Source: a virus. Taken from it: a stretch of 64,000 bases of DNA. Under the pieces are notes generated by a model. It searched no databases, was not told the DNA's origin, and worked only from the letters and a program-made list of their open reading frames with translations. The DNA is taken from the IMG/VR virus record IMGVR_UViG_3300037258_000375, positions 32,001 through 96,000 of that record. One strand, written 5' to 3'. The position numbers and the translations under genes are program-made. This document shows positions 1-64,000 of this stretch, in pieces; position 1 is the first letter of the stretch, and the number at the start of each line of letters is the position of its first letter.

Positions 1-429
1 GCCGTCCAGCGTCTTTACAAGTGTGTGAGCCATATCCACGAACGGTTGACCGCTGTACGCGTCACAAAGGACCGTGCGACTAAAGCGCGCACACTGAAGA
101 AGGATCATTATGACAAGGTCACAGGCGAATTGATTCCAGCGGGGACCGTGATACCAGGACGCGCCATTGCGGGCGGCCAAGTAAAAAATGCAACCTTCCG
201 CGATACCCTGGTAGACAACGCGCGAGAACTCTGTGAGATTCTCCGCTATATCAACCTTGCGGATGACCCGAAGTTAGAAGAATTCCGCCGTCAAACGGAA
301 CTTATAGCGGGCAGCACTGAAGCGGAAACACTCCGCGACAGCGACGCCGTACGGAAAGACACTGCGAACCGCGCACAATCCATCTTGGACGCAATGGCAG
401 CTACCTACGGCGCGGCGGTGCAAGCATGA
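1..429 (+). CDS. DUF3150-like protein, C-terminal part (5' truncated by window)
   Basis: Frame open from base 1; FRDTLVDNARELC..L..INLADDP..ETLRDS..VRK tail typical of the helical protein next to DUF2201 genes. Confidence 0.55.
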   Translation, partial: AVQRLYKCVSHIHERLTAVRVTKDRATKARTLKKDHYDKVTGELIPAGTVIPGRAIAGGQVKNATFRDTLVDNARELCEILRYINLADDPKLEEFRRQTELIAGSTEAETLRDSDAVRKDTANRAQSILDAMAATYGAAVQA

Positions 430-1586
430 ACAGCGCAGAACATAAAATGATGGCGGCGCGCACGTCTCTTGTATTGGAACAGCCTTTTTGGGGTTCGCTC
501 ATTCTTTCACTAGAATTCCGCGCGGACCTTACTTGTAAAACTGCATGGGTAGACGGGCGAACACTCGGATACAATCCCGCGTTTATCGAATCACTCACCC
601 ATGACCGCATTGTCGCGTTGCAAGCACATGAGGTAAGCCACTGTGCATTGGGGCATCCATGGCGGCGCGATGCGCGGGACCTTTATCACTGGAATCTCGC
701 GTGTGACAAGGCAATCAACACAGATTTACGCGCGTCCGGATTCACTCTCCCGGAGAACGTCTTTTATGCGGAAGGGGAGGAAATAGGAAAATCGGCGGAG
801 TGGATTTTCGCCCGCCTTGACAGAGGGAACGGGGACGCGCCGCAAGAGGACAGCGCGCAAGAGGGAGAGCAAGACGCGCAGGACGGGGACGGCGGCGCGG
901 GTGATCCGCTGGGCGAAGTGAGAGACGCGCCGAAAACTCCGGATGCGGATGGAGACGCCCCGCCCAGCGAACAAGATTGGAAACAACGCACCATTGCGGC
1001 GGCGCAACAAGCGAAAATGCAAGGCAAGCTACCGGGGGGAATGGCGCGTCTAGTGTCGCAGGCAATGAAACCAAAAATAGACGTTCGATCTCTTTTGTTG
1101 CGCTTTTTCTCCGAACGTTCCACGGGCGATTATTCGTGGACTCGCCCGAACACACGGTACCTTTCACAAGGTCTCTACTTGCCCGCATTGGAATCGCGCG
1201 CGCTGGGCGAAGTGGCAATCATGATAGACACGTCTGGAAGCGTGGATGACGTCGCGCTGGGCTATGCGCGCAATATCGTGCAAGACGTCTTAGACGAATG
1301 CAACCCCACGGGGACCACGCTTGTATTCGCGGATGCGGACGTCAAGCACACGGAACGGGTGGAACAAGGCGCGCCGCTCACGTGGGAACCGCAAGGCGGA
1401 GGTGGTACGGATTTTTGTCCCGCACTGGAGTACATAGACAAAGATGGTCAATTCGCCTGTGTCGTATGCATCTCTGATTTGGCGGGGACCTTTCCGGACG
1501 CGCCGCCCGCCTTGCCTATCCTGTGGCTGTCTACTGAAGAAAATGCAATCGCACCATTCGGGGAAACGGTCTTCATAGACCACTAG
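426..1586 (+). CDS. DUF2201-type putative metallopeptidase with C-terminal vWA domain
   Basis: TAWVDG, HEVSH (HExxH), WNLACD, acidic linker, DTSGS MIDAS motif, GGGGTDF. Confidence 0.85.
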   Translation: MNSAEHKMMAARTSLVLEQPFWGSLILSLEFRADLTCKTAWVDGRTLGYNPAFIESLTHDRIVALQAHEVSHCALGHPWRRDARDLYHWNLACDKAINTDLRASGFTLPENVFYAEGEEIGKSAEWIFARLDRGNGDAPQEDSAQEGEQDAQDGDGGAGDPLGEVRDAPKTPDADGDAPPSEQDWKQRTIAAAQQAKMQGKLPGGMARLVSQAMKPKIDVRSLLLRFFSERSTGDYSWTRPNTRYLSQGLYLPALESRALGEVAIMIDTSGSVDDVALGYARNIVQDVLDECNPTGTTLVFADADVKHTERVEQGAPLTWEPQGGGGTDFCPALEYIDKDGQFACVVCISDLAGTFPDAPPALPILWLSTEENAIAPFGETVFIDH

Positions 1587-1659
1587 ACACGGCGGCGCGC
1601 GCGTCCAGTGGCACTAGGACGCGCGCGCGCTGGGCGGGCGGGGGGAATCCCCCCGCCGT

Positions 1660-1679
1660 AACCGTCCGAAGTCTGGACG
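1660..1679 (+). promoter_or_regulatory. Repeated hairpin AACCGTCC-GAANNCT-GGAC, copy 1
   Basis: Near-identical copies at 3489-3507 and 10679-10699, each upstream of an RBS/start. Confidence 0.5.
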
Positions 1680-1699
1680 CATGAGAAGAGGGAGACACT

Positions 1700-1912
1700 A
1701 TGCAGCTACCGGATTATCTTTCACCCGTGATTGTCATATCGCTTGCAGTGGGATTCGCCTTGCTTGCACTCGCGGTACATCTCATCTTGCGCGCCGAACG
1801 GCGGGCGCGCGGATGGCAGGCACTCGCCCGGTACCTTGACGCGCGCCCGTCCGCGAGCGCACCACTCACACCGGAAGAGATTGCAGAGTTGAATGCAGCA
1901 CGCTGGGATTGA
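1700..1912 (+). CDS. small membrane protein
   Basis: GAGGGAG RBS, one hydrophobic helix. Confidence 0.6.
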   Translation: MQLPDYLSPVIVISLAVGFALLALAVHLILRAERRARGWQALARYLDARPSASAPLTPEEIAELNAARWD

Positions 1913-2000
1913 CGCGCGTGCATTGATAGGGAACGGCGAGCAAGCCAACCGAAAATAAGCGGCGCGTGAATCCATCGCGCGCAAGATTGGAGAATACGTT

Positions 2001-2261
2001 ATGAGTAAAAGACGCGCATCTTTCGAAACCAGGCTAGCAGGGTACCCCATTTCGCTGGTCCAAACCGGTTTCGACCGCTTCACAGTCCAATACGGGCAGC
2101 AACGGATGGACAATCTGGATTACTGCCGCGCGGCTGCAAAGCTGGGCGAATCCATCATGCACGCCATAGCGTGCGAGGGGAAGCTAGACAATCGTACGAA
2201 GACGGAGGCGCGCGAACAAGGGGATACGCGCCCGGTATTCGACTTGATAGGGAACGACTGA
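2001..2261 (+). CDS. hypothetical protein
   Basis: GGAG RBS, co-oriented with early genes. Confidence 0.6.
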   Translation: MSKRRASFETRLAGYPISLVQTGFDRFTVQYGQQRMDNLDYCRAAAKLGESIMHAIACEGKLDNRTKTEAREQGDTRPVFDLIGND

Positions 2262-2399
2262 GCTAGCACACGAAAGAGAAAGGGATATACCGATGGCGCG
2301 CAAAGGATATAAATATCACCTCACAGTTGCGGATGTGGCCAAGATTTTCGATTGCTTCCCGGATGCCGTCCTGACCCGCTCCGATCGGAGGGAAACACA

Positions 2400-2720
2400 A
2401 TGGAAAAGCTTATGAAACGTCTGCACTGGTACCAACTCGCTTTCGTAGTAGTGACGGTCACAATCGCCGCCATGGCTTCGCACACCACCCGCAAGATCAC
2501 GAAGCCGGTCACCGTCTACCTGCCCGACGCGAACCAAGCCACAGCGACTCTGTGTGTGTCGAATCGCACGCACACAACCGTCATCATCCCGCACGGCGTA
2601 GCCATCAAGGCGGGCCACGCCGTGAACGCGTCCGTGGTTCGTGACTTCCAGTGGGAGTTCGGCACGCCATACCCGGCCACAGATCGCGCGGACGTTGACT
2701 GTTTCGTGGTCTCGCAATAG
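2400..2720 (+). CDS. hypothetical secreted/membrane protein
   Basis: GGAGG RBS before ATG 2400, N-terminal hydrophobic stretch. Confidence 0.55.
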   Translation: MEKLMKRLHWYQLAFVVVTVTIAAMASHTTRKITKPVTVYLPDANQATATLCVSNRTHTTVIIPHGVAIKAGHAVNASVVRDFQWEFGTPYPATDRADVDCFVVSQ

Positions 2721-2774
2721 ACCCGATTGATAGCGACCAACTTGATAGCGAGCGACAAACCGCCTGGAGGAAAT

Positions 2775-3218
2775 ATGCCTAAGACGAAGGAACAGGTACA
2801 AGGGCTCATTGCAGCCCTGCATGATGCAGGATACGAACCGCGCAGCTACAGCGGGCGCGGCATGAACGGCAAGCAATGCGTAGGTGTCTCGGCTACCAGC
2901 GCATTCGGCATCGGGGCGGCGCTTGAGGACATCACCGCGCCGGAGCCGTGCCAAGATCAACTCGGCAAGCGATACATTTTCTATTGGCCTGCGTATGAAT
3001 GGCCTGGAGTCTACGACGGCCCATGTGCGGCAGATGGTCTTTTGAGCTATCGCTACCCTTCCGCGTATGGCGGATGGATCATGATCGGCGCGCTCGACAA
3101 GGCACAAGCTTTGAGCGAAGCACGCCGCTCCACTGACAGCGAAGTGTCTCTGGCAAAGCTCGAAACTTGGAGCGAGACCGACAAGCAGTATGTGGCCGTC
3201 ACTTCTACAGACAAGTAA
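2775..3218 (+). CDS. hypothetical protein
   Basis: GGAGG RBS; RSYSGRGM..K.C.GV motif of the kind seen in phage early proteins. Confidence 0.65.
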   Translation: MPKTKEQVQGLIAALHDAGYEPRSYSGRGMNGKQCVGVSATSAFGIGAALEDITAPEPCQDQLGKRYIFYWPAYEWPGVYDGPCAADGLLSYRYPSAYGGWIMIGALDKAQALSEARRSTDSEVSLAKLETWSETDKQYVAVTSTDK

Positions 3219-3247
3219 TCACACACGAAGCACTCGGAGGGAAAACG

Positions 3248-3490
3248 ATGAAAACGAAACTCGTCTATAGCGCAGCGCTGCTCCTCCTCACGTTCGCATC
3301 CGCGACCGCGACAAGCCGCGCACCCGAACCAAAAACCAAGCTGCAAGTCATCTATCGCGAAGACCCGCAGCAAGGTCAATGGAACGTCTACATTTTTGGA
3401 ACGGTGTGCGAGGAGGGCAAGCTCACTCTTCATCAGCCAGCGGAGCCGCGCGTTGAACCGCTCCGCATTGAATGTGTCGAACCTCGCTAA
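3248..3490 (+). CDS. small secreted protein
   Basis: GGAGG RBS, signal-peptide-like N-terminus. Confidence 0.55.
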   Translation: MKTKLVYSAALLLLTFASATATSRAPEPKTKLQVIYREDPQQGQWNVYIFGTVCEEGKLTLHQPAEPRVEPLRIECVEPR

Positions 3491-3527
3491 CCGTCCGAAG
3501 CCTGGACAGAAATACGGAGAGAACACC

Positions 3528-4115
3528 ATGAGCAATATCCACGAGAACTACGACAACCTAACGGAAGAGGAACGCGAGAGACTTGACGTGGCGTTCAAGG
3601 CGCTCACCAACTCACTGCGCCGAGACGGCATACTTTTCGACGGCGGAGATCAGATCGAGCGCAGCGTGGACGCCGTCGCACTCGCCATCATCAGCGCGCG
3701 GGCGCTTCAGGAGTTTGTCCGTATGGACATCGCAGTCCGCAACGCCACCGAACGTGACATGATTGTGGCCATCCCATCCTTGACCGCTGGGCTCGTCTAC
3801 CGCGTTGTCGAGCCTGGGAGCCCGCTGCCACCGCCGCCCATGGTCATCATGCAACACCACAAGACCGACTACACGAACGAACAGATCAGAGCCGTCACCA
3901 ACGCCGCCACGCAAATGCACCAATGGTGGACTCTCATCAGCGAGAAGGAGCGGCAAGAAATCGTAAAGGGCATCAAGGGCTGCCATAACTATGGAGCCAC
4001 CATCATGCTCCAAGCGATGCCGCAAGAGGGTAAGGATGCCGTCCGCATCGCATACGCAAACCACTTGCAGCATGTTCTAGAACTCGAAGCGGCACATCCA
4101 GAACACAAGGGGTGA
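3528..4115 (+). CDS. hypothetical protein
   Basis: GGAG RBS before ATG 3528. Confidence 0.6.
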   Translation: MSNIHENYDNLTEEERERLDVAFKALTNSLRRDGILFDGGDQIERSVDAVALAIISARALQEFVRMDIAVRNATERDMIVAIPSLTAGLVYRVVEPGSPLPPPPMVIMQHHKTDYTNEQIRAVTNAATQMHQWWTLISEKERQEIVKGIKGCHNYGATIMLQAMPQEGKDAVRIAYANHLQHVLELEAAHPEHKG

Positions 4116-4548
4116 ACCATGGCAACGATGCGCGTAACCAACATTCGCGGTACCGCAAACTTCGTCATCACTCGCGACGACGGCCACCAATTGAGCATGG
4201 CCGAAGATAACGAGGTGATCCACTTCTCCGGACTCGTCCCCGCCGAGGATCACGGGCGCGTCTTCAACGTACAGAAGTTCCTTGCGATTGCTCTCCAGTT
4301 CGTCGCTATGGAAGAAGAGTGAGGTTGATAATAGACGACGACAACCGCATCGCCCAATTCCTGCGCAAGCGTGGCTGGCAGTATGCCTACACAGTCAAGC
4401 TGGGAATGTACAAGAGAGTCATGTGGCGCTCTCCGCGCGAAGACGAACTCTACGGCCAGGGGATCGCCTACAACCTGGAGCGCGAGAACGACCGGATCGC
4501 CAAGCTCCGCGACAACGCACAACGGTTCATCGAGAAGGGACATTGACC

Positions 4549-4833
4549 ATGAAAATAACAGCAGCAAGTAACCCCCGTGAGGTACTCGACATTCAGCAGG
4601 CAGCCGAGTACCTTGGCATCGCAGCAGACACACTCTACAAGTACGCTGCGGAAGGTTCCCTCCCAGCTTTCAAGCTGGGCAACCGGTGGCGCTTTCGCCT
4701 CACCCACATCAATGAGTGGATAGATCGCAAGGCATACGAGCACACCGTGTACGAATCGGAGCTTCGTTCATCGACGGAGCCGAAGCGCGAAGCTTTGATA
4801 AAGACCAATGCGAATGGTCGCGCCAAGTCCTAG
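4549..4833 (+). CDS. excisionase-family helix-turn-helix DNA-binding protein
   Basis: VLDIQQAAEYLGIAADTLYKYA..GSLPAFKLGNRWRF. Confidence 0.85.
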   Translation: MKITAASNPREVLDIQQAAEYLGIAADTLYKYAAEGSLPAFKLGNRWRFRLTHINEWIDRKAYEHTVYESELRSSTEPKREALIKTNANGRAKS

Positions 4834-5098
4834 GGAGGCCACCGATGAGATTCCTGCATATTATCGACCACGTCCTCGGTGTCATCTTCGCTGTCTATTT
4901 CTTCGTCGTGGCCGTGATCTTTGCGGGCATGGTTCTCACGCCGACAGAAGGCTCACGCGAGGCTGACAAGGACATCCACGACAAACACATCCATTGTATG
5001 AGCGACAGGTTTGTTCTTCTCAACATCAAGCTTTATATCTCGCTGATATGTCCTATCCTCTACGTCGAACATCTTTGGAAGGATCGGGGGAAATAGCT

Positions 5099-6028
5099 AT
5101 GTTCGCAACCTACATGAGAGCACTGGAGAAACGCGCGGGCTGGGCACGCTGGGCAGAGGAATATGTCACCAAGCGCATGGATCACTCGAAGACGCCGAAC
5201 TATGACCACGTGATGCTTTTCTATAAAGCAAGCTTGATGCACGGGGACACGCTGTACATGAACAAGGAATTTTGCGCCCTGGTCGATCACGCCCGCGCAA
5301 CGGCCCCCGACGATCTTGTCTTTGAGGATAGCTGGATGCAGACCCCGTCCGGATTCATGTGGCTGGAGATTCCGTTCCGAGTTCCCCGGCCCGCAGAGTT
5401 TGATGACACCAGACTCCTCGACCAAGGTATAGACGTCGATCCGCACCTTCACGCTGTATCGTGGTTCAAACAGGATGGCGGCTATGTGTTTCTTACCTAT
5501 CAAGACTGGCATGATGTCCATCCGAACGCCGAAGGGTTCGGATGCTGGAGCCATTTCATCATGCGCCCCGGCGACGTCTTGGCCGAACGCATGAAGCGCT
5601 TCGAGACGACCGCGTTCGATCCGGATGCACCTGGGCATGGCGTCTATGCCAGAAGCGCTTTGAATAACAGCCTGCATGAGATGCGCTGGGTATTCACAGC
5701 AATGCACCTCATGGCGCAACGTCTCTCTATGACAGTCGAGCACCGTGCAAGCTCCATGGCTCGCGACTCAGCACGCCGCAAGAAGCTGGCCATCACTCCG
5801 TTTCTCAAGGTAGTCACTCTCCGCAGGATGGAAGCAGAGCGGCCCGCAGGCGGAGAGCACAAGCAGCATGACTGGCAATGGAAGTGGGTAGTCCTCGGTC
5901 ACTGGCGTAACCAGTGGTATGAGACCGACAAGACACACAAGCGTATCTTCATCGAGAGCTACATGAAGGGTCCGGATGACAAGCCACTCAAGATGCCCGG
6001 TCATACTCTCTTCAAAGTTCTGAGATGA
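5099..6028 (+). CDS. hypothetical phage protein
   Basis: Long ORF; C-terminal W.V.GHWRNQW..I..Y.KGP motif. Confidence 0.7.
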   Translation: MFATYMRALEKRAGWARWAEEYVTKRMDHSKTPNYDHVMLFYKASLMHGDTLYMNKEFCALVDHARATAPDDLVFEDSWMQTPSGFMWLEIPFRVPRPAEFDDTRLLDQGIDVDPHLHAVSWFKQDGGYVFLTYQDWHDVHPNAEGFGCWSHFIMRPGDVLAERMKRFETTAFDPDAPGHGVYARSALNNSLHEMRWVFTAMHLMAQRLSMTVEHRASSMARDSARRKKLAITPFLKVVTLRRMEAERPAGGEHKQHDWQWKWVVLGHWRNQWYETDKTHKRIFIESYMKGPDDKPLKMPGHTLFKVLR

Positions 6029-6050
6029 ACTCACTAGCGTAAAGATTTTC

Positions 6051-6080
6051 TTGACATGAACACGACAGATAGCGCAGACT
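6051..6080 (+). promoter_or_regulatory. putative phage promoter TTGACA-N18-CAGACT
   Basis: Same motif with AGCG before the -10 at 12230-12258 (+) and 31165-31193 (-). Confidence 0.55.
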
Positions 6081-6104
6081 AAGAAACGATCCGGGGGATG
6101 ACGC

Positions 6105-6845
6105 ATGACAAGAGTTTTATCTATTGACTGGGATTACTTCTGCGAGGAAGACCCGCTGCTTGATATAAACCACCGTGAGTGCGATCTATTTCTCGAACAG
6201 ATGTGGGCAATCCGTAAATTTCACGCCAAGATGGAAAAGGGAAAGTTCGTCCTGGTAGACGGCGTGCCAGAAATAGTCGAGAGAGACTTTACCAAGATGC
6301 TTCCCTTTCGTGGGAGCGAACGTCAAGTCCTGGACTTGCCTTGCCTGCAATCTAACTACCAGATCGGCATCGCCGAAAGCCACGTCGCCATCCTCGAAAT
6401 GCTCGGGGATAAACGCGGGCTCGACATCGTGAACATCGATGCCCATCATGACCTTGGCTATGCCGAGGCTGATGACGATTACCACTTCGAGATGCATAAC
6501 GCCGATTGTGGCAATTGGGGCGCTTACTTGATCGTTTCCAGGCGCGTGAACTCCTTCACGCAGATATACCCCGCGTGGCGCAAGAAGTTCCGCGAGCATG
6601 GTTCCAGAAACACCGGGATCGGCTGGGCCAGGAAGAAGCTCAAAACCAAGATGCGCGTCTCCAATCTCCCGCCATGCGAGGTGGTCTCGTGGGATGAGTT
6701 GGATTATGTGTTCTTGTGCCGGTCCGGATGTTGGACACCGCCTGACTATGACGAGCGCTTCAACACGTTTTGCCGGATGCTGGGCAGCGAGGCAACGTTG
6801 CCAGTCCGTGACATTTCGGCCAATCCGGAGGTAAAGATCGCATGA
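6105..6845 (+). CDS. arginase/deacetylase-fold (UPF0489-like) metallohydrolase
   Basis: LSIDWDYF, SH, NIDAHHDL, CGNW, CRSGCWTPP. Confidence 0.6.
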   Translation: MTRVLSIDWDYFCEEDPLLDINHRECDLFLEQMWAIRKFHAKMEKGKFVLVDGVPEIVERDFTKMLPFRGSERQVLDLPCLQSNYQIGIAESHVAILEMLGDKRGLDIVNIDAHHDLGYAEADDDYHFEMHNADCGNWGAYLIVSRRVNSFTQIYPAWRKKFREHGSRNTGIGWARKKLKTKMRVSNLPPCEVVSWDELDYVFLCRSGCWTPPDYDERFNTFCRMLGSEATLPVRDISANPEVKIA

Positions 6846-7233
6846 GTGAAGCTAAAGCTCGTCTACAGGCTATGTGCCGCCGTCTCGCCCTCGCGCCAGT
6901 TCGCGTGTGTAAATCACTCCATCAGTGTGTGTTTTGTGGCCACCCGATCACTGTCGGCAATTCCTACAGAGATCGTGGCTATGGAGAGCGCGCGCACGTC
7001 ATTTGCTTTGAAGCCGTCAACCGTGAAGTCAATAAGGTCCGCAAGTGACCTGCATGACATGCAACGGTGACAAGTGGCTGCGCCGCGAGGTTCCGCACAA
7101 GTACATGCGAGAAGTCACCGTCACAACTGCGCGCATCTGCCCGCAGTGCAAGGGGACCGGAGTTATGCCGAAGATCGCACCGCCCGATCCGAGACAGTTT
7201 GAAGCAGAGGCTATAGAAAGCTAGGGGGTATCT

Positions 7234-7812
7234 ATGAGCGTGATTGGAATTATTGGCGAATTCTACAAGGACTCGGGGAATAGACTCAAGCTGAATTCCT
7301 TGACGGTTATCACCGAGACCTTGAAAGCGTACGACGGAAAGGTTCATCGCGGACGCGACGGATACGATGTCGAGTGGTCACGACACTATGGATACATGTT
7401 CCACAACAGCAGCGGAGGAGGAGCCAAGACCGTTGAAGTGAGTGGAATCTATTTCATGAGCGGAGACGTGACGGTAGAGGAATTTCCTTGCCAGTTCGTC
7501 GATCATCGTGATAGGTCGCCGTTCAACGGCAAGCGAACGAAAGCCGTCCGCAAACGCAATCGCACGCGCCGCCTGCCTGTGCTTCCGAAGGCGTTCGATA
7601 TGGACGGTTGCGCGAATCTTCTGGAGTGGCTAGAACAGCACGCCATCCAAAGCGACGCGGTCTACTGCTCTGTTTGTCGCGATTACTACCCAACCAGCGA
7701 TGAATGGAATATGTGTGAGCACATCTGGTGGTGTGAAAAAACGGGATGGTGGTCTACTCCCAGCGAACGGTGCAAATGCAAGACGCGTGAACTATGCCAA
7801 GGAGAAGAGTAG
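7234..7812 (+). CDS. hypothetical Cys-rich (Zn-binding) protein
   Basis: CxxC, CEH and CxC motifs. Confidence 0.55.
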   Translation: MSVIGIIGEFYKDSGNRLKLNSLTVITETLKAYDGKVHRGRDGYDVEWSRHYGYMFHNSSGGGAKTVEVSGIYFMSGDVTVEEFPCQFVDHRDRSPFNGKRTKAVRKRNRTRRLPVLPKAFDMDGCANLLEWLEQHAIQSDAVYCSVCRDYYPTSDEWNMCEHIWWCEKTGWWSTPSERCKCKTRELCQGEE

Positions 7813-7816
7813 CCAC

Positions 7817-8353
7817 ATGCCGAAGATTACGAGAGATGACTTGATTTGGGCCGCTGGGCTATTCGATGGAGAGGGGTGTATCAGTCTCAGTAAAAGGAGT
7901 CCTCAAGTGCTTAACAATGCAGTGAGCCATAACTATGTTCTCATCGCCAAAGTTACGATGTGTCACGAATCTACGGTCTTACGCCTCCATGATATTTTCG
8001 GCGTCGGCACTGTTCATAAACAACGCCGACAAAAGAAGCACTTCTCTCGATCTTGGGTCTGGTTCTGCAATCGTGCTGATGCTGAATTTGTGATACTCCA
8101 GATGAAGCCATGGTTATTCACTAAAGCCAGCGAAGCAGATTTGGCGGTTGAGTTTTTCTCTCTTCCACTCATGGAAAAGGGTGGAAGGTGGGGAAGTCGC
8201 CCGGTGACACCGCAGCTTGAAACAAAGCGCCATCAACTCTTCGTGAAGCTGCGCAACTGCAAATCTCGGAATGCCGCAATAGAAAGGAGAGCTAAGAATG
8301 AAAATAAAATATCAAGACATAAAACTGGGCGCTCGATCACTGGAATTGATTAA
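7817..8353 (+). CDS. LAGLIDADG homing endonuclease
   Basis: WAAGLFDGEGCI motif, FGVG, PWLFTK. Confidence 0.85.
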   Translation: MPKITRDDLIWAAGLFDGEGCISLSKRSPQVLNNAVSHNYVLIAKVTMCHESTVLRLHDIFGVGTVHKQRRQKKHFSRSWVWFCNRADAEFVILQMKPWLFTKASEADLAVEFFSLPLMEKGGRWGSRPVTPQLETKRHQLFVKLRNCKSRNAAIERRAKNENKISRHKTGRSITGID

Positions 8354-9224
8354 AATCTGCAACACGATTGTTGCCGATTATCAACGTCAGGGTTACATAC
8401 TGACACTTCGGCAGCTTTTTTATCAGCTTGTCAGCCGTGATGTGATCCCGAACAGACAAAGCGAGTACAAACGCGTCGGTTCGGTCGTCAATGACGGCAG
8501 GCTCGCCGGGTTAATCGACTGGAGCGCTTTAGAAGACCGCACACGCAACGTCAAGTCTGTGGGCCACTGGGACTCGCCGGAGGAGATCGTCGAGGCCATC
8601 TCCCGCCAGTACGCCATCGACAAGTGGGAAGGGCAACCCACGCGCCCCGAGGTGTGGATCGAGAAAGACGCCCTTGTTGGCGTTATTGAACGAACATGCA
8701 GAGATATTGACGTGTCTTACTTCTCTTGCCGTGGCTACACTTCGCAGTCGGAGATGTGGGGAGCCGCGCAGCGGTTCATCCAGAATGCGAAGCAGAAACA
8801 AGTGACACACGTCATTCACCTGGGAGATCACGACCCTTCCGGGATCGACATGAGCCGCGACATCGAAGACCGCATCCGCATGTTCATGTCGCACCATGGC
8901 TACGGTGCCAGCTTGTTTGAATTCTCGCGCATCGCGCTCAACCGCGACCAGATCGACCAGTACAATCCACCACCGAACCCAGCGAAGTCAACGGATAGCC
9001 GCTTCCAGGGATACAGCGACGAGCACGGTGACGAGTCCTGGGAGTTGGATGCCTTGGAGCCCGCTGTCTTGGACGGTTTGATACGGGACAAAATTGCTGA
9101 GTTTCGCGACGACGACCTGTATGCCGAGAGGCAGGATCAGGAAGACCGCGAAAAGAGCCAGCTTGCCAAGGTCAGCGACAAGTGGGAAACGGTTGTCGAG
9201 TTCATCGAAAACGAAGACGAATAA
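8298..9224 (+). CDS. Topoisomerase VI subunit A/Spo11-like Toprim protein
   Basis: TLRQLFYQL (catalytic-Tyr helix), EVWIEKDAL, RGY.S, GDHDPSG, WELDAL. Confidence 0.75.
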   Translation: MKIKYQDIKLGARSLELIKICNTIVADYQRQGYILTLRQLFYQLVSRDVIPNRQSEYKRVGSVVNDGRLAGLIDWSALEDRTRNVKSVGHWDSPEEIVEAISRQYAIDKWEGQPTRPEVWIEKDALVGVIERTCRDIDVSYFSCRGYTSQSEMWGAAQRFIQNAKQKQVTHVIHLGDHDPSGIDMSRDIEDRIRMFMSHHGYGASLFEFSRIALNRDQIDQYNPPPNPAKSTDSRFQGYSDEHGDESWELDALEPAVLDGLIRDKIAEFRDDDLYAERQDQEDREKSQLAKVSDKWETVVEFIENEDE

Positions 9225-9235
9225 TCGGAGGGTTT

Positions 9236-9670
9236 ATGAGCGAATCGAAAATGGGGGCCATCGTCCAGTATTGCGGGCACGATGGATGGTTCATCGCCGA
9301 TATCCATCGAGTGGAAAACGTGAATGTCATCTACGCTTCACGGCCTGTCACGATGGAGAATCTCAACCGTCCAGCGGAGGACTGCACGCACCACATCACA
9401 GACTTCCCGGTTGGTGGCTTCTGGAAGCCGCAGAAGGGTATCTTCGTGATCCCTGAAGCGCAGTGCAAGGCATTGTCTGGCAATGGCGCGCCCAAGCAGG
9501 GGAAGGAGTTTGTTGCATCGATCCTCCCCGAAGTGGTATGCAGCGACGAAGTCAATGGTTGGATGATCCTCGCCGCTCCGGGTGCTAAATGCGCCTTGCT
9601 ATCTGGAGCAAAAACTGAAGTGGCCGCATGGAACAGAGCCGCTCGAATGCTCGGCTGTACCGCTTATTAA
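9236..9670 (+). CDS. hypothetical protein
   Basis: GGAGG RBS. Confidence 0.55.
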   Translation: MSESKMGAIVQYCGHDGWFIADIHRVENVNVIYASRPVTMENLNRPAEDCTHHITDFPVGGFWKPQKGIFVIPEAQCKALSGNGAPKQGKEFVASILPEVVCSDEVNGWMILAAPGAKCALLSGAKTEVAAWNRAARMLGCTAY

Positions 9671-9679
9671 GGAGGGCCT

Positions 9680-10466
9680 ATGCCAGCGCTAGGATCAGAG
9701 TGGATCAAAGTACGACCGGAACTCGCCGCAGGCGGAGAGCATTTCACGTTTAAGACGGAGATCAGCGTGGACCGTGGGGGAATGTTCACGTTCACGATCC
9801 CGGAAGAATTGGAAGATACCGCCAGGGCGAACGCGAAGGGTAAGGTCGATGTATCGGTCGGCAAGATGCGCGTGAATTACTACATTATGACGCGGACGAA
9901 AGACCAAGGTATGGAATTCCTTCGCTCGGTCGCGCAAGATTACATCAACTGCGACGTCACTCGTGAGACAGTGATTCTCTACACGACACGTGCGAACGTA
10001 AGCTATTGGAAGAAACAAGACGGTGCCATCGTTCCGAACGGAGCCTACGATCCAAACTACAGCAAGATGGACATGGCACGGTAAGACTTCGAACGAATGG
10101 AGGTTTGATAGGGATATAACTTATTCGGTGGGCTTGATGGCTCATGCGTATATCAAGGTCACGGCACACCGCAAGTCCGGGGATCAGATTGGATGGGAAC
10201 GCGCCGGGGAGAACTGCCACTCGGAGCCAGACAACTACCTGGACAAGCTCAACTCCTTCATCGGCGGTCTTTCCATAAGTGACATGGGAGAGTACCAGGA
10301 GATTCCGTACACCGAAGAAGCGGCCAAGTTCTTCTATGAGGCTATCCTCTCGATCTGCAAGCTCTCGGATCGAATCGAATCCTTCTTCGGTAATCCGGGG
10401 AACGTACAGAAAGCCATTGAGAGCCGCGCAAGCTTCATGCTCGGGGCTGGGAAGGAAAAATCATGA
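9680..10466 (+). pseudogene. probable single gene split by a +1 frameshift near 10065-10080
   Basis: ORF 9680-10084 stops while an overlapping frame with no RBS continues to 10466. Confidence 0.5.
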
Positions 10467-10735
10467 CTACTCGCTTGAAGGGGTTCACGGTCGTACTCGA
10501 CCATGACATCCGCGATGACGACGCCGAGACAATCAAGCAAGCGATCCTCGCGCTTCGCCACGTACAAGACGTTCAACCGGTGCCGGTGGACGTCGCAGAC
10601 TTTATCATCCGCGCTCGCGTCCGGCGTGAACTATTGGAAAAAGTTCTCAAGGTCATTGAGGAGAACTAAGCCGGATTCAACCGTCCGAACTCTGGACGGG
10701 TAACCACAACCATCAACCAAAGGGAGAAGAACATC

Positions 10736-11041
10736 ATGAGTGATATAAGAGCAGCAGTCAAAGAAGTCGAGGGGCAGATTGAGACGCGTATGCGTTTCCT
10801 CCAGGCTCTTGCGTTTCTCGAATCGCTGGGCAAGACCATCGGGATACATCTTGTGGCACAAGACATCTCGGGGCGAAAGGTCAAGTCTGCGAAGGTGAGC
10901 CATCACAAGAAGGCAGCCCAACCAGCCAAGCGCAAGCTGAGCACAGCGGGCCGCAAGGCAATCGCAGCAGCAGCAAAGAAGCGCTGGGCAAAGGTCCACG
11001 CCGCACAGCGGGCAGCAAAGAAGAAGAAGGCCGCGAAGTAA
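10736..11041 (+). CDS. Lys/Ala-rich basic protein (histone-like tail)
   Basis: KRKLSTAGRKAIAAAAKKRWAK motif. Confidence 0.7.
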   Translation: MSDIRAAVKEVEGQIETRMRFLQALAFLESLGKTIGIHLVAQDISGRKVKSAKVSHHKKAAQPAKRKLSTAGRKAIAAAAKKRWAKVHAAQRAAKKKKAAK

Positions 11042-11100
11042 GCGGCCCTTCCTGGACTCCCTCCCCCTCACCCTCTCACACACAGAAAGGTATTCGAGCG

Positions 11101-12201
11101 ATGGCAAAGACGAAGGTACCCACGATCACGACCACTGTAGAAGCATTCGTAGCAGCGCTAAAGAACACGGTCACGGAAAGAGGCTCTGTCACCATACCCA
11201 TCCTTGGCTACGCGCGCGTACAAAACGCGACAGTGATCGGCACGACTCTCGATGTGTTCACTATCGTGAAGTTCGAGGGCAAGGGGCAGGGAGACTTCCT
11301 CATCCACCCACGTCGCGCTATCGATGTATTGAGCGGAGAAAAAGGTCCGCTTGTGATCGAATTTCACGACACAAACGAACCGAGGGGCGAGCGCAAGGTA
11401 AAGCTCAAGGTGGGCACGCTTGAGTTCACGCTTCCGACGCTGGCGGTCGAGAACTTCCCTCACATGCCGGAGCCGATAAAGACGACTCTCGCCATAGATG
11501 GTGCCGCGCTCAAGACGATGATCGACCGCACCCGCATCGCAGTCTCAGCAGACGAATCGCGCTACACGATCAACGGCACACTCCTATCAACTGAAAATGG
11601 AACTGTCACGATGGTAGCGACAGATGGGCACCGCATGAGTGTCGTAACCGCACCTGGAGAAGGAGAGCTTGAGAATGTCATTCTCTCGAAGAGCACAACG
11701 GAGTGGCTTCGCAACAACTGCCGGGGCAAGGTACAGATCGGCAGAGATACCAGTGGTAACATCATCTCCACGGATACGGGAATTGTGATATCGAAGACGC
11801 TGAGCGGCCAATTCCCGAACTATCAGGCTGTGATCCCAACAAAGTCTTCAGTCTCCGTACGCTTCTCTTCCTCCAAAACAGCCGCCGCCTTCTTGAAGCG
11901 CGCTTGCAAATGCGCGAGCCGAGAGAGCGGCACGATCAAGCTGTTTCTCGAAAAAGGAAAGCAAGAGGTAGTGATTTTGGCTGAATCGTTGGAGCGCGGA
12001 TCGGCGCGTGTTCCAGTCCCCGCAGCTATTGAAAACATGCAGACTACGGGAATGACGATTGGATTCTGCGGAGAGTTCATTCTCGATTTTCTTGCCGTGC
12101 TCCCCGACCAGGAATTCACCCTCTCTCTCACCAAGGCAGACATGGCCGGAATGTTCGAGGTGGAGAACTTCAAGTACATTGTCATGCCGATGCGCCTCTG
12201 A
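11101..12201 (+). CDS. dnaN: DNA polymerase III beta sliding clamp
   Basis: TIPIL, ENFP, DESRY.ING, VATDGHR, GQFPNY, IVMPMRL. Confidence 0.92.
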   Translation: MAKTKVPTITTTVEAFVAALKNTVTERGSVTIPILGYARVQNATVIGTTLDVFTIVKFEGKGQGDFLIHPRRAIDVLSGEKGPLVIEFHDTNEPRGERKVKLKVGTLEFTLPTLAVENFPHMPEPIKTTLAIDGAALKTMIDRTRIAVSADESRYTINGTLLSTENGTVTMVATDGHRMSVVTAPGEGELENVILSKSTTEWLRNNCRGKVQIGRDTSGNIISTDTGIVISKTLSGQFPNYQAVIPTKSSVSVRFSSSKTAAAFLKRACKCASRESGTIKLFLEKGKQEVVILAESLERGSARVPVPAAIENMQTTGMTIGFCGEFILDFLAVLPDQEFTLSLTKADMAGMFEVENFKYIVMPMRL

Positions 12202-12307
12202 CAATAACCTCACTTGTGTACGATTATTCTTGACACCGAATAAAAAGGAGCGCAGAGTAACAAAGAACCGCTCATGCGGGCAATCAATCTCCGGGAGGAA
12301 TAACGCT

Positions 12308-13120
12308 ATGGCAGTTGAATGGGCATCGGAAGATATAAAGCGGGCGGGGGCACTTTACGTTGCATTCCCGGAAGACATCACCATTGTCGAGGAACTCAAC
12401 GGACGGCATGATCCGACCGACATCGAGGCTCTTGCCGCTGACATCGAAGCCAACGATCAGCACACGCCGGTTGGCCTTCGCAAGAATGACGACGGGCAAC
12501 CAGTGCTTGTGTACGGTCACCGCCGCTGGGAAGCGGTCGCGTTGCTCAACAAGAAGTACCCGCATAGCAAGCGCAAGCTTGTCGGCACCTATCTGAGCGT
12601 GGATGAGAACGGCGCGTTCATCGCCGCGATCAGCGAGAACCGTTTCCGCAAGGACGTATCCCCCATAGACGACTGTGCGAATATCAACACGCTGCGCAAG
12701 CGGCTGAAGTTCGCAGATGAGGACATCGCTAAGGTCTATTTCCCCGAAGCCAAGAGCAAGGAAGAACTCGCAGCGGCTCTCCGCTTCGTGAAGCAACGCG
12801 GATCGCTCATTGAACTCGCGCCCGAGGCAGCTACCGCCGTCCGCGAGGGCAAGGTCAAGGTAACCGCTGCCGTCAGGCTCGCGAAGCTCTCCAAGAACTT
12901 GCAGCGCGAGAAGCTGAAAGAGCAGCCAGCCAAGATGAAGGCAAAGGACGTGCCCGCGCCGAAGCCGAAGCGTGAGAGCATTCCCGCGACCATGCTTCCC
13001 CTGGTGAAGAAGGCAATCAAGGACTTGCTGTTGAAAGACCTCGAAAACACGCAGTATCCCTACGTCGAGGTCAAGCGGGAGCCTATGCTTGCTCTCTACC
13101 GTCTCATCAACCCTAGCTAG
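12308..13120 (+). CDS. ParB/Srx-family protein
   Basis: LAADI..Q..PV, LVYGHRR, ISEN..RKDVSP. Confidence 0.8.
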   Translation: MAVEWASEDIKRAGALYVAFPEDITIVEELNGRHDPTDIEALAADIEANDQHTPVGLRKNDDGQPVLVYGHRRWEAVALLNKKYPHSKRKLVGTYLSVDENGAFIAAISENRFRKDVSPIDDCANINTLRKRLKFADEDIAKVYFPEAKSKEELAAALRFVKQRGSLIELAPEAATAVREGKVKVTAAVRLAKLSKNLQREKLKEQPAKMKAKDVPAPKPKRESIPATMLPLVKKAIKDLLLKDLENTQYPYVEVKREPMLALYRLINPS

Positions 13121-13151
13121 TCCGAGCTTCGGATAGGTCAAGGAGATATCG

Positions 13152-13706
13152 ATGAAGCTGAGCTATGCTGAACGCCATCGCTTCGACAAGGCCGCTCCAT
13201 TCAAGATCGATGGTGTTTACTGTAAGCTGATTCCTTTGACGAAGGGGCAGTACGCAATCGTGTGGGAATCCGATTACGAATGGTTAATGTTTTGGAACTG
13301 GTGCGCTAGATGGAACGGCCATCCCAAGACGTACTATGCCGTTCGTGGCGTACAAAAAGACGATAGACAGCAACTGATTTATATGCACCGCTTTATCAAA
13401 GGGCTTGCCCCCGGTGATTTACTCCAATGCGATCATAAAAGTCCTGGGAGCGGCTTGGATTGCCGACGCTCTAATTTACGCATTGCCTCTAACGCGCAGA
13501 ATCACTGGAATCAAGGTGTACGCAAGAATAACAAAAGTGGCTATAAAGGCGTATATCTTCGGAAAGATACAGGGAAATGGACGGCACAGATTACAGTGAA
13601 CGGACGATGCAAGACACTCGGTTCATTTCGCAGTAGACGCGTAGCTTTTCTCGCGTATTGTAAGGCAGCAGAACTTTACCATGGCGAATTCGCACGAGTC
13701 GCTTAA
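13152..13706 (+). CDS. HNH-AP2 homing endonuclease
   Basis: MHRFI, DH..GLD.RRSNLR, SGYKGV..W.AQI..LG.F, AA..YHGEFA. Confidence 0.9.
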   Translation: MKLSYAERHRFDKAAPFKIDGVYCKLIPLTKGQYAIVWESDYEWLMFWNWCARWNGHPKTYYAVRGVQKDDRQQLIYMHRFIKGLAPGDLLQCDHKSPGSGLDCRRSNLRIASNAQNHWNQGVRKNNKSGYKGVYLRKDTGKWTAQITVNGRCKTLGSFRSRRVAFLAYCKAAELYHGEFARVA

Positions 13707-14393
13707 GATAAGGAAAATTGCATGAGTGTCAAAATCAAAGGGCATCGCCTTCTTCCCGCTGATCCACAACAACCGCGCAGAGCCACATGTGGATGTGGCG
13801 CATGGTGTAACTTAATCACCGGAGTCGGGTCCGCGCTTATTCTCAAGGCAAGGTCCGATTGGCACCTGGAGCATAAGCTCAACGTCCTCCACAGCCAGGG
13901 TAAGCTCGACGAAGAGGAGGATAAACCGATATGGGCGGACATGCGATAGGTGCTGTGATCTTTGGGATATTTTTCCTTTCGGCTATCAGCGTTGCATTGA
14001 TCGGTCTTATTCGGCTTGACGATAAGAGCGGGCGGAGTGTTGACTGGCACAGACGCAATGGACGCTGGCGTGTACAGTATCCAAACGGCGGTGTCTCGCA
14101 ACCATTTACGCGCTCCGTGGCTAAGGATTACGCGAAGTTGTTCGGCGGTGTTGTCGTTCGAAAGGAGAAGGAACCAAATGAATCTGGACAAAGCGAACTG
14201 GAGGAAGGGTCTTCATCCGGAAGACATTGAAGCGGACGGTCAGCGCTATGGCCCAGCATTCGTGTTTGGCACACGCATGTACCATTCGCATAAACCTATC
14301 AACTACACGGCAATTTTTGTCGTCTTCTTTTTCATCTCTTTCGTTCTCTCGTTTCTTGGATTCCGACTCGGCTGGTGGTAATGAGGTGCTGCT

Positions 14394-14672
14394 GTGAGCA
14401 TTAAAGAAATCGTAATTCACACGTACAGTTGCCGGTGCGATTTACCAGAATGTCCGGGGAAGGGAAAGCCTTGGATCGCAACAAAAGGAGTACCGAAGCG
14501 ATGCCGGTACTGCAAGAGACTGGCCTGGAACGGCAAAGGTCGGGAGGTACGAAAGAACGCACTCCCCATCAAGTACGACGACATGACCGACGAAGAGCGT
14601 CGTGAATACAACCGCAAGAAGAAAACTGAGTCGAGAGCCAGGATAAAAAAAGAGGCTGGGGATGACGACTAA
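14394..14672 (+). CDS. small Zn-ribbon protein
   Basis: CxC..C / PKRCRYC..W; similar to 16154-16387. Confidence 0.55.
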   Translation: MSIKEIVIHTYSCRCDLPECPGKGKPWIATKGVPKRCRYCKRLAWNGKGREVRKNALPIKYDDMTDEERREYNRKKKTESRARIKKEAGDDD

Positions 14673-14979
14673 CAAAAAGACGCTGCCTCTCCGAATCCTT
14701 GAGGCTCTAGCCGCGTTCGAAGATGGGCGCGCCGCGTACGTCCATCTCATGTGGAAGGTGTGGCCACCGAAGGATTACCCACGAGCTTATCGGCACTCAG
14801 GCAAGGGTGGTCCTCCGGGAGTGTCACGAGTTTTCAGTGGGGCTCTCAACCGGATGCGGCAACAGGGGTTGATTGCACGTACGCGATATTCCATTGGATA
14901 CGAGCAGCGATATGGACAGCCAGATGTAATCATTCTCTCCACCGGAAGAAAGGCGCTCAAAGATGATCTTCAAGCGTGA
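14662..14979 (+). CDS. hypothetical (winged-helix-like) protein
   Basis: Translationally coupled ORF; LNRMRQQGLI..LSTGRKAL. Confidence 0.5.
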   Translation: MTTNKKTLPLRILEALAAFEDGRAAYVHLMWKVWPPKDYPRAYRHSGKGGPPGVSRVFSGALNRMRQQGLIARTRYSIGYEQRYGQPDVIILSTGRKALKDDLQA

Positions 14980-15166
14980 ACGCAGAACCTATCCAACTGT
15001 ACATTGGCAGGGCGGACGCCTGCCAGGAAGTATCCGTACGTTCTGCGGACCTCTCATCACCGACAAGACGGCGCATTCGCCCGACAAAGCAAAGGTGAAC
15101 TGCAAGCGGTGTCTCCAGTGCATGAGGCGGCACGGGCATCTTCCGACAGAATAAGGAGGTCATGGG

Positions 15167-15823
15167 ATGGAATTCCCCGATCTTGAAAAATTGGACGACA
15201 TAGCGCTCATGAAAGAAGTCGTTGCTGAGAACGGCGATGCGCTCGCGGTATTATTTGACCGTTACCACAACAGGGTTCTTAGTGTAGGGCTCAGAATTCT
15301 CAAGAATCGCGAAGAAGCTGAAGAAGTAATGCAGCAGGTATTTTTAGAAGTTTGGCGTGTAGGAGCAAAGTTCGATCCCGCAAAGGGAAAGTTCTACACG
15401 TGGTTGATGCAATACGCTTATCATCGAAGTCTTAATCGGAGGCAGAGCCTTATCTCTCGACGTTTCTGGAGTCATTGCGGCTTCGACATATTCGCCGGGA
15501 TGCGTGCAGGGAGCGACGATAAGGTTAATCGGCGATTCCGCGATGGCACCTTTGAGCCGCCCGAGGAGTTAATGTTGCGGCCTCAAGGTGAGTGCAACCG
15601 GCTCGTGGAGGAAGTGCTGAAGGCATTGAATGAAGAACAGCGACATGCAATTCGCCTTGTCCACTACGAAGGCATGAGTTTGAAAGAGGCTGCTGAAGTA
15701 GCTAACACGCCTTTTCACAATATGCGTCACCATTATTACCGGGGTTTGCAAAAGATGAAAAAGCATCTTTCTATACTTGCTCAAAAAAACAAAAACTTGG
15801 ACACTCTCGGAGGAAAATCGTGA
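15167..15823 (+). CDS. ECF sigma-70 family RNA polymerase sigma factor
   Basis: ALAVLFDRY, EAEEVMQQVFLEVW..FDP.KG.F.TWL (region 2); L.EEQR.AI.L..YEGMS..E.A (region 4). Confidence 0.9.
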   Translation: MEFPDLEKLDDIALMKEVVAENGDALAVLFDRYHNRVLSVGLRILKNREEAEEVMQQVFLEVWRVGAKFDPAKGKFYTWLMQYAYHRSLNRRQSLISRRFWSHCGFDIFAGMRAGSDDKVNRRFRDGTFEPPEELMLRPQGECNRLVEEVLKALNEEQRHAIRLVHYEGMSLKEAAEVANTPFHNMRHHYYRGLQKMKKHLSILAQKNKNLDTLGGKS

Positions 15824-16152
15824 GCGAATTTATGACCGTGGACCATCCGCGAGCTTTCGAGGGTATGACTCTCGATCCTCACAAAGAGTTGCGGATCAAG
15901 CACTATCCGGAAGAGACGCATCTATGCCCGCTCTGCAAGGGCTACGGCGGATGGCATCTCCAGTTCGACGCCTACGGTCCAGGCAAGCACTTTGACTCTA
16001 GTTGCTTCCAGTGCAACGGGTGGGGATACGTCTCGGCAAAGGATGCAGATCACATACATAAGTACGGTCCAGGCACTACGGTAGGGCACTGCCTGAATAA
16101 CTATACCTGTGAGATTTGCAATCAAGTACGCACTGTCGATTCGAGCGACTGA
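15820..16152 (+). CDS. Zn-finger hypothetical protein
   Basis: CPLCKGYGGW, CFQCNGWG, C..C..VDSSD. Confidence 0.65.
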   Translation: MSEFMTVDHPRAFEGMTLDPHKELRIKHYPEETHLCPLCKGYGGWHLQFDAYGPGKHFDSSCFQCNGWGYVSAKDADHIHKYGPGTTVGHCLNNYTCEICNQVRTVDSSD

Positions 16153-16153
16153 A

Positions 16154-16387
16154 ATGAAGCGGCGGGTCGTCATCGAAGTGTGGGAGTGTGAGTGCTCGCA
16201 GTGCGGGCATCCGCGAGACCGATACAAGCCTTGGTACAGTCTCGCGAAGCGTCCTCCGCAAGAATGCCCTGGTTGTGGATCGCGTGAATGGGACGGCAAG
16301 AAGATCAAGCACAAACCGGGGGCGAAGCCGAAGATCGAATTACCAAAACCAGTTCGAGTGAGAGCTACCGAGGGGGACGAATGCTAA
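16154..16387 (+). CDS. small Zn-ribbon protein
   Basis: CECSQCGH, P.ECPGCGSREWD. Confidence 0.55.
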   Translation: MKRRVVIEVWECECSQCGHPRDRYKPWYSLAKRPPQECPGCGSREWDGKKIKHKPGAKPKIELPKPVRVRATEGDEC

Positions 16388-16662
16388 AGAGTGTTTTCTT
16401 GATGCTTCTATTGGTCGTTGGATGTGAAGTGACGGACGAATCCAAGGCCATTCACGTGATCGGAACAATAACAGCCGTGGAAAATGACGGCTCCTTCGAT
16501 CTGGAGAATAGCCAGTCCAAAATTATCCATTTCGATAGGTGCTGGGAACAGATCGGCCACTTTGATGTATGGAAAAATGAGCGCGTCGATCTCAATCTGC
16601 AAATCAAGGTAATGAATGGAGGACAGTGCGCCTTTATTGTTTCCTCTACTGATCTGCACTGA
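16381..16662 (+). CDS. putative lipoprotein
   Basis: Hydrophobic signal ending VVGC. Confidence 0.55.
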   Translation: MLKSVFLMLLLVVGCEVTDESKAIHVIGTITAVENDGSFDLENSQSKIIHFDRCWEQIGHFDVWKNERVDLNLQIKVMNGGQCAFIVSSTDLH

Positions 16663-16664
16663 AA

Positions 16665-17252
16665 GTGAGGATAGCTATGATTAAAAGCTGGAAGCAAGAC
16701 CACGGTATAAGCAACGGCCCTGGAATCATCCTTGTCAATTCCAAGTACGTCCACAACGTCGCGGCGGCGATCCGCGCGGCGTCTTGCTTTGACGTGACTC
16801 GGCTTGTGTGGACGGGCAGCCGCGTCAATCCCGATCTACTCGACCGCCTGCCTCGCGAAGAGAGGATGAAGGGCTACAAAGACATCCTGTGGACACACGA
16901 CGTCAAGGACCGGCCCTTTGATTTATTCTCGCCTCGCGTCGTTCCGGTGTGCGTGGAGTTGCTCGAAAACTCCGAACCGCTCACAACCTTCGAACACCCT
17001 GATAACGCTGTGTACGTGTTCGGACCTGAAGATGGGGGAGTGCCGCAAGTGCTGCGCCGCTTCTGCCATCGCTTCGTTCACATTCAATCGAACCACTGCC
17101 TCAATCTTTCGGCAGCGGTGAATGTGGTTCTTCATGACAGAAAGTCTAAACGGCAGATCGCGGGCCTTGAGCCCATCTTGCCAACCGGCGAAATGCTCAA
17201 TGAACACAGAGGCCCGATGGAGATTGCCATAGCGGGATGGGATGGGTACTGA
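16665..17252 (+). CDS. SpoU/TrmH-family (SPOUT) RNA methyltransferase
   Basis: HNVAAAIRAASCF, YVFGPEDGGV, CLNLSAAVNVVLHDR. Confidence 0.85.
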   Translation: MRIAMIKSWKQDHGISNGPGIILVNSKYVHNVAAAIRAASCFDVTRLVWTGSRVNPDLLDRLPREERMKGYKDILWTHDVKDRPFDLFSPRVVPVCVELLENSEPLTTFEHPDNAVYVFGPEDGGVPQVLRRFCHRFVHIQSNHCLNLSAAVNVVLHDRKSKRQIAGLEPILPTGEMLNEHRGPMEIAIAGWDGY

Positions 17253-17667
17253 ATGCTGACCAAATTCTGGACGGTATGCAAACCATGCAACGGACGCGGT
17301 GAAGTCAATCCAAACTCTCCACATGCGCGCAAGCCGCCGAAGATGACCGGAGAGATTACGGATCGCACCACGAGCGTTTGTAAGAAGTGCTCCGGGTGCG
17401 GGATGCAGTGGAATATGACGAGGGGGAAATGATGAGAACTTGGTGGATTGCTCCTGGTGACAATGAAAAAGTGATGCGCGGTGACGAGGTGATCGCTACC
17501 ATCACAACAATGAAAAGCGGGAACTATCGCTGGGACGGAATGAATATGTATCGTGAAAACTTCTTAATGAAGGACCATATCTTGGAGGACGTCAAGTATT
17601 TTTACCGCTACCCGCACCGTCGCAAAACTGTCATCACATTTAAGAGCGGCAGAAAGGTCGTGCTCTG

Positions 17668-17886
17668 ATGAGCGACCGCTGGTATAAGAATCACCGCCTG
17701 GAGTGGATCGCCGAGATGCTCCGCATTTATGGCTTCATCAACCGCGAGCACGTGATGCGGAAGTTTGGCATCTCGACACCGCAAGCTTCGAAAGACCTGA
17801 ACGACTTTCAGAAGAAGAATCCGAACGCGGTGAGTTACGATCTTAGCGTTAAGAAATTTATTGCTCGGGATGGACGGAAGATATGA
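17668..17886 (+). CDS. stand-alone CapW/BrxR-like winged HTH protein
   Basis: RLEWI..L..G.INR..VM.KFGIS.PQASKDL resembles the N-terminal wHTH of WYL repressors. Confidence 0.6.
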   Translation: MSDRWYKNHRLEWIAEMLRIYGFINREHVMRKFGISTPQASKDLNDFQKKNPNAVSYDLSVKKFIARDGRKI

Positions 17887-18581
17887 CTGCATCGAATGAA
17901 TCCGAAGTTTACCGCGCGGTCTGTTACATGCGCTGCTCAGGCGATGGCCAGATTCTCGGAGACACCTGGGAACGCCAGCGCGAGGTGATCTTCAAACACG
18001 CCTTGGCGAACGACTTTGACGTGGTTGAGGAGTTCCGAGACGAGGGTGTCACCGGCAAGATGGAACTGGAGAATCGCGCAGGGCTGTCCGCTTGTATGCA
18101 GTTCATCCAGGCGAACAGCATCAAGTTGGTCTTGGTCGAGTCCAGCGACCGGCTCGCCCGCGACATGATCGTGGCTGAGGTCATCGTGCGCGAGTTCCAG
18201 AAGATCGGCGTCAAGGTGATCGCGGCCTCGGGGGGTGTGGACCTCACCGCAGGCGACGATCTGAATCCAACCGCCAAGCTGATCCGGCAAATCCTCGCCG
18301 CAATCGCCGAGTTCGACCGCTGTGTCACCGTGCTCAAGCTGCGCGGCGCGCGCGAGCGCATCCGAAGCAAGAACGGGAAGTGTGAAGGCCAGCACGCCTT
18401 CGGCGAGAAGCCCGAAGAGCATGAGACCATGGAAGCGATTAGAAATTTCCGCGCCATCGGATGGACCTGTAAGACGATTGCCGACACCCTCAATGAGCGT
18501 TCTTTCCGGACCCGCTCCGGACGGCCTTGGCACCGATCCACGGTCGCGAAGATTCTCGCGCGTAAAGCTACCACCAACTAA
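17883..18581 (+). CDS. serine recombinase (resolvase family)
   Basis: Y.R.S catalytic motif, DEGVTG, SDRLARD, AIAEFDR, C-terminal IADTLN..TRSG..W. Confidence 0.88.
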   Translation: MTASNESEVYRAVCYMRCSGDGQILGDTWERQREVIFKHALANDFDVVEEFRDEGVTGKMELENRAGLSACMQFIQANSIKLVLVESSDRLARDMIVAEVIVREFQKIGVKVIAASGGVDLTAGDDLNPTAKLIRQILAAIAEFDRCVTVLKLRGARERIRSKNGKCEGQHAFGEKPEEHETMEAIRNFRAIGWTCKTIADTLNERSFRTRSGRPWHRSTVAKILARKATTN

Positions 18582-19245
18582 TCTTCAGATTGCTTACCAG
18601 GATCGACCAAGGCGCGCCAGCCGGTAGACTTCCCAATTGCACCTGGACGTACACGCCCGGAGTCCAGTTGCTGGCCGTGGCGGGCATGTTGCCCAGCGAC
18701 GTCGGAACCTGGGACACCATCTTGTCGCACTCGTAGCTCACCACAGAGCAAGTCTTCGCTGTGAGGTTGAACGAGTACGCCCACTTCACTTTGTGCTGCA
18801 CGTTCGGCTTGAGCGCACCCAAGAGCAGCCCGGTCGAGGTCCAGTTCCCGATGTCGATCTGGCCGGTCGCCACGTGGCGCTGGCCGCTCAGGTTGTACTT
18901 CATCCCACCCGTGACAATCAGGAGATCGGTCTCGATCACGTTCGCGTTGGTCGGGGTACCGGCGTCGATATCCAGGCCGTACGACAGAGACACATTGCCG
19001 GTGTTGACAGGAATCTGCCGAGGCTCGGCCACGCCGTTGAGCACACCGGCCTGCGCCGGGTAAAACTCGACGGCAGGGTACGACCCAGGCTGGCTGTTTC
19101 CCGAGGTCCAGCAGAGCAGGGTGGTTTTCTTGGCGGGCACTAGACGGGACCCGTAGGCGAGAGGGGGAACGCCCCCTATCGGGGTCGCCGCAGTGTTGAC
19201 ATGGACACCCCACAAAGTGGTCGGATCGAGCCGGTCGATGAGCAT
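18568..19245 (-). CDS. hypothetical beta-rich (lectin/lyase-like) protein
   Basis: GGAG RBS, 225 aa, rich in Thr/Gly/aromatic residues. Confidence 0.55.
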   Translation of the reverse strand: MLIDRLDPTTLWGVHVNTAATPIGGVPPLAYGSRLVPAKKTTLLCWTSGNSQPGSYPAVEFYPAQAGVLNGVAEPRQIPVNTGNVSLSYGLDIDAGTPTNANVIETDLLIVTGGMKYNLSGQRHVATGQIDIGNWTSTGLLLGALKPNVQHKVKWAYSFNLTAKTCSVVSYECDKMVSQVPTSLGNMPATASNWTPGVYVQVQLGSLPAGAPWSILVSNLKISWW

Positions 19246-19409
19246 AAAGTCTCCTGGACTTTATGATGCACCCAAATCGATCCAAAAACACCCTAAAAGC
19301 GACCGTGGAGCGGCACATGAACTGCGCTTACTCTGCGCTTTTCGACCCCGTTTCGCCGAAGAGACGTGTATGTCACCTGTAAAGCTATCTACGTGTAATT
19401 TCTATCGCT

Positions 19410-19904
19410 TCACTCCGGGAACAGGCCGTACTTTGGCTCTGTGGAAAGCAGCCCGCTCGACGCTTTTCGCAACTCTTCAGTCGGAACGTCGAAAAAGCTC
19501 TGCTTTCCGGCCCACGGGATGGGGTTTCTGAGCTTGATTGGATCGCGCAGAACAAACGCATAGCGGAGCTTTCTGTCGTCTCCATATTGCCGGTAGTCGC
19601 CCCACACGATCTGCCATGGTTCCCTCGCCGGAGCGACGTCGCAAGCGGGCTGGCAACGCACGAGATCGACGGTGCCGATGATGCACCCAAAGGGTAGCTG
19701 AGACCACTTCATACCCAGCATCGTGAGCTTCGGCTCGTAGAACGCGCGAGTGCTTTTGTCCTGGTGCTTGGCCGCGTGGATCGCGATCCGGCCCCGGACG
19801 GCGGTCGGCCAGCCGCGCGTTTCGTCCGGCTTTACCATCCGGCCCTGGTCGTCTTTCTCGAAGATGACGGACGCCCACGGCTGCCATAAGCTGAGGCACT
19901 TCAT
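19410..19904 (-). CDS. ASCH domain protein
   Basis: MKCLSLWQPWAS..K..ETR.W...RG.IAIHA, G.IIG.V.L. Confidence 0.85.
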   Translation of the reverse strand: MKCLSLWQPWASVIFEKDDQGRMVKPDETRGWPTAVRGRIAIHAAKHQDKSTRAFYEPKLTMLGMKWSQLPFGCIIGTVDLVRCQPACDVAPAREPWQIVWGDYRQYGDDRKLRYAFVLRDPIKLRNPIPWAGKQSFFDVPTEELRKASSGLLSTEPKYGLFPE

Positions 19905-19914
19905 ATCAGGCTCC

Positions 19915-20679
19915 TCACGTTTTCCGACTCCACCGCTGGATGGGATTGATTAGCTCGATGTCGTCCGGAATTCTTTTGCCGAGGTAGAGCGCTTCGTCTG
20001 TGCGCGCATAATCCGTAATGGGGATCGGCGTACAGTGTGGAAAGGTGCCAACCGCCGCGATGATCTTAAAGTGGTTTTTGAGCGTCTCTCGCGCCTTCTC
20101 TGAAATCTGGAACCAGTCATCAACCATAACCTCTTGACCGCATCCTCGGAGGCTGTGAAGCTCCTCACTCCCGACGAAGTCAAGGCGGGCGAACTGATGG
20201 GGGCGTCCTTCGCGGAGACGGCGGCGGGCAGCTTCGGCGATGATGTTCTCTTTGTGCGGAGAGATGATCGTGATGTGGCTCTGCGTTTGACTTGCGACCT
20301 CTTCCGCGCTATCGAACAAGGCGGTGGTCTTTCCACTGCGGCGCTCGCAGTGCAGAACTGTTCCCTGCCGAAACGCGTCACGCATCATGCCGGTGCGTAT
20401 TGTCACAAGCTCAGGCGAGGGGCTTGTGCAAGATCGCATGTGATCGTCCAGCCTGTCGATGATATTGTGCGCGTACGTATGGAACCGCCGTGCATACTCC
20501 ACGAACATCTCGCGCGCAACTTCGACCGGGATCGCGTCACATCTATGCTGCGCTTGCTCCTCGTAACTGTTGAGCATCCGGTTAAAGTGTTCTTCATCTG
20601 GATCGCGGCGTCGCGAAAGAGGAAGCATCGCTGGCTCAAATTTCTCGAACGGGCTTATTGAAAAATACTCCATTTGCAA
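19915..20679 (-). CDS. hypothetical protein with P-loop-like motif
   Basis: RRSGKTT, SLRG, VMVDD. Confidence 0.5.
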   Translation of the reverse strand: MQMEYFSISPFEKFEPAMLPLSRRRDPDEEHFNRMLNSYEEQAQHRCDAIPVEVAREMFVEYARRFHTYAHNIIDRLDDHMRSCTSPSPELVTIRTGMMRDAFRQGTVLHCERRSGKTTALFDSAEEVASQTQSHITIISPHKENIIAEAARRRLREGRPHQFARLDFVGSEELHSLRGCGQEVMVDDWFQISEKARETLKNHFKIIAAVGTFPHCTPIPITDYARTDEALYLGKRIPDDIELINPIQRWSRKT

Positions 20680-20723
20680 TTATGGAACTATCGAGGTCGC
20701 CGATTTTCAAGCAGTCCTCTTGT

Positions 20724-21260
20724 TTATGCCCCGCGCGAAACAGTGAGAGAATCAATTTCGCCGAATAGTTCATATATATCATCCCAGTCTGGTGGATCGT
20801 AATCTTCTTTCTCCTCGTTCCATTTACCGCAAAACGGATTCACGCTCACTGATGTGCAGTGCAAACCAATCCCCGGTACATCCGGATTCGACAAGAAAAG
20901 CTCTCGCAGCGCTGGCCAGTGATTGACATTATCCGATGGAATCGAAAAGTCTTCGAGAAATACCTTGATCGCGTCGGCCATGCGCGGGTAGTCCTTCTTC
21001 GCGACATAAGCACGATCAAAGGTAAGCATGAAAACGGCTTTGTGCTCCGTTTTTACGCGCGGGTCTTTCCAGAGATTCCACAAGGTGTCCCCGAGTTGCA
21101 TGTAGCCCTTGTTCGGGTGGTCATAAGACCTCGTTACGCTCAGATAGCGAGCGGCCATCAGTTCCCAAATTATCGGAGCCGACCCCCAGCTATTGCCGTA
21201 TTCATCCAGCACGTCCACCCTATCTCCTGGATAAACTGCTATAACATCCGTCTGGCTCAT
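20724..21260 (-). CDS. hypothetical protein
   Basis: Translationally coupled ORF. Confidence 0.55.
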   Translation of the reverse strand: MSQTDVIAVYPGDRVDVLDEYGNSWGSAPIIWELMAARYLSVTRSYDHPNKGYMQLGDTLWNLWKDPRVKTEHKAVFMLTFDRAYVAKKDYPRMADAIKVFLEDFSIPSDNVNHWPALRELFLSNPDVPGIGLHCTSVSVNPFCGKWNEEKEDYDPPDWDDIYELFGEIDSLTVSRGA

Positions 21261-21680
21261 GTCGTCATCTCCCCGAGCTTCTCCTTCGTCTCGTTGAACT
21301 GCTTTCTGTTGTAGAGCAGCAGACAAGCTATAAGCTCTCCGGTTACGAGGCTGCCAACCACATCCCCGGCAATGCCCATCGTGACCTGGGTGCCCAAGCG
21401 GCACTTCGTCGCTTGCACAACGTCTACGCCAAGGCGGATGTCCAGATTATCGTCGGCCATCTTTTTCAGTACATCGAAACTGTTCACTGGCATCCTATTC
21501 CTCCGTCAGAGCCCGAGCGTCTTCCCAGCGTACGGCTCTTTCTTGTCTTCTGACTCTTCATCGTTCACGTGAATATCTTCAAAATACGTGGCCACGCACT
21601 TGATGATTCCAATGACCAAACAGAGCGTGAAAATCGCGGCTGGGAATAACAGTTCCCAAGCGATCCGAACCTCGATATAT

Positions 21681-22178
21681 TCACGCCAAGTGATTGCGTG
21701 ATCCACTCAGACTCCTGGGCGGTGGTCGTAGCCCCGCTTTACGTTCGTCGCGAAATCTTTGTTGCTTTTGCCGCTCACACTCTCTACATCTACGTGATCC
21801 TTTTCGCGAGTCGATTATTAGATTCTCTCCCTCATAGGGATGACCGCGTGGACAGTGAGTTTTTCTGCTCTCTTTATTGTTTGTCACTAGGTCAGCATTA
21901 AGAGCCTGCTCCCGAGGAGTTGCCCACCGACAGTTTTCAGCGGTGTAATCTCCATTATTGTTTTCACGATCTAATGTCTTCCCTGGTGGTCGTTCGCCCA
22001 TGTCTGCATAAAAATTCGCGAAACTGTTCTGCCAGCGTTCACAAATCTTTATCCCACGTCCGCCATAGCGCGGGTATTTGTGGGATTTTGAATTGAGGCA
22101 TCGTTCTTTCATTGCGCGCCACGAACGATACGTCCGCGTTTCTCCCTGCTTTCGCGTGCTGTGCCCATGTTTCTTCAT
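21681..22178 (-). CDS. HNH homing endonuclease
   Basis: YRSW.AMK.RC, YGGRGIKIC.RW, TLDR.NN.G.Y..ENCRWAT, KTHCPRGHPY. Confidence 0.88.
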   Translation of the reverse strand: MKKHGHSTRKQGETRTYRSWRAMKERCLNSKSHKYPRYGGRGIKICERWQNSFANFYADMGERPPGKTLDRENNNGDYTAENCRWATPREQALNADLVTNNKESRKTHCPRGHPYEGENLIIDSRKGSRRCRECERQKQQRFRDERKAGLRPPPRSLSGSRNHLA

Positions 22179-22945
22179 ATTGCCGACATCGGATCATCAA
22201 GTGTATGCTGCTGAGCGCGTTTCCAAAAGTCATGCTCATCTGCCCTGATAGCCAATAAGTCCGCCAACACTTGGTCTGATGGCGGATATACGCCCACGTG
22301 GGTGCCTTGATACCAGCCGAGACAATGGGAACACAAGGCTGCGAGAAAATGGAAATAGACCTTGTCCGCTTTTTTCTCCGGCTTCAGCGCGAGAGTGGGA
22401 AGGCCCTTGCGCAGGCAGTACATCACGCCAGAGCGCTTGCTCTTCTCCAGAAAGGCCCCGGCGAGAATGTAGCTGTCATGCTGCACTTCGTTGAGACGCC
22501 GGAGCAGTGCGCCCATGGCCTTCCACTCCGCAACGGGCTTTACCGCTCCGGCTTGGCAGATCATCGAAGTGATGTACATGTCGAGACGTTCGTTTGTGGT
22601 CACGAACTTCTCCACGATTGCGCCCTTCGAATGCTTCGCCACCGCGATTGTTTTTGGCCGCGTCGTCCAGACATTCACGACCATAGGCGAGTCGTCCTGC
22701 TCATCGACGTCCGAGGTGGAGCACACGCGCACTTCAGGAACGCCATTCATCGAGACAGGCACATCGTGACCGTGCTTGTCGGCAAGCGGGCAGCCCTTCG
22801 CAAGAACGATCTTGCGATCCTGGTCGAAGATGCTCACGATGGGCACGCCGTGGTGCCAGCCGCGCGCTTTGCAGAGTTCATGCACGCCGGATCGGAGAGA
22901 TTCCCAGGTGAGTTCTCCCTTGATGGGCAGTAGGTCTGTGGCCAT
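22175..22945 (-). CDS. CxH/P..D/DE..F family protein (paralog of 29768-30421)
   Basis: A..L...L...Q...Y...G.F, YxLR, LCSH, PPSD..LA.LL..R.DE..F...A. Confidence 0.7.
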   Translation of the reverse strand: MATDLLPIKGELTWESLRSGVHELCKARGWHHGVPIVSIFDQDRKIVLAKGCPLADKHGHDVPVSMNGVPEVRVCSTSDVDEQDDSPMVVNVWTTRPKTIAVAKHSKGAIVEKFVTTNERLDMYITSMICQAGAVKPVAEWKAMGALLRRLNEVQHDSYILAGAFLEKSKRSGVMYCLRKGLPTLALKPEKKADKVYFHFLAALCSHCLGWYQGTHVGVYPPSDQVLADLLAIRADEHDFWKRAQQHTLDDPMSAI

Positions 22946-22946
22946 A

Positions 22947-23312
22947 CTATCCTCCACTTCGCGGCGCAATCGCCACCGTTCGTCCAGATTCCGGACTCAC
23001 TCTCCCATACGATGCCCTACGTGGCAGCCCCTTCGGCCTGCCACGGCCTTTCTTGCGAGGCACTGTCTCCACGGCTTCATCGGGAGTTTCCTGTGTGTCC
23101 AGGCGAATCATGAGCTTGTTCGTCACCGGATCGTAGCCCAACACCCTGTACGTGTGAGTCACATCGCCGATTTCCCTTTCGAGAAAGACGGCGGACCCGG
23201 ACTTGATGAGATCGCCGACGAGCTTGGCAGCTTGCTTGCGGCCATCCTCGTTCGTTGTGTCGATCTCTGAGTTGTCATCGCCGGAAAAGCTATTGAGGAT
23301 TTGGATATTCAT
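22947..23312 (-). CDS. small protein ending in di-Gly (paralog of 30862-31116)
   Basis: ILN..GD..D..N, L.KSG, YDP, C-terminal APRSGG. Confidence 0.7.
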   Translation of the reverse strand: MNIQILNSFSGDDNSEIDTTNEDGRKQAAKLVGDLIKSGSAVFLEREIGDVTHTYRVLGYDPVTNKLMIRLDTQETPDEAVETVPRKKGRGRPKGLPRRASYGRVSPESGRTVAIAPRSGG

Positions 23313-24445
23313 ATGACCACCTCTGAGTACAACACCCGTTCTATCGCGCTCGGTCCATGTGCCGTGATGGCCACAGGCACACGTAGGTTCGCCGCCATCG
23401 AGTAGAGAAAATCAACTTCCGACTCACCGATACGTGGCAGGTAGTCTAGGTGGCTCACTGCGAGGTAATCGACACCGCCGATGATTCGGAGAGCCCGCCG
23501 CGCCATGTTGAAATCGAACTGCCCCACCCGAAACTTTCCCTGAAGCGAGCTATCGGAGTTGTGTAGCTCTGGCAAATCGAGCGCTGGGTCTTCGCTCGGG
23601 AACGGACCGGCACCGTGGCGCGTGTAATAGCTGCGCAGGCAGCCGACGCGGGTACGCTCTTTGACTTTCGCTTCATCGAGAAGTGTATTCGCATTTTCGA
23701 AGGTAGTGTTCGTCCAGGTGTTGTGCGGCGCGGTGCCGTACGTCTCATCGAGCATCACGCCCTGTGCGCCCTCAAAGACCATGCATTCTTCCGGCTTGAA
23801 GTGATCGACGATCTTGGCTGGCCAACTCTCGAAGTCGGCCATGGTCCGGCTGAGAACTGCTATGTCTTTGCTGCGATGAATGACGATGCCCAGTTCTTCC
23901 CGAAGCTTCACGATCTCATCGAGAAGCATATCCGAGATAAATGTGAGCTTACGGCGGAGCGTGACCAGATTCTGCGTGTCACCAGCGTAGGGAACATAGA
24001 GCGGGTGCTTTATCTGCATCTCTCGCGCCACACCGATGCCCATTCCGCAGCTTCCATGTCTTGCATCGCCGCGCGCCATCTCGCGAAGTTGATTGAGATG
24101 CTTATGAAACGGCGTGACCAGGAGCGCTCTCTGATCGACTGTGGTGCGGTCCCATACGTCTCCCGCCAGATTTGAAAGCTCTTCTGCCTCTCGCATCATC
24201 GACACCGGATCGATAACCATGTAGCGCGAGAGAAATGTCTTCACGTGCGGGTTCGCCAGTGTTCCCGCTCCAAACTGCGCGAAGGTGTGGTGGTCTCCCT
24301 CTGGAGTAACCACGTTGTGCGCCGCCTGAGAGCCGCCGTTATAGCGCACCACTAGATCGACCGGATATTCACGACATAATTTATCGACACATGCCCCCTT
24401 GCCTTCGTCTCCGAAGGCAAGTCCTGCCACAAGAAATGCTTTCAT
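23309..24445 (-). CDS. adenylosuccinate synthetase-like protein
   Basis: GDEGKG, RYNGG.QAAH, HGSCG.GIG, EGAQG..LD, YTRHGAGPFP. Confidence 0.85.
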   Translation of the reverse strand: MKAFLVAGLAFGDEGKGACVDKLCREYPVDLVVRYNGGSQAAHNVVTPEGDHHTFAQFGAGTLANPHVKTFLSRYMVIDPVSMMREAEELSNLAGDVWDRTTVDQRALLVTPFHKHLNQLREMARGDARHGSCGMGIGVAREMQIKHPLYVPYAGDTQNLVTLRRKLTFISDMLLDEIVKLREELGIVIHRSKDIAVLSRTMADFESWPAKIVDHFKPEECMVFEGAQGVMLDETYGTAPHNTWTNTTFENANTLLDEAKVKERTRVGCLRSYYTRHGAGPFPSEDPALDLPELHNSDSSLQGKFRVGQFDFNMARRALRIIGGVDYLAVSHLDYLPRIGESEVDFLYSMAANLRVPVAITAHGPSAIERVLYSEVVI

Positions 24446-24724
24446 TTATTCCCCCAGGTTCTTTATACACACCGTAAATGCAGTGAGCGGGCGGTTCGGC
24501 CTCCCGTCCGGGCGAAGCGGATGCGTGTCGCTGATCTGACGGTAGAAGGTCATAGCCTGCGCCCCATCGTCGAATCGCTTCGCCTCGGCGAGGTTGAAGG
24601 TCGTAGTGAGATCGCCATGGCCGTCGTGACCGTTAGGGTCGTACGTTTTCACATACGACCCCTCCAGTTCGGACGGCAATGACTCAAGCCCGCCAAGCCG
24701 TTCGATTTGGATAACGGCGCTCAC
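24446..24724 (-). CDS. hypothetical protein
   Basis: Coupled ORF; RPDGRPNRPLTAFTV. Confidence 0.6.
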   Translation of the reverse strand: MSAVIQIERLGGLESLPSELEGSYVKTYDPNGHDGHGDLTTTFNLAEAKRFDDGAQAMTFYRQISDTHPLRPDGRPNRPLTAFTVCIKNLGE

Positions 24725-25659
24725 AGACGTGCGGCCTTGCCTGCTCCGGACGTCGTCAGCGCAGCCGCCGCGTGCGCGCTGTGCTTCACCAGGGCATGTG
24801 CTTCGTGATCGCTCACGCCGACCGCAACCAGATCGTCAACGACCGAGTCTGCCGACTTCTCTTCACAGAGAGCGACGGTAGAGGCGATGAGTTCGCAAAT
24901 CAGGTTCGCGTGCTGCAACACAAGAACAGACTCTTCTCCGAAAAGCTTCTTGTATTGCTCAAACGAGTGCTGATAGGAACCGTGCGGCCAGATCACGAAA
25001 ATGGTAAAGTTGCGGCGTGCTTCTTCGATGATCTCTGCGATGGGGATGTCGGCCTGGATGGTATCGCCGAACACAGCGTGGACATGCTTTTTCCCCACTT
25101 GATCGAAGATCGGCTCGTCTGCGAACATGAAGAAGTATCCCTTCTTGTCACGCTTCTCCAGGCAATCGAGGCTGACCTTGCGCGCCGCCGCATAAAGCAG
25201 CAGATCGTAAGACTCGCCGTGATTAGAGCCGCCTTGGCCGACAAGCCAGATGTTCCGGATGTGCTCATCCACGCGGATATCGCTCTCGAAGTCCGAAATC
25301 TGGATGCAGTTCTTGCCGACAGAAAAGAAGTCGTCGTTCGCGGCAACGGCAACTTGCGGGTCCGGCAAATACTTATTCAAGAGGTCCATGAGGTTCGGGA
25401 GCTTCTTCTGCGCATCGACGGCGCGGTCGTAGTTCGAACCGGTTACGTCGAACGCGACCAGCACTGCATTCGATGTCGGATGCTCAGCGGAATCCCGCGA
25501 TTCAAGCTTGCCGACAGGCTTTGTGTTAATACGCATCGGGTCCAGGTTCGCATGAACCGAACTCGCGGTTGTTGTGTAGGCAAAGTCTGGCGTGCCTGAA
25601 GCACGACGACTTGAAGTTGTACTGTGATATGTACCTGAGTCCCAGCGGCCACCGCCCAT
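24721..25659 (-). CDS. vWA domain protein
   Basis: MGGGRW, ESRDS.EHP, FDVTGS, GGxNxGESY, KGYFF..ADE. Confidence 0.85.
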   Translation of the reverse strand: MGGGRWDSGTYHSTTSSRRASGTPDFAYTTTASSVHANLDPMRINTKPVGKLESRDSAEHPTSNAVLVAFDVTGSNYDRAVDAQKKLPNLMDLLNKYLPDPQVAVAANDDFFSVGKNCIQISDFESDIRVDEHIRNIWLVGQGGSNHGESYDLLLYAAARKVSLDCLEKRDKKGYFFMFADEPIFDQVGKKHVHAVFGDTIQADIPIAEIIEEARRNFTIFVIWPHGSYQHSFEQYKKLFGEESVLVLQHANLICELIASTVALCEEKSADSVVDDLVAVGVSDHEAHALVKHSAHAAAALTTSGAGKAARL

Positions 25660-25671
25660 GATTTCCTCCGC

Positions 25672-26715
25672 TTACGTCGGCAAGTTGAATGCGATCCACT
25701 TCGGAGAGCCGTACTCCTTAGCAGCCGCCTCTTTCCAGTCCTGCAAAACATCTCCAGCTTTCTGGTAGCGTTTCTTATAGTCAGAATCGAGGCACTTCAC
25801 AAGAATTTTTCCCAAGGCGGGCATCCACAACGATCCGCAAAGATACACCATCAACTTCGCGGCCATGTAGATGTCCGAAGCAGGGCCGATGTACTTCTTA
25901 GACAGAAGCTCTGGCGCATAATGGTCCTGCCACGCCGGAATCCAGGATGACAGTCTTGTCCGCTCTTCGTAATTGACTGAATAGCACCAGTCGATCATCC
26001 GGATGGAGTGCTTGCGTGGATCGACACCGGAGCCTCCGTCGTTATCTGGATAGAACATAACGTGTGGCGGAAGGATCGCCCCATGCACCAGCCGGAAGTG
26101 ATGTGTCCATGTCAGTACAGCCAAAATCCTCTTAAACATCCAGACGCCGGTTCGCGTGTCAACATTCTCGATCTTCACGTGAACTTGCTGCGCGGTCACG
26201 AATCCTGAGAAATTCGTGATGACGTTCGCCTCGCGCTTCATCGTTGCCTCGATCCAGAAGTTGTCGATTAGCACAGGTACGCCTTCGCGGATCGGCCCGT
26301 CAATCTTGCTCAACGCTTTGAGTGCGACGATCTCCGCCCTAAGAAGGTCGTTGTCATCGTGATTTCTCGCAACCTTGATGAGTTCCTTGCCGCCTTCCGT
26401 TGTGTAGAGATCGGCGATGTCGCCGATGCGTGGGTGCGGCTTGGCGTTGTACTTACCGATCTTCAGAGGAACGCAGTGGGGGAGCGGAAGACGCTTGCCC
26501 CAATTGCCTTTCCTTACTCGAATATCGGCCTCATTCTTCAACGCGGAGAGTTGCTGGAACACTTTCGCAGCGAGCGGCTCTGTCGGATGAAAGTCGGGGT
26601 GACAAGACCGCGCGAGCTTCCTGAAGACCACAGACGGATCATCTCCCGATCCGAATACATCCTCCGGACAGCACGCGCTCTCCAGCTTATCGTGCATCAA
26701 TTGCAATTCGCTCAT
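25672..26715 (-). CDS. J-domain-like plus Ser/Thr kinase-like (pseudokinase) protein
   Basis: FRKLARSCHPD; GDIADLY, K.AR..DNDLL..E, VHGAILPPHV, IDWCYS, YAPE, SDIYM. Confidence 0.8.
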   Translation of the reverse strand: MSELQLMHDKLESACCPEDVFGSGDDPSVVFRKLARSCHPDFHPTEPLAAKVFQQLSALKNEADIRVRKGNWGKRLPLPHCVPLKIGKYNAKPHPRIGDIADLYTTEGGKELIKVARNHDDNDLLRAEIVALKALSKIDGPIREGVPVLIDNFWIEATMKREANVITNFSGFVTAQQVHVKIENVDTRTGVWMFKRILAVLTWTHHFRLVHGAILPPHVMFYPDNDGGSGVDPRKHSIRMIDWCYSVNYEERTRLSSWIPAWQDHYAPELLSKKYIGPASDIYMAAKLMVYLCGSLWMPALGKILVKCLDSDYKKRYQKAGDVLQDWKEAAAKEYGSPKWIAFNLPT

Positions 26716-27347
26716 GCAGCTTCGTCCATGAACTTGCGCCGGGGCAAGATCGGTCCACTTGGCTTCACGCCTAAAGGATTTTCCGTGTAGCCCTCATACC
26801 ACGGTGCGGTTGAAGGAAGCGATAGGCGAATGAACTGGCGATCCACGTCGCCAAGCTGGCGGGTCGATTCATGCACACACATCCCGTCCACCCAATAGAC
26901 CATGCCTGGAGCGAAGATGGTGCCCGGAGAGCGTAGCTCGCCCCGCAGATGCTCGCAGCTTCCCTCTTCTCCCACTTCACCGTGGAATTGCTGCGCCCAG
27001 GCGCAACAGCCCGCGTGCGAAGACACAGTGAGCATCCCAGTCGCTCTGCTCGCCCAAGGCGCACCTCCACCCCATCCGCGACCCTCCCCGCCATCTACGT
27101 GCAGTCCTGCGCGCCGATGCGTTCGTCCGAGGGCAACCGTCTTCTCATCGATGGTGAGGTAGCCGACTTTCCCCAAATGCTTCGCGTCCATCATCCGGAA
27201 AAGGCACCACGCCACATCCCAGTAATGTAAAACAAAATCGGGAAAGGTCGATACGCCCCCGAGAATAATCGGAAGCATCATGACCCGTGTGCCCGAGAAC
27301 GGCGGTAATTTAACTTCGCCGACTTCGCGAAAAGTGCTTGTAAACAT
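26712..27347 (-). CDS. putative 2OG-Fe(II) oxygenase-fold protein
   Basis: YLTIDE, HRR.GLHVDG (HxD), HES, RQFIR. Confidence 0.55.
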   Translation of the reverse strand: MFTSTFREVGEVKLPPFSGTRVMMLPIILGGVSTFPDFVLHYWDVAWCLFRMMDAKHLGKVGYLTIDEKTVALGRTHRRAGLHVDGGEGRGWGGGAPWASRATGMLTVSSHAGCCAWAQQFHGEVGEEGSCEHLRGELRSPGTIFAPGMVYWVDGMCVHESTRQLGDVDRQFIRLSLPSTAPWYEGYTENPLGVKPSGPILPRRKFMDEAA

Positions 27348-27375
27348 ACCCTTCCCCCTTTTACTCATACACGAA

Positions 27376-28707
27376 CTAGAAGCTACCGCTATCGCCTCCG
27401 AAGCTACCGCTATCCCCGCCTCCGAAGTCCGATGAAGATGACGAGTCGCTGAAGCTGCTACTGCTGCTGTCGTCAAAGCCGCTCGATGACGATGAATCGC
27501 TAAAACTACTGCTACTGCTGTCATCGAAGCTGCTCGATGACGACGAGTCATTCCAACTGCTGCTCGATTCCTCTCGAACCGCGACCGGCTCCGGCTCTGG
27601 AACGAAGACGGGCTCGATGATGGGAACAATGACCGGGCTGGGGCCATAATAACCATCGTCGATGTACGCTGGCCGAGCAGGGGCCTTATTGATGATCGTC
27701 GTATTCGTCACAGACGGAGACGCTGCCGGAGCGGCCTGCGGAGGGGTTGGAGGTGTAGGGCCGGGTTTCGGAACGTCGGGATCAGGATTGCCCGCAGGAG
27801 CGGTAGAGTGGCCGTCGCCGGAATGCCTCGAAGCACTACGATCAAACCGGAACTTGCGCGAAGCTTGAGCTACTTCCGCATCGACTTTGTCGGCAATCCA
27901 CTTATAGCGCTTCCCGATCTCCTCGTACTCCTCGATGTCGAGACCTTTCGTATCCGGATTGAAGGTCTCGCTCTGGTTCAACCGGGAGAACTCCTCCGAC
28001 AATGCGTAGTTAGTGCTGTTGATGATCTTCCCCGCCGCCTCGTTCCGCCATAGCACCGCTTGTTGCTGCGCCAGGAGACGCTTGCGCCGGAAGTTAAACA
28101 GGGCGAGAATACCGATCACGCAACAACCGAGAAGGATCGCGCCAAGCAACCAATCCAGCCATCTCCAAAGTCCGGACATGTCTGTTGCTTGCTTGGTAAT
28201 AACGGTGGTGGCCGGATGTAGAGCCGCCGTTTGAAATGCTTCGATCTGCACTGCGGCTTGAGACATACCGGCAATCATGCCCCGTGTCCAGTCGCCGTCT
28301 CGGAAGGCGGGAGCCATGAACTGCGTGCGGATCACAGACGTATTGAGTGCCCGTCCGAACTCGTTCCCCACAAACAACCCCGCCGCGTGCCGCTTCGGGA
28401 ACACGAGGAACACGATCAGGTTGTTCTTCACTCCTCCGCTGGCCGATTGCCACGATGGACACTCCTTCTGTAGTGTGGCGACGTACTGCTCGGGCGTGGT
28501 CTTGGAGGTGTCATCCAAGATCACGCGCGGGTCGGCACCCTTCGCCGCGAGCATAGAAGCAGAATGAACAAGCGCATCACCCTGACCGCTCCTGAGAAGC
28601 GATGACGGGTCCGCGAAAACTGGCGAGTCGCACGAATGCGAAAACACTTGACTCCAGCCCATGGAGGCCAGAGCCACAAATATGCAGGCGATCAAAACTC
28701 GTCTCAT
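27376..28707 (-). CDS. TPM-domain membrane protein with Pro-rich and Ser/Gly/Asp-rich tail
   Basis: Signal peptide, NNLIVFLV, M.PAFRDGDW..G, TM helix, low-complexity C-terminus. Confidence 0.75.
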   Translation of the reverse strand: MRRVLIACIFVALASMGWSQVFSHSCDSPVFADPSSLLRSGQGDALVHSASMLAAKGADPRVILDDTSKTTPEQYVATLQKECPSWQSASGGVKNNLIVFLVFPKRHAAGLFVGNEFGRALNTSVIRTQFMAPAFRDGDWTRGMIAGMSQAAVQIEAFQTAALHPATTVITKQATDMSGLWRWLDWLLGAILLGCCVIGILALFNFRRKRLLAQQQAVLWRNEAAGKIINSTNYALSEEFSRLNQSETFNPDTKGLDIEEYEEIGKRYKWIADKVDAEVAQASRKFRFDRSASRHSGDGHSTAPAGNPDPDVPKPGPTPPTPPQAAPAASPSVTNTTIINKAPARPAYIDDGYYGPSPVIVPIIEPVFVPEPEPVAVREESSSSWNDSSSSSSFDDSSSSSFSDSSSSSGFDDSSSSSFSDSSSSSDFGGGDSGSFGGDSGSF

Positions 28708-28757
28708 GGAACTTCCTTTCACATCGAGCATTCGAGGGAGGGTTTCCGTGTGGTCGT

Positions 28758-29417
28758 TTATTTCAGTGACGCGAGAAGGGCATCCACTTCAGGGCTGTTC
28801 GCGTTCGATGGTTGAGGCGTTGTGGTGAGTGCCCGGTCAAACTCAGCGCTGGCTACATCGTTGTGGCGGCGCATTCTTTGCTCCACATCATCGACGGATT
28901 GATTGCCATCAAAGCCAAGTGCGGCATTCGCTTGGGTCAACGCGGAAGCGGCCTGATGCTTTGCCTTCGTGTCCATATCCAGGCGTTCGAGTTCACGCAC
29001 GCGAGCAACCATCAACTGATGCTTCGCGTTCAACAAATCGGCGGACTCCTTCAGCTTGGCCACCACGGTCTGTTGGTCGGTGATGTCGGTACCCATCTTC
29101 GTGAAGTGCGTCGTCTCTTCGACGATGTTTGCGGCCTTCATCCGCGCTGCCTGAGAATTGGGATCGGCAATGAGAATGGCCTTGACTTCCTTCTTCTGTG
29201 ATTCAATTTGATTGCCGAGGTCCTGGTATTCGCGGGTGAGCGTACGCAGTCCGCCATCCTGCGCAGCGATTTCGGTATTCATCTTGCCCATCGCGTCTTC
29301 GAGATCACGGCAATACTGACGCACGGCAGATGGTGAGTTCGCGTCAATCTCTTTATCCAGCAGATCATGTGCTGCACCCAGCGTGACGACGCGAAGCTTT
29401 TGCAGAAAACCAGTCAT
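28758..29417 (-). CDS. PspA/IM30 (ESCRT-III-like) family protein
   Basis: H.LLDK..D..P..VRQ..RDLE, long coiled coil, VDALLASLK end. Confidence 0.7.
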   Translation of the reverse strand: MTGFLQKLRVVTLGAAHDLLDKEIDANSPSAVRQYCRDLEDAMGKMNTEIAAQDGGLRTLTREYQDLGNQIESQKKEVKAILIADPNSQAARMKAANIVEETTHFTKMGTDITDQQTVVAKLKESADLLNAKHQLMVARVRELERLDMDTKAKHQAASALTQANAALGFDGNQSVDDVEQRMRRHNDVASAEFDRALTTTPQPSNANSPEVDALLASLK

Positions 29418-29457
29418 AAACTCTTCTCCTGGAGCGCCACGCAGTGGCCGGTTGCTG

Positions 29458-29736
29458 TTACAGTGCCGCTGCTAATTCGTAATCTTCCGCCAGTAGATCA
29501 CTCTGAGAGCACGCCCACGGTACGACGGTTCCCTGATAAGTCATCATGTCTACGTGCGACTGATACTGAATCTCCGTCCCTTCGGGATAGATACCCAAAA
29601 GCGGAAGTCGGTTCACCTGGAACTTAGAGCCCGGAACCAGGAACAGATACATTCCCTTCCCGTTCCAGCCAGCCCGACATACCCGCTCGCCGCTTTGCAA
29701 CTGTTCGAGTGCCCATCCTAATCCTTGCTTCTCCAT
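29458..29736 (-). CDS. DUF2829 domain protein
   Basis: AL..L..G..V.R.GWNGKGM.L, VPW..SQ.DLLAED. Confidence 0.85.
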   Translation of the reverse strand: MEKQGLGWALEQLQSGERVCRAGWNGKGMYLFLVPGSKFQVNRLPLLGIYPEGTEIQYQSHVDMMTYQGTVVPWACSQSDLLAEDYELAAAL

Positions 29737-29767
29737 TGATTTTTCCTTCCGCCACAACTGTGGCTGG

Positions 29768-30421
29768 TTATGCTGCTAGTCGAGTGCGATTTGCTATTTC
29801 AAGAAATTTCTTCTCATCGGTGCGCAGCATCAAAAGCTGCGATACCATGTTATCCGCATCCGGCATCCACTCCGACGGATGCGCACACAACCGCAAGATC
29901 GGTTTGCCCTTCTCGATCTGCTCGATGTTTTGCGACCGCTCCTTCTTGATCCGGTAGATGCGCTCGTTCACATGGGTCTCGAAATAGCCATGGTCTCGAT
30001 ACTGCCGAACCTGTTCTGGCTTGAGGATCGTAAACATCAACTGCTCGGCGCGCGCCTCCGCGATCTTTCGCTTTTCGGCTGCCTCGAAACGTGCCGCTTT
30101 CTCTTCGGCTGACTCGGGCGGTTGGCATCCAAGCCCAAGAATGGAAATCATTTGGTTATGATTGTTATTCATCATCTGGCTGTACATCATCTGGCTGTAC
30201 CAGATATTGGCGTTCGAGACGGTTACATAAGACATAGATGTGCCTGTCCCCCCACCTATTGCATAGGCAGAGTCCGCACTCTTCGACGCGCCCCCGAGCA
30301 GCTTTGACCAGTTATTGCTCATTTGATCCACCATCGCTTGCGCGCCATAGGCAGTCCTCGCGCCCTTCACATCCGATCCGTTCAACGCTTTTGAAATCCA
30401 CGACTCCGATTTATATGGCAT
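29768..30421 (-). CDS. CxH/P..D/DE..F family protein (paralog of 22175-22945)
   Basis: A..L....L..EQ..QY...GYF, YRI, LCAHP, P..D....QLL.LR.DE..F...AN. Confidence 0.7.
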   Translation of the reverse strand: MPYKSESWISKALNGSDVKGARTAYGAQAMVDQMSNNWSKLLGGASKSADSAYAIGGGTGTSMSYVTVSNANIWYSQMMYSQMMNNNHNQMISILGLGCQPPESAEEKAARFEAAEKRKIAEARAEQLMFTILKPEQVRQYRDHGYFETHVNERIYRIKKERSQNIEQIEKGKPILRLCAHPSEWMPDADNMVSQLLMLRTDEKKFLEIANRTRLAA

Positions 30422-30854
30422 TGTCGCTCGCCTTCATCATTCTTTTTGCTTTGTCGAGGAAGGTTTGCTCATCCTTCTTGGGAGGCCATCCGTTGGGATC
30501 GGACGGTACGAACATCTCCTGGGCCACGACAACCTGCTTGCTAGTTTGTATGCCAAGACATGTGATCTTCCGCACGAAGACGCGCCTCAGACCGCCCATC
30601 TCCTTCAACTCCTGCTCGTTGTAGAAGACGTGAAATCCGGGAGCATACGGCTTCGAGTCTAATGCGGTGATTTTTTTCCCTGGAGTGTGTTCGTCTGTGG
30701 CGGTGATCCATTTATCCAGCGGCACGTCTGCCGATTTGGCGATGGTGAACTGCTGGAAGGTCGGCTTCCTCGCGGTGCCGCCGAATTCCTTCCAGGCATC
30801 CATGATGAGGCCCGAAGGATTATCGTATGTCTCTTTGACTATGGAGAGGCACAT
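30411..30854 (-). CDS. hypothetical protein
   Basis: MCLS start, Y..GFH motif. Confidence 0.6.
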   Translation of the reverse strand: MCLSIVKETYDNPSGLIMDAWKEFGGTARKPTFQQFTIAKSADVPLDKWITATDEHTPGKKITALDSKPYAPGFHVFYNEQELKEMGGLRRVFVRKITCLGIQTSKQVVVAQEMFVPSDPNGWPPKKDEQTFLDKAKRMMKASDNAI

Positions 30855-30861
30855 AGCTCAA

Positions 30862-31116
30862 CTAACCCCCGATCATGCGCGCATGAAGAATTATGCGTTC
30901 GGCGGTCGGATCGAACGCATTGAGAACCTCACCCTGGTCGCCTTTTTTGCTGACCGAGTAAGCGAGGTAGCCTTTGGCTTTTAGCTCATTGAAACGCGCT
31001 TCCGCCTTGGAAACTTCGGCTGGGTTGTTGCGATCCCATTGCATCCGGGTATCGCCTGTGTCATCGAGTATGTTGAGTTCTCCCCCGTGGGCGCGGTCAA
31101 TGATTTCTAGTTCCAT
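30862..31116 (-). CDS. small protein ending in di-Gly
   Basis: ILD.TGD..WD..N, L..KGY, FDP, C-terminal RMIGG; own promoter at 31165-31193. Confidence 0.75.
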   Translation of the reverse strand: MELEIIDRAHGGELNILDDTGDTRMQWDRNNPAEVSKAEARFNELKAKGYLAYSVSKKGDQGEVLNAFDPTAERIILHARMIGG

Positions 31117-31219
31117 TGTCTGTCTTCTCCCGAAGATTGAACGATTTACCTATAGCTTCCCAATAGTCTGCGCTATCCGGGATGGGCTGTCAAGAAAAAT
31201 TGCGCCCATGATGCGGATG

Positions 31220-31690
31220 CTAGATCGCCGTCGAAATATCCTCTGGCGGTGCGATTCTACGGCTCCCTTGCAAACTATTACAAAAAGGGCAGATGGCATA
31301 ATTATGTGGCTTTCCGTCCACAACGATGCGGTCGTCTCTGCTGCCCCCGCCCATGCCACGCGATGACTCGTGCCCGAAGACCACTTCATCGAACGGCCAT
31401 TGGCCTTGACGCTTCTTGCATTCGTCTGAAATCTGGAGAGCACAGCGCTTGCCCTGCTGATCCCACCGCGTCCGCTTGCGGCTGATATATTCGTCCATGC
31501 CCTTCTTGCTGTCGAGCTTGCAGACCTCGCGGCCATCGGGATAGCGAAAGACGCCGTCTTCGCATAGGAACTTTGGCACGTGCTTCACTTGAGATGGTCT
31601 CCCGAATGCCTGTGCTTCTCTTTTCACGCCGCGAGGCTCGGGGCGTTTAGGACGCAGCGGAGTCTTTCGGCGGAGTGGCGTTCGTTTCAT
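31220..31690 (-). CDS. HNH-like/Zn-binding hypothetical protein
   Basis: MKRTPLRRKTPL, H..SRGMGG, CPFCN. Confidence 0.55.
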   Translation of the reverse strand: MKRTPLRRKTPLRPKRPEPRGVKREAQAFGRPSQVKHVPKFLCEDGVFRYPDGREVCKLDSKKGMDEYISRKRTRWDQQGKRCALQISDECKKRQGQWPFDEVVFGHESSRGMGGGSRDDRIVVDGKPHNYAICPFCNSLQGSRRIAPPEDISTAI

Positions 31691-31976
31691 TAGTCTGCGA
31701 GTGTTGCAAGAACTTCATCGGGAATACTTGAATGACTGAAGCCCACACGTTCGAGCACTATGTCTTCCCGCCCGTCGTCCGGCTTGGGAGTCCACATCGC
31801 CCTCATCCCCTGCCACCATAGTCTATCGCCAACCTTCATTTCTTTGGTGTCTCTGATCCGGATTGCACATGTCTGATCTGCATACGTCGTATCCAAACAT
31901 TGGACCCCAGGTACTCTCCGTAAGCTTCACGATGTTAATGACTACGCCGCCGACCATTATGTGACCTTTCCTCTTG

Positions 31977-32708
31977 TTAAGTGCCGACCTTCGGCCCATC
32001 CGTTCCGTTCATCTCATACCATACAAATTCGCCGTCTTCCCCGATAGGGAAGTGGTCACGGCATGTAGAGCAGAAAGTTCCCTGGTAAAAATATGGATCG
32101 CGCGCGTACGTTTCCGCAATTGCGCGACTCATGATCGTGATCCTCCCGCAACCCATACCTCGCTTGTTCAATTGCTCCTGTGTCCAGAAACGACCGACGG
32201 TATTACTGCCCTTGTATGACTCCGGGTAGGACTCAAACTTCACATACCCATAGTCGCTATAGCGTTGCCGCTCCTCTTCCGTCAGATCACGCACGGAGAA
32301 CTGAGGCCCAGGTGGTCCGATGTGCTTGTAAGCATCGCGGTACGGTCTCACAAAGCCCTTGGCGCGTTCCTCAACGGTCAGGACTACATATCCCTTCTGC
32401 TGCCCATCGTCGCGCAGTTGAGTGTGGCTCCGGTCTTCAGGAACCGGAGCGCCACTGGCAAGAACCTGAGCGCTGCGATCCACTGGAGGTACATTCTTCA
32501 ATCTCTCAGCTTCTCGCTTGGCCGCTAATTCCTCGTAAGCTTCGTGCGCTTTTCCCGATAATAAGCGGGCAAAATTGTGCGCCTGCTCAACGGAGAAGAC
32601 GATGTGCCCGACGCCGTTCTCGTCTGGTTTTAAATCTGAATGGACAACGACAACCTCGCCTTCCCCGTTCGTGCCAATCTCCAACGTTCCCGCTACCTTA
32701 TCTGTCAT
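31977..32708 (-). CDS. hypothetical Zn-binding phage protein
   Basis: YVVL..EERAKGFVRP, CG..T.M..IAETYARDP, FC..C..HF. Confidence 0.7.
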   Translation of the reverse strand: MTDKVAGTLEIGTNGEGEVVVVHSDLKPDENGVGHIVFSVEQAHNFARLLSGKAHEAYEELAAKREAERLKNVPPVDRSAQVLASGAPVPEDRSHTQLRDDGQQKGYVVLTVEERAKGFVRPYRDAYKHIGPPGPQFSVRDLTEEERQRYSDYGYVKFESYPESYKGSNTVGRFWTQEQLNKRGMGCGRITIMSRAIAETYARDPYFYQGTFCSTCRDHFPIGEDGEFVWYEMNGTDGPKVGT

Positions 32709-33136
32709 GCCGATAGCCCTCCCTCTTTGCGTAACAACGCCATGCTTTCAGCCTCACTCAAAAGGCGCAACTCTATGCCTTTCGTATCGTCGAAGCGTAC
32801 CGTGATGTTCTTCCCCTCAAGGCCCATAATCTCTTCCGGCGAAATGATGACATGATTTGTTCCCATCTTCGCCATGAGAAGAGCCGCGATCTTGTGCCAG
32901 TGGTCATGGGCTGCCTTGGTGGCAGGATGATTTGGGTTAGCTTCCATCGATTCCTCCGCGCATCGCCAAAGTACGGCAGGCTTCATTGATTCCCTGCGAG
33001 ATGATGTGATAGTACGTCTTTTCGATATAGCGCAGCATCAAATTCAGTTTCTCAATGCCATGGCAAGGAGCGTATGCCCTGCGCACGTATTCCTCAGCGG
33101 CGTGCGCAAGCTGGTCGTCGCTGAGAAACACATGGC

Positions 33137-33997
33137 TCACGCGCTTCTCTCTTCTTCCGTCTCACCACAGCAAAGATCGATCTGCTTCTGAATTCCTATC
33201 ACGTAATTCGCAACGTAGAGCTTCAGTTGGGCGAGGTCATCGGATGTCTTGATCTGCTCGACTAGATCAGAACGTGATTGCAGTAGGAAGCCGACCAAGG
33301 TCGGGCGTGAGTGGATTTCGGCGAGCATGGTCTCCAGCGCAAACACGTCGTCCTCGATTCCGTGCTCTTCTTTCCATGAGGCGAGAGCGAGTTCGATCAC
33401 CTTCCTCTGCTCGACGCGCATGAGCCACTTCACCTGGACCCAGTGTTCGCGCTTCGGCCTGCCGTCCCGATGCGCACCACGGGTTGTCATCTCATCGTCG
33501 AATTTTTCCGCTGTCATCTCCGCTGCGAGTTGAAGCACGGTGGGATCGAGACGAATCTCTGGCGGCTCGATGCTGAGGCGCTCCGCGTTCTCCATGCTCA
33601 TTGCGACGTACACTTCGCGGTCGATTGTGAGGAACTTCGAAGCCACACCGACAACCCGGTACCAGTTCGATCTACCGATCCCCTCCGCAATCCGGAAGTC
33701 GTGCTGGTTGTGAAAACCAAGGAACGTCCACGATCCACGCTCGGCAAGACTGTCGATCACCGCACCGTCATAGCCGATGGCCATAGCCGCCTTGCGAAGG
33801 GTCACTTTGTTGTTGCGGATGCGGCCCGCGCATCCCAATACAACCGCTTGCAGGCTCTCATCCAGGGCGTGCGCCGGTACCATTTCGATGATGTTGCTCA
33901 TAATTCCTCCTCTGTCTTCTCCCGGAGGGTTAAATGTACTTGTCTTTGATGTCGCGCAGATAGAACAATTGTTTGACCGAGACGGAAGTCGCATCAT
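33137..33997 (-). CDS. hypothetical protein (probable start MSNIIE near 33901)
   Basis: GAGGAGG RBS. Confidence 0.55.
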   Translation of the reverse strand: MMRLPSRSNNCSICATSKTSTFNPPGEDRGGIMSNIIEMVPAHALDESLQAVVLGCAGRIRNNKVTLRKAAMAIGYDGAVIDSLAERGSWTFLGFHNQHDFRIAEGIGRSNWYRVVGVASKFLTIDREVYVAMSMENAERLSIEPPEIRLDPTVLQLAAEMTAEKFDDEMTTRGAHRDGRPKREHWVQVKWLMRVEQRKVIELALASWKEEHGIEDDVFALETMLAEIHSRPTLVGFLLQSRSDLVEQIKTSDDLAQLKLYVANYVIGIQKQIDLCCGETEEERSA

Positions 33998-34132
33998 TCA
34001 TGCGCGTGATGAAGTTGAATTCGCTGGGTGTGAAAGTACCTAACGTTTCTTCATTCAGAATCTTCAGAATGCGCCCCGCTTCCGCAATCCGCTCGTCATC
34101 GGTCAATGTGCATTCAGATAGATCGTGATAGC

Positions 34133-34633
34133 TCATGGAAGCTCCGTTCCTTTCGGAAAAAATAGCTGTGGTGCATCCGTGTACGCTTCGCGGACCGGAT
34201 GCACCGGATTCCCTGCTTTTGAACGACGGATGCAGTAGAGATCGCGATAGTTCAACATGTTCACCACGTCTCTATCCCGCGAAGTCATCCACTGCGAAAA
34301 CGCATCCACATTATCACCCCACGCACACACAACGCTATGGGCCATCTTGGCTTCACGGTCGAGATGGGCTGTATTGTCTTCACCAATCGCAAGGCGGAAT
34401 CCGCCTTCACGCATAAGAAGCGTCTTCAGGTCTTTGGGATTGGTCGCGCGATAGGCGAAAAGATTGGTCACGACCAAACCGCAATAGCCCCACCGTTTCG
34501 CAAACCCCACACAGCGGCGGATTGTAGGATCGTCCGTCACATCGTCGGCAGTTGACGGATTGAGCATGATGAAGTTCACAACCCCGCCGTTGCCCATCCA
34601 GCTACGACGCAGTGTGTACCGGTGCTCGTTCAC
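34133..34633 (-). CDS. DUF1643 domain protein
   Basis: RY.L.R.W, MLNPSTAD..DDPTIRRC, NLFA.RAT.P, AWG, P.HP. Confidence 0.9.
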   Translation of the reverse strand: MNEHRYTLRRSWMGNGGVVNFIMLNPSTADDVTDDPTIRRCVGFAKRWGYCGLVVTNLFAYRATNPKDLKTLLMREGGFRLAIGEDNTAHLDREAKMAHSVVCAWGDNVDAFSQWMTSRDRDVVNMLNYRDLYCIRRSKAGNPVHPVREAYTDAPQLFFPKGTELP

Positions 34634-35060
34634 TTTTTTGACTCCTGGCCGCGCCGAAATGCTTCGCGAAGCCGTTCATTGAGCACCTCCGGCTTGAAAA
34701 AGCCGCTCTCGATATCAGGAAGGATCAAGTCTTTGATCTCCTCCGACACTTCCGGTTTCGGCGCGTCGTATCGCTCGTAGAGTCGATTTCCGCAGAAGAT
34801 CAGGATATCGACGAAACTTATGTCGCTTAATTCGCTCCATTGCGCCGTAAATTTATTCCACTCTTTGAGTGAGCGGGTATACCACGGTTCAGGCATCCGC
34901 TCCGCGTTTGGCGCGGTGCTCCAATTCTCTTTCTGCCAGCGCAAAGCATCGTAAAGAGCGCTTTCCGCAATCATCTTGTCGTGAAAATTATCCCTCACTT
35001 CAGACAAGACCGCTCTCAACATTCCTTGGGGAACATAGACGTTTGGTTTTTTTGATTCAC

Positions 35061-36530
35061 TCATGCCACATCCTCCTCGTCGTCATTGCTCTGATAGGAA
35101 AGGTGCCCCTGGTAGTCTGGCGTCGGCTTCGCCCCGGAGCACCATAGCGCAGTTTTTGGGTCCTTCCAAAGAGCCACATTGCAGGGCACACCGAAACGCT
35201 GTTTGGGAATGATCCCCGCGCCTTCATCGGTGAAATGACCTTGCTCCTCGTCGTACTTCAAATGCAGCAGGAGAACAGTCGCGGCGTCGTTCTCGATCTG
35301 GCCACTCTCGCGAAGCCGGTCCATCGTCGGCAAGGTGCTCATACCACCAGACCGGCTCAACTGCGACAGGATGACATTGCGGCACTTCGTGCCCTTGACG
35401 AGATCGGCGTTGCTTGTGCTCACACGTCCGATCTTCAGACGTGTGTCATCGTTCTTGTCCGCGTTCTTTACCTTCATGCGTTGGAGGTAGTCAATCGCGC
35501 TCAACTCAATTCCATGGCGGTGCATCGCTAGCCGTTGATGCGCCAGTTGCTCGTCGAGCGTCATGTTGCTGTTGTCGTAGATGAAAAGGTCCCACTCGGC
35601 CACTTGGTACTCCGCCCAGGTCAACTGATCTCGCTCGGCCTTTGTGGCCAGCCACGGCTTGATCGCTGCGGTATAGCGCACGTTGCCGACAATCGACCAC
35701 AGACGGCGCAGAAAATCATGCCGTGTTGGCTCAATCAAAAACAAAGCTGTGGGGTGACCCTTCGGACAGTTAGCGGCGACGATCTGTGCCAAGATGGTGG
35801 TCTTACCGACGCCTGAAAAACACCCGATAACAACTTGCTCGCCCTCTTGAATTCCACCTGTGGCATCGTCGATGGCAGGCACGCCGTAGCTGAATCCAGG
35901 AGATTGCGTCAATTGCGCTTGAGCGAGGAAACGGTCCATCACCTCTTGCGAAAGCTCGGCGGCAGAGACAAGGCCGCGTTGAATGCCGCCCGCGATGATC
36001 CTCTCAAGCTCGGCGGCGTGCCACGTAGCCACGGAGAGCGCCGTCTCGGATTGATCCGCAGCTTTGGCGATAGTTAAACTCGAAAGACCCATGATCTGGC
36101 GCGCGAGGCTCTTGTCTTTCACGATGCGGATGTATTCCTCAATCACCGGGCGGCGCGGCATCCCTTCTGTGAGGGATGCAAGATAAGCGACTCCTCCAAT
36201 CGCCTCAATCTCCTTGTTGACCCGAAGCTCGTTAGCGAGCGTCACAATGTCAACCGCGTGATTGGCATCCATCAGGTCTTTCATGCGAAGAAAAATACGC
36301 CGATGTGAATCCAATGAAAAGTCATCGGCTTTGAGTTTCTCGGATGCTTCGAGATATGCTTCATTGTCGAGTAAGATCGCACCGAGAATTGTTGTTTCCG
36401 CCTCAATGTTTGCGGGGAGCCCAACTTCAAGTGTGAGATCAGGTATGGAGTTGGAGTAATTCTCCCGCTTCTCTTCACGCGGCGGCTCCGGAGCTTTATC
36501 TGGAACCCGATAGTTGTTAACGTCTTCCAC
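35061..36530 (-). CDS. dnaB: replicative DNA helicase
   Basis: LP.N.EAE..ILGA.LL, GG.AYL..L, Walker A GVGKT, IDYLQ, LSQLSR, LRESGQIENDA. Confidence 0.92.
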   Translation of the reverse strand: MEDVNNYRVPDKAPEPPREEKRENYSNSIPDLTLEVGLPANIEAETTILGAILLDNEAYLEASEKLKADDFSLDSHRRIFLRMKDLMDANHAVDIVTLANELRVNKEIEAIGGVAYLASLTEGMPRRPVIEEYIRIVKDKSLARQIMGLSSLTIAKAADQSETALSVATWHAAELERIIAGGIQRGLVSAAELSQEVMDRFLAQAQLTQSPGFSYGVPAIDDATGGIQEGEQVVIGCFSGVGKTTILAQIVAANCPKGHPTALFLIEPTRHDFLRRLWSIVGNVRYTAAIKPWLATKAERDQLTWAEYQVAEWDLFIYDNSNMTLDEQLAHQRLAMHRHGIELSAIDYLQRMKVKNADKNDDTRLKIGRVSTSNADLVKGTKCRNVILSQLSRSGGMSTLPTMDRLRESGQIENDAATVLLLHLKYDEEQGHFTDEGAGIIPKQRFGVPCNVALWKDPKTALWCSGAKPTPDYQGHLSYQSNDDEEDVA

Positions 36531-36543
36531 TTCATCTCCCCCG

Positions 36544-37374
36544 TTACTTGTTTACAAATTTCATTTTTTCCAAAGGATCGGCTTTCTTTTTCTTTTTTTC
36601 TTTAGGCAAGTAACGCTGATCGGTGATCCAAAAACGGTTGATCGTCTCGCCGTCTTGCTTCGCCTGCTTCGCGGCCTGGAGAATGAAATCTGCGGCCATC
36701 TTGAGATCGCCGCCTTCTTTCGCCAGCGCGCGGAATGCTTGTGCTGTGACGTCGCGTGTCCCGAAATCGGCGGGCACCCCGAGTTCTTCGTAGAACCACG
36801 TGGCAAGTGCTATCTCTACGCCAGAGTCGGGATTGACTGGTTGAGTGGGGGGAGCGCTGCCGTTGTTCCCCTCTGCATCTGCTCTCTGCTTTCTGCCTCT
36901 GCTATGCGTAACGTTCGGGGGTACCGTTACGCCGTTACGCCGAACATCATCTTCTTTCCTTCGCTCCCGGAGCTTGCGCATCCGGTCGGCTGCGCCATGA
37001 TCGTAATCGCGGAAGCGCATGTAGTTCAACACAATGTAGCCACCATTCACGCGAGCCATACGTCGCCCGTCGTACTCCTGGCTCCGGCTCTCCGATTCCG
37101 GCTCCCCAAGCTGTCTGAGCGCCTTCAGACCCGCGTCTGGCTCGACCATGGCCCGCCGCACAATCCCCGGCCCCGAGGCCGGGACGAACCCGTACCAGCC
37201 TGGAGGAACCATAAAACCGGTCTCCTTCAAAGCATCCACTTCAAGCTGCGGAATAGGCGCATCAAACTCCTCCGGCTTCGCCATCAAGAGCGCCGTGATG
37301 AAAATATCCCGTTGGTCTTTTTGCAGCCAAAGGGTCGAGTCGAGAATTCCAGTATCCAACTTAACGAAGGCCAT
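36544..37374 (-). CDS. putative replication initiator/replisome organizer
   Basis: Directly upstream of dnaB; FVKL..IL.ST.W, VLNY..R, A.RMRK.RER. Confidence 0.6.
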   Translation of the reverse strand: MAFVKLDTGILDSTLWLQKDQRDIFITALLMAKPEEFDAPIPQLEVDALKETGFMVPPGWYGFVPASGPGIVRRAMVEPDAGLKALRQLGEPESESRSQEYDGRRMARVNGGYIVLNYMRFRDYDHGAADRMRKLRERRKEDDVRRNGVTVPPNVTHSRGRKQRADAEGNNGSAPPTQPVNPDSGVEIALATWFYEELGVPADFGTRDVTAQAFRALAKEGGDLKMAADFILQAAKQAKQDGETINRFWITDQRYLPKEKKKKKADPLEKMKFVNK

Positions 37375-37762
37375 TAACCGCCTCAAAAAAGACACACTTC
37401 TCCTGTCAGCGCAAGAGCCTTAAATTGCGTAGGAAGAATGCCGTTGATGATCCAAGCCTGAAGCTCGCGGGGCGGCTTTGGGACCGCCCCGGACCTTTTC
37501 AACGGCGAGGAATCGAGGAGCTACCCCGACACTGGCAATGATAGCGGCCTTGAAATCGAAGTCAAGCGGTTTTCCACAAAAAGTGGGTGTGGAGAATCAG
37601 GAAAACTACTACCGTTGTCTGCAAAACAAAAGCCCGATCATCGGGGGAGAGATCGGGCCTTCGTTGGGGGCGCACTCCCTCGGAGGAAAGAACGCGCAAC
37701 CCGGCGCTGCACCGCGCCATTCGACTATTGAAGAATAAACCGCGCTCTCTGTCAAGCGGAAA

Positions 37763-38884
37763 CTATGGCCGGTCGAACAACCCCTCCGGGTCCGAAGGAA
37801 TAGAACCGTCACTCTCTGCTTCTTTCGGTCCGAAGTTCTTGAGCAGAGTGTCGAGGATGAGTTGAAATTGGTCCTGCCGGATATGAGGCCGATGCTGAAT
37901 CTCGAACTCACGGTCGAGCATATCTTTCACTTTCTGATCTCCCTCAGCGCCCTTCAATCCGAGCTTCTCTTCGATTCCCTTCATCTGAAGAAACTCGTTG
38001 AACGAGATGTGAATCTTGGGATCATGTCCCTCGTAGTTATCCCAAATCTCACGCGTCTTCTTCTTCCCTCCAGGTTTATTTTTTGGATTCAGCTTACAGT
38101 CGTCAGTGTGGCCGTTCGTCTTGCGACACTCCGCGCAGATCGTGGATTCATTCTGCTGCGTGCCTTCCTTGCCGTGGCCGCGATTGGGCTCGCTCGACGT
38201 CTTCATGGTGCCGAGTTCACGCTTGGTCTTGTCCTGCTTCGGCGGCTCCGCTTGCGGAGGCAGATACTGTGGACTGTCGGCGTGCTGCATCTCCTCATCG
38301 ACATAGATGCCGCCAAGCTCTTCTGGCCAGCCCTTGCGCAAGGCGAGCGCCTCGGCGCACTTTGTCAACTGGTTGACCGGCATCTTCTCCCACATTGAAT
38401 TGGGAACTGGCTTATTGCTCTCGTCTTTACGTGTTTGCACAAACTCGCGGTAGTAAGCTGTTGCCGAAAATTCATGCCACGTGTTCGAAAGCAAGTGAAA
38501 CTTCTTCACGTGCATCGTGATGCGCATCGTCTCCGATCCAGCGCCCTCAATGATTGCCGGTTTATCGGATGGCATGTACACGCCGGTACGATTCGCGATG
38601 GAGCGATAACCGTCGATCCCCGTCTGAATCGTCATCTTCTCTTCGTAGCCGCCCTTGCCGCCATTCAAAGATGAATTCCACGACCGACGCTTCACCGCGT
38701 GAATCTGGCGCTGCAATGGGTCCAGATGTCGGACGCGCGCGACATAGCAGAAGAGTTGAAACTCTTCCGCGTTTAGGCCCGGAGCCACGGTTTTGGCGAC
38801 GAGATCGAGTGAGTCTTCCCAGGCGTTCCTCGGGATGATCGCAGCCGGTTGCTGCGGTATGACTGCAAGGTTTGATTCAGGCAT
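37763..38884 (-). CDS. bet: single-strand annealing protein, Bet/RecT family
   Basis: F...A....LDP..RQI, IQTGIDGYR.IA.R, W..MP...L.KCAEALALRK.WP....G.Y..EEM. Confidence 0.88.
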   Translation of the reverse strand: MPESNLAVIPQQPAAIIPRNAWEDSLDLVAKTVAPGLNAEEFQLFCYVARVRHLDPLQRQIHAVKRRSWNSSLNGGKGGYEEKMTIQTGIDGYRSIANRTGVYMPSDKPAIIEGAGSETMRITMHVKKFHLLSNTWHEFSATAYYREFVQTRKDESNKPVPNSMWEKMPVNQLTKCAEALALRKGWPEELGGIYVDEEMQHADSPQYLPPQAEPPKQDKTKRELGTMKTSSEPNRGHGKEGTQQNESTICAECRKTNGHTDDCKLNPKNKPGGKKKTREIWDNYEGHDPKIHISFNEFLQMKGIEEKLGLKGAEGDQKVKDMLDREFEIQHRPHIRQDQFQLILDTLLKNFGPKEAESDGSIPSDPEGLFDRP

Positions 38885-38900
38885 TATTCCCCTCCGTGTG

Positions 38901-39152
38901 TTATGCGTCCAGCGGCATATCTGGAACTTGCTTGCCGAATTGTTCCTGGTAGACACGCATGGCGCGTGCGTGGGCTCGGGCGGTTTCCACAATAGCCTCG
39001 GAAGCCCCCGACGCTTCCGCTAAAGCCGCCCAAGCTTCCACCGCTGCCGGAGCAGCGATGTCCTTACCTCGAATCAAGAACACCGGTTCATCAGCCGGGA
39101 TTATGCCTTCCGGGTCTTGGATGCGTTCGTAGTCTTTACGCGCGTGCTTCAT
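38901..39152 (-). CDS. hypothetical phage protein
   Basis: IP.DEPVFLIRGKD..A motif. Confidence 0.65.
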   Translation of the reverse strand: MKHARKDYERIQDPEGIIPADEPVFLIRGKDIAAPAAVEAWAALAEASGASEAIVETARAHARAMRVYQEQFGKQVPDMPLDA

Positions 39153-39411
39153 AACCTCTCCATTTCTCGTTCGATGATTCTCGAACCTTCAATTTCTTCG
39201 TGCGTAATCATACAGCCGAGGTCTCGGAAAATTGAGTTGCAACACCTGAATAAGATCGCCCGCGCTTCCAAATTCGACCCCGCCTCTACACGGTCCATGT
39301 CTATGTCGAACTGCTTCTTGATGTAGACACACGCATTGTGCAGCATACCCAAAGCTACCAATTGACCGGGCGAAGCCGACGCAGACAAATCATTCATAGC
39401 GATTCTCACTG

Positions 39412-40476
39412 TTACGGGACGGGCACTTGCGCTGTGATCTGCACCAGCTTCGGTTTCTTCGAGTACGGGCAGATGTCGAACCAGCCGCACCACTTCTGCG
39501 AGCATCCCCACCAACTCTGGTTCGCAGGAACAAATACCCCGGTCTTCATTGCGTGAATCAGATTGGTGAAGCGATTGAGAAACACATTCACGTCGTCCAA
39601 ATCCCGGTGAGTTGCCGTGGGGACATACTTCACGGTCGGCTTCGCCGCATTCGTGCGTATGAGGTAATCGAGAACCAGCTTGTCGGGGAGCTTACCGTCA
39701 ACAACGTAGCTGGCAGTCGCATAGGCCGTGAGTTGTTCCGACTCGTCGGCGGCTCCAGCCCTCGTGCCACCGTCCATAAACGAAGGGGTAGGAGATTTCG
39801 AGGAAGTCTTTGTGTCGCGGATCACCAGAGTCTGGCCGATGATCTCTTGAATATCTTGCTCTCCCACGAAGTCGATGCCGGTGCGCGCCACTGCGTTCAA
39901 TGCGGTCGCTTGGCCATGCAGGAGCTTCGTGCTGAATTTATCTCCGGACTCATCTCCGGCCTTGTGAAGCTCCTTGGCCCTGCCGCGCAGGAATGCATCC
40001 ATGTTGATCGAGAACTTGCGGCGTGTACGCACAGCCTGGATGTTCGGGGCAGCCTCGTCATGGTGAAGACCGGAGAGGCAGACAGCCTTGTCTTTGGCGT
40101 CGCCGAGAACGTCCTTCAGAGACTTGCCCTCGGCCTTTTCGTCAGCATCGAGTTCGATAGGCTCGTTCTTCTGCTCTTCCTCGAACTTGGTTGCTGAAAT
40201 ATCGAGCACATCTTTGCGAGCCAAAAGCTCGCCAGTCTCGATCTTGTGGTCGAGATCGCGAGTCACAGATTCATCGGTGGACTTGCCGACCAGGAGAAAA
40301 GCGTTCGGTGGGCGTTTGATGCCCAGCAGGTACCGGAAAATATAGCGCTGACCGCAATCGTTGGCCATATTGACACCGGAAACGTGAATCTGTTGACGCT
40401 GTTTGCTCTTGGAGATGAGGTCCCGCATATCAGGGACGATGGGATCGTGCGGCATTGGTGGGGCTCCATTTGGCAC
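39412..40476 (-). CDS. PD-(D/E)XK exonuclease (RecB/Cas4-like)
   Basis: S.....C...Y..RY, G..D, IRDTKT, QL..Y, W.C..KWC.WF..C. Confidence 0.75.
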   Translation of the reverse strand: MPNGAPPMPHDPIVPDMRDLISKSKQRQQIHVSGVNMANDCGQRYIFRYLLGIKRPPNAFLLVGKSTDESVTRDLDHKIETGELLARKDVLDISATKFEEEQKNEPIELDADEKAEGKSLKDVLGDAKDKAVCLSGLHHDEAAPNIQAVRTRRKFSINMDAFLRGRAKELHKAGDESGDKFSTKLLHGQATALNAVARTGIDFVGEQDIQEIIGQTLVIRDTKTSSKSPTPSFMDGGTRAGAADESEQLTAYATASYVVDGKLPDKLVLDYLIRTNAAKPTVKYVPTATHRDLDDVNVFLNRFTNLIHAMKTGVFVPANQSWWGCSQKWCGWFDICPYSKKPKLVQITAQVPVP

Positions 40477-40511
40477 TGGACTAGCAGCGACTTTCCGCCT
40501 ATCATACGCTC

Positions 40512-40724
40512 ATGAAGGCCGCAAATAAAGCAGCAAAACCAGCAGAAAAACTGACGAAGGCTGATCCGGATTTTTACCGCAAAATTGCCAAGATCGCTGG
40601 CCGTAAACTTAAACGCAAAAGAGGTAACAAGTATTTCTCGGAACTAGCCAAAAAGAGCCATCCACGAAAGGTCTACAACGGCGGTCGCCCCAAAAAGAAA
40701 TCTGCTAGTAAGACGAAGCCTTAA
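40512..40724 (+). CDS. small basic protein (KGG/stress-protein-like)
   Basis: PDFYRKIAKIAG...YFSELAKKS; leaderless TATCAT-N6-ATG. Confidence 0.55.
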   Translation: MKAANKAAKPAEKLTKADPDFYRKIAKIAGRKLKRKRGNKYFSELAKKSHPRKVYNGGRPKKKSASKTKP

Positions 40725-41379
40725 TCAATCGTCATTGCCAACTTTTGTACGGACATATCCATCGATCCAAAACTAGCTCTGCGCGCCAAAAAGTTGATAA
40801 CTGCTTTGGTCTTTTTCTCTAGGTTGCCCTCAGTCGAATCGATGACCTTCTTCAACTCTTCCTTCGCTAACCAGAATCCAGGAAGGAACCAGATTTCCCA
40901 AAATCTCCCATCTGTGCCGCGCTTAGATCGTAGACAGTGAAACCCCCACCTTGTCAATTTTTCCGCTTCACTCTTGTATCTGAGCGGGGTATAGTCATAG
41001 CCGCACAAGTGCTGGATAGATATGCTCGGCTCATGCCAATTCGGTAAAGGCTCGAAATCATCGAGCTTGAGTGCGGTTTGCGCTTCCTGATGTTTACGCC
41101 AGAACGGCTCCATGCCCTCGTCTGTTACCGGAGGTGGAGGTGTAAGTTTATTCGATTTAACCAGCCGTCCATTTTGGCTTACAGTCACCCATCCTGTTCC
41201 GTTCGAGGCGGACTCCATCATGGTGACCTCGGCTGGCGTCAAGCCAGTGAACTCCGCTTTGCCAGCCCCATAGCTAGATAGTCTGACACGCTCTTCTTTT
41301 TTGTCTTCCAGGCTCATTCTGTCTCCCCGACACGAACACTTAGCAAATAAACACACTGCAAATTTTGAGCACTTCCTTG

Positions 41380-41817
41380 TCACTTCTCTGGCTGGATTCT
41401 GAATTTCACTCCACGGTCATGAAGCTCTTTCTTCGACAGGTAATCGCATACATCGTTCTCGTCACGAGGTACCCAGGTGAGTTGCGCCCTGTGCTTGAGC
41501 TTAGCCCACAGCGTTCGCGCCTTCTCGTAAAACGGTAGATATAGGCCACCGTTCACGTTCCATGTGCCGTTTATCTGGTTGATGACGAGCTTCGAGTCCC
41601 CGCGTATGATCGCTACACCTGGATGCTTGAGTATCTCCGTCGCCACGGCGATGAAAGCTGAGTATTCGCTGACGTTATTTGAGATATGCTTACCGTGACC
41701 GATGTACCCACCTTTCTCAAAAACCGTTACGCCATCTACGCGAACGACTCCTCCCCATGCGCCATGCCCCCCTGGATTGACCGGCTCCGCGACGCCATCG
41801 AACCAAGCTTCAATCAT
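41380..41817 (-). CDS. ribonuclease HI family protein
   Basis: WFDG...NPG, SNNVSEY, GDSKLVINQ..G.W, WVPRDEN..CD.LS. Confidence 0.88.
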   Translation of the reverse strand: MIEAWFDGVAEPVNPGGHGAWGGVVRVDGVTVFEKGGYIGHGKHISNNVSEYSAFIAVATEILKHPGVAIIRGDSKLVINQINGTWNVNGGLYLPFYEKARTLWAKLKHRAQLTWVPRDENDVCDYLSKKELHDRGVKFRIQPEK

Positions 41818-42214
41818 GATCCTTTTGACCTCCGATCTCTTCGGCAACTGTGATGCAATGGTCTTCCTTGTTCGTATCGGCTCCCCAGGCCCCATCTCGA
41901 ATTCTTTGCTCGATGCCTCGCTCCGCTCCGGTGAACCCGAACAGGCCAGCGATAGCACTCACGGCTATCGGGTTCGGATAGAGCGTTTCAGACGGAATCG
42001 AAATGGAAAGGTGCCGAACGAGTTTGTCCGGGTACTCCTTCACTTTTGTGAACGTGAACACGCAGCGATAGGTATTTAACTGGGTGACGAAGTTTGGGTT
42101 GCCGCCAGGGATGGGATCGCCAGTATCCGGTTCGTAAATGTGACCTTGTGCATATTCCAACACCTTCTCAACTTTCGCAACCGCCTCATCGTCAATTACT
42201 AAAACTCTCGCCAT
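41810..42214 (-). CDS. hypothetical protein
   Basis: Coupled ORF; RHLSIS..YPNP. Confidence 0.55.
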   Translation of the reverse strand: MARVLVIDDEAVAKVEKVLEYAQGHIYEPDTGDPIPGGNPNFVTQLNTYRCVFTFTKVKEYPDKLVRHLSISIPSETLYPNPIAVSAIAGLFGFTGAERGIEQRIRDGAWGADTNKEDHCITVAEEIGGQKDHD

Positions 42215-43324
42215 ACTGCCTCACTTTGTCTCGATGCTCGCCTTGAGTTTGTCGTACCGTTCTCTCCACGATAGATCGGCATCCACTTCCGAATAGATCA
42301 CGGTGGGGAGGAACGGCTCAACACCGGAGGCGCGCTCAACTATCGCTTCCGCCGCCTTGCCGACGCTGATCTCACCATCCGCGAGCAGTGTCATGATGTC
42401 GCGAAACTTCTCGTGTTTCAAGTCCTGGAAGACGTCGGAAGCGCAAACGTGTTTCCAGTTTTCGGACTCGCGCTGATAGAGCTTGCGAGCGTATTCGTCA
42501 CGCTCCGTCTTCAGATTCGCAGCCATATCGGCAAATTTGGACGCAAACAACTTCGGCAAATATTGGCCGAGACTCTCCCGGTGACCATCTGGATGTTGGA
42601 CCTGGGTTGTATCGAAGAAACAGACTACGTCGTCGTAGCTCATCAGATATGGAGCCTTCGGCTTGTCGCTCATGGCTTCTGTTCCTCCGGTTTTCCGACG
42701 TTCGTCATCACCACGCCAGACGGCGGTTTCACTTCCACAAGACGCCTGCGCCAGACGAGCGTACCGGTGATCTTTTCGGCATCGCGAGACTCTTCTACGA
42801 ACTCCAGTTCCGGAGGATCGTCCGGAAGTCGGACATCGATATATTCCCCCGGTGTAACCAGCACGACCGTCCCCGGAGGCAGAGAAGCATTGGCGCGGAG
42901 TTTCGGGAAAGTCATGTGCTTTATCCCTCCGAATTCTTCTCTATCGAGCGAAGTGTCTCGCTCTCCTCATGCTCCAACTTACGACCGATCTGGAGTCCCC
43001 AATAGAAGAACTCAAATGGAATATTGAAAGCTTGCAGATTTCCAAGAATGATTTTTGCGAATGCCTCTTCCTTTTCCTTCTGACTCGTTCCCCGGTGGGC
43101 AGCCATCTCCGTCGCTATCGTTCGCCCGCTCAAGCCTACAGCAACCAGCATGAGCATCAAGAGTCCCGATACAGTCGAACTCTTCATCAGTTCACGCACA
43201 ATTTCTGGATACCCGTCTCCCGTAAGCAGTCCGAAATTATCTTGCGTAAACTGGTTGCTGGCCTTGATCTGCTCTTCGAGCATCGTGCGTATTTGCTGCA
43301 TCTCCATCTTTCCTCCAAATCTGT

Positions 43325-43933
43325 TTACGGTTTTAGTTGCGGGGCTTCCGGCACTTTCGGCATGAGTTGGTCAGCGATGTATCGGCTCACCGATTCCTGA
43401 ATCTGTGTTTTCGCTGTTGCCGCCACCTTGCCGACTTGTTCCTTGATGGCCGCGTTGAGTGGATCGATGGCGAGTAAACGCAGGAAGTAGACGGCGCGCG
43501 GTATGCTGTCGTTATAGTTGGCCTCGTTGCCGGAAGTGTTCACTTTCTGGCTGAGATACTCTCGAAACATCTGGCCAAACATCTCGACGACCGATATCTT
43601 TTCGCCGCTTCTCTGTCCATAGTTATTTGTTTTATAGAAATCTTTTTCAAAGAACTCAGCAGTGAGTTTCTGTGCGTGCTTTTCGAATTCTCCCCTAGCT
43701 GCGGCTAAGACCGTTTCTTCGACGCGCTTCTGAATCACTTTTTCTAGCGAAGAACTGATTTGCCGACTCAGATTATTGGCAATCAAATCTTCAAGCTTGC
43801 CTCCGCTCAAGTATTTGTCGAGTTGAAGTGTGATGGTGATCGTTCCGGTTGGCAACTCGGTCGGCGGCTGTGTGCCCGCATCGAGTTCAGTCCCTTCGTC
43901 TTCATCTTCCTGGTATGACATTCTTTCCTCCAT
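43325..43933 (-). CDS. hypothetical coiled-coil phage protein
   Basis: RBS; TNNYG motif. Confidence 0.55.
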   Translation of the reverse strand: MEERMSYQEDEDEGTELDAGTQPPTELPTGTITITLQLDKYLSGGKLEDLIANNLSRQISSSLEKVIQKRVEETVLAAARGEFEKHAQKLTAEFFEKDFYKTNNYGQRSGEKISVVEMFGQMFREYLSQKVNTSGNEANYNDSIPRAVYFLRLLAIDPLNAAIKEQVGKVAATAKTQIQESVSRYIADQLMPKVPEAPQLKP

Positions 43934-43973
43934 GCGCGCAAGAATACCATACTCTGCGCTCCATGCGCGCAGT

Positions 43974-44627
43974 TTATTTCGGTCTCATCCACTCTGCCAA
44001 ACGAACCCGCAGCAACCGCCAAATGCTCATCGATTTGATACGCTCATCTAACTCTTGAACAACCGCTTCACGGAATTTATGCTCCTCGCGAAGTTGCGCG
44101 AGTTGCTCAGCTACATCCTTCAGTTTGATCCGTTCGGCGTTGAGTGCGGAGAGAGCTTGATCGCGCTGCTCCAGCAGCACATCTTCTCGTGAGCGCTTCA
44201 CGGAGGGAATGTAGGTGCCAGCCATGATCTGCTTCTTCTCATCACCTGTGAGCGCGACATGTCCATTTGCCTTAGATTTTTTGGTGTAACCACGTGGGAA
44301 GTAGTCGCCAAGAAGTGAGCCTTCCGGGAGCCCGCGCATGTCCTCGTGCGCGCGCCGGTTATTGCAGAGACGGCAGGCGCAGACGAGATTGCTGTCATCG
44401 TTGGTCCCGCCTCTGTGCCGAGGCACGACGTGATCGATGGTCGCTAAATCCCACGCTTCGAGGTTGAAGGTTCCATCAGGCTTCGGTATACGCAGATGCG
44501 TCGGGCTCTTGCACCAGAAGCAGACATGTCCGCCCTTCTCCCACAGCACGGCGCGGCGCGGCAATGCCCCTGCTTCTAGCAGCCACGATATGGCCGGAGG
44601 TTTGATCTGGTCGGCAGAATCTACCAC
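43974..44627 (-). CDS. HNH endonuclease with coiled-coil tail
   Basis: CFWC, TIDHVVPR.RGG....NLVCAC..CN. Confidence 0.85.
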   Translation of the reverse strand: MVDSADQIKPPAISWLLEAGALPRRAVLWEKGGHVCFWCKSPTHLRIPKPDGTFNLEAWDLATIDHVVPRHRGGTNDDSNLVCACRLCNNRRAHEDMRGLPEGSLLGDYFPRGYTKKSKANGHVALTGDEKKQIMAGTYIPSVKRSREDVLLEQRDQALSALNAERIKLKDVAEQLAQLREEHKFREAVVQELDERIKSMSIWRLLRVRLAEWMRPK

Positions 44628-45244
44628 GAGTCTCCCACACGTTCGGGGCCATCGAGGATGATACTTTCGTGGACAGTGGTTTTAGGGAAGCGTATGTTGA
44701 CTTGATCGACGAACCAGCGGATCATTTCACGGCCCTTGGAGGGCGTGCAGGAATCGATGATGGAGAACAAGAGAAGTAAGTCTTTGTCCTCGACAGCGTC
44801 AAGGCCCTGCATGAGCTTGGCTTCGTCGAGCTTGCCGGTCTGCTGGAACTTGCGGTACACGGCATATCCTAAATCGTGGTACTGGACGATGTTGAGTAAG
44901 TCCGGATCGTCGAGGAACTCAGCAAGGAACGCGCGAGCGAGCGAAGCATGACTCTTGGGATCAAGGATCGCACTGCCATGCTTCGCGACCGCTTTGAAGG
45001 AGTCATGCACGTGAATCAAGATCATCAACTTCCAGCGCTCGTCGTCGCTGACTCGCCACTTCCCATCGATGGCGCGAAGGTTCGCTTCGAGGTCGGCGAT
45101 GTGCGCCTTGATCGTTCCTTCCGCATGGCCACGGCGCGGCTTTCCGTACTCGATGTTTAACTTGTAGCGCGCATCGGCAGTGATTCGCTGAAAGATTTCA
45201 AGATAATTTGCGCCCATGGAGAAAGTATATCCCGAAGCGCGCAA
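44621..45244 (-). CDS. HD-domain protein
   Basis: GH.EG....H, HVHDSFK, H...A..F, HD. Confidence 0.65.
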   Translation of the reverse strand: MRASGYTFSMGANYLEIFQRITADARYKLNIEYGKPRRGHAEGTIKAHIADLEANLRAIDGKWRVSDDERWKLMILIHVHDSFKAVAKHGSAILDPKSHASLARAFLAEFLDDPDLLNIVQYHDLGYAVYRKFQQTGKLDEAKLMQGLDAVEDKDLLLLFSIIDSCTPSKGREMIRWFVDQVNIRFPKTTVHESIILDGPERVGDSW

Positions 45245-45435
45245 TTTTTAAACGGAAGATTCCTCTCCCGCTTGTTGCGGCCAGCCGGACATAGATAGGA
45301 CAGGGTGGTTTGCTAGATGGGTTACTTTTGGGTAGGATGGTGTTACGCAGACATTCGCAGGAACTGGCCAATTAGGAATCACTATATACAAAAGGCTGGC
45401 ATCGCGCCAGCCCTTTGTGGGGATGCCTTGAAAAG

Positions 45436-45933
45436 TTAGGGCGTCGGTGTGGAGAACTCCACCGCGACCGACTGGGTAAGTTGGGTTGGCGGAGGCGGAG
45501 TAACGGCGCTGGTTGTGATCGTAAACGCCTGGGTCCACGTCGAGACAGCGCCATCGGTATCGGTCACGGTGCAAGACGCCGCTCCGCTTACCGCGCCGGA
45601 CGACGCAGCCACGCCGGTACAAGTAGCCGTGACCCCATCGGAGTTCAAGGTGACAGTGGCGGATGGGTCGTTAAACGAATAGCTGACATTCGAGAGGGTG
45701 CCTCCCGAGTTGGTGACGCCATCGGCCTCAAGAGGGACGATGGACGCCTGCGAAGTCTGGCCTACGTTAAAGACCAGGGCATTGTTCGGCATGGGGGATT
45801 CTCCTGTGAAGCGAATTGTGATGCTTTTAGTGAGGGTTCGGGAGCGAAGCTCGTTCTTGATCTCGCGAAGATCGTGCGCGATCTCTTTGAGGAGACCAAC
45901 TATTTCGTGATCGTGGTCATGGAACAAACTCAT
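45436..45933 (-). CDS. hypothetical protein with Ig-like C-terminal region
   Basis: Thr/Ser/Val-rich beta pattern; internal RBS before MPNN. Confidence 0.5.
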   Translation of the reverse strand: MSLFHDHDHEIVGLLKEIAHDLREIKNELRSRTLTKSITIRFTGESPMPNNALVFNVGQTSQASIVPLEADGVTNSGGTLSNVSYSFNDPSATVTLNSDGVTATCTGVAASSGAVSGAASCTVTDTDGAVSTWTQAFTITTSAVTPPPPTQLTQSVAVEFSTPTP

Positions 45934-46266
45934 GGCACCATCCTACACCGGATTGCAATGGGCCTGGATTGTAAATTTTTGACTAGAACCGGGGGCGTTG
46001 ATTGAGGGGCGGGACACATGGCGAGGGAACGATCCGGAGACCCGGATTCAGCGAATGCTTTAGGATGAGCGTCCGGAATCCGGACTTGATCCAGTCGGCT
46101 CGGCGCGCCTCGGCTGTCCGCCGCAGCATGAATCCCTGATCCACCCAGTGAGCGCCGCTCTTCTCTTCGACAAGTAGACGCACCAGGGCGATCCGGCTGA
46201 ATGGAGACTTCTTGACGATGTCAGCGATGGATGCGCGGTAGATGAGCATGGGAAGCATCATGTTTA

Positions 46267-46342
46267 TGGAGCGGGCGGCGGGACTCGAACCCGCGATCAA
46301 CTGCTTGGAAGGCAGAGGTCTTAGCCGCTAGACGACACCCGC
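46267..46342 (-). tRNA. tRNA-Gly(TCC)
   Basis: Cloverleaf, loop CTTCCAA, CCA end. Confidence 0.92.
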
Positions 46343-46863
46343 TAAAGTTTCAACCTTTCGATCTCCTGCTCTACGAACCCGCGCGTGATGGGATGGAGGA
46401 TTATCCGGTCACGTCGTTCTTTGTACCAACCGCTCACATCCCACACGCCGCGAATGGCCCGTCCCGCTCCCGCCCAGTCGGCGATCATCTCGCGAACGTA
46501 TTTGACCGGCATCGGCAGCGCTGCCGTATTGTCATCTGTGTTCGACGCTGGATCGTCAAGCAGAACCCAGTATTGCCAGTGATGCTTGTTCCAGTGAATG
46601 TGATGGAGCCACGCTGTCTGGAACTCCGACGCAACACTTTCTTTCGTCCGACCGCAGTAGCCAGAGCATTGAATCTTCGCCGCGTCCCACTCTGGATAAT
46701 CACCGTAAAAGTAGCGCAGATAGGGGAACCATTCGCACGGCAGCAACTTGCTCCAATCGTGAATCACCAGCCGCCACAGCGAAGCTTTGGTTCTGAGCCC
46801 AGCTTGAAAGACAAACAGCTTGTGGCGGAACAGGTACCGAACGTACTGCAAGTTCTTCGTCAT
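46342..46863 (-). CDS. DUF5662-like HD-fold protein
   Basis: HK..V, HDWSK, AW.HH...N.HH, MP..Y..EMIADW. Confidence 0.75.
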   Translation of the reverse strand: MTKNLQYVRYLFRHKLFVFQAGLRTKASLWRLVIHDWSKLLPCEWFPYLRYFYGDYPEWDAAKIQCSGYCGRTKESVASEFQTAWLHHIHWNKHHWQYWVLLDDPASNTDDNTAALPMPVKYVREMIADWAGAGRAIRGVWDVSGWYKERRDRIILHPITRGFVEQEIERLKL

Positions 46864-47189
46864 GCGAAAATTTTAGCGCCAAATTCCTTAGTTACCGGCG
46901 AAATTTTAGTAACGTTTCTGGAAAACTCGATGTTGCCCTTGCATCCGCTTGCGTTCTTTATTGCGCCATTTCTCGGTCGGCATCTTGTTAAGCCTCAGCG
47001 AGAGGTGTTCCGGATTGAACTTACTTCTGCGGATTTTGCGCAAGTTGAATTCGTGACGAGTGCAGAACGTGAGGCGATTCCCTTTTCCGTCATGTCCAAG
47101 AAGCGAGCAGTCTGGATAAAAACACCCACAATCGCTTGCTTGTTGATTTTCGAAATACGGTCCTTTTTTCATGTCCGCAATTATAGACT

Positions 47190-47266
47190 TGGTGGCGATG
47201 GGAAGCATCGAACTTCCGACCTCACCCTTATCAGGGGTGCGCTCTGTCCAACTGAGCTACATCGCC
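47190..47266 (-). tRNA. tRNA-Ile(GAT)
   Basis: Loop CTGATAA, CCA. Confidence 0.92.
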
Positions 47267-47270
47267 AAAA

Positions 47271-47346
47271 TGGGGCCGGGAACCGGGATCGAACCGGTGA
47301 CCTCTCCCTTACCAAGGGAGTGCTCTGCCAACTGAGCTATCTCGGC
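47271..47346 (-). tRNA. tRNA-Thr(GGT)
   Basis: Loop TTGGTAA, CCA. Confidence 0.92.
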
Positions 47347-47406
47347 AAACGTCAGTGAACTTTCGAAACGTCATACAAACGTCAGTGAAAAGTCATTGAC
47401 AGAAGT

Positions 47407-47482
47407 TGGTGCGGAGTGAGGGACTCGAACCCCCGGCGACCTGCTTGTAGGGCAGACGATCTAGCCGCTGATCTAACTCCGC
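47407..47482 (-). tRNA. tRNA-Val(TAC), C at position 33
   Basis: Loop CCTACAA, CCA. Confidence 0.8.
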
Positions 47483-47487
47483 AAAAC

Positions 47488-47564
47488 TGGTGCGCGTGGA
47501 CGGAATCGAACCGCCGACCTCAAGTTTCGGAAACTTGCGCTCTCTCCAACTGAGCTACACGCGC
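47488..47564 (-). tRNA. tRNA-Arg(CCG)
   Basis: Loop TTCCGAA, CCA. Confidence 0.92.
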
Positions 47565-47884
47565 ATTTGACTTCCAACCCATTAAACATGGAAAACATGT
47601 TCTCTTCCATGCCACTTCGCTGCGATTAAAACATGGCTCGACGTCTCCACATATCTTGCACCGCACGTTAATCAGGAGATTGGATGCATCAGCATTCGCA
47701 AGGTCCACTTCTTCATCCGTCAGTGGATCGCTCAATGACGACGCTCGAATCACAATCTCCTCCGACAAACCCGGTGCCGACCCGAAGATCGGGAAGGAGT
47801 CGAACCTTCCACCTCGTCCACGATTCTCCGCGTCGGAGATTCCCGCCGAGGACCCGACCCTCGGATGTGCGACGTGGTGCAAAC

Positions 47885-47961
47885 TGGTGACCCCGGCGTG
47901 AGTCGAACACGCGACCTGTCGTTTAGGAAACGACCGCTCTATCCGTCTGAGCTACGGGGTC
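47885..47961 (-). tRNA. tRNA-Arg(CCT)
   Basis: Loop TTCCTAA, CCA. Confidence 0.92.
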
Positions 47962-48210
47962 GTGACTTACTGGACACTTATCATTCGGCGCAGGCATCCA
48001 ACAAGTACACTGTGGGTCGATGAATGTCTCCAGCACCCGATCACACTCTGCGTAGTCGCTGCCCACTGCCTGGAACATGCATTTCTGAAGTGCTTCGAAA
48101 GCTCTCACTCTGGACGCAACGCGTGTCTTAATAAACACCGTTTTTCCGTCGCGTTCGTGCGTGCCGCGTTCCAATGCTTCTTCTGCCCAGGTTCTCATGG
48201 CGACCATCAT
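47923..48210 (-). CDS. hypothetical protein; stop codon inside tRNA-Arg(CCT)
   Basis: 95-aa ORF between tRNAs. Confidence 0.45.
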   Translation of the reverse strand: MMVAMRTWAEEALERGTHERDGKTVFIKTRVASRVRAFEALQKCMFQAVGSDYAECDRVLETFIDPQCTCWMPAPNDKCPVSHDPVAQTDRAVVS

Positions 48211-48220
48211 ACATCTAAAC

Positions 48221-48297
48221 TGGTGCTGGCGACTGGAGTCGAACCAGTGGCCTCAAGCTTAGAAGGCAAGTGCTCTATCCGTCTGAGCTACGCCAGC
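48221..48297 (-). tRNA. tRNA-Arg(TCT)
   Basis: Loop CTTCTAA, two U-U mismatches in the anticodon stem, CCA. Confidence 0.85.
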
Positions 48298-48302
48298 AAA
48301 AT

Positions 48303-48377
48303 TGGTGGGACCGGTCAGAGTCGAACTGACATTTCAACGCTTAAAAGGCGTGGCCTCTACCATTGAGTTACGATCCC
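48303..48377 (-). tRNA. tRNA-Lys(TTT)
   Basis: Loop CTTTTAA, CCA. Confidence 0.9.
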
Positions 48378-48778
48378 AATTTCCTTTTCCTTTTCCACTC
48401 GTTGACGTATCCGTTGTGCGCCTTCTTACATAAATCACATCGGCAATACCGATAGGAAGAAATCGTGCCGTGCGTACCTTTTGCCTTGGTGAAGCCCAGG
48501 TCCACGATACTCTTATCCTGGTGGCACGGCCTGCAAAGCAATTGGCATTTCGCAACTTCCTCCCAAAAACGCCGGTCGCTATACGACCATATCCTGGCGA
48601 TATCGGCGATCTTGGATGTTCGGGCTTTATGATCGAACTCAAGTTGTTTTTTACTGCCGCACCTGACGCACTTGCCGCCGAGTTTTCGAATTGCCGCCTT
48701 GCGCCTGCGGTGATATCTTTCCTTGATATACACGCGCATGTACGCATTGTATTCGGCTTTGTTTTTCCCGACTGGCAT
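48368..48778 (-). CDS. HNH homing endonuclease in tRNA array
   Basis: LGGKC..CG....LEFDH, E..KCQLLC..CH, HGT...Y..CRC..C. Confidence 0.85.
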   Translation of the reverse strand: MPVGKNKAEYNAYMRVYIKERYHRRRKAAIRKLGGKCVRCGSKKQLEFDHKARTSKIADIARIWSYSDRRFWEEVAKCQLLCRPCHQDKSIVDLGFTKAKGTHGTISSYRYCRCDLCKKAHNGYVNEWKRKRKLGS

Positions 48779-48803
48779 GGATTAAGCATACCATGCTTCA
48801 ACT

Positions 48804-48879
48804 TGGTGGGCGCGGAGGGCATCGAACCCCCGACCTTATGGTTAAGAGCCATCTGCTCTCCCAACTGAGCTACGCGCCC
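48804..48879 (-). tRNA. tRNA-Lys(CTT)
   Basis: Loop CTCTTAA, CCA. Confidence 0.92.
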
Positions 48880-48883
48880 AAAC

Positions 48884-49075
48884 TTACCGGATCGGACGTA
48901 CCAACGGACCGCCCGTCAACAAACCGAATGCACTTAGAAGCCACAGCACCACTGCGACGAGAACCACGATGTTCAAGATAGTCTTGATCTTCGGGTCCAT
49001 CGGAATGAACTGGTTTATCAACCACAAAAGCAAACCAACGACCACCAAGGTGACGATCAATCCAATCAATGTCAT
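48884..49075 (-). CDS. small two-TM membrane protein (Thivi_2564-like)
   Basis: AGGAGG RBS; LIVTLVVVGLLLWLIN.FIPM..KIK.ILN.VV. Confidence 0.75.
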   Translation of the reverse strand: MTLIGLIVTLVVVGLLLWLINQFIPMDPKIKTILNIVVLVAVVLWLLSAFGLLTGGPLVRPIR

Positions 49076-49106
49076 GAAGTTCCTCCTGCTGATTGGATGC
49101 AACCTT

Positions 49107-49184
49107 TGGTGGGGCTGGTGACGACTCGAACCCACAACCGGAGAATTATGAGTTCTCTGCTCTGCCGACAAATCTTACAGCCCA
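49107..49184 (-). pseudogene. degenerate tRNA(CAT), Ile2-like
   Basis: Loop CTCATAA intact; D-arm and T-stem pairing broken. Confidence 0.6.
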
Positions 49185-49186
49185 TT

Positions 49187-49263
49187 TGGTAGACGTGCGG
49201 AGCATCGAACTCCGAACCTTGCTCTTATAAGGAGCATGCTCTAGCCGATTGAGCTACACGTCT
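49187..49263 (-). tRNA. tRNA-Ile(TAT)
   Basis: Stem TGCTC/GAGCA, loop CTTATAA, CCA. Confidence 0.88.
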
Positions 49264-49274
49264 ATAAAACTTGT

Positions 49275-49434
49275 TTCACAGCGGGATGGCGTTGCGCCAT
49301 CGGAGTAGACAAACTCCGCTGTGAACTTTTTCGTAGTGGCCCACTGCAACGGCTAACCTTTCGGTGAGTTCTGCACGTCTCGGTAGTCTTAGCTTTCCGA
49401 TACCGCCAGTGAATTATGCGCCGCCGCTACGAAA
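49275..49434 (-). ncRNA. two unassigned multibranch structured elements
   Basis: Closing stems TTCACAGC/GCTGTGAA and TTTCGTAGTGGC/GCCGCTACGAAA with internal hairpins. Confidence 0.5.
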
Positions 49435-49436
49435 CT

Positions 49437-49505
49437 TGGTGGCACGCCCGGAGTCGAACCGGATTACGTCCTTATGAGAGACGCTTCCCGCCTTGGGTAC
49501 GTGCC
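49437..49505 (-). tRNA. tRNA-Met(CAT)-like with short D-arm
   Basis: Loop CTCATAA, TTCGA T-loop, CCA; about 69 nt. Confidence 0.65.
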
Positions 49506-49510
49506 AAATC

Positions 49511-49584
49511 TGGCAGGGGATGAACGATTTGAACGCTCAAATTCCGGGTTGGAGCCGGACGGTTTGCATTAAGCCTAATCCCCC
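49511..49584 (-). tRNA. tRNA-Trp(CCA)
   Basis: Loop CTCCAAC, GCCA end. Confidence 0.8.
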
Positions 49585-49920
49585 AAAAGTTATCTTTCGA
49601 TGACAATTAGCGCAGATGAGATCGCATTTTTGAATCTCGGCATAGATACGCGTCTTAGAGATACCCATCACCGCAATTGCATACGACACATCAAAGCATT
49701 TTTCCTCGTCGGGTCGGTGATGGAATTCGAGGCACGCCCAAAATGACTCCTCACAATACAAGCAGTGCTTATCCTTTTTTAAGGACCGTGACCATTCAAC
49801 CCGCTTTGCCTTTTGAGCTATGGCGCGATCAATATAAGGCTGCTTATTGTTCCGGTAATGTTTCCTCCGGTAGCCTCGCAGTTTTTCTTGATTCGCGTCA
49901 CGCCACGCTTTCGTAGACAT
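49537..49920 (-). CDS. HNH homing endonuclease associated with tRNA-Trp
   Basis: C..C......LEFHH, EI.KC.LICANCHR. Confidence 0.85.
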   Translation of the reverse strand: MSTKAWRDANQEKLRGYRRKHYRNNKQPYIDRAIAQKAKRVEWSRSLKKDKHCLYCEESFWACLEFHHRPDEEKCFDVSYAIAVMGISKTRIYAEIQKCDLICANCHRKITFGGLGLMQTVRLQPGI

Positions 49921-49936
49921 ACAAAAAGTATAGCGC

Positions 49937-49975
49937 TTTGGAGACCGGCAGTGTAGCCGCTGCGCTTACTCCCCT
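49937..49975 (-). pseudogene. orphan 5' half of tRNA-Trp
   Basis: AGGGGAG..CCGGT CTCCAAA ends at the anticodon loop just before the HNH gene. Confidence 0.7.
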
Positions 49976-49992
49976 ATGATGTCAAAGACCAA

Positions 49993-50020
49993 CAAAAAAC
50001 CCTCTCCTGAGAGAGGGTCC
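49993..50020 (-). terminator. attenuator terminator of tRNA operon A
   Basis: ACCCTCTC-TCAG-GAGAGGGT followed by a U-run; 5' arm can alternatively pair with leader GAGGGT. Confidence 0.85.
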
Positions 50021-50041
50021 GGATTCCAATCTGTCTACAGA

Positions 50042-50128
50042 TTAGGAACCACAACCCTCACGCACGATTCCCCAAATGACCCGCTTGGTCCCGGTCATGG
50101 TTCTCGCCGATTTGGTTATGGTCAGCAC
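50042..50128 (-). CDS. leader peptide A (MLTITKSARTMTGTKRVIWGIVREGCGS)
   Basis: GTG 7 nt after TTGCAT-N17-TACGCT; codons match downstream tRNAs. Confidence 0.8.
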   Translation of the reverse strand: MLTITKSARTMTGTKRVIWGIVREGCGS

Positions 50129-50307
50129 GAAAATAAGCGTACACCTGTTCGCATTTCGATGCAAGCGGAAAATGGAAATATTCTTGTCAAGCGGAAAATC
50201 GACACAGGCTTATCAGTGACTTGCAGACGAAGAAATGCGAAAACCCCTGTATTTATGCATGTTTGCAAATGCTCGCAATTAAAATTGACGTATCGGAGGA
50301 AACAACT

Positions 50308-50659
50308 ATGGATGGACAGATCAGCAAGTACGACCGGGTACGCGGCGGTCTTCATAACGTCGCGATGTTTACCAGGGCGAGCACAGTCAAAGACCGTGCA
50401 AGCCATCACCGGCAAGTCAGAAACGTTCGTCGTCGAGACAGCGCGGTTCGAAGACGAGGGAGATACCATCTTCATTGAGGCGCTCGATGAGAATGGCCTC
50501 ACACGGCTCGCACTTCCACCAAAGGTTGCTGCGCTCATTGCTTCCCAGCGTGACAGTTTGACGGCGCGCCGCCGCTCGAAGGCCGCACAGCGAATTGCCC
50601 AGGAGCGCAAGGACCGAGGTGAGCTACCAGGGTTCATGCGCAAGAAGAGTACTGAATAA
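50308..50659 (+). pseudogene. hypothetical gene split by a +1 frameshift at ~50388-50392
   Basis: GGAGG-ATG ORF MDGQISKY..STVK continues as TVQAITGK.. in another frame after GTCAAAGACC. Confidence 0.6.
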
Positions 50660-50701
50660 AAGTACCGTTGCCTCCCCCCAAAAGCGCGGTATCATGGGCG
50701 C

Positions 50702-51238
50702 ATGACAAACATTGAAGAAAAGGCGATGGTGTTTGCCACGCGAGCCCACAGAGGGCAGTTGAGAAAGTATACGAACGATCCGTACATTGTGCATCCACTG
50801 ACGGTCGCGGAGATCGTACGCGCCGTTCCCAACCACACAGAAGAGATGATCGCCGCCGCGTGGCTGCACGATGTCAAGGAAGATTGCGGCGTTCAACTGC
50901 CGGAGATCGCGGTAGAGTTCGGCTGGCCGGTCGCCACCATGGTTGATGAACTCAGCGACGTCTCGACCCACTTCGATGGCAACAGGAAGGCACGGAAGGC
51001 CATCGATCTACGACACACAGCGAAGGCGTCTCCGCAGAGCAAGACGATCAAGCTGGCCGACCTCATCGACAACACATCGAGCATCGTGCAATTCGACCCG
51101 AAGTTTGCGAAGGTCTACCTGCCGGAGAAGCTGGCCCTTCTCGAAGTGCTCAAGGATGGCGATTCCGAACTCTGGAAACGAGCCTACAGGTTGGCGCGGA
51201 GAAACGTCTCCCACACCGCGATGTTCTCCAGCCGATAA
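50702..51238 (+). CDS. HD-domain small alarmone hydrolase (SpoT/MESH1-like)
   Basis: AH.GQ.RK...PYIVHP, AAWLHDV.ED, IKLADLIDN. Confidence 0.85.
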   Translation: MTNIEEKAMVFATRAHRGQLRKYTNDPYIVHPLTVAEIVRAVPNHTEEMIAAAWLHDVKEDCGVQLPEIAVEFGWPVATMVDELSDVSTHFDGNRKARKAIDLRHTAKASPQSKTIKLADLIDNTSSIVQFDPKFAKVYLPEKLALLEVLKDGDSELWKRAYRLARRNVSHTAMFSSR

Positions 51239-51495
51239 CGCCGCCTCTGCCTGGAGCCTGGGACGAACCCCACGGCGCGCACGTCCAGGCCGTAAGCTCG
51301 GCATCGAGTGACCGAGTCGGCTCCCTGGAAGTCACCGAGAATCTCTGCGATCTGCGTGGACACCACCGCATCGTTGCTTCTGAAAAGCTCGATGAGCACA
51401 GGAAGAGAACTCTCCACGGACTGCTTCATGCTTCCCTCAAAAAAAGGGCTGCGGGGATTGGCCCCGCAGCGAAGTTGATCGGTGTTGTTGTAATA

Positions 51496-51786
51496 CTAGA
51501 TCGACTCGCCAAGGTCTGCCAACTCCTTGTCGATCTGCGCGCGCTTCTCCTGAGCAGTCTTAAGGCTCTCGCGCTCTGACTTCAACTGACGAATACGCGT
51601 CGCACGACGGTCTTCCATACGTGAAGAAATCTCACGGGAAATGGTATTCAGGTTATCGGAAACGTACTCCGGAACCGTGACCTTCTGTGCCTCGAACTCG
51701 CTACGAAGCTGCTTACCGAATGCTGACAGTGCGACAAGCTCATCGATGTCAGACTCTACATTGAAGTTCTTGAAATCCTGAAGCAT
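51496..51786 (-). CDS. helical protein downstream of Ro60
   Basis: AAAGGAGG RBS; frame also open from 51903. Confidence 0.65.
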   Translation of the reverse strand: MLQDFKNFNVESDIDELVALSAFGKQLRSEFEAQKVTVPEYVSDNLNTISREISSRMEDRRATRIRQLKSERESLKTAQEKRAQIDKELADLGESI

Positions 51787-51899
51787 GGTCTTCCTCCTTT
51801 CCGCGATCCTCTGCTTCGAGAGATCGACAAAGATATTCTTCTTCGGAACCCTATTGCGGCTCGGGTTCTCATGCTTCTTGTTGTGGTAGTTCACTGCCA

Positions 51900-53408
51900 T
51901 CACACACCTACCAGTTCCGTATCCTTCAGCACATCGCTGAGCGACTTCAACGGCGTCGCCATGATCTCGTCAACGAGGCTGTACTGGTTCGACCGCATCG
52001 TCTGCACAAGGTTCGGGATCGCATAATAGTCCGTCTTGCCGTCGCGAAGATCGAACGTCTGCATCTCGATACCCAGTGCATTCATGCGGTAGCTCAAGTT
52101 ATCTGTACCGCCAGCGCAGTGGTAGAAGTAGACCGGCACGTCCTTATCCACGAACGTCGCATACTTCTTATACACATCCGGGAAGTGAGGTGCCCTATTC
52201 TCCTCGCCGTCCGACACGATGGCAATGCCGTCAACCGCGATCTTCTCCGCCAGCATCCGATTCAGACCGCAACCGATGGACGTCGCCGAGCCAGTCTTGA
52301 TGTGCTTCGTCGCGGCGATGACCTGATCCAGCGAGCAACCGGTGACATCTACAGTCATCGGAGTTTCGTCGAAGAACACGAGATACACCTTGCCCTTCAC
52401 GAACTGCGCCAGAGACGCCGCCACATGCTTACCGAACTCGATGCTCTTCTCCATGCTCGGGCTGCGATCCACCAGCACAAGCCAATCGCCAGCCGGACCG
52501 CCAGCCTTCGCGATCTGCTTCGCCTGCAAGCCGCGCAGCTTCTCCTTCAGGCCCTCATCCGTGACGCCCTCGACTGCCTGGGTCGTCTTGAGCGTGTTCT
52601 GCGTAGACGTTGCCGCCTTCTGAAGTGCCTGCTCAAGCGCACCACGCAAAGCTGGGTTGGTCTTGACGCCGAGCTTCTCCAACATCTTCATGCTGGTCGC
52701 TAACTCGGTTGCCGTCATTTGGCCGATGAGGGCCAACACAAGGTCCGGCTCCTTCGCCTTCGCACCAAGAGCACCCGCAGCGATCAAGAACGGCACCTTG
52801 AACCTGATGATTGCGCCCGCCGCCTCAACCGGAGACATGTCCTTGAGGTGTGCCACTGCTTCGAAGACAGAGCCCTTCGGCAAAGCCAGCTTGGTCACAA
52901 CCACGGTACCGTCGATCTTCTCCTTCCACTGGCCGGAGATGACCGCAGCGACGCGGCGGTTACCAGGACCGGTACGTGAGAGCGCGTACAGCGCCTTGAG
53001 CACGCTGCGGTGCTGGATCGCGATGTGATCCCAGTTCCGTGACTCTTCCTTCTGCCGGAGATAGGCGCGAATCACGCGATCCATCTGCGACATCTTGCCC
53101 TTCGGACGAATCTCACGCACGAAATCGAAGGCGCGGCGCAACTCACGCGGGCCGAGCGCAGCCATGTGCGCGACGCTGTTGTCGAGTAATTCGAGATCAC
53201 TCTCGAACGCGAGGCCGAGAACCGGCAACGCGACCTTGCTGTCACGAATCTGACCATGCCGCGCGTTCCAGGCGATCAAATGCTGGAAGAACTCGCCATC
53301 CTGCGCAATGGCCTGCTTGCCAACCTCGACATACTCGCCGAGCTTGCCGTGAGGAGACTTACTCAACTCGCTAAAAACCTTGGAGCGCGTTAAACCCTGC
53401 TTCTCCAT
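51900..53408 (-). CDS. Ro60/TROVE-like RNA-binding protein with C-terminal vWA domain
   Basis: About 500 aa; helical N-terminal region then LVLVDRSPSM, T..GC, IVSDGEEN; adjacent tRNA-mimic RNA array. Confidence 0.75.
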   Translation of the reverse strand: MEKQGLTRSKVFSELSKSPHGKLGEYVEVGKQAIAQDGEFFQHLIAWNARHGQIRDSKVALPVLGLAFESDLELLDNSVAHMAALGPRELRRAFDFVREIRPKGKMSQMDRVIRAYLRQKEESRNWDHIAIQHRSVLKALYALSRTGPGNRRVAAVISGQWKEKIDGTVVVTKLALPKGSVFEAVAHLKDMSPVEAAGAIIRFKVPFLIAAGALGAKAKEPDLVLALIGQMTATELATSMKMLEKLGVKTNPALRGALEQALQKAATSTQNTLKTTQAVEGVTDEGLKEKLRGLQAKQIAKAGGPAGDWLVLVDRSPSMEKSIEFGKHVAASLAQFVKGKVYLVFFDETPMTVDVTGCSLDQVIAATKHIKTGSATSIGCGLNRMLAEKIAVDGIAIVSDGEENRAPHFPDVYKKYATFVDKDVPVYFYHCAGGTDNLSYRMNALGIEMQTFDLRDGKTDYYAIPNLVQTMRSNQYSLVDEIMATPLKSLSDVLKDTELVGV

Positions 53409-53437
53409 AGTGTCACCGTCTCTTTCAGTTGTGGTAG

Positions 53438-53989
53438 TTATGGGAGTGTACGAGTTCTGAGATATTCGAGAAGGTCGATATAGCTGATCTTCTTCAACTG
53501 GCACCACGCCACCGCCGACATACCACCTTTGTCTTTGTTGCATTTTCGGCACGCAGACAGGTAGTTACTCGGATCATTCAAGCCGCCCATCTCCAACGGA
53601 TTGAAGTGGTCAATGGTCAATTGAACCTTGCCCATCGGCAGACTACAGTACACACATTTACAGCCGTCAGCCATCCATACTTTCTGCTGGACGGCACCGG
53701 AAATGTCGTAGCGTAGCTTCCGATGGAAAATCTTCTCCATCGAGCCTTGGACAAGAATCTCAGGATCGTCCGATCTCTGGAGCCAGTCCGACCATTCTTC
53801 GGTGGTAAGAATTCGAACTGACGCTACAGTAGAAAGACCACGCGCGTTCGGCAATAAGAACACGGCTTGCGCGCCTTCGCCGCCGATCACGACACCTTCA
53901 ATTTTGAGGATGGAGCCTACGTCGCCGTGGAGAGCGGGACGATGGCGCAATTCTAGCTGATAAAATCTTGAGTCACTCGCCATCGTCAT
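53438..53989 (-). CDS. HNH nuclease with N-terminal extension
   Basis: C.YC, LTIDHF.P...GG.....NYLSAC..CN..KG. Confidence 0.8.
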   Translation of the reverse strand: MTMASDSRFYQLELRHRPALHGDVGSILKIEGVVIGGEGAQAVFLLPNARGLSTVASVRILTTEEWSDWLQRSDDPEILVQGSMEKIFHRKLRYDISGAVQQKVWMADGCKCVYCSLPMGKVQLTIDHFNPLEMGGLNDPSNYLSACRKCNKDKGGMSAVAWCQLKKISYIDLLEYLRTRTLP

Positions 53990-54007
53990 CCCCCCGGATC
54001 GAACTTA

Positions 54008-54141
54008 CGTGCTGTAGTCGATATGGCTTAGATTTTGCAGAGCCTTTCGGCCCGCGCCCCCCGTATATGAAGCCGGTATGGTGGTGGAAGGGGCCGGGGT
54101 TTCCCCCGGAACAAGATCATGTACCCATGTCAGTCAGCACG
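54008..54141 (-). ncRNA. Y-RNA-like unit G
   Basis: GCTGACTG..GGTACATG ... CGACTACAGC terminal stem. Confidence 0.7.
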
Positions 54142-54356
54142 AACTTAATGCAGCGGCCAAGGAGGCAATTCGTAGCGGTAAAACCTGCTGTTGAGCTTCA
54201 GAGAGTCACTCGGCTCCGCTACACCCTTCTATTCCAGCCTCGGTAGGTCACCCCGCCGCTGCAAAACAAACTTGATCGCGGTACCTTCTATGGCTCTCGA
54301 AGAGTACCTGTTTGGGATCGCATCCTTCTAAAGCCTTCCCTCGGGCACCGCGAACT

Positions 54357-54470
54357 TGGCTGGGGAACTCGGTTACGAGCCGAGAGCCTTCTTGCGAAGG
54401 CGCAAAGACATGTATCCAAGTCAGTCGGCAGTAACGCCGTAGTCGATCTGGAACTTCTTCAGTTCCCCAG
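54357..54470 (-). ncRNA. Y-RNA-like unit F (permuted; acceptor stem plus CCA)
   Basis: TGGGGAA/TTCCCCA-GCCA ends; internal CGACTACGGC-loop-GCCGACTG..TACATG. Confidence 0.7.
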
Positions 54471-54547
54471 TAAAACTTGCTGGCGGGAGTTGCCTCGGCA
54501 CCTTCCACTCCCGGATCGCCTCGCGGCTGTCGAGCCAGCTAAATTAT

Positions 54548-54664
54548 TGGGGGCGGGTCTTGGATTCGAACCAAGATGCTCAGTTGATGAGACTTCGCTT
54601 TGCCATGTACCCGAATCTGTCAGCGTTTCCGCTGTAGTCGCTCCGGATTGTTTCATAACCCGCC
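54548..54664 (-). ncRNA. Y-RNA-like unit E (permuted; acceptor stem, T-arm, CCA)
   Basis: GGCGGGT/ACCCGCC-CCCA ends; CGACTACAGCG-GAAA-CGCTGACAG..GGTACATG; GGTTCGAATCC. Confidence 0.75.
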
Positions 54665-54673
54665 CCAACTTAC

Positions 54674-54796
54674 TGACCTGTAGTCGAAGTGCTATTCCCT
54701 TTCGGGAACGGAGTTGGAATTGAACCAACAACCTTCTGCTTAAGAGGCAGATGCTCTACCAAGTGAGCTATCCATGTAAGCACTTCAGTCAGGCCA
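54674..54796 (-). ncRNA. Y-RNA-like unit D carrying tRNA-Lys(CTT)-like D, anticodon and T arms
   Basis: CCTGACTG..CTTACATG, TAGCTCA..GGTAGAGC, CTCTTAA, GGTTCAATTCC, CGACTACAGG. Confidence 0.78.
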
Positions 54797-54809
54797 TTCT
54801 CAAACTTAC

Positions 54810-54946
54810 TGGGCTGTAGTCGATCTGCTTGTGTTGCTAAGCGCTCTACCACTGAGCTAATCCCGCATAAAATTATGGGGCGGGATGAAGGATTCGAACC
54901 TCCGACCTCTGCCTTGGAAGGGCATGTAAGCAAATCAGTCAGCCCA
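54810..54946 (-). ncRNA. Y-RNA-like unit C carrying a circularly permuted tRNA-Gly(TCC)-like domain
   Basis: GCTGACTG..CTTACATG, CTTCCAA, T-arm, acceptor 3' strand+CCA, loop, acceptor 5' strand, D-arm, CGACTACAGC. Confidence 0.8.
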
Positions 54947-54953
54947 TACTTAC

Positions 54954-55029
54954 TGGCTTGTAGTCGTTCCGCATTGCCTTTCGGCGTGTTCGTGTTCAAA
55001 GCGATCATGTATGCGAAACAGTCAAGCCA
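54954..55029 (-). ncRNA. Y-RNA-like unit B (minimal)
   Basis: GCTTGACTG..ATACATG ... CGACTACAAGC. Confidence 0.7.
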
Positions 55030-55042
55030 TACTCAAAATTTC

Positions 55043-55159
55043 TCCGCTGTAGTCGTCTGGCAACCCCTTGCGGGGACACGGTCGGATTTGAACCGACTGC
55101 TTTTCATCCAAATTGAAATGTGGGACCAACCCACACATGTAAGCCAAACAGTCAGCGGA
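55043..55159 (-). ncRNA. Y-RNA-like unit A with T-arm
   Basis: GCTGACTG..CTTACATG, GGTTCAAATCC, CGACTACAGC; promoter TTGCGC-N17-TAAGGT upstream. Confidence 0.72.
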
Positions 55160-55196
55160 AACTCAAACTCAACTTCACAACCTTACCACAACCCTG

Positions 55197-55862
55197 TCAT
55201 GCGCGCAATTTCTTTTTCTGCGCCGATCTATGGAGGGGCCGGAGGGAGTCGAACCCACGACCTGTTGATTCGTAGTCAACCGCTCTATCCGTCTGAGCTA
55301 CGGCCCCGTGGTCGGGACTGTGGGATTCGAACCCACGACCACCTGTTCCCAAAACAGGAGCGCTACCTGACCGCGCCCAGTCCCGATACTCTAAGTCTTG
55401 GTCGGGGAGAGGGGATTCGAACCCCTGCATAGCCGAGCTACCTGCCCTTTGGTACGCGCCCAAGGATTCGAACCTCGGACCTCCGTCAGACTGCAACGGC
55501 GCTCTGACCACTGAGCTAGGCGCGTATGAAACATTCTTCTCACTCCACAGTTTATAGTTCTGCAAGACCGCGCGCTGTTCCTCATCGAGGGGCACGGTCA
55601 CGACCGCTGTGAGACCAAGGTCATTGTCCGGCTCATAGAAAGCGGACGCATCGATGTGATGCAGCTTGAGCTTGGCAATGACTCTTTCGAGAGCTTTTTT
55701 GTTGGGGACGCCGATCAACACGAGGGACGGAACAAGATCATCCACACTCTGTGAAAGTGTGTAGGCCATCTCAAATGTCGCATGATTGGTCTGAATGATC
55801 TGCTGCGCCAAGGTCAGGTCTTGGCGGACGAACAAGAAGTAGTATGGATTCCCCTAATGCAT
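55197..55862 (-). CDS. peptidyl-tRNA hydrolase (Pth2-like), TAG at codon 3, frame runs through tRNAs
   Basis: YYFLFVRQDL..Q...Q..HA, F.EPD...LTA, L..YKLW; ATG CAT TAG in frame. Confidence 0.7.
55231..55307 (-). tRNA. tRNA-Arg(ACG)
   Basis: Loop CTACGAA, CCA. Confidence 0.92.
55309..55385 (-). tRNA. tRNA-Pro(TGG)
   Basis: Loop TTTGGGA, CCA. Confidence 0.92.
55399..55447 (-). pseudogene. tRNA-Pro-like remnant lacking the anticodon arm
   Basis: T-arm and CCCCGACCA end present; about 49 nt. Confidence 0.55.
55450..55525 (-). ncRNA. tRNA-like RNA with non-canonical anticodon loop
   Basis: Intact acceptor, D and T arms and CCA; loop GCAGTCT lacks U33/R37. Confidence 0.7.
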
Positions 55863-56157
55863 GTGAGTATCTTTCACCTGTTCTAAAATTTTGTCAAGGG
55901 GAATTTTCTAAACACGCCCTCATGAATCACATCTAGCTGGTAGCAAGTGATACCTATTTGTCTCGCTTTCACTTTCATGATGAGGGTTCGGCTGTTGGAA
56001 TCCCATTCTCCGACATCGATGCCGATGACGTACTTACTTGGAGGCGGGAGCGTGACCATGCCCGCACTCACCGGTTCCAATGCCGCGACAGCAGCCAAGG
56101 GCGCGAGAGCTTTCGCGCCAGCAAGACCAGCTATCGATCTGAGAAAGCCGCGCCGAT

Positions 56158-56397
56158 TCACGACGACATCCCAATTCCTACTCTCACATCGGGCAGTTTG
56201 CGCAAATTCTCAGCAGCATTCACGGCCTGCGCAGCGTCCTCGTAGCGGAAGACAAGATCACGGGTATAAGTGCCCGAGAGCATACAGCCGGAGTCACACT
56301 TCACTGGGCCATCAGGCACGTAACCGGCAGCTACGAAGATCGCTTCATCGGTCGCACTCTTGATGCCGCCGTCGTACTCGACAATTACGTTGTGCAT
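56158..56397 (-). CDS. hypothetical protein
   Basis: GGGAG RBS; DSGC..TRDL.F. Confidence 0.5.
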   Translation of the reverse strand: MHNVIVEYDGGIKSATDEAIFVAAGYVPDGPVKCDSGCMLSGTYTRDLVFRYEDAAQAVNAAENLRKLPDVRVGIGMSS

Positions 56398-56415
56398 GAA
56401 GACTCCCGGAGAGAT

Positions 56416-56490
56416 TGGTAGAGCGTGCGGGACTCGAACCCGCGTCTTAGCCTTGAAAGAGCCATGTCCTAGCCGCTAGACGAACACTCC
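56416..56490 (-). tRNA. tRNA-Glu(TTC)
   Basis: Loop CTTTCAA, CCA. Confidence 0.9.
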
Positions 56491-56696
56491 ACAACTTACT
56501 CTTCTTTGTTTAAGGCATCAAGCGCCTTCGACGGAGCCTGCTTGATCCTCAAACGGAATCTGCACCATGCCTCGAATGCGCTACCGGCCATCAGCATAAT
56601 AAACTCGGCACCGATGCAGATGAACATCAAATCAATGAGGCCGTTAAAGAGCCATTTCTGGAAATAAGATACGTCCATGCTTCACCCCCGTGAACT

Positions 56697-56771
56697 TGGT
56701 AGGGAGTACGGGAATCGAACCCGTGTGGCAAGATTGAGAATCTTGCATCCTAGCCGCTAGATGAACTCCCC
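56697..56771 (-). tRNA. tRNA-Glu(CTC)
   Basis: Loop TTCTCAA, CCA. Confidence 0.9.
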
Positions 56772-56994
56772 AAAAATCAGGCAGAACCAGTATATCCCGA
56801 ACCTGCACTTGTAATCACAACGGAAGCAATCCGGCCATTCGCATTGAGGGTTACCTCGGTCCCAACCCGGCGAGCCTCCCAGGCACGAGCCGATCTCAGA
56901 AAGATATTCCGGATCAGAGCCGCTTTCCGCCGCCTCTGAATCCGCGCCAAGACCTTCTTGCGCTTGTGCTTCTTTTTGCGATTCTCGGGCATAA

Positions 56995-57348
56995 AAATCG
57001 AGGCCGGGTATTGCTTTGCATGGAACCCGGCGAACCACGGATAGCTGTTTTTAGGCAGCCATCGGCAACGCATTATCCTCAGCGTTTATTGGTCTGCATC
57101 CCTTTTGCGGGCGGTAGCAGGGTTCCCGGCACGAAGCTGGAGTTCATTGATCTCGTCGAAACCTTGACGCCCCCACCAAGAAACACTGATTGAGAAATGT
57201 CTAGCCTGTCCACGAAGCTTTTTGACCAGCTTCGCCCTCGTAGCGCCGGAATCGAACCGACGACGCAATTAGTGCTTCTTGGTGGAGGCGGCGGGAGTCG
57301 AACCCGCGTCCGAAATCAACTTCCTTCAGTGTTGACGTGCGTAACTCA
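56995..57348 (-). ncRNA. ssrA: circularly permuted (two-piece) tmRNA; tag (A)AEDNALPMAA
   Basis: Acceptor piece ..GGACGCGGGTTCGACTCCCGCCGCCTCCACCA (to 57280) precedes coding piece GGGGGCG..TTTCGAC (from 57174); G3:U70; tag ORF 57083-57051. Confidence 0.85.
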
Positions 57349-57373
57349 AATACTGCTCTCCTTTTCTTGAAAA

Positions 57374-57916
57374 TCATTGGACTTGAATATACACCGTCTT
57401 GTCTTCTGACGGGACGATTAAAAAGCTCCGGTCTGGTAAATCCGGAATCCCATGGATCAATCGCTGTCGTAGGGATTCGTGATGTACCCCATAATTCTTA
57501 GCTACCGACCGCATGGACTCACCAGACCTGATCCGCTCTCTCGCGATAGCAAGCTGGTCTTCTGAAAATCTCCTGGTCACCTCGCGTCTTCTGCGCCCAC
57601 GCGCCGGGTCATACGAGGTAATCGCTTTATCTATCTGCGATTGGCGACGAATCGACATCAATGGCCTGAGCAACTGCATCATCTGCAATATCCTCAAGCC
57701 GCCAATGTTGACAACCCAGGAATCTTTCCACTGAGGCTTACGCTTTTTCTTTCGAACTTTGTGATACTTCGCGTTTAACAACCTTGCGATTCGCGCGATC
57801 ACATCTTCATCTGTCATATTGCATGATATGCGTGGGCAATTTGGCTTAGAAGGAGGGCTACATAGAAATGACCCCTCCCCTTCAAGAATGCCAGCAAGCC
57901 AATGAAGATCATGCAT
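57374..57916 (-). CDS. LAGLIDADG endonuclease with C-terminal HTH
   Basis: WLAGILEGEGSF, MTDEDVI, PLMS.RR..QI, SMRSVAKNYGV. Confidence 0.82.
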   Translation of the reverse strand: MHDLHWLAGILEGEGSFLCSPPSKPNCPRISCNMTDEDVIARIARLLNAKYHKVRKKKRKPQWKDSWVVNIGGLRILQMMQLLRPLMSIRRQSQIDKAITSYDPARGRRRREVTRRFSEDQLAIARERIRSGESMRSVAKNYGVHHESLRQRLIHGIPDLPDRSFLIVPSEDKTVYIQVQ

Positions 57917-57924
57917 CAAAATTA

Positions 57925-58000
57925 TGGCGCGACCGACCGGGGTTGAACCGGCGACCTCTTGATCGACAATCAAGCGCTTTTCCATCTAAGCTACGGTCGC
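57925..58000 (-). tRNA. tRNA-Asp(GTC)
   Basis: Loop TTGTCGA, GCCA. Confidence 0.9.
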
Positions 58001-58097
58001 GTGTGCCCAAATAGGTTCAAGCTTTCGCCGCTCCAATATGCGTTCGCGGAAACGCCTAAGCGCTCCAGACCCTACTAGCATTACCCTTGGGCTTAAT

Positions 58098-58174
58098 TGG
58101 TTGCGGGCGCACGCTCCGACCGTGCCGATGTGGTGGTTATGAGCCACCCGAGACGCCTTTTCTCCATGCCCGCG
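58098..58174 (-). tRNA. initiator-type tRNA-fMet(CAT)
   Basis: C1:A72 mismatch, loop CTCATAA, atypical T-loop; promoter TTGCGC-N17-TACATT. Confidence 0.75.
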
Positions 58175-58210
58175 TTTCATAATGTACCACGGAATGGGAA
58201 TGCGCGCAAA

Positions 58211-58705
58211 TTACTCCAGCCCTGGACCCTGGGACAGATCGAGCGCTTCGCCTCCCGCGCGACGCTGAATGCCGTACTTGCTGAAATCGATGTGCCACGA
58301 TGGCCATCCCTTCTCAATGCGCTCCAATGCTCCAGCCCATGCAGCTTCCATCGTGTCGTAGAACGTTTGGCTCGCACTCACGACAAGATAGCTACCGCCT
58401 TGGACGTTTGGCGGGATTTCTTCGCCGAGGATGACAAATCCAAGTTGTCCGATTTGCTTTGCATGGGCTTGTGGAAAGTCATTTGCTACTCGGTTTGCAG
58501 CCGCGATGGACAGCTTTTGTTTGACAAAGTCTGGATCACAAACGTGAGGATGCCACTCAGTGTTGGGATAGATGGAACCTTGAGGATTGGTGAACGCGGT
58601 GCCGCCCCACTCAGTACCCATTTTGACGATTAGGATACCGCAGTTCGGGCAATCGTGGGGACCGTAGTAGACGATCCTAGAGTTACGAAAGGTGATGGGT
58701 GACAT
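58211..58705 (-). CDS. hypothetical protein
   Basis: AGGAG RBS; CPNCG..H.C. Confidence 0.6.
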   Translation of the reverse strand: MSPITFRNSRIVYYGPHDCPNCGILIVKMGTEWGGTAFTNPQGSIYPNTEWHPHVCDPDFVKQKLSIAAANRVANDFPQAHAKQIGQLGFVILGEEIPPNVQGGSYLVVSASQTFYDTMEAAWAGALERIEKGWPSWHIDFSKYGIQRRAGGEALDLSQGPGLE

Positions 58706-58759
58706 AGATTTTCTCCTGCGTAAGTAGTTCCGCTTTCACGGAATGACAGGAGTCTAGCA

Positions 58760-58885
58760 CAAAAGGAAAGACCCCGCCGAAGCGAGGCCGTTCCTTTGCC
58801 CAATAGGTTGTAGCTACCTAACCGGATCAGTCGTTTGTGTCGTTGTCCATCCCCATTTTCTGCCGGGTTGACCGACCCTTCTGCG
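58760..58885 (-). ncRNA. putative stand-alone small RNA with intrinsic terminator
   Basis: TTGAGA-N16-TAGAAT promoter; GGGTCGGTC/GACTGATCC stem; TTCG hairpin plus U-rich tail. Confidence 0.45.
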
Positions 58886-58906
58886 AATCATTCTATCACG
58901 TATTTT

Positions 58907-60103
58907 CTACGTCTCAAGAATTTTCCCGATCTTTACGGCGGTCGGATGGTCGCCGATCTCCAGCGAGATCGAGGATGAATCCGTCATCGTCAGCGGACCT
59001 TCTTGAGCGAATGGTTCATAGACGGCGACATAGCAATTCGACGGCAGCGTGAGGATCACTGAGACATTCGGATTGGTGATGTCCGTGTTCGTCGTCAAGT
59101 TGTAGCAGCTAATCTCCTGCCACAAGAACAATAGCCATGTGCCGTCCGATTGTTGGAGTAGAAGGCTCGAAACAGATGCACCGCTTAACGTATAATTCAA
59201 CGCGGTCAAGGCCGGACTCGTGTTGGTCGGAAGCAGTGTGAGCAAGTTTCTCACTGCTCGATATACTGGCTTCACGGTACCATCCCAGCGGATCATGCCC
59301 CAGGCATAGGTCGCATTCGTGAGAGTGGGATCGCTGCCTTCGTCCTGCAACTCGTAGAGATAAGTACGCACGATACCGCGTGAGAAGTTGTTGAGCAGCA
59401 AACGCAGTATGTACTTCGCGGCGGCGATCTCGGAGACTCCGGGCTGTCCACCTGTCTGGTGAATCGCGTTGTGATATCCACTCTCGGTTGCCATGATCGG
59501 CTTGGTTCCGTTAATGGCTTCGAGTTGTGTCGGCTGGGCTGGAGTGCTCGTAAAGCCGACCGTGGGCATGTTTCCAGCCGGGTAGTAGTGCCAGTTCCCG
59601 AAATCGCACTCCATTAGACCCGCCGCCGCAGCGCTTGAAGGATATGCCATCGAAGGAGCGATTACCGGCATCGCAATGCCCTGAGCCATGGTCTTGGCGA
59701 ATCCATATAGCGGGGTCTGGTAGGCAGCGAGTACGGCTGGCCAGTTCGCTTCACCGCTCACGTCCATCTCGTTCGGGCCTTCGAGGCATTCGATGCTCAT
59801 TCCGCTCTTCCAATAGAACTGGTTCAATAGGTCGGCGGTGAGTGTACCGAGGTCTGAGCGCGGATCGACGACCGCATCGAACGAGATGCCCTGCCTTGCG
59901 ATGAGTGTCCAGGTTGTGAAGAGTGTGTTGTCGTAGTCGTCGTTCAACGTGTGAAGGCCATCTCGCACGTGGACCAGACCGAGGGCCTTGAGTTGTGTCG
60001 CTACGAGAAGAGCATTCCCATAATTCAGATTGAAGTAGTTTAAGTGTGTGTTGACGCCAACACTCTGGAAGAGCGCGGTAGAAGTGGAAAACGGAACCGG
60101 CAT
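58907..60103 (-). CDS. clan GH-A glycoside hydrolase-like protein
   Basis: GVNTH, HVRDG, EGPNE, N.H.Y, ATESGY, YLYEL.D. Confidence 0.75.
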   Translation of the reverse strand: MPVPFSTSTALFQSVGVNTHLNYFNLNYGNALLVATQLKALGLVHVRDGLHTLNDDYDNTLFTTWTLIARQGISFDAVVDPRSDLGTLTADLLNQFYWKSGMSIECLEGPNEMDVSGEANWPAVLAAYQTPLYGFAKTMAQGIAMPVIAPSMAYPSSAAAAGLMECDFGNWHYYPAGNMPTVGFTSTPAQPTQLEAINGTKPIMATESGYHNAIHQTGGQPGVSEIAAAKYILRLLLNNFSRGIVRTYLYELQDEGSDPTLTNATYAWGMIRWDGTVKPVYRAVRNLLTLLPTNTSPALTALNYTLSGASVSSLLLQQSDGTWLLFLWQEISCYNLTTNTDITNPNVSVILTLPSNCYVAVYEPFAQEGPLTMTDSSSISLEIGDHPTAVKIGKILET

Positions 60104-60135
60104 AGGTCACCTCCGATGCCGGTGATTATAGCTTA

Positions 60136-60226
60136 TGGTGCGTCGGACAGGATTCGAACCTGCAATGTCATCAAAGATGATCCAGATTTACAGTCTGGTA
60201 GTGTCCACCGTCTCACCAGCCGACGC
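60136..60226 (-). tRNA. tRNA-Tyr(GTA)
   Basis: Loop CTGTAAA, long V-arm, CCA. Confidence 0.9.
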
Positions 60227-60688
60227 ATCTCTTAATCTTGTTTTGTAATTCGCTTTATTCCTTGCTTTGCTTCTGCAAAACTTACATTCGGTCTGAAGGC
60301 CGCGTCGTTTATGTTTATTCTTCGTAAAATGTCCAACCGGAGCAAAATGTTCACCAAGACAGCACCATGCCATTCCCGGAGGATCAACTACTCGCAGGTG
60401 CGCCTGCGAGTCTAAGACTTTACGTTCTCGCAGTGTCTTTTCCAGATGACAACGATGGCACCGCACCCTACATTTTGCTAATTCAATTGTTCTTTTTCTT
60501 TCTCCCCAACTCCAGATCGCAGAACTGATTTTTGTTTTTGGATTGTTGTGATCTAGCTCAAGATTGTCCCATGATCTACAGTCAGTGCAAGGGCCATTTT
60601 CTACGAACCATTTCCGTCGTCTCTTCTTTACGACTTCTTCGTACCACCGCTTCTGCGCGGCGCGCTGTTTTTCAATATCTCTCGCCAT
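60188..60688 (-). CDS. HNH homing endonuclease in tRNA array
   Basis: GPC.DC....LELDH.NP..K, ELAKC.V.C..CH..KT. Confidence 0.85.
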   Translation of the reverse strand: MARDIEKQRAAQKRWYEEVVKKRRRKWFVENGPCTDCRSWDNLELDHNNPKTKISSAIWSWGERKRTIELAKCRVRCHRCHLEKTLRERKVLDSQAHLRVVDPPGMAWCCLGEHFAPVGHFTKNKHKRRGLQTECKFCRSKARNKANYKTRLRDASAGETVDTTRL

Positions 60689-60730
60689 ATTGTCATTATA
60701 ACAAAACTGGCGGATACTTAACGAACTAAC

Positions 60731-60823
60731 TGGAGGAAGCGGCGAGATTCCAACTCGCGGTGCCGATCTCTCGGACACTCCCGTTTTCAAAACGGGTGGT
60801 TTAACGCACTCACCCACGCTTCC
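60731..60823 (-). tRNA. tRNA-Ser(TGA)
   Basis: Loop TTTGAAA, long V-arm. Confidence 0.88.
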
Positions 60824-60828
60824 AAACT

Positions 60829-60915
60829 TGGCGGTAGCGACAGGAGTTCAACCTGCAAAGGCTTTCACCTTGTCCCGTTTCGAGCGGGGTGGGCCTAGCA
60901 ATGCCCAACGCTACC
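60829..60915 (-). tRNA. tRNA-Ser(CGA)
   Basis: Loop CTCGAAA, long V-arm, GCCA. Confidence 0.88.
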
Positions 60916-60916
60916 G

Positions 60917-61003
60917 TGGCGGGAAGCAGACCACTCGAAGGCCACTCCTTGCGGAGCCATTCGGTTTCCAACCGATGCCGCAGACCTCTGCGGTTTACTT
61001 CCC
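60917..61003 (-). tRNA. tRNA-Ser(GGA)
   Basis: Loop TTGGAAA, long V-arm, GCCA. Confidence 0.88.
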
Positions 61004-61007
61004 TAAT

Positions 61008-61094
61008 TGGCGGAGAGCCGAGAACACGATTCCCAAACCCGAAGGTTCCATCTGTTTAGCAAACAGCGCCGTCAGCCTCAACGGTTGACTCTCC
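61008..61094 (-). tRNA. tRNA-Ser(GCT)
   Basis: Loop TTGCTAA, long V-arm, GCCA. Confidence 0.88.
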
Positions 61095-61101
61095 ATACAA
61101 C

Positions 61102-61179
61102 TGGTGCTCCCGGTCGGATTCGAACCGACACTGTCTTCGTTTTGAATGAAGCGCCTCCTGCCGATTGGGCTACGAGAGC
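61102..61179 (-). tRNA. tRNA-Leu(CAA), short V-arm
   Basis: Loop TTCAAAA. Confidence 0.88.
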
Positions 61180-61181
61180 AT

Positions 61182-61260
61182 TGGTGCCTGCGAGGGGATT
61201 CGAACCCATACTGTTCTGATCCTAAGTCAGACGCCTCCTGCCAAATTGGGCTACGCAGGC
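61182..61260 (-). tRNA. tRNA-Leu(TAG), short V-arm
   Basis: Loop CTTAGGA. Confidence 0.88.
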
Positions 61261-61269
61261 ACATAAAAC

Positions 61270-61347
61270 TGGTACACGGGGTGAGATTTGAACTCACACT
61301 GCCACGCCCCTCAAGCGTGTGCCTCCTGCCGTTTGGGCTACCCGTGC
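61270..61347 (-). tRNA. tRNA-Leu(GAG), short V-arm
   Basis: Loop TTGAGGG. Confidence 0.88.
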
Positions 61348-61348
61348 A

Positions 61349-61426
61349 TGGTACTCCGGATGGGATTTGAACCCACACTAACACGGACCTGAACCGTGTG
61401 CCTCCTGCCGTTTGGGCTACCCGTGC
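61349..61426 (-). tRNA. chimeric tRNA-Leu(CAG) duplicate
   Basis: 5' part identical to Leu(GAG), 3' part identical to Leu(CAG); mismatched acceptor stem. Confidence 0.6.
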
Positions 61427-61427
61427 A

Positions 61428-61504
61428 TGGTACTCCGGATGGGATTTGAACCCACACTAACACGGACCTGAACCGTGTGCCTCCTGCCGTTGGGCTACCG
61501 GAGC
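61428..61504 (-). tRNA. tRNA-Leu(CAG), short V-arm
   Basis: Loop TTCAGGT. Confidence 0.88.
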
Positions 61505-61514
61505 AAATTAAATT

Positions 61515-61591
61515 TGGACAGCCGAGGGAGAATCGAACTCCCGCATGATCTGATCTGCAATCAGACGCCTTACCGTCTTGGCTATCGGCTG
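61515..61591 (-). tRNA. tRNA-Cys(GCA)
   Basis: Loop TTGCAGA, U73 discriminator. Confidence 0.88.
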
Positions 61592-61592
61592 T

Positions 61593-61669
61593 TGGTACCC
61601 GTCGAGGGATTCCAACCCCCATCCAAGCCGTCTTAAGCGACTCCGCTCTTGCAATTGGCGTACACGGGC
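61593..61669 (-). tRNA. tRNA-Leu(TAA)
   Basis: Loop CTTAAGA; somewhat divergent body. Confidence 0.75.
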
Positions 61670-61671
61670 AC

Positions 61672-61705
61672 AAACTAAAAACCCCCCGAATCATCGGAGG
61701 GCTGG
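61672..61705 (-). terminator. attenuator terminator of tRNA operon B
   Basis: GCCCTCCGA-TGAT-TCGGGGGGT followed by a U-run; CCAGCCCTC can alternatively pair with leader GAGGGTTGG. Confidence 0.82.
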
Positions 61706-61728
61706 AAACTTTCGACCGTGCTCAGTCG

Positions 61729-61791
61729 CTAGTCAACCCAACCCTCAGAAGAGGAGAGATACAGGCACGAACTGAGTGACAAGGTCTTCAC
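61729..61791 (-). CDS. leader peptide B (MKTLSLSSCLYLSSSEGWVD)
   Basis: GTG 7 nt after TTGACA-N17-GAGCAT; twelve consecutive Leu/Ser/Cys/Tyr codons. Confidence 0.82.
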   Translation of the reverse strand: MKTLSLSSCLYLSSSEGWVD

Positions 61792-61812
61792 GAAAATGAT
61801 GCTCTCACAAAT

Positions 61813-62073
61813 CTATTTTGCTGTCAACGCCAATTTTCTGCGCTCCAGCCATTGCTCAAGAGTCAAGCCGCCTGGATGGTCCGGATCGTAATGCATCCAT
61901 ACAGTCCATCCTCCTTTGGCTTTTTCGGGAAATGGGTGGCACGGGCATTCCGGCGAGAGTATATGCAGACATGACGGAACACGCTGTCCATCTATCTCGA
62001 TCAAAGGAACCACGTGATTACATCCGGTGCCGTCGTCATCCTCACTGCGAACAACGCCCCAATGTTGCATCAC
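61813..62073 (-). CDS. hypothetical protein
   Basis: HVVP..H....CPCHP. Confidence 0.55.
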   Translation of the reverse strand: MMQHWGVVRSEDDDGTGCNHVVPLIEIDGQRVPSCLHILSPECPCHPFPEKAKGGWTVWMHYDPDHPGGLTLEQWLERRKLALTAK

Positions 62074-62256
62074 TGCACCTGTGGCACTCTCGTCCTTGAA
62101 TTCGGCGGCGGCGGCGGCGGACCCGGAATTTCATGCACATGCACATCGTGGCCCGCGTAGCGAAGATCGCCGAGCTTGCGTTTACATGCCTGCCCCTCGT
62201 CTGCGCCGCAGCAAGGGCACCAGAGGGATAACCGATTGGGTACGTACCGGGAGTGT

Positions 62257-62508
62257 TCATCCATTTTGTTTTTTCGCCTTCGTCAGTTCATCGAGTGCCT
62301 GCACCAAATCTTCCATCGAGACCGGCTCAGAATCTTCGGCAAGATAGGCGTCGATCTCTGTCTCTGCTTCCTCGCCGGAACAGTTGACGACGTGACCTTC
62401 AAGCGCGCTCTGTCCCACAAAGAAAACACTGCACGTGTTGTCGTCGATATCCTTGATTGCCGTGACATACTGTGCAGCGATTCGGAAGCCTTTGACCAAG
62501 TGCAGCAT
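62257..62508 (-). CDS. hypothetical protein
   Basis: Acidic 83-aa ORF. Confidence 0.5.
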   Translation of the reverse strand: MLHLVKGFRIAAQYVTAIKDIDDNTCSVFFVGQSALEGHVVNCSGEEAETEIDAYLAEDSEPVSMEDLVQALDELTKAKKQNG

Positions 62509-62559
62509 GATGCCAATCTACACCCAGCGGTCACGGTCGGCAATGATTTTGGTGATACC

Positions 62560-62940
62560 ATGGCTCCGATGCCGCAAGAATCAAAAGCTGAAAGAGAAGC
62601 GTGGACCGCACTTGTCGAAGGCCGCGCGCCCAAGAAAGAACCGAAGTACCACAATGAACGTAAGGGCAAATACGCCTCTGGCTACGAGGCCGAGGTCGCG
62701 GCCAAGCTCTGGACACTTCTCGAAGCTGGCAAGATCGAGGGGCTCCGCGAGCAAGTTCCCTTCGAGCTTGTGCCGCGTCGCGGCAAGATGGGGCCGGTGA
62801 TCTACGTCGCTGATTTCACGTTTTACGAGGACGGGAAGTGGCGCGTCTGCGACGCAAAAGGTTTCGCGCACAATCGGGTTTACATGCTCAAAAAACGGAT
62901 GATGTACCTCGTCCACGAGATCGAGATTGAGGAACTGTAA
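62560..62940 (+). CDS. DUF1064 family PD-(D/E)XK nuclease
   Basis: KY.N, S..EA, I..L..QVPFEL, YVADF.Y, DAKG, Y.LKK. Confidence 0.85.
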   Translation: MAPMPQESKAEREAWTALVEGRAPKKEPKYHNERKGKYASGYEAEVAAKLWTLLEAGKIEGLREQVPFELVPRRGKMGPVIYVADFTFYEDGKWRVCDAKGFAHNRVYMLKKRMMYLVHEIEIEEL

Positions 62941-62983
62941 TTTCTCCTTGCGTTCGCCGATACTCTGCGCTAGTCTCTTCTGC

Positions 62984-64000
62984 ATGGCCGCAATTAAACC
63001 ACTTCTCATTATTTCAGATGCAGTCTCGGCCCCTACAGGGCTCGCCCGGATCACCCGCGATCTCTCAACACGTATTCACCAGAATCTCAAGGATGTTTAC
63101 CGTGTCGCCACGTTTGGGTACGGCGCGCCCGGATCATGCAGGTTCGGTTTTACACAATACGCTGCGAATGACGTTGACAACTTCGTTTTGGGTCAGTTGC
63201 CCGAGGTGTGGCATGACTTCGCCGGACAGGAGCAAGGGGTCGTGCTGTGCATTTGGGACCCGAGCCGCCTCGGCTGGCTCTCCACACCACATACGAGTGA
63301 CTTCCTCAAAGATTTGAAGTATCAGGCTCTCCGGGTCTGGCTCGAACGCGCTCCTTTTAAGAAATGGATTTACGCCCCCGTAGATGCGGAAGGACCGAAT
63401 AACCGGCTTACTTTTTCGATCATGAAGTCGCTGTTTGGATTCGACCGCATTCTTGCCTATAGCGCGTGGGGAGCGGGAGTGATCGAACGCACGATGAGTA
63501 CAGGCGAGGCACGCAGTCGCAACCTCACTTCACTACCTCACGGAATCGATGGAGGCGTGTTCTCTCCATCTCCGGATCGTTCTCTGGCACGCTCTGTGTT
63601 TAACAGCATCACGGGAGCGACATCGATCATTACGAAATACAAAGAGATCGAGGCAGACGAGGTGCTCGTCGGCATCGTCGCAACCAACCAAGCACGCAAG
63701 GATTGGGCACTCGGTATCGAGACCGCCGCGATACTGTCAAAAGAGATGAAGGTGCGGTTGTGGATTCACACGGACGCCCTAGCGCGCAACTGGGATATTC
63801 TCGGCCTTCTTATCGATCATGGGATGCTCGGAGAGCAGACTGTCTTGTCGAGCGGGTACATCGCGGATGAACAAATGGCCGAGGCTTATTCTGCTTGCGA
63901 TGTCACTTTGGGTATCGGACCGGAAGGTTTTGGCTATCCGATTTTCGAATCGATCTTCTGCGGAACTCCATGCGTCCACGGTAACTACGGCGGCGCTCCA
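62984..64000 (+). CDS. glycosyltransferase family 4 (3' truncated by window)
   Basis: LLIISDA...TGLARI, PHGID, IVATNQ.RKDW, Y.ACDV, EGFGYPIFES..CGTP. Confidence 0.85.
   Translation, partial: MAAIKPLLIISDAVSAPTGLARITRDLSTRIHQNLKDVYRVATFGYGAPGSCRFGFTQYAANDVDNFVLGQLPEVWHDFAGQEQGVVLCIWDPSRLGWLSTPHTSDFLKDLKYQALRVWLERAPFKKWIYAPVDAEGPNNRLTFSIMKSLFGFDRILAYSAWGAGVIERTMSTGEARSRNLTSLPHGIDGGVFSPSPDRSLARSVFNSITGATSIITKYKEIEADEVLVGIVATNQARKDWALGIETAAILSKEMKVRLWIHTDALARNWDILGLLIDHGMLGEQTVLSSGYIADEQMAEAYSACDVTLGIGPEGFGYPIFESIFCGTPCVHGNYGGAP

Follow-up and report, generated by a model that had tools for sequence, protein, structure and literature searches.

A C-terminal Gly-Gly is the hallmark of ubiquitin-, ThiS- and MoaD-type modifiers, which are handled via catalytic cysteines, and it is only in recent work that bacterial ubiquitin-like conjugation has been linked to immunity against phages (CBASS Cap2, Bil and Bub). 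In Bil, Bub, type II CBASS Cap2 and operon types 6a-6d, a gene for a small beta-grasp protein that ends in Gly lies beside one for a Cys-bearing E2-like protein. The phage locus described here is similarly arranged, with a small protein, A, that probably has a beta-grasp fold and a Cys-bearing, possibly E2-like partner, B. As in B, a conserved His lies C-terminal to the Cys in some E2-like families of operon types 6a-6d (PMC1779556, Table 1 row 6d). In BubAB, the ubiquitin-like protein (Ubl) and the E2 are made as a fusion that is later cleaved (PMC11601596). However, an E1 is never missing from the bacterial ubiquitination-like operons, which usually have a JAB or another peptidase as well, whereas the phage module has neither. 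They serve in cellular defence, whereas the A-B module is phage-encoded and lies among replication genes, and B has no profile similarity to Prok-E2_A to E or to PADLOC models.

ThiS and MoaD likewise have a beta-grasp fold and end invariably in Gly-Gly, and each pairs tightly with a partner that holds the tail. Their partners ThiF and MoeB are adenylating Rossmann-fold proteins, whereas the phage partner is a Cys-bearing alpha/beta domain and no adenylating enzyme accompanies it. Among phages, tail assembly protein I of lambda and T1 is a beta-grasp protein with a conserved C-terminal Gly, and has been proposed to be acted on by an adjacent enzyme (PMC1779556). Protein I and gpK (JAB plus NlpC/P60) belong to a tail module with JAB/NlpC peptidases, whereas the A-B module has replication and recombination neighbours and no JAB.

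Copies and genomic setting of the module

The window analysed is a 64,000-nucleotide stretch of phage DNA (IMGVR_UViG_3300037258_000375, 32001-96000), and positions are counted from its first letter. All four module ORFs lie on the minus strand. In the first copy, A1 (22947..23312) encodes a protein of 121 aa with 32 homologues, and B1 (22175..22945) a partner of 256 aa with 35 homologues; the likely start of B1 is the ATG at 22945, one base past the A1 stop. In the second copy, A2 (30862..31116) encodes a protein of 84 aa ending in RMIGG, and B2 (29768..30421) a partner of 217 aa.

The preliminary description had aligned A1 with A2 by eye, and had noted motifs common to B1 and B2. BLASTP found no match between A1 and A2 and a non-significant one between B1 and B2 (E = 2), so these alignments lay below pairwise detection. 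Family profiles bear both of them out. The B1 and B2 families match with an hhalign probability of 92% (E 5.8e-7) over 99 columns, which include the motifs noted by eye. Direct comparison of the A1 and A2 families is weak (E 0.022), and 30 distant A1-like proteins serve as a bridge, matching A2 with 95% (E 3.9e-8) and A1 with 99.3% probability (E 2.5e-20). To judge from these intermediate sequences, A1 and A2 are homologous (95-99% probability), and the phage carries two diverged copies of one two-gene module. B1 and B2 have in common a C-terminal domain of ~100 residues (the B-domain), in which a C-x-H-P motif contains an invariant Cys.

Loci from other viruses were retrieved with an alignment query, a single B1 sequence having found none. 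A and B are side by side in 38 of 38 non-redundant viral loci, where they are the only two families present throughout; clustering gave no third conserved gene across these loci. In A2-type loci B2 follows A2 (13/13). Two diverged copies per phage occur in the window, in the contig of L001/L015, and in L017 and L018. The constant adjacency, together with the natural fusions and the complex model described below, supports the view that A and B are a conserved functional pair.

A scan of neighbouring genes identified helicases, DnaB, SbcC-like, nuclease and methylase genes and DUF5131. The count of sites in a promoter and terminator scan was not above that of shuffled sequence. Upstream of the first copy, the A1 ATG overlaps the stop of a PurZ-like nucleotide-metabolism gene, to which A1 is translationally coupled. 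Together with the DNA-modification neighbours (methylase and DUF5131), this could suggest that A is a ThiS/MoaD-type sulfur carrier, with its Gly-Gly thiocarboxylated by the host, and that B is a Cys-dependent sulfurtransferase for nucleotide or nucleic-acid modification. We give this idea very little credence. PurZ was seen next to A1 only in the window and in the close relative L015. No rhodanese or desulfurase family was recognised among the scanned neighbours, clustering gave no third conserved gene, neither the phage nor four relatives has a ThiF/MoeB gene, and neither A1 nor A2 has a Pfam match to ThiS or MoaD.

The Gly-Gly tail and the Cys-bearing partner

In A1, the folded part is an N-terminal domain of ~70 aa; a basic linker that contains an AT-hook-like GRGRP joins it to the invariant tail, of which the last residues are APRSGG. 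The tail codons (residues 113-121, VAIAPRSGG) lie at 22950..22976 on the minus strand, and all 32 A1 homologues terminate in V-A-x-A-P-R-S/A-G-G. The Gly-Gly end is also conserved in A2 homologues (17/17) and in nearly all distant relatives. In 43 viral loci, the A-like ORF next to B nearly always has it, against a background of 1.6% of ORFs ending in Gly-Gly in the same DNA. In well over 90% of A members the Gly-Gly stands directly at the stop codon, across very deep divergence. An exception is the divergent relative Rctr197k_113, which ends in Pro-Gly and counts against reading A and B as a Ubl and an E2-like protein.

The AF2 model of A2 (pLDDT 83) has the order strand-strand-helix-strand-strand-strand, followed by a low-confidence tail, and all of its fold matches are beta-grasp domains. 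A2 thus models as a beta-grasp with a flexible Gly-Gly tail. The tail comes right after the last strand in A2 and past a basic linker of 30-60 residues in A1-type proteins, with an AT-hook-like GRP core in the linkers of 17/32 close and 8/30 distant relatives. We know of no Ubl with a long linker between fold and tail, so the A1-type linker also counts against the Ubl and E2-like reading. Neither A1 nor A2 has a Pfam, PHROG, NCBIfam or PADLOC family at E-value limits of 0.1 to 1.

Some A proteins have the form of precursors, in which Gly-Gly is followed by an extension of 39 aa (L019) or 20 aa (L024), and processing is implied. There are also at least four natural A-B fusions with Gly-Gly at the junction (P0047 and P0048, both A1-B1, and P0090 and P0101), some of which could be sequencing or gene-calling errors; in these the Gly-Gly need not be a free end. 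Extended and fused forms recall Ubl precursors and the cleaved Ubl-E2 fusion of BubAB (PMC11601596). They would need a processing activity, and the phage has neither a JAB gene nor one for any other peptidase that could be recognised. B could itself be a Cys-His peptidase that cuts after Gly-Gly, with A as substrate or regulator, and could either mature the precursors of A and the A-B fusions or take host Ubl conjugates apart. The complex model would agree with this, as it places Cys and His on the tail-holding strand. However, in most A members the stop codon directly follows Gly-Gly and there is nothing to process, and neither Foldseek nor structural comparison gave a peptidase fold match for B. 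To our knowledge, no peptidase fold has a Cys and a His on a single strand at a distance of two residues, and we consider a peptidase highly improbable.

B1 consists of a variable N-terminal domain (1-130) and the conserved B-domain (about 131-256). B2 has a low-complexity N-terminus rich in Q, N, Y and S, a charged helix and the B-domain (about 100-217), and ends in LAA. In the AF2 model of B1 (pLDDT 82), the strand at 195-205 ends at Cys205. The C-x-H motif is Cys205-Ser-His207 in B1 (22325..22333, minus strand), at the end of the fourth B-domain strand, and Cys179-Ala-His181 in B2 (29879..29887, minus strand). Among 41 B1- and B2-type sequences the Cys, a Tyr, an Asp and a Glu are invariant and the His-Pro is at least 90% conserved; among 10 B2 homologues Cys179 is invariant and His181 at least 90% conserved.

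The topology of the B-domain appears UBC-like, with helices, a four-strand meander ending in the invariant Cys of C-x-H-P, and then a Pro-started helix. The best structural matches are Ubc9, RWD domains and Atg10, and the modelled domain weakly resembles the UBC/RWD (E2) fold of the eukaryotic UBC/RWD/UEV superfamily. Foldseek with the B1 model gave no match in the PDB and one unnamed viral protein in BFVD (E 2e-4); the ESM Atlas model of B1 was too poor for use. In classical E2s the Cys lies 7-10 residues after His-Pro, whereas in B it lies two residues before, and B has no sequence relation to eukaryotic E2s. In hhalign, three B profiles all gave <2% probability against Prok-E2_A, B, C, D and E, for which the alignments were built from genomes and are small (4-10 sequences each). 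A Pfam scan of 39 B-domains found no family, B1 and B2 have no Pfam, PHROG, NCBIfam or PADLOC family, and PDB-sequence profile searches with B1, B2 and M2 (see below) alignments returned chance-level matches only. Both the position of the Cys and the lack of profile similarity to Prok-E2_A to E or any Pfam family count against an E2-like nature of B.

The model of the A1-B1 complex has an ipSAE of 0.65 (median of three runs; best control 0.00). Solved complexes attain this mark in 58 of 80 cases, mismatched pairs in 2 of 110. At least 89% of contacts agree between runs, and partner pLDDT is at least 77. The modelled interface is formed by the A1 tail (113-121) and B1 residues 205-211 and 219-236, with 137-142 residue pairs in contact. 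All nine tail residues touch B1, residue 116 lying against B1 208 and 228, and the alternating hydrophobic tail runs along a strand. B1 is predicted to hold the Gly-Gly tail of A1 on its Cys-bearing strand. As in E2~ubiquitin, the globular part of A would pack on the helix that follows the Cys-bearing loop, and the tail would lead to this loop; ubiquitin sits that way on E2 in the closed thioester state.

These contacts would also suit an obligate non-covalent A-B heterodimer, in which Gly-Gly is a docking peptide and the function is unrelated to tagging, for instance DNA-associated or regulatory in replication. In such a complex the tail would add a strand to the sheet of B, a pocket for the terminal carboxylate would fit Gly alone, and the role of the Cys, His, Asp and Glu would lie in structure, in metal binding or in catalysis on another substrate. 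The helicase, DnaB, SbcC-like, nuclease and methylase neighbours are consistent with this, as are the basic A1-type linkers with their AT-hook-like core, the fusions in which Gly-Gly is not a free end, the missing sequence link of B to E2 families, and the lack of an E1 in the phage and four relatives. However, a Gly-Gly exactly at the stop in the great majority of members is what one would expect of a carboxyl end that reacts or is recognised, the extended members imply processing, and an invariant Cys with a near-invariant His close by is unusual in a purely structural site. We regard a non-covalent heterodimer as rather unlikely.

The explanation we tentatively prefer, at somewhat below an even chance, is that each of the two diverged modules is a copy of one minimal, phage-specific ubiquitin-like system, in which a Ubl with an E2-like partner relies on a host E1 or subverts it. 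A and B would form a tight heterodimer, with the tail of A along the Cys-bearing strand of B. A host E1-like adenylating enzyme, either a housekeeping MoeB/ThiF or the E1 of a host Ubl-based defence, would activate the tail carboxylate, and the activated tail would be taken up as a thioester on the Cys of B. A could then be passed to a target, or kept on B, in the early or replication phase of infection. Of the conjugation or processing system proposed in the preliminary description, the conserved pair, a modelled beta-grasp with Gly-Gly, and an invariant Cys and near-invariant His at the predicted position of the tail now stand. We infer the covalent step, and the system is therefore a best hypothesis rather than a finding.

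Distribution, a proposed activating step and host immunity

The B-domain matches 8,593 metagenome clusters (50% identity). Among the genomes of about 185,000 species (one each), the family was found in 14 contigs only, all from metagenome-assembled genomes (MAGs). Neither megablast of the region against GenBank phages nor a tblastn search of 50,697 phage records with a typical B-domain gave a match, and no match from a cultured phage turned up. The module is widespread among uncultured phages, and none of the databases searched has a name for it.

No E1/ThiF or JAB gene had been recognised in the window, and this holds in a wider search. A ThiF-type E1 (PF00899) is absent from the 105-kb phage record and from four CheckV-100% (complete) relatives, by a search that was positive in 14/14 reference genomes, and no Prok-JAB gene was found in the phage or in these relatives. 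An activating step would have no enzyme in the phage, which counts against a Ubl with an E2-like partner. In favour of activation by the host, ThiF-family enzymes are encoded in each of five bacterial MAGs with module-carrying contigs in the assembly.

The absence of a phage-encoded E1 would be accounted for if the pair imitates parts of host ubiquitin-like immunity (type II CBASS Cap2, Bil or Bub), namely the E2 and the tail of the Ubl or CD-NTase, either as a decoy substrate or trap that occupies the host E1, or by diverting conjugation off phage proteins. A Tad2-like anti-Thoeris gene (PF11195, E 2.6e-20) lies directly downstream of module 2, the two diverged copies that some phages carry could be directed at different host systems, and the family is virus-specific apart from the few MAG contigs. 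However, the pair is stable and deeply conserved among replication genes, not in variable accessory islands, and has no similarity to PADLOC defence Ubl, E1 or E2 models. We think such a counter-defence role decidedly unlikely.

Module 2 has a third conserved gene that the preliminary description missed. M2 (30411..30854, minus strand) encodes an accessory protein of 147 aa from a virus-only family, and lies between A2 and B2 in 11/13 A2-type loci and after B2 in L104. No Pfam family was found for M2 or in a scan of nine M2 proteins, and M2 also has no PHROG, PADLOC or NCBIfam family; its ESM Atlas neighbours are all viral and unnamed, with a TM of 0.44 to DUF7666. Homology of M2 to the N-terminal domain of B1 was ruled out (BLASTP negative; hhalign 0.1%). 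M2 starts with Met-Cys, as do 11/12 M2 homologues. A scheme without E1 can be drawn from this, in which the Cys of B takes the Gly-Gly of A from a precursor, a fusion or some other activation and hands A to N-terminal-Cys acceptors such as M2. Removal of Met from M2 would expose Cys1, and an S-to-N acyl shift would then give a native peptide bond, as in native chemical ligation. Its chance of being right seems very slim.

Full-text literature searches found no report of a phage-encoded counterpart of bacterial Ubl conjugation. The A-B module represents a very large phage-specific family with both hallmarks of such systems, a beta-grasp with Gly-Gly and an invariant-Cys partner, but has no activating enzyme of its own. 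Should the pair prove catalytic, phages may borrow a host E1 or activate a protein C-terminus in a new way. If it is a decoy, it would be a new class of counter-defence against ubiquitin-like immunity. The module also gives a first functional lead for thousands of unnamed phage genes.

Organization and divergence of the two gene pairs

All genes of both modules lie on the minus strand. In module 1, the gene for A1 (22947-23312; 121 aa, C-terminus APRSGG), a small protein with a Gly-Gly end, is followed by the gene for its Cys-bearing partner B1, whose ATG at 22945 begins one base past the A1 stop. Module 2 comprises A2 (30862-31116; 84 aa, C-terminus RMIGG), the accessory protein M2 (30411-30854; 147 aa), which has a Met-Cys N-terminus and starts seven bases past the A2 stop, and, as the third gene, B2 (29768-30421; 217 aa). 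The modules are separated by a run of minus-strand genes (25672-29417). Their products are a 347-aa protein that weakly matches DnaJ and protein kinase (25672-26715), a TPM-domain protein whose long tail is rich in Ser and Asp (27376-28731), and one that resembles PspA/IM30 (28758-29417). Searches with one HMM per family found no extra copies of the four families in the 105-kb virus record that contains the window (CheckV completeness 89%).

The paralogues in this phage are only about 22-24% identical, and pairwise BLASTP gave no significant match for either A1 and A2 or B1 and B2. Profile comparison with hhalign, however, linked the B1 family (33 sequences) to the B2 family (10 sequences) with 92% probability (E 5.8e-7) over 99 columns, exactly the region of the motifs that the preliminary description had listed for these two proteins. 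Direct comparison of the A1 (32 sequences) and A2 (17 sequences) profiles was weak (E 0.022). When the B1 alignment was used as a query against IMG/VR, 43 loci were recovered in which the A-like proteins adjoining B are intermediate in sequence between A1 and A2. Thirty of these intermediates, aligned together (A11), matched both A2 (95%, E 3.9e-8) and A1 (99.3%, E 2.5e-20), so the proposed relatedness of A1 and A2 is borne out through bridging profiles rather than by BLASTP. Judged by these profile links, both pairs are diverged paralogues.

The expectation that the two genes travel together also held. When the ORFs around B were clustered across 38 non-redundant loci, exactly two families, A and B, reached 38/38, while the third-ranked genuine family was present in six. 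A lies 5' of B in most loci and 3' of it in five. B2 accompanies A2 in all 13 A2-type loci; M2 sits between them in 11 and is missing from two. In L104 M2 follows B2, and its linkage to A2 and B2 persists despite the altered gene order. The Met-Cys N-terminus (codons 30849-30854 in M2) recurs in 11 of 12 M2 homologues, and a mature N-terminal Cys beside a GG-tailed protein would be chemically suggestive. The two module types co-occur in at least four phages, represented by this window, the contig of loci L001 and L015, L018, and L017, in which the two modules are contiguous.

Conservation of the diglycine end

GG is the final dipeptide in 17/17 A2 homologues and 32/32 A1 homologues, in the latter within an entirely invariant tail (V-A-x-A-P-R-S/A-G-G). 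The A-like ORF also ends in GG in nearly all of the 43 IMG/VR loci, with the tail A-V-A-V-A-R-T-A-G-G and variants, compared with a background of 1.6% of ORFs of at least 60 aa in the same DNA. The exceptions carry 39 acidic residues (L019) or 20 residues (L024) after the GG, and at least four predicted proteins (P0047, P0048, P0090 and P0101) appear to be A-B fusions whose junction carries GG. These fusions and extended forms recall BubAB, a Ubl (ubiquitin-like protein)-E2 fusion that is cleaved by a peptidase (PMC11601596). A family in which most proteins stop right after GG and a few are extended or fused resembles Ubl precursors in its pattern.

Among annotated records, only Virus Rctr197k (GenBank KX853510.1; 2312-6974) was found to carry the module. 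There the A-like protein, the divergent relative Rctr197k_113, has two tandem A domains and a Pro-Gly C-terminus and is followed by two B-like genes in succession; the group is closely preceded by a transposase and an annotated CRISPR array.

Predicted structures and the A1-B1 complex

The AF2 model of A2 (pLDDT 83) has the order strand-strand-helix-strand-strand-strand, with a low-confidence tail. A1-type proteins share this domain, followed by a linker of 30-60 residues, basic toward its end, and then the conserved tail. The A1 linker has an AT-hook-like core, G-R-G-R-P-K-G (23028-23051), and 17/32 close and 8/30 distant relatives have a GRP core, a hint that the linker may bind DNA.

B1 was modelled with a pLDDT of 82 overall and above 90 in the B-domain, the conserved C-terminal domain common to B1 and B2, while its N-terminal domain is poorly defined. 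The modelled C-terminal domain has helices at 137-162, strands at 164-168, 175-179, 184-192 and 195-205, and helices at 222-243, and Cys205 ends the last strand. Foldseek found no match to the B1 model in the PDB, and the B profiles had no similarity to alignments of Prok-E2_A to E built from genomes; we therefore term the modelled B-domain UBC-like in topology, but unproven. Both B families have invariant Tyr, Cys, Asp and Glu residues, and the His-Pro following the Cys is at least 90% conserved. Some bacterial E2-like families are on record as conserving a His on the C-terminal side of the Cys (Iyer et al., PMC1779556). B2-type proteins mostly end in Leu/Val/Phe-Ala-Ala (B2 codons 29768-29776), even past variable extensions, and such ends, which resemble that of the ssrA degradation tag, occur in the homologues of L001, L005, L006, L008, L009 and L010. 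B1-type proteins keep the tail form P-E-A-G-L instead.

A1 and B1 were cofolded with a separate alignment for each protein. Three runs gave ipSAE values of 0.64, 0.80 and 0.65 (median 0.65), whereas the best of three controls gave 0.00. The ipSAE mark was reached by 58/80 solved complexes and 2/110 mismatched pairs, a calibration that is only rough because the alignments were self-supplied. At least 89% of contacts agree between runs, and partner pLDDT is at least 77. In the model, A1 contributes its first strand (4-13), residues 34-45 and 52-56 and the entire tail (113-121), and B1 contributes 31-36, 47-52, 135-150, Arg171, the Cys-bearing strand (205-211) and a loop-helix (219-236); A1 residue 116 contacts B1 208 and 228, and A1 113 contacts B1 231. 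The prediction supports A1-B1 binding. Such binding would also suit a purely non-covalent A-B complex, a reading that we consider rather unlikely.

Genomic setting, distribution and possible source of E1

The PurZ-like gene before module 1 (23309-24445, minus strand), whose stop overlaps the A1 ATG, encodes an adenylosuccinate-synthetase-like protein of PurZ type (PHROG 1211, labelled '2-aminooxy adenylosuccinate synthetase', E 5.8e-66; Pfam Adenylsucc_synt, E 4.6e-53), and this phage possibly builds its DNA with 2-aminoadenine (Z). The order PurZ-A1-B1 recurs in L015. After module 1 comes an HNH endonuclease gene (21681-22178, minus strand; PHROG 3377, E 2.6e-39) that overlaps the B1 end at its start and has counterparts in L008 and L012-L014; a Tad2-like (anti-Thoeris) domain protein (29458-29757, minus strand; PF11195, E 2.6e-20) is encoded directly 3' of B2. 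Neighbours of distant pairs include helicases, an HD protein, DnaB, an SbcC-like ATPase, a PD-(D/E)XK nuclease, a cytosine methylase and, twice, DUF5131. Given these neighbours, the module is part of the early or replication region of phage genomes rather than of the virion region. In two loci unrelated to each other (L035, 5710-6921; L043, 3195-4280), the A-B pair has DUF5131 (phage Gp37/Gp68 family) as its direct neighbour, once 3' and once 5' of it, and this linkage is not general because third families reach at most 6/38 loci.

A B-domain profile from 41 sequences retrieved 8,593 cluster representatives (clusters at 50% identity) with E ≤1e-3, and 3,373 with E ≤1e-10. Searched against one genome per species (about 185,000 species), it matched 14 contigs only, all in MAGs, and a typical B-domain had no tblastn match in 50,697 GenBank phage records. 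No curated family covers the A/B family, and full-text literature searches turned up no publication describing such a Ubl encoded by a phage.

The reported lack of an E1/ThiF or JAB gene extends beyond the window: searches of this phage and of four CheckV-100% relatives (121-143 kb) revealed neither a ThiF-type E1 nor a Prok-JAB gene, while controls were detected in reference genomes. ThiF-family genes are present in 5/5 bacterial MAGs whose assemblies include module-carrying contigs, and it is therefore possible that the host supplies E1. That the A-B pair is instead a decoy of host Ubl-based immunity seems improbable to us; most of the probability then left falls to two further readings together, a sulfur carrier and a peptidase.

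The observation of two GG-tailed modules is thus confirmed, and the conjugation or processing system proposed for them stands as the best available hypothesis, with every chemical step inferred. We tentatively suggest that these phages encode a Ubl and an E2-like partner that would use the E1 of their host.

Follow-up and report, generated by a model that had tools for sequence, protein, structure and literature searches.

How might a soil phage control a block of tRNA genes that stands behind a promoter, a short open reading frame (ORF), and an intrinsic terminator? The question is raised by a locus within a 64,000-nucleotide stretch of viral DNA (hereafter the window), part of a 105-kb IMG/VR virus record; the 29 tRNA genes and a permuted tmRNA form three clusters, all of them on the minus strand. 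The locus is a divergent intergenic region, from which a tRNA unit extends leftward and a small gene and an HD-domain gene extend rightward from ~50308. The answer for which there is a good case, in the absence of any expression, end-mapping, or ribosome data, is that the ORF and terminator constitute a ribosome-mediated attenuator of the trp/his type that exerts feedback on tRNA supply; most likely, the phage makes the tRNAs of the cluster only when ribosomes run short of them. The promoter, the leader ORF, and the genes that follow are these:

50159..50164, minus strand: -35 hexamer TTGCAT, preceded by a T-rich stretch (read directly)
50136..50141, minus strand: -10 hexamer TACGCT (TAnnnT type), with a 17-nt spacer from the -35 hexamer and 7 nt to the start codon (read directly)
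50042..50128, minus strand: leader ORF with a GTG start, 27 sense codons, and a TAA stop at 50044-50042, 28 codons in total (read directly; homologues)
49933..49975, minus strand: fragment resembling the 5' half of tRNA-Trp, up to the CCA anticodon loop, between the terminator and the HNH gene (by eye)
49537..49920, minus strand: HNH endonuclease ORF, inserted between the attenuator and the first tRNA gene (PHROG HNH families, E = 1.5e-18)
46267..49584, minus strand: regulated unit of 12 tRNA genes and small intervening ORFs (ARAGORN, Rfam tRNA model)

The preliminary description, made without database searches, had read the promoter hexamers, their 17-nt spacer, the 7-nt gap, and the codon string of the GTG-initiated ORF exactly as they stand on the minus strand. 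The promoter is sigma-70-like with a weak -10 box, and it is because only 3 of the 6 positions of this box match the consensus that a generic promoter scan does not return it. The T-rich stretch, the -35 hexamer, the 17-nt spacer, and a TAnnnT -10 box also precede the homologous leaders of five relatives (L064, L080, L087, L090, and L065). As the start codon follows the -10 box by 7 nt, a leaderless mRNA is predicted, with transcription inferred to start at or beside the GTG. How efficiently a GTG would serve as start codon on such a predicted leaderless mRNA depends on the host, which for the window is unknown.

The tRNAs behind this leader (leader B, or the Trp-type leader) are Trp, Met, Ile(TAT), Lys(CTT), Lys(TTT), Arg(TCT), Arg(CCT), Arg(CCG), Val(TAC), Thr(GGT), Ile(GAT), and Gly(TCC). 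ARAGORN returned all 12 with the anticodons that had been listed earlier, and the Rfam tRNA model recovers 11 of the 12 genes, missing a 69-nt tRNA-Met at 49437-49505. Codons for the cluster's eight amino acids make up 21 of the 27 sense codons of the leader ORF. The claim that nearly every tRNA has a cognate codon in the leader, with AGG missing, was borne out under strict wobble decoding: 11 of the 12 tRNAs are matched, and the sole exception is the one that requires AGG. Cognate codons occupy 15 of the first 18 sense positions, and the non-cognate ones gather toward the end, in the six final codons that make up the antiterminator arm described below.

In the window, the gap between the terminator and tRNA-Trp measures 415 nt and is filled by the tRNA-Trp-like fragment and the HNH endonuclease gene; in relatives without the HNH insert, tRNA-Trp begins 21-42 nt past the terminator. 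From comparison with the tRNA-Trp that directly follows the terminator in L064 and L087, the fragment is likely, if not proven, to be a remnant of a homing-endonuclease insertion. A group I intron carrying the HNH gene within tRNA-Trp found no support, as the intron mode of ARAGORN joins no fragment to the downstream tRNA. Two longer ORFs that overlap the leader were rejected as genes: one of 227 aa on the plus strand (49976-50659) has no Pfam match, and the antisense frame that it occupies is not open in relatives, all three antisense frames being closed in L087 and L109; the other, of 173 aa on the minus strand (50122-50643), likewise has no Pfam match.

How far does the codon match of leader B exceed chance within the window? 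The 21/27 codons for the eight amino acids compare with a background of 0.41 (binomial P = 1e-4) and the 17/27 strict-wobble codon matches with 0.25 (P = 3.6e-5), and coverage of at least 11 of the 12 tRNA species has P = 4e-4 against real-gene windows and P = 1.1e-3 against all stop-free six-frame windows. A genome-wide composition control was also run, in which every ORF of 12-45 codons in all six frames, 1481 small ORFs, was compared with all three clusters, and there random frames reach compositional scores of 1e-5. Taken by itself, the leader's composition departs only moderately from expectation (P about 1e-3 to 1e-4) and is no outlier among random small ORFs. Since random frames reach 1e-5, the significance of the leader rests not on composition but on position, structure, and conservation in relatives, all of which are strong.

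The RNA structure of the leader consists of four elements:

50114..50123, minus strand: region 1, the 5' arm of the 1:2 helix, in codons 2-5, pairing with region 2 at 50047-50056 (minimum-energy fold)
50077..50098, minus strand: inner hairpin within the ORF, Met-Thr...Val-Ile core (folding, RNAalifold)
50013..50059, minus strand: antiterminator hairpin (2:3), RNA nt 70-116, -26.9 kcal/mol against -15.3 kcal/mol for the terminator; 0/500 shuffles as good
49994..50020, minus strand: intrinsic terminator with a GC-rich stem of 9-10 bp (50020-49997), a 4-nt loop, and six T (sequence, fold)

The leader RNA thus displays the complete 1:2, 2:3, and 3:4 layout of classical attenuators. Folded as a whole, it reaches -56.7 kcal/mol (z = -4.2; 0/200 shuffles as good) and consists of a long helix between codons 2-5 and the last codons, a small hairpin, and the terminator, which is made of regions 3 and 4. 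Pairing of the 5' end of the ORF with region 2 is found in the minimum-energy folds of the window and most relatives and, given this 1:2 helix, an untranslated RNA should terminate. When region 1 and the 3' arm of the terminator are left out of the fold, the antiterminator appears, its 5' arm in the last six codons and its 3' arm covering 7 nt of the terminator 5' arm. The long hairpin that had been drawn between the 3' end of the ORF and the terminator arm is this one, at 50059-50013, and it does sequester the arm; the earlier model was right about antiterminator and terminator but had omitted the upstream 1:2 helix. The inner hairpin is a candidate RNA polymerase pause hairpin, a role that is inferred. 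It is kept in four relatives despite different sequence and peptide order, and two of its RNAalifold pairs (38-57 and 39-56 of alignment A3) are each changed on both sides in 4 sequences.

The switch was modelled by equilibrium folding with the ribosome footprint masked. The terminator has a probability of 0.99 when the ribosome sits on the stop or at the last codons. This probability drops to 0.05-0.64 for stalls at codons 13-19 with the RNA upstream occupied, and to 0.25-0.94 for stalls at codons 6-12, where region 1 is masked and region 2 uncovered, AGA giving the lowest value (0.25) and ATG leaving the outcome nearly unchanged (0.94). Codons 2-19 are the stretch in which, according to the model, a stalled ribosome would leave the antiterminator arm free.

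Relatives of the locus were fetched through a neighbouring Ro60-like gene (TROVE/vWA type, 51900-53552), yielding three loci from viruses and 48 from metagenomes, most of them of peat or soil origin. Isolated phages, searched by nucleotide sequence with the 3 kb surrounding the leader, returned no relative, and a protein search with the Ro60-like neighbour returned only one distant uncultured huge phage. Homologues of leader B stand directly before Trp-led tRNA clusters at 12 loci besides the window, on soil or peat phage contigs (L087, L071 with identical copies in L069 and L070, L065, L079, L076, L109, L073, L064, L080, L081, L090, and L061). All 12 begin with ATG, the window with GTG, and the start codon lies either 6-7 nt past the -10 box or ~7 nt past an AAGGA-type Shine-Dalgarno site. 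Every indel within the ORF is a multiple of 3. The antiterminator 5' arm is placed at +1 to +7 or at -15 to -9 with respect to the stop codon in every relative; in the window and L087, the ORF extends five codons more, through this arm. The ORF, its frame, the stop position, and the terminator are kept across the 13 related loci, and in 13/13 only the leader frame is open up to the antiterminator. A more distant relative, L083, has the same type of promoter directly before tRNA-Gly and no leader, what had looked like one being the end of a 184-aa gene.

The manner in which the B leaders vary suggests what is being maintained. Second codon positions are as variable as third positions, and yet the variable columns stay 80-100% within the eight-amino-acid set, with nearly all swaps taking place among Thr, Ile, Arg, Lys, Met, Val, and Gly; residues of the set make up 71-91% of each leader versus 41% in phage genes. 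Met, Thr, Lys, Arg, Val, Ile, Trp, and Gly each occur once in an eight-residue core, and in four relatives the order of this core is rearranged while the amino-acid set and the internal hairpin are retained. Judged from these patterns, selection acts on codon identity and not on the peptide, which is not conserved in the way of a protein. The preference extends to isoacceptors: Thr is encoded by ACC or ACT in 43/45 cases in leaders versus 47% in phage genes, Arg by AGA, AGG, or CGG in 30/36 versus 38%, Gly by GGA or GGG in 24/30 versus 41%, and Ile by ATA in 13/31 versus 14%. By this comparison, leader codon choice tracks the anticodons present in the clusters. Most relatives have at least one cognate codon for every tRNA species of the cluster. 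Not every gain or loss of a tRNA is tracked: the B leader of G001 retains Trp, Met, Ile, and Thr codons before a cluster without those tRNAs, and in L065 and L090 the leaders of a further family, the C family introduced below, retain Phe codons without a tRNA-Phe.

The window carries a second leader of this kind before another of its tRNA clusters:

61675..61835, minus strand: sister attenuator (leader A), before the Leu x6/Cys/Ser/Tyr cluster (folding, architecture, homologues)

Leader A has its ORF at 61791-61729, in which 12 of 19 codons specify Leu, Ser, Cys, or Tyr and 8/8 tRNA species are covered, with a P value similar to that of leader B; cross-matches of the two leaders to each other's cluster are low. 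The two share, as the preliminary description had pointed out, a 9-mer at the start codon and an 8-mer in the antiterminator core, which recur in leader A at 61797-61789 and 61746-61739. Homologues of leader A were found in L061, L065, L070, L081, and the cultured phage Tunturi_5. A gapped DNA pattern built from the two shared motifs was set aside, as its matches in 56 viral contigs were about the number expected by chance and none lay directly before a tRNA cluster; a DNA pattern from leader A matched only G001 and one near-identical contig. Before the Met/Asp/tmRNA/Glu cluster, a possible third leader at 58917-58770 has a promoter, a 9-codon ORF, and a terminator, and neither a conserved homologue nor a clear antiterminator was found for it.

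A scan for the architecture itself, namely a terminator with an ORF ending just upstream and a tRNA downstream, identified two further families of leaders in the same genomes. The A family, to which leader A of the window belongs, comprises leaders rich in Leu, Ser, Cys, and Tyr before Leu/Cys/Ser/Tyr clusters, and the C family comprises leaders rich in Phe, His, Asn, Ala, Pro, Thr, Gln, Gly, and Arg before Asn/Gln/Gly/Thr/His/Ala/Phe/Pro/Arg clusters. Promoter spacing of the leaderless kind, with 6-7 nt from the -10 box to the start, occurs in all three families and in several genomes. When leaders are pooled by family and scored by the fraction of residues that fall in each amino-acid set, A leaders reach 0.63 for their own set and 0.24 and 0.20 for the other two, B leaders 0.81 for their own and 0.06 and 0.49 for the others, and C leaders 0.82 for their own and 0.05 and 0.43 for the others.

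A tRNA-based search led to a cultured example, the jumbo phage Tunturi_5 (PP885688.1), whose host is Tunturiibacter psychrotolerans (Acidobacteriota). The paper describing Tunturi_5 reports 43 tRNA genes and nothing on their control (PMC11924767). This phage carries all three leader types, with leader terminators at about 231.2 kb, 239.2 kb, and 251.6-251.8 kb of its record. Its Trp-type cluster has an extra Asp and two Glu tRNAs and is without Thr, and its Trp-type leader, annotated as the 49-aa hypothetical protein gp308, differs from the other B leaders in the same two respects: Asp or Glu codons number 8/48 in the gp308 leader versus 4/268 in the others (Fisher 5e-5), and Thr codons 2/48 versus 45/268 (P = 0.026). 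For each of the 15 different tRNA species in the cluster, the gp308 leader has a cognate codon (P = 0.004); the antiterminator arm of this leader is located 12-18 nt ahead of the stop codon, with 0/300 shuffles as good. The argument of the preliminary description that a second leader with different, matching codons speaks against coincidence is supported by three families that each fit their own cluster type and by the gain of Asp and Glu in Tunturi_5.

The pairings of the switch are retained to differing degrees. Whole-leader alignment with MAFFT and RNAalifold gave a poor consensus because the terminator arms were misaligned, and it was replaced by per-sequence folding and an alignment fitted to a covariance model. 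Across relatives, the terminator stems differ in sequence and keep their pairing, with 6/7 pairs changing on both sides and 0/500 shuffles reaching the score; the alignment used, having been fitted to a covariance model, is biased toward structure. For the antiterminator, no covariation was detected in the main subgroup, where 80% of cells pair and shuffles do equally well, and the result is uninformative because the helix sequence is conserved within this subgroup. The same antiterminator pairing is reached by different sequences in the window, L087, and Tunturi_5, and likewise in the A and C leaders of the window and metagenomic loci. An antiterminator is present in all 13 B-type leaders, that of Tunturi_5 included, and one that overlaps the terminator in 5/5 A-type and 3/3 C-type leaders from the window and metagenomic loci; a simple fold did not find it in the A-type and C-type leaders of Tunturi_5 itself. 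Shuffle controls give the antiterminator strong support in the window, L087, and Tunturi_5 and modest support in the other leaders. In L079 and L061, equilibrium folding with a stalled ribosome gives no switch, the terminator still being favoured, so that the case for these two leans on the order of folding during transcription.

A leader-peptide attenuator whose codons match its own operon, as had been proposed at the outset, is thus supported by the RNA layout, the 13 conserved loci, and the codon choice, with function unproven. How it would work can be outlined, the transcription start, translation of the ORF, stalling, and direction of the switch all being inferred. A leaderless mRNA would begin at or beside the GTG, and a ribosome would translate the 28-codon leader as RNA polymerase advances. 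With cognate aminoacyl-tRNAs plentiful, the ribosome would arrive at the last codons or the stop and cover the antiterminator 5' arm, the terminator would form, and the tRNA genes would not be transcribed. Were any of the ~12 sampled tRNA species scarce, the ribosome would stall in codons 2-19, occupying region 1 and leaving region 2 free; region 2 would then pair with the terminator 5' arm, and polymerase would read through into the HNH gene and the 12 tRNA genes. In the absence of translation, regions 1 and 2 would pair and the terminator would form. The outcome would be negative feedback on the phage tRNA supply, exerted cluster by cluster through each cluster's own leader. Sequence does not tell which trigger would act in nature: simple homeostasis in the course of infection, a poor fit to the codon usage of the host, or tRNA depletion through host defences.

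Other explanations must be measured against what is observed: the elements in the sequence, structures that exclude one another, an ORF conserved in relatives, and the codon-anticodon match. The attenuator might sense general translation capacity, in the form of ribosome availability or coupling, rather than particular tRNAs, with the codon match secondary, in which case host shut-off, antibiotics, or starvation would open all clusters. An attenuator of this architecture would indeed answer any stall, and general translational stress is known to switch on a tRNA array in a bacterium (PMC8421152). This reading is nevertheless considered improbable, as it leaves unexplained why one genome has three codon sets that each fit the adjacent cluster, why codons are chosen at the level of isoacceptors, and why Asp and Glu codons were gained jointly with Asp and Glu tRNAs.

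Two further explanations give up attenuation by codon sampling altogether, and each is held to be very improbable. The ORF might encode a functional micropeptide, or be an ordinary short gene with a normal terminator, the tRNAs being transcribed from elsewhere or by leaky read-through and the match reflecting local codon adaptation. That the ORF is conserved, that it is annotated as gp308 in Tunturi_5, and that leader peptides can act in trans, as does peTrpL, would all agree with this, but what is conserved is membership of the amino-acid set and not the order of residues, the stop codon always abuts or follows the arm that pairs with the terminator, three unrelated peptides have one layout in common, and the 21-42 nt that separate terminator and tRNA in relatives hold no other promoter-like site. 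Alternatively, the locus could specify a structured RNA that is not translated (a gene for a small RNA, a signal for processing, or an attenuator that binds a protein or a tRNA) in which the open frame is incidental. The strength of the structure (z = -4.2) fits such an RNA, parts of the conserved core serve also as hairpin arms, and the terminated product could be a small RNA, as with rnTrpL. An incidental frame does not account, however, for a start at a fixed distance from a -10 box or Shine-Dalgarno site, for in-frame indels and a leader frame that alone is open to the antiterminator at all 13 loci, or for substitutions that remain within the amino-acid set, and there is no match to a T-box or other Rfam family at E <= 1.

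The proposed attenuator of tRNA genes resembles the trp, his, leu, thr, ilvGMEDA, ilvBN, and pheA attenuators of Enterobacteria in having a promoter-proximal short ORF rich in regulatory codons, mutually exclusive 1:2, 2:3, and 3:4 helices, and a terminator before the first regulated gene, with stalling leading to read-through; like the thr and ilv leaders, it is multivalent. It differs from these amino-acid-operon attenuators in controlling tRNA genes and not enzymes, such that the loop would close on tRNA supply, and in sampling ~12 isoacceptors for eight amino acids, mostly once or a few times each, in place of a run of one codon. Its codon choice is also anticodon-specific, its mRNA is predicted to be leaderless, and the element is viral; there is no sequence similarity to the amino-acid-operon leaders and no match to an Rfam leader family. 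In the pheST operon of E. coli, a leader-peptide attenuator answers to charged tRNA and governs part of the translation apparatus. That attenuator senses one amino acid, controls a synthetase, and is cellular, whereas the leader described here precedes tRNA genes and is phage-borne. T-box riboswitches, too, sense tRNA status and set an antiterminator/terminator switch before translation-related genes, but they bind uncharged tRNA themselves, by means of a specifier codon and a conserved T-box motif and without a ribosome, whereas the phage leader has an ORF, inferred to be translated, with many codons, no T-box motif, and no Rfam match. A cmscan of 45000-63000 at E <= 1 returned only tRNA, tmRNA, and weak unrelated matches, none of them at 49990-50170 or 61675-61835, and gave no covariance-model match to the T-box or to the His, Leu, Thr, and Trp leader families.

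A functional parallel exists in the trn operon of Anabaena sp. PCC 7120, a horizontally mobile block of supernumerary tRNA genes, which is normally silent and is turned on when translation is impaired (PMC8421152). This array is controlled at its promoter, via direct repeats thought to bind a repressor, and no leader ORF or terminator has been described for it (PMC8421152). The 2021 study of this inducible tRNA array termed the mechanisms of differential tRNA gene regulation "largely unknown" (PMC8421152). A search of the full-text literature found no description of leader-peptide control of tRNA genes, phage or cellular, and with neither a paper nor an Rfam family to be found, such control appears to be undescribed.

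The regulation of individual tRNA genes remains largely open, and why and when phages express their tRNA sets is debated. The leader would offer a testable mechanism, in which decoding speed at chosen codons is coupled to transcription of the matching tRNA genes, separately for each cluster. Attenuation would be extended from metabolites to tRNA supply, from cells to viruses, and from runs of a single codon to the sampling of many, and such leaders could act as compact natural reporters of isoacceptor availability. As all three leader types are present in a cultured phage with its host, Tunturi_5 and T. psychrotolerans, experiments are possible now. A bolder version of the attenuator, held only tentatively and with the balance somewhat against it, would make these leaders modular tRNA-shortage alarms of soil Acidobacteriota phages, each sampling exactly the isoacceptors of its own cluster, with the tRNAs transcribed only when the host has too few of them or is losing them, as might happen through anticodon-nuclease defences or phage-induced decay of host tRNAs. 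If true, no earlier case would exist, in any system, of tRNA genes under the control of a leader peptide, and the leader would be a natural sensor with a codon-by-codon readout of isoacceptor levels.

The Leu x6/Cys/Ser/Tyr tRNA cluster of the window is preceded by a probable sister of the predicted attenuator that stands before the Trp-led tRNA cluster (here the main attenuator).

61675-61835, minus strand: probable sister attenuator, before the Leu x6/Cys/Ser/Tyr tRNA cluster

Its promoter and ORF are set at leaderless spacing, and the ORF, which starts with GTG, comprises 20 codons, twelve of which specify Leu, Ser, Cys or Tyr. None of 300 shuffles yielded an antiterminator as good, and tRNA-Leu begins 12 nt downstream of the terminator. 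Homologues are present in the related metagenomic or viral loci L061, L065, L070 and L081, as well as in the cultured Acidobacteriota phage Tunturi_5.

Within the main attenuator, and 3' of it, lie the following features.

50077-50098, minus strand: 6-bp hairpin, coinciding with the most conserved part of the main leader
49980-49986, minus strand: conserved heptamer with a perfect -35-like hexamer
49933-49975, minus strand: fragment resembling a tRNA-Trp 5' half, extending to the CCA anticodon loop, 3' of the attenuator terminator
49537-49920, minus strand: HNH endonuclease gene, between this fragment and the complete tRNA-Trp

The hairpin is retained, by way of two-sided changes, in relatives whose leader peptide is rearranged. 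A stretch rich in U and G comes after it, which makes the hairpin a candidate signal for transcriptional pausing. The heptamer recurs at the equivalent position in L087, L076, L080, L081, L090, L064, L061 and L112 (the Tunturi_5 locus), about 10 nt 3' of the attenuator T-run; tRNA-Trp lies only 2-25 nt further on, a spacing too short for the heptamer to be the promoter of this tRNA. It could instead be a processing or binding site. Together, the tRNA-Trp-like fragment and the HNH gene look like a homing-endonuclease insertion with partial duplication of its target, and ARAGORN in intron mode did not join the fragment to the downstream tRNA-Trp.

Other features of the window bear on leaders or on RNA.

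58770-58917, minus strand: promoter-like site, 9-codon ORF and terminator
56960-57391, minus strand: permuted (two-piece) tmRNA gene (Rfam tmRNA_permuted, 101 bits)
54838-54911 and 55281-55341, minus strand: sub-threshold Rfam YrlA (Y RNA-like) matches, near the Ro60-like gene
51900-53552, minus strand: Ro60-like protein gene, TROVE/vWA type (PHROG 'RNA-binding protein')

The first of these may be a third leader: its promoter-like site is strong (10/12 positions matched, TG present), its ORF is rich in Asp, Asn and Thr codons, and downstream are a 164-aa ORF and then the Met/Asp/tmRNA/Glu cluster. Neither a conserved homologue nor a clear antiterminator was found for it. The tmRNA gene lies within the third tRNA cluster of the window and is also present in relatives, with differing tag peptides; the phage-encoded Ro60-like protein is conserved across all relatives.

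In L083, a more distant relative (Ro60-like protein 55% identical), a promoter of the main-leader type at 1000-1080 (plus strand) stands immediately 5' of tRNA-Gly and a cluster of 31 tRNAs; neither an attenuator nor a leader ORF separates promoter and tRNA-Gly. At L069 9100 and L070 12869 (plus strand), the place of tRNA-Lys(TTT) in the Trp-led cluster is occupied by a possible ochre suppressor, a tRNA whose TTA anticodon would decode the TAA stop codon; the leader ORF of both loci ends in TAG. Finally, the cultured phage Tunturi_5 encodes an annotated hypothetical protein at the corresponding place.

L112 18794-18943 (PP885688.1 251573-251722): gp308

The tRNA genes of the adjoining cluster are unannotated in PP885688.1, and gp308 most probably corresponds to the leader ORF of an attenuator before this Trp/Asp/Met/Lys/Val/Arg/Glu/Ile/Gly tRNA cluster.

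What the first reader, a model, noticed from the sequence alone, without database searches (positions are those of the whole stretch)
54357..54946. The same RNA occurs in three circular permutations within one array
Seen: in units A, B, D and G the conserved helix forms the 5'/3' ends. In E and F the motif halves occur in reverse order, joined by a short loop (GAAA or GUUACU), and the ends form a tRNA acceptor stem with NCCA. In C the acceptor stem and CCA are internal, linked by an AU-rich loop to the 5' tRNA half. Inference: E and F could be RNase P-processed and possibly aminoacylated, C could mature to a two-piece RNA, and the set records how Y RNAs arise from tRNAs.
Basis: partly seen in the sequence, partly recalled or inferred. 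Interest (0 to 1): 0.75.

Follow-up and report, generated by a model that had tools for sequence, protein, structure and literature searches.

The report
tRNA-shaped Y RNAs beside phage Ro60
An uncultured soil phage encodes, just upstream of a Ro60-like gene, seven small RNAs that share one probable Ro60 docking helix; two are built as whole tRNAs with free acceptor/CCA ends, a chain order I did not find in the papers or RNA catalogue I could search.

Summary
Seven units on the minus strand (54008-55158) share one module: an outer stem, an AC/ACUA internal loop, an 8-bp inner stem, one base, then UACAUG. In A, B, C, D and G the module closes the RNA ends. In E and F it is a capped hairpin, and the ends form a 7-bp acceptor stem followed by CCCA or GCCA.

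The gene 0.6 kb downstream folds as Ro60, so these are probably Y RNAs. C has the known YrlA order. A and D have the Yrn1-like order. E and F are the exact circular permutation of C, that is, native tRNA order.

A covariance model finds E/F-type units in about 25 related metagenomic loci and in a distant 595-kb phage. All five helices covary, and 32 of 44 units keep NCCA. Homologous units in different phages occur in both permutations (82-87% identity after rotation).

"Three circular permutations" overstates it. Only C and E/F are permutations of each other. A and D are a different join, and B and G share only the module.

Processing, Ro60 binding and charging are inferred, not shown. Which form came first is unresolved.

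This scan has already noted the E/F design in other phage genomes. I found it in no paper I could search and in no Rfam family.

The parts
55044..55158 (-). Unit A: the module closes the ends; the cargo is a tRNA-like body in native order (D, anticodon-like and T arms), i.e. a Yrn1-like join
   Evidence: Rfam tRNA 27.1 bits for 55076-55140; fold z -3.35
54955..55028 (-). Unit B: the module closes the ends; small cargo with no tRNA arms (YrlB-like)
   Evidence: fold z -3.55; motif hits
54811..54945 (-). Unit C: YrlA topology. Order: module 5' strand, UACAUG, hairpin with a CUUCCAA loop, T arm (54903-54887), acceptor 3' strand (54886-54880), C+CCA (54879-54876), linker UAAUUUUAU (54875-54867), acceptor 5' strand (54866-54860), D arm, module 3' strand
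   Evidence: Rfam YrlA 29 bits, E 8e-4, over T arm, acceptor and D arm; the 3' half resembles the phage's tRNA-Gly(UCC), 35/47
54674..54796 (-). Unit D: the module closes the ends; the cargo is a tRNA-Lys(CUU)-like cloverleaf with a 5-bp acceptor-like stem, no CCA and an extra hairpin
   Evidence: Rfam tRNA 56.6 bits; ARAGORN tRNA-Lys; 48/62 identical to phage tRNA-Lys(CUU)
54548..54664 (-). Unit E: tRNA-ended Y RNA. Order: acceptor 5' strand 54664-54658, linker, capped module (GAAA cap; CGACUACAG 54640-54632; UACAUG 54609-54604), hairpin, T arm 54575-54559 with loop UUCGAAU, acceptor 3' strand 54558-54552, CCCA 54551-54548
   Evidence: model R2 41 bits, E 3e-7; parse; fold z -3.55
54357..54469 (-). 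Unit F: tRNA-ended Y RNA. Order: acceptor 5' strand 54469-54463, linker, capped module (GUUACU cap; CGACUACGG 54445-54437; UACAUG 54414-54409), GCAA-capped hairpin, T-like arm with loop CUCGUAA, acceptor 3' strand 54367-54361, GCCA 54360-54357
   Evidence: model R2 26.5 bits, E 1.5e-3; near-identical architecture in L005 and L002
54008..54141 (-). Unit G: the module closes the ends; the cargo is three hairpins, one of them a G-rich/C-rich stem whose loop begins ACCA
   Evidence: fold; homologues in L001 and L003
53438..53989 (-). HNH-nuclease gene between the array and the Ro60 gene; a conserved operon partner
   Evidence: Pfam HNH_5 1e-9; a homologue lies directly upstream of Ro60 on the same strand in 28 of 62 loci
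51900..53408 (-). Ro60/Rsr-like gene (502 aa; helical ring plus a VWA domain); no Pfam TROVE hit
   Evidence: AF2 pLDDT 79; full-length Foldseek matches to Ro60 structures 2nvo, 9nen, 1yvp, 9kop and 9l5y, E 6e-9 to 1e-6, TM 0.52-0.61; phrog_850 'RNA-binding protein' 1e-7

Best explanation
The array is a set of phage Y RNAs, the RNA partners of the Ro60-like protein encoded 0.6 kb downstream. It is probably made as one precursor. Every unit carries the same docking module: outer stem, AC/ACUA internal loop, inner stem starting U.G then G-C, one base, then UACAUG. The module is joined to a different tRNA-derived body in each unit. C is a YrlA-type RNA, with the tRNA body circularly permuted and the module closing the ends. 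E and F are the same design rotated back to native tRNA order: acceptor 5' strand, remnant of the D region, capped module hairpin plus UACAUG, a hairpin in the anticodon/variable position, T arm, acceptor 3' strand, and an encoded NCCA. Because their ends look like tRNA ends, they are most likely cut out by RNase P and 3' trimming, and they persist as L-shaped RNAs with a Ro60 handle as a side arm. They could then tether Ro60 to factors that recognise tRNA ends or elbows. SHOWN here: the conserved module; covariation in all five helices; retention of NCCA; the Ro60 fold of the neighbouring protein; and pairs of homologous units in the two permutations. INFERRED: Ro60 binding to the module; processing; and the biological role, which is RNA surveillance or counter-defence by analogy with phage Ro60 homologues.
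For: Module: 202 parsed units lie upstream of the Ro60 gene in 61 regions (160 kb), against 9 on the reverse complement. Neighbour: the protein has a Ro60 fold. The family has more than 900 relatives, seen on contigs of up to about 140 kb. E/F structure: on 7 seed sequences 92% of cells are paired against 30-42% when partners are slid, and 24 of 31 pairs show compensatory changes. On 44 distinct full-length hits the paired fractions are acceptor 98.7%, T stem 99.5%, outer stem 92.7%, anticodon-like stem 90.5% and inner stem 79.6%. NCCA is present in 32 of 44 tRNA-ended units, against 6 of 32 C-type acceptor loops. The same model also hits genuine tRNAs with the module deleted, which shows the order is that of a native tRNA. 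Permutation: after rotation, L036:500-624 (tRNA-ended) matches L070:537-670 (YrlA order) at 88/107, and L003:2985-3104 matches it at 82/94. Link to YrlA: a C-type unit in L036 matches the whole Rfam YrlA model (46 bits, E 2e-9), with UACAUG lying where YrlA has its GNCGAA Ro motif. Reach: two E/F-type units lie upstream of a 28%-identical Ro60 gene in the 595-kb phage LR756511. Precedent: M. smegmatis YrlA is cut by RNase P and receives CCA (PMC4201824). Phage phiLo Ro60 binds phage-encoded Y-like RNAs (PMC12135203). Bas63 gp130, which is Ro60-like and sits beside tRNA genes, counters the Ppl defence (10.1101/2024.10.10.617714).
Against: There is no transcript, end-mapping or binding datum. 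The published Ro motif GNCGAAN0-1G is absent from the module, so Ro60 binding rests on position and synteny alone. F has a non-canonical T loop (CUCGUAA). Neither E nor F has the D-loop GG. Both therefore may not form a true tRNA elbow. No sigma-70-type promoter was found by the simple scan. A minority of homologues have degraded tails such as ACCU, AUCA or GUCA.
Confidence: 0.7

Rival explanations
1. The shared module is a processing or recognition signal for another factor, for example a stem cut by RNase III or by the adjacent HNH nuclease, and not a Ro60 handle. On this reading the units are tRNA-like decoys or substrates released from it.
For: In five of seven units the module pairs the 5' and 3' flanks, like rRNA and tRNA processing stems. 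The HNH gene is a conserved neighbour. The canonical Ro motif is absent.
Against: In E and F the module is internal and capped, so cutting it would split the RNA. UACAUG aligns with the YrlA Ro-motif position. The module occurs upstream of the Ro60-like gene in the related loci and nowhere else in the 105-kb genome.
Confidence: 0.13
2. The acceptor stems and NCCA of E and F are relics of tRNA ancestry inside one long structured transcript. On this reading E and F are never freed as tRNA-ended RNAs.
For: No expression data exist. C-type units show that an acceptor+CCA can sit inside a loop. Some covariance-model hits straddle two tandem YrlA units (L070, L044, L049, L081).
Against: NCCA is kept far more often where it would be terminal (32/44) than where it is looped (6/32). 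Seven-bp stems abut the T arm as RNase P requires.
Confidence: 0.1
3. E and F are decoding tRNAs that merely tolerate a large insertion.
For: Native tRNA order. A subfamily in relatives keeps an NNCAUAA anticodon-like loop and a 3-bp D arm.
Against: In F the anticodon position is a GCAA-capped hairpin, and in E the hairpin is irregular. Both lack a D arm. Neither ARAGORN nor Rfam tRNA calls them.
Confidence: 0.03

Closest known systems
YrlA (Rfam RF02553; Chen et al. 2014, PMC4201824; structure in Wang et al. 2018, 10.1101/312249)
   Same: Encoded next to Ro60 on the same strand. The tRNA-like body has the T arm 5' of the D arm and a loop-closed acceptor stem, and a terminal stem carries the Ro site. 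Unit C fits this, and a C-type relative matches the whole model.
   Different: Scores fall below the Rfam threshold (29 and 46 bits, against 69). The Ro motif GNCGAA is replaced by UACAUG. There is an extra outer stem and an internal loop. E and F have their ends at the acceptor stem and the Ro stem capped, which is the opposite of YrlA.
M. smegmatis two-piece YrlA (PMC4201824)
   Same: A 7-bp acceptor stem inside the RNA, cut by RNase P and given a CCA end. This is the model for unit C.
   Different: In C the CCA is already encoded, followed by a 9-nt AU-rich linker, like a junction between two tRNA genes.
D. radiodurans Yrn1 (PMC4201824)
   Same: The Ro-binding stem is formed by the RNA ends, with D-like, anticodon-like and T arms in native order inside it. 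This is the topology of units A and D.
   Different: Published as a lineage separate from YrlA. Here both topologies sit in one array and share one module.
Two-piece (circularly permuted) tmRNA; one is encoded in this window at 57051-57340
   Same: A tRNA-derived gene written as acceptor 3' strand, CCA, spacer, acceptor 5' strand, as in unit C. A subfamily of E/F-type relatives shares the G3.U70/A73 alanine identity used by tmRNA.
   Different: The Y units have no tag reading frame and no pseudoknots.
Circularly permuted tRNA genes of red algae and archaea (cited in 10.1101/312249)
   Same: The same tRNA body exists in rotated gene orders.
   Different: Those mature through a splicing endonuclease and ligation into normal tRNAs. 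Here both orders appear to be end products carrying a Ro handle.
b7a-tRNA (Burroughs and Aravind 2016, as described in 10.1101/312249; primary paper not readable here)
   Same: A predicted native-order tRNA-like RNA, sometimes encoded beside Rsr.
   Different: No Ro-type hairpin is mentioned in the description I could read, so identity with the E/F type could not be tested.
Phage Ro60 systems: Thermus phage phiLo Ro60 with Yrl1/Yrl2 (PMC12135203); Bas63 gp130 (10.1101/2024.10.10.617714)
   Same: A phage Ro60 homologue with candidate Y RNAs encoded beside it, near tRNA genes.
   Different: phiLo Yrl RNAs are stem-bulge-stem RNAs with a CGAA motif. No acceptor-ended form is described.

Membership tests
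YrlA (RF02553) | Encoded within about 4 kb of a Ro60/Rsr gene, on the same strand | tested here: met
   The array ends 0.6 kb upstream of a protein with a Ro60 fold. The same synteny holds in the related loci.
YrlA (RF02553) | T arm, then loop-closed acceptor stem, then D arm, all enclosed by a terminal stem | tested here: met
   Met by unit C only. A, B, D and G have other cargo. E and F have open acceptor ends, so for them the feature is not met.
YrlA (RF02553) | GNCGAAN0-1G motif on the 5' strand of the terminal stem | tested here: not met
   The only GNCGAA matches in the array are GNRA hairpins inside B and G. UACAUG occupies the equivalent model position.
YrlA (RF02553) | Score at or above the Rfam gathering threshold (69 bits) | tested here: not met
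   C scores 29 bits and the L036 C-type unit 46 bits. E/F-type units have no Rfam hit at E <= 0.1.
Y RNA in the functional sense | Bound by Ro60 | not testable with these tools
   Needs co-purification or a gel-shift assay.
tRNA (RF00005) | Cloverleaf with a 7-bp acceptor stem, D arm, anticodon arm, T arm and 3' NCCA | tested here: not met
   D scores 56.6 bits, but its acceptor has only 5 pairs and no CCA. E and F have the acceptor, a T-type arm and NCCA, but no D arm and no 7-nt anticodon loop, and neither ARAGORN nor Rfam calls them.
RNase P substrate (tRNA-like) | A 7-bp acceptor stem stacked on a 5-bp T stem, with 3' NCCA | tested here: met
   The sequence features are present in E and F and in 32 of 44 homologues. 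Cleavage itself was not tested.
AlaRS substrate (tRNA-Ala/tmRNA-type acceptor) | G3.U70 pair with A73 | tested here: not met
   E has C3-G70 with C73, and F has G3-C70 with G73. However, 15 of 44 related units have G3.U70, all 15 with A73.

The most novel reading that the evidence does not exclude
Acceptor-ended Y RNAs are matured like tRNAs, and at least the G3.U70/A73 subfamily is charged with alanine. A Ro60-bound RNA would then enter tRNA pathways (EF-Tu, the ribosome, or enzymes and defence nucleases that sense tRNA ends), in the way tmRNA does. The phage array would be a toolkit of Ro60 adaptors, each aimed at a different tRNA-handling partner. New adaptors would arise by rotating the chain ends between tandem copies.
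Probability: 0.2. Interest if true: 0.85.

Novelty: new variant of a known kind. Interest (0 to 1): 0.7.

Why it matters
Y RNAs are thought to work as tethers: one end holds Ro60 and the other recruits an effector. What the tRNA-like end of bacterial Y RNAs is for remains open.

An array in which one Ro60 handle is joined to tRNA bodies in three ways gives a natural experiment. The three ways are YrlA order, Yrn1 order, and native tRNA order with free CCA ends.

First, the two published topologies need not be separate lineages.

Second, the array gives sequence-level examples of circular permutation between homologous RNAs, with tandem copies as a plausible route.

Third, it predicts Ro60-bound RNAs that RNase P, the CCA enzyme and, in a subfamily, AlaRS should accept. 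These predictions can be tested directly in vitro.

Phage Ro60 homologues have recently been tied to counter-defence, so these RNAs may be the missing specificity factors.

Tried and rejected
Public RNA runs: no RNA holder was listed for 54000-55200, so expression and RNA ends could not be examined.

Cultured relatives: blastn of the array against deposited phages found only tRNA-level matches. tblastn of the Ro60-like protein found one uncultured megaphage.

Sequence-level identification of the protein failed: there was no PDB hit by phmmer and no Pfam TROVE hit. Only the fold search identified it.

MAFFT alignments of all E/F units (A2, A3) misaligned the 5' acceptor strands, and RNAalifold recovered only the T stem. 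I replaced them with a 7-sequence seed carrying a hand-written structure.

Model R1 was built with a mistyped structure, with the inner helix shifted by 2 columns. It was discarded, and only R2 was used.

My first Python classifier over-called capped modules; for example it flagged unit B. Counts of tRNA-ended units therefore rest on the covariance-model hits.

The promoter scan found nothing.

Reviews by Sim and Wolin and the Burroughs and Aravind paper are not held in the library.

I rejected the idea that A and D are rotations of C: the cyclic order of the arms differs.

I did not use the complex predictor, because it takes proteins only.

Full report
WHAT IS THERE. The window is part of a 105-kb virus record. 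It is rich in tRNA genes on the minus strand: 29 tRNAs plus a permuted tmRNA.

Between 54008 and 55158, also on the minus strand, lie seven units that share one composite motif. CGACUAC(R)(R) occurs 8 times in the window, 7 of them in the array, against 1.5 expected. YTGACWG-N7-TACATG occurs six times in the whole genome, all in the array and all on this strand.

Folding shows what the motif is. It consists of:
- an outer stem of 5-7 bp, different in every unit but always paired;
- an internal loop with AC on the 5' side and ACUA on the 3' side;
- an 8-bp inner stem that starts U.G then G-C and otherwise varies while staying paired;
- one free base;
- the invariant UACAUG.

THE THREE ARRANGEMENTS. 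In A, B, C, D and G the two halves of the module are far apart and close the RNA.

Inside A and D sits a tRNA-like body in native order. D scores 56.6 bits as tRNA and ARAGORN calls it tRNA-Lys(CUU), but its acceptor has only five pairs and no CCA. A scores 27 bits.

Inside C the order is T arm, acceptor 3' strand, C-CCA, a 9-nt AU-rich linker, acceptor 5' strand, D arm. Rfam YrlA matches this core (29 bits, E 8e-4).

In E and F the 3' half of the module comes first and is joined to the 5' half by GAAA or GUUACU. The RNA ends then form 7-bp stems: GGCGGGU/ACCCGCC followed by CCCA, and UGGGGAA/UUCCCCA followed by GCCA. Each acceptor 3' strand directly abuts a 5-bp stem with a 7-nt loop.

THE NEIGHBOUR. 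An HNH-nuclease gene follows the array. After it comes a 502-aa protein with only a weak VWA hit in Pfam and a phrog 'RNA-binding protein' hit.

Its AlphaFold model (pLDDT 79) matches Ro60 structures over the full length: D. radiodurans Rsr, human and Xenopus Ro60, and Thermus phage phiLo Ro60 (E 6e-9 to 1e-6, TM 0.52-0.61). It has more than 900 relatives of about 500 aa, seen on contigs of up to about 140 kb.

The array is therefore an array of candidate Y RNAs.

COMPARATIVE EVIDENCE. I fetched 3 viral and 80 metagenomic loci that encode relatives of this protein.

A simple parser finds 202 module-bearing units upstream of the gene in 61 regions, against 9 on the reverse complement.

For the E/F type I made a 7-sequence seed and wrote out the structure. 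On the seed, 92% of cells are paired against 30-42% for slid partners, and 24 of 31 pairs show compensatory changes.

The covariance model built from it (R2) finds E at 41 bits and F at 26.5 bits. It also finds full-length units of 105-130 nt in about 25 distinct loci.

On 44 distinct full-length hits:

| Helix | Cells paired |
|---|---|
| Acceptor | 98.7% |
| T stem | 99.5% |
| Outer stem | 92.7% |
| Anticodon-like stem | 90.5% |
| Inner stem | 79.6% |

Most positions show several pair types.

Thirty-two of the 44 end in NCCA. In 32 C-type units detected by my parser, only 6 acceptor loops begin with NCCA, and 10 are plain tetraloops. CCA is thus kept where it would be a free end.

The same model hits genuine tRNAs at 20-40 bits with the module deleted. 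This shows that E and F are in native tRNA order.

No Rfam family matches E/F-type units.

C AND E/F ARE ROTATIONS OF ONE DESIGN. Written as a circle, C reads: module 5' strand, UACAUG, hairpin, T arm, acceptor 3' strand, loop, acceptor 5' strand, D region, module 3' strand.

Closing the module and opening the acceptor loop gives exactly E and F.

This is more than formal. After rotation, L036:500-624 (acceptor-ended) matches L070:537-670 (module-ended) at 88 of 107 aligned bases. L003:2985-3104 matches the same unit at 82 of 94.

Some model hits straddle two tandem YrlA-type units (L070, L044, L049, L081). This is the intermediate expected if permutation arises by tandem duplication followed by loss of the outer halves.

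A and D are not rotations of this circle. Their D arm follows the module 5' strand, and their T arm precedes the module 3' strand. This is the Yrn1-like join, which Chen et al. treated as a separate lineage (PMC4201824). B and G share only the module.

'Three circular permutations' is therefore better put as: one handle and three ways of joining it to a tRNA body, two of which are rotations of each other. Ten of the 61 regions, this window included, hold all three.

RELATION TO THE KNOWN Ro SITE. The published YrlA motif GNCGAAN0-1G is absent from the module.

A C-type unit in L036 matches the entire Rfam YrlA model (46 bits, E 2e-9). There, GGCUUACAUGC aligns with the consensus GGCGAAUGC.

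UACAUG is thus the positional equivalent of the presumed Ro contact. This fits a handle that has co-diverged with a very divergent Ro60. It remains an inference.

WHAT THE ENDS IMPLY. E and F have the sequence features of bacterial RNase P substrates: seven acceptor pairs stacked on five T-stem pairs, followed by NCCA.

M. smegmatis YrlA, with a 7-bp acceptor, is cut by RNase P and given CCA in vivo (PMC4201824). Two-piece maturation of C and tRNA-like maturation of E and F are therefore reasonable but untested.

Among relatives, 15 of 44 units have G3.U70, and all 15 have A73. This is the alanine identity set shared by tRNA-Ala and tmRNA; that assignment is established knowledge, not tested here. 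E and F of this window lack it.

Another subfamily keeps a 3-bp D arm with the GG dinucleotide and an NNCAUAA loop.

F has an atypical loop (CUCGUAA), and neither E nor F has D-loop guanines. A true tRNA elbow is therefore uncertain for them.

ORIGIN. The 3' half of C resembles the phage's tRNA-Gly(UCC) from the anticodon loop to the CCA (35 of 47). The cargo of D resembles tRNA-Lys(CUU) (48 of 62).

C looks like the junction of two tandem tRNA genes. This fits the dimeric-tRNA model cited in 10.1101/312249.

The direction of change between C-type and E/F-type is not settled. YrlA-type units occur across all the relatives examined, while E/F-type units cluster in the closer ones. Yet two E/F-type units, without an encoded CCA, also lie upstream of a 28%-identical Ro60 gene in the 595-kb phage LR756511.

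FUNCTION. Published work shows that phage phiLo Ro60 binds phage Y-like RNAs and forms complexes with host PNPase (PMC12135203). The Ro60-like gp130 of phage Bas63, next to its tRNA genes, counters the Ppl defence (10.1101/2024.10.10.617714).

By analogy, the array probably supplies adaptors that direct the phage Ro60, and perhaps the conserved HNH nuclease, to particular RNA or tRNA-handling partners during infection. This is inference.

PRIOR NOTES. Other agents of this scan reported the acceptor-ended design beside Ro60 genes in other phage genomes. Like them, I found no description of it in the papers I could search. The new elements in this window are:
- all three joins sitting side by side on one handle;
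- the homologous pairs in different rotation;
- the contrast in CCA retention;
- the alanine-identity subfamily.

Noticed in passing
window 57051-57340 (-): The phage encodes a circularly permuted (two-piece) tmRNA (RF04321, 101 bits; ARAGORN tag AEDNALPMAA). It is a second permuted tRNA-derived gene in the same tRNA region, written like unit C: acceptor 3' strand, CCA, spacer, acceptor 5' strand.
   Followed up: no
window 54477-54537, about 54275-54345 and about 54150-54262 (-): Three further stretches between E, F and G have long closing helices (GCUGGC/GCCAGC, CGCGGUGCC/GGUACCGCG, GCAGCGGC/GCCGCUGC). They lack the Y module and have no Rfam match at E <= 10. They may be additional small RNAs.
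   Followed up: partly
window 54006, 54146, 54273, 54357, 54478, 54671, 54807, 54951, 55175 (-): The short motif AAGU(U/A) follows nearly every element of the array (8.3 per kb against 1.7 per kb in the window). In related loci it lies within 14 nt after 22% of module-ended and 35% of acceptor-ended units, against 5% background. It may be a processing or punctuation signal.
   Followed up: partly
window 53438-53989 (-): An HNH-nuclease gene sits between the array and the Ro60 gene. A homologue (about 58-70% identity) lies directly upstream of Ro60 in 28 of 62 loci, so it looks like an operon partner and not a stray homing endonuclease.
   Followed up: partly
window 54008-54141 (-), unit G; L003:3262-3375: The cargo of G contains a G-rich/C-rich hairpin whose loop begins ACCA (ACA in L003). 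One register gives G3.U70 with A73, like a loop-closed alanine minihelix with no T or D arm.
   Followed up: no
L084 (LR756511.1) 1959-2086 and 2466-2595: A deposited but unannotated 595-kb phage genome carries two acceptor-ended Y units (62 and 51 bits) upstream of its Ro60-like gene. They have UACAAA in place of UACAUG and no encoded CCA.
   Followed up: partly
window 50702-51238 (+) and 51496-51903 (-): An HD-domain protein (HD_4, 4e-15) and a 135-aa protein with a weak DUF7194 hit flank the Ro60 gene. Their roles are unknown.
   Followed up: no
window 58907-60103 (-): A 398-aa ORF inside the tRNA region has no Pfam or PHROG match.
   Followed up: no

What the first reader, a model, noticed from the sequence alone, without database searches (positions are those of the whole stretch)
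55197..55897. Pth2-like gene gated by an amber codon at position 3 and lacking its own stop
Seen: TTGACA-N17-AAAGAT-N6 then ATG CAT TAG GGG AAT CCA TAC TAC TTC TTG TTC GTC CGC CAA GAC. The TAG (55854-55856) is in frame and precedes the YYFLFVRQDL strand expected at the N-terminus of Pth2-like folds; the alternative TTG start would truncate that strand. After the domain (about 55540) the frame stays open through four tRNA/tRNA-like genes, so RNase P cleavage at 55525 would give a non-stop mRNA. Established analogies: RF2 autoregulation by an internal stop, and ArfA control by non-stop mRNA and tmRNA. Inference: the hydrolase is made only when termination and/or trans-translation fail, a third translation sensor alongside the attenuators.
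Basis: partly seen in the sequence, partly recalled or inferred. Interest (0 to 1): 0.8.

Follow-up and report, generated by a model that had tools for sequence, protein, structure and literature searches.

The report
Amber-gated stop-less phage Pth2-like gene
A soil phage gene for a small enzyme that resembles a peptidyl-tRNA hydrolase has a UAG stop as its third codon and no stop at its end; dozens of distant phages keep the same early UAG beside their own UAG-reading tRNA, so it is probably a natural translational switch, not a broken gene.

Summary
On the minus strand, ATG CAT TAG (55862-55854) precedes a 109-codon ORF. The frame then stays open to TGA at 55199-55197, through the tRNA-like genes.

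- **Fold:** the protein has a Pth2 fold (pLDDT 90.7; Foldseek TM about 0.7) but gives no Pfam hit.
- **Early stop:** among 69 distinct viral relatives, 43 have ATG plus 1-12 codons plus a stop just before the first strand. That stop is always TAG, and a purine follows it in nearly all.
- **Suppressor tRNA:** almost all of these phages encode a tRNA(CUA) nearby, as do cultured ME3, Arash, RsoM2USA and GAP32. RaK2 has no TAG and no such tRNA.
- **Genetic code:** the phage otherwise uses the standard code.
- **Stop-less end:** four close soil relatives and several deeper ones keep it, fused to a covarying tRNA-like RNA without a normal anticodon loop.
- **Main caveat:** I found no tRNA(CUA) on this 105-kb contig (CheckV 89%). 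The closest relatives have one 150-500 nt downstream.

This scan found the amber-gated Pth2-like/tRNA(CUA) cassette before on other DNA. I found no paper describing it. Nothing here is experimental.

The parts
55863..55897 (-). Promoter-like element: TTGACA (55897-55892), 17 nt, AAAGAT (55874-55869), 6 nt. It would place the transcript start at or next to the ATG, giving a leaderless message.
   Evidence: Sequence. The same geometry occurs in L062 and L068 and in L135-L138. The consensus scan did not call it. Function is inferred.
55854..55862 (-). Start and gate: ATG CAT TAG, with the amber codon as codon 3 (55856-55854), followed by G.
   Evidence: Relatives have ATG plus 1-12 codons plus TAG in 43 of 43 gated distinct loci. 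The closest relatives have ATG CAT/CAC TAG.
55527..55853 (-). Pth2-fold domain of 109 codons, GNPYYFLFVRQDL ... NYKLWSEKNVS. It keeps every invariant and nearly invariant residue of the family.
   Evidence: AlphaFold2 pLDDT 90.7. Foldseek gives Pth2/Bit1 chains at TM about 0.7, probability 1.0. The profile against PDB Pth2 sequences gives E = 2.7e-4. Alignment A2. No Pfam hit.
55197..55526 (-). Stop-less run-on. The frame continues from the junction codon T|AC (tRNA-like nucleotide 1 = 55525) for 110 codons to TGA at 55199-55197.
   Evidence: The tail length is not conserved in relatives.
55450..55525 (-). tRNA-like gene abutting the ORF. It has a full cloverleaf, an encoded CCA and acceptor stem ACGCGCC/GGCGCGU, but a non-decoding anticodon loop GCAGUCU (no U33, no purine 37).
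   Evidence: ARAGORN. Infernal 52 bits with an abnormal anticodon arm. Orthologues in eight loci show compensatory changes in 11 of 21 pairs.
55399..55447 (-). 49-nt tRNA remnant with D-like and T arms and CCA but no anticodon arm. Its acceptor strands do not pair in this window.
   Evidence: Sequence. The counterpart in L136 has a perfectly paired acceptor GGGCAGG/CCUGCCC.
55231..55385 (-). tRNA-Pro(UGG) 55309-55385 and tRNA-Arg(ACG) 55231-55307. They sit where the closest relatives carry their tRNA(CUA).
   Evidence: comparison.
56960..57372 (-). Context: a phage-encoded permuted (two-piece) tmRNA with predicted tag AEDNALPMAA, 1.1 kb upstream on the same strand.
   Evidence: ARAGORN. Rfam RF04321 at 101 bits.

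Best explanation
The gene encodes a divergent Pth2-fold protein, probably an esterase acting on the acyl or peptidyl end of a tRNA. It belongs to a large family in tRNA-rich phages. Translation starts at AUG 55862, probably on a leaderless transcript, and meets UAG at codon 3. The enzyme is made only if that UAG is read as sense. The designed reader is a phage-encoded amber-suppressor tRNA(CUA), so the gene works as a lock whose key is the phage's own suppressor, in a phage that otherwise uses the standard code. In this lineage the ORF has no stop and is fused in a fixed frame to the 5' end of a structured, non-decoding tRNA-like RNA. RNase P cleavage there would leave a stop-less message, so ribosomes that passed the gate would need rescue. 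Shown here: the sequence features, the fold, the conservation of the TAG and of the stop-less junction, and the linkage to tRNA(CUA) in relatives. Inferred: suppression, processing, rescue and enzyme activity. My odds are about 0.65 for the suppressor-keyed gate in the family and about 0.35 that the stop-less end is itself regulatory. In this window the key is missing from the contig.
For: The early stop is always TAG, in 43 of 43 distinct gated loci. Loci with a normal start have TAA, TAG and TGA upstream at 8 each. The base after the TAG is A in 24, G in 19, C in 2 and T in 0. A Shine-Dalgarno motif or promoter sits in front of the ATG. No usable internal start lies before strand 1. A tRNA(CUA) lies on the same strand within 10 kb in 42 of 48 gated loci and 15 of 32 ungated loci (Fisher p = 1.3e-4). 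Three of the six apparent exceptions have one further away or of unusual shape. Among cultured phages, ME3, Arash, RsoM2USA and GAP32 have both the TAG and a tRNA(CUA), and RaK2 has neither. The gated state spans deep branches of the family tree. The standard code holds on this contig: TAG ends 30 of 150 ORFs and coverage does not rise if TAG is read as sense. The four closest relatives, L135-L138, share ATG CAT/CAC TAG, the promoter geometry and the stop-less junction, and each has a tRNA(CUA) 150-500 nt downstream. The abutting tRNA-like RNA covaries.
Against: No tRNA(CUA) was found on the window's own 105-kb contig by ARAGORN, default or permissive, by Infernal or by a stem-loop pattern search. 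CheckV rates the contig 89% complete. TAG terminates about a fifth of this phage's ORFs, so a strong suppressor would be costly. Two relatives (L069, L136) have an ATG directly after the TAG, so the domain could start there. The Pfam PTH2 model does not match, and the Gly-Lys of canonical Pth2 is absent in the profile alignment. There are no expression, proteomic or biochemical data. The tail after the domain is not conserved.
Confidence: 0.55

Rival explanations
1. There is no dedicated suppressor. The UAG is read through only when RF1 is limiting, and the stop-less product escapes degradation only when trans-translation is saturated, so the enzyme reports failure of termination and rescue.
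For: No tRNA(CUA) on this contig. TAG is the RF1-specific stop. The stop-less end is conserved. A phage tmRNA lies nearby.
Against: Nearly every gated relative, including all four closest ones, carries its own tRNA(CUA) next to the gene. That linkage is unnecessary under this model. The purine after the TAG fits efficient suppression (established knowledge, recalled and not checked here).
Confidence: 0.1
2. AUG-X-UAG is a two-codon leader ORF, of the start-stop or bar-minigene type. The enzyme is translated by re-initiation at or just after the stop.
For: L069 and L136 have an ATG immediately after the TAG. Codons after the TAG are often ATT, ATA or GTN. Two-codon minigenes are known to generate peptidyl-tRNA, the substrate of Pth enzymes (established knowledge).
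Against: This does not explain why the stop is never TAA or TGA in 43 distinct loci, nor the linkage to tRNA(CUA). In most loci, including this window, no ATG, GTG or TTG lies between the TAG and strand 1.
Confidence: 0.07
3. In this particular phage the lock has lost its key. The tRNA(CUA) was replaced (tRNA-Pro and tRNA-Arg sit in its place) and the gene is now silent or nearly so, a recent relic that has not yet decayed.
For: The suppressor is absent from an 89%-complete contig. The neighbouring mini-tRNA has an unpaired acceptor here but a paired one in L136. The region is rearranged, with a Y-RNA-like array and an HNH gene.
Against: The ORF is intact over 109 codons and keeps every invariant and nearly invariant family residue. 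The promoter geometry and the abutting tRNA-like cloverleaf are intact. About 11% of the genome is unseen, and in L098, L102 and RsoM2USA the suppressor lies 13-40 kb away.
Confidence: 0.12
4. The 3' end is not a non-stop message in practice. Either ribosomes translate the unprocessed precursor and stop at the first chance stop in the tRNA region, so the tail is junk, or the U left at position -1 after RNase P cleavage is extended by 3' oligoadenylation to an in-frame UAA, as in animal mitochondria.
For: Tails end at different places in relatives, after 35, 37, 63 or 115 codons. In the window, L135, L137/138 and L067 the last base before the tRNA-like gene is a T in codon position 1.
Against: L136 has C at that position, and in L062 and L068 the tRNA starts at a codon boundary. 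U at -1 is in any case the base bacterial RNase P prefers (recalled). There are no data on processing or tailing.
Confidence: 0.2
5. Sequencing error or dead pseudogene.
For: A single in-frame stop plus a missing stop is the usual signature of a broken gene.
Against: Both features recur in independent assemblies and in finished genomes of cultured phages, with synonymous variation around them.
Confidence: 0.01

Closest known systems
Stop-codon-recoded phages with phage-encoded suppressor tRNAs (TAG read as Gln, 'code 15'; Borges et al., bioRxiv 10.1101/2021.08.26.457843)
   Same: In-frame TAG in a phage gene, a phage tRNA(CUA), and the proposal that read-through times or gates expression.
   Different: There, many late genes carry many TAGs and TAG is largely abandoned as a terminator. 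Here the genome uses the standard code, and a single TAG sits at codons 3-13 of one conserved small gene beside the tRNA. That paper does not mention a hydrolase.
prfB (RF2) autoregulation through an in-frame UGA
   Same: An early in-frame stop makes synthesis depend on how well that stop is terminated.
   Different: prfB needs a +1 frameshift and encodes the factor that reads the stop. Here the frame continues unchanged, the product is not a release factor, and a dedicated tRNA is linked to the gene.
ArfA regulation by a non-stop mRNA and tmRNA
   Same: A message that lacks a stop after RNA processing, so the fate of the product would depend on ribosome rescue.
   Different: The arfA message is cut by RNase III in a hairpin. 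Here the presumed cut is RNase P at a tRNA-like 5' end. Tagging and activity of the product are untested.
tRNA punctuation of animal mitochondrial transcripts
   Same: The ORF abuts a tRNA 5' end with no complete stop, and a U lies at the junction in codon position 1 in the window and several relatives.
   Different: Completion to UAA by polyadenylation is unproven in bacteria or phages. The junction base and frame differ in L136, L062 and L068.
Phage lambda bar minigenes (AUG-AUA-stop)
   Same: A two-sense-codon ORF in a phage, with a functional link to peptidyl-tRNA hydrolase.
   Different: bar minigenes stand alone and are toxic when Pth is limiting. Here the mini-ORF is in frame with a Pth2-like domain, and its stop is always TAG.
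Pth2 / Bit1 (PTRH2) peptidyl-tRNA hydrolases, including the canonical PTH2 of jumbo phages (Iyer et al. 2021, PMC7824862)
   Same: The same alpha/beta fold, and shared RxDL and Q..HA motifs.
   Different: No match to the Pfam model. The Gly-Lys segment is missing. It is a separate family: RaK2 has both a canonical Pth2 (ORF188, PMC3622015) and this one (ORF216).

Membership tests
Pth2 (PF01981) peptidyl-tRNA hydrolase | Pth2 alpha/beta fold | tested here: met
   AlphaFold2 pLDDT 90.7, pTM 0.85. The top 11 Foldseek hits are all Pth2/Bit1 chains, TM 0.68-0.73, probability 1.0.
Pth2 (PF01981) peptidyl-tRNA hydrolase | Match to the Pfam family model above its cut-off | tested here: not met
   No Pfam hit at E <= 1. 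Only a family profile against PDB Pth2 sequences matches, at E = 2.7e-4 and 5.4e-3. PHROG 3668 'hydrolase' matches at E = 2.3e-4.
Pth2 (PF01981) peptidyl-tRNA hydrolase | Catalytic residues of canonical Pth2 | tested here: inconclusive
   The Arg and Asp of RxDL and the Gln and His of Q..HA are invariant or nearly so and align with Pth2. The Gly-Lys segment falls in a gap. E-P-D replaces D-A-G.
Pth2 (PF01981) peptidyl-tRNA hydrolase | Hydrolysis of peptidyl-tRNA | not testable with these tools
   Needs a biochemical assay.
Amber-suppressor-gated phage gene (suppressor tRNA as key) | Conserved in-frame TAG inside a conserved ORF | tested here: met
Amber-suppressor-gated phage gene (suppressor tRNA as key) | tRNA(CUA) encoded by the same genome | tested here: not met
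   None on the 105-kb contig, 89% complete. The feature is met in relatives.
Genome-wide TAG recoding (code 15) | TAG not used as a terminator; coding density rises when TAG is read as sense | tested here: not met
   TAG ends 30 of 150 non-overlapping ORFs. Coverage is 0.879 under both codes.
prfB-type autoregulation | +1 frameshift site at the in-frame stop, and a product that is the factor reading that stop | tested here: not met
   The domain continues in the zero frame. The product has a Pth2 fold.
ArfA-type non-stop control | ORF lacks a stop upstream of an RNA processing site | tested here: met
   No stop lies between 55853 and the tRNA-like 5' end at 55525. The same holds in L135-L138, L061, L062/63, L067, L068 and L069.
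ArfA-type non-stop control | Cleavage occurs, and the product is tagged by tmRNA and degraded | not testable with these tools
   Needs RNA-end mapping and proteomics.

The most novel reading that the evidence does not exclude
The message and its tRNA neighbours form one self-referential circuit. A leaderless AUG-X-UAG ORF can be translated only with the phage's amber suppressor. Because the ORF has no stop and is fused in frame to the next tRNA(-like) gene, which in L062 and L068 is the suppressor itself, read-through ribosomes either invade and block maturation of that RNA or stall on the RNase P-cut end. This would couple suppressor level, tRNA processing and ribosome rescue (including the phage tmRNA) to the output of a peptidyl-tRNA-hydrolase-like enzyme.
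Probability: 0.15. Interest if true: 0.88.

Novelty: new variant of a known kind. Interest (0 to 1): 0.72.

Why it matters
Many large phages that use the standard code carry an amber-suppressor tRNA with no known purpose. The XacN1 authors looked for targets and found none (PMC5852040).

- A conserved gene whose third codon is UAG, sitting beside that tRNA, is a concrete and testable target. The first test needed is a reporter experiment in a cultured phage.
- It would be a natural single-gene genetic-code switch.
- It also explains why this gene is truncated or missing in GenBank annotations of GAP32, ME3, Arash, RsoM2USA, BF and others.
- The stop-less fusion to a non-decoding tRNA-like RNA adds a second, unexplained layer that bears on ribosome rescue in infected cells.

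Tried and rejected
- **Genome-wide TAG recoding:** rejected.
- **Hidden tRNA(CUA) on the contig:** ARAGORN with introns and at low thresholds, Infernal at E <= 0.1, and a search for stem-loops with CUA plus a T loop found none. The one pattern hit at 55384 (+) is the reverse complement of the spacer next to tRNA-Pro.
- **The odd tRNA-like RNA as a UAG reader:** its loop GCAGUCU contains no CUA. Its orthologues have GNRA tetraloops or other short loops.
- **The repeated GACWG...UACAUG motif downstream as promoters or split tRNAs:** dropped. Earlier notes of this scan read these as a Y-RNA-like array, and Rfam gives sub-threshold YrlA hits.
- **Other early-stop-gated genes on this contig:** no excess of TAG over TGA or TAA.
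- **Terminal repeats of the contig:** none.
- **Pfam:** no hit.
- **The look-up of encoding contigs:** I used the single metagenome scan instead.
- **Fraction of the wider family that is gated:** cannot be estimated from predicted proteins, because gene callers start after the TAG.

Full report
**1. The observation**

All features lie on the minus strand.
- TTGACA (55897-55892), 17 nt, AAAGAT (55874-55869), 6 nt.
- ATG (55862-55860), CAT, TAG (55856-55854).
- The same frame then reads GNPYYFLFVRQDL....
- The frame is open from the TAG to TGA at 55199-55197.
- It crosses a tRNA-like gene (55450-55525), a 49-nt tRNA remnant, tRNA-Pro and tRNA-Arg.
- The only in-frame ATG, GTG or TTG before the conserved Arg is TTG 55835, inside predicted strand 1.

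Within one genome the pattern is weak evidence. ATG, 1-4 codons, a stop, then at least 90 open codons occurs 24 times on this contig. The case rests on the comparison with relatives.

**2. What the protein is**

- Pfam gives nothing.
- A 62-sequence alignment (A2) gave an AlphaFold2 model with pLDDT 90.7.
- Its best Foldseek matches are all Pth2/Bit1 chains (1q7s, 2zv3, 3erj, 1wn2, 1xty; TM about 0.7, probability 1.0).
- The family profile hits PDB Pth2 sequences at E = 2.7e-4.
- RxDL and Q..HA are shared with Pth2. The Gly-Lys segment is not.
- The family is large: 1,597 clusters (at 50% identity) at E <= 1e-10.
- It is distinct from the canonical PTH2 already noted in jumbo phages (PMC7824862, PMC3622015).

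**3. The early stop is conserved and is always TAG**

tblastn against cultured phages found homologues in jumbo phages.

| Phage | Start of the gene | tRNA(CUA) in genome |
|---|---|---|
| ME3 | ATG ACT TAG | yes |
| Arash | ATG CTG TAG | yes |
| RsoM2USA | ATG TTG TAG | yes |
| GAP32 | ATG GCA CAA TAG | yes |
| RaK2 | plain ATG, no stop | no |

 GenBank annotation truncates or omits the gene in the gated phages.

A scan of viral contigs gave 80 loci, 69 of them distinct.
- 43 distinct loci have ATG (one has GTG), 1-12 sense codons and a stop 9-20 codons before the conserved Arg, with no usable internal ATG. The stop is TAG in all 43.
- Two apparent TAA cases have a Shine-Dalgarno motif and a GTG start, so they start normally.
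- Loci with a normal start have TAA, TAG and TGA upstream at 8 each.
- The base after the TAG is A in 24, G in 19, C in 2 and T in 0 (binomial p = 6e-11 for purines). As I recall, a purine there favours suppression. I did not check this here.
- Gated sequences span deep branches of the family tree, which needs about six state changes.

**4. Linkage to an amber-suppressor tRNA**

- A tRNA(CUA) lies on the same strand within 10 kb in 42 of 48 gated loci and 15 of 32 ungated loci (Fisher p = 1.3e-4).
- Three of the six gated exceptions do have one. In L069 it lies 560 nt downstream and has a long variable arm. In L098 and L102 it lies 30-40 kb away.
- In L062/63 and L068 the suppressor starts at the nucleotide after the last domain codon.
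- This contig uses the standard code. TAG ends 30 of 150 non-overlapping ORFs, and reading TAG as sense does not raise coverage.

**5. The window's own lineage**

A metagenome scan seeded with a close representative (P0028) gave four soil contigs, L135-L138. All four share these features with the window:
- ATG CAT/CAC TAG at the start.
- A TTGACA/N16-18/-10/N6-7/ATG geometry, also seen in L062 and L068. It would make the message leaderless.
- No stop before an ACGCG-type tRNA-like gene, joined in the same frame (T|ACGCG; C|ACGCG in L136).

That tRNA-like RNA keeps its cloverleaf through compensatory changes in 11 of 21 pairs. Its anticodon loop is non-canonical or replaced by a tetraloop.

The distance from the domain to the first stop is 35, 37 or 63 codons in the relatives and 115 here. 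The missing stop is therefore conserved, but the long open frame is not.

Each of the four relatives has a tRNA(CUA) 150-500 nt downstream. The window has tRNA-Pro and tRNA-Arg in that position.

**6. The main caveat**

No tRNA(CUA) is detectable on the window's contig. The contig is 105,298 bp, linear and without terminal repeats, and CheckV rates it 89% complete. The key may lie in the missing part, may have been lost, or may come from elsewhere. The ORF itself is intact and keeps all conserved residues.

**7. Reading**

Most likely the gene is a suppressor-keyed switch, and its stop-less end is a lineage-specific second layer whose consequence is unknown.

It does remain possible for this phage if the genome truly lacks the tRNA.

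Re-initiation after a two-codon leader does not explain the exclusive use of TAG.

**8. Prior knowledge**

I found no paper describing this. The XacN1 study explicitly failed to find targets for its CUA tRNAs.

Earlier notes of this scan report the same amber-gated Pth2-like/tRNA(CUA) cassette on other DNA. I had filed my own reading before seeing them. A later check of one of those notes kept the observation but priced the bold reading low, because nothing is experimental. I agree with that caution.

Noticed in passing
window 55399-55525 (-); L137:2593-2830; L136:453-700; L135:490-640; L050, L051, L054, L061: Next to the gene, relatives carry tRNA-like genes with an encoded CCA whose anticodon loop is replaced by a GNRA tetraloop (GCAA, GUAA) or another short loop, plus about 50-nt 'mini-tRNAs' with no anticodon arm at all. 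In L137 one such RNA shares its acceptor stem (ACUCCCG) with the adjacent tRNA(CUA). This looks like a conserved non-decoding tRNA-like class of unknown role.
   Followed up: partly
window 56960-57372 (-): Phage-encoded permuted (two-piece) tmRNA with predicted tag AEDNALPMAA. Rfam RF04321 at 101 bits.
   Followed up: no
window 55863-55897 (-); L062, L068, L135-L138: A conserved TTGACA/N16-18/-10/N6-7/ATG spacing implies a leaderless message starting at the AUG of the gated ORF. Other clades use a Shine-Dalgarno motif instead.
   Followed up: partly
L001-L004 (GenBank KU935715, OQ632216, MG752970, JN882285): Public annotations truncate this gene (ME3_195, GAP32_397, Arash_gp84c) or omit it (RsoM2USA, Serratia BF, several Erwinia and Yersinia phages) because of the TAG. 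The CUA tRNA of Arash is annotated as tRNA-Phe.
   Followed up: yes
L074 (-206), L081 (-1237), L051 (+136): Some relatives have a tRNA with anticodon UCA or UUA where sister loci have CUA, so the type of suppressor beside this gene can change.
   Followed up: no
window 57374-57985 (-) and 53438-53989 (-): A LAGLIDADG-like ORF whose 5' end overlaps tRNA-Asp, and an HNH endonuclease ORF, both inside the tRNA region.
   Followed up: no
window 54838-54911 and 55076-55140 (-): Sub-threshold YrlA (Y-RNA-like) and tRNA hits in the repeat array downstream of tRNA-Arg, next to a 550-aa ORF (51900-53552) that earlier notes call Ro60-like.
   Followed up: no
P0003, P0005, P0018, P0022, P0028, P0043, P0049, P0062, P0066, P0071, P0075, P0086, P0128: Many predicted proteins of the family in public data have C-terminal tails that are translated tRNA sequence (VAQ..., GS.P motifs). 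ORFs running into a tRNA are therefore common in this family.
   Followed up: partly
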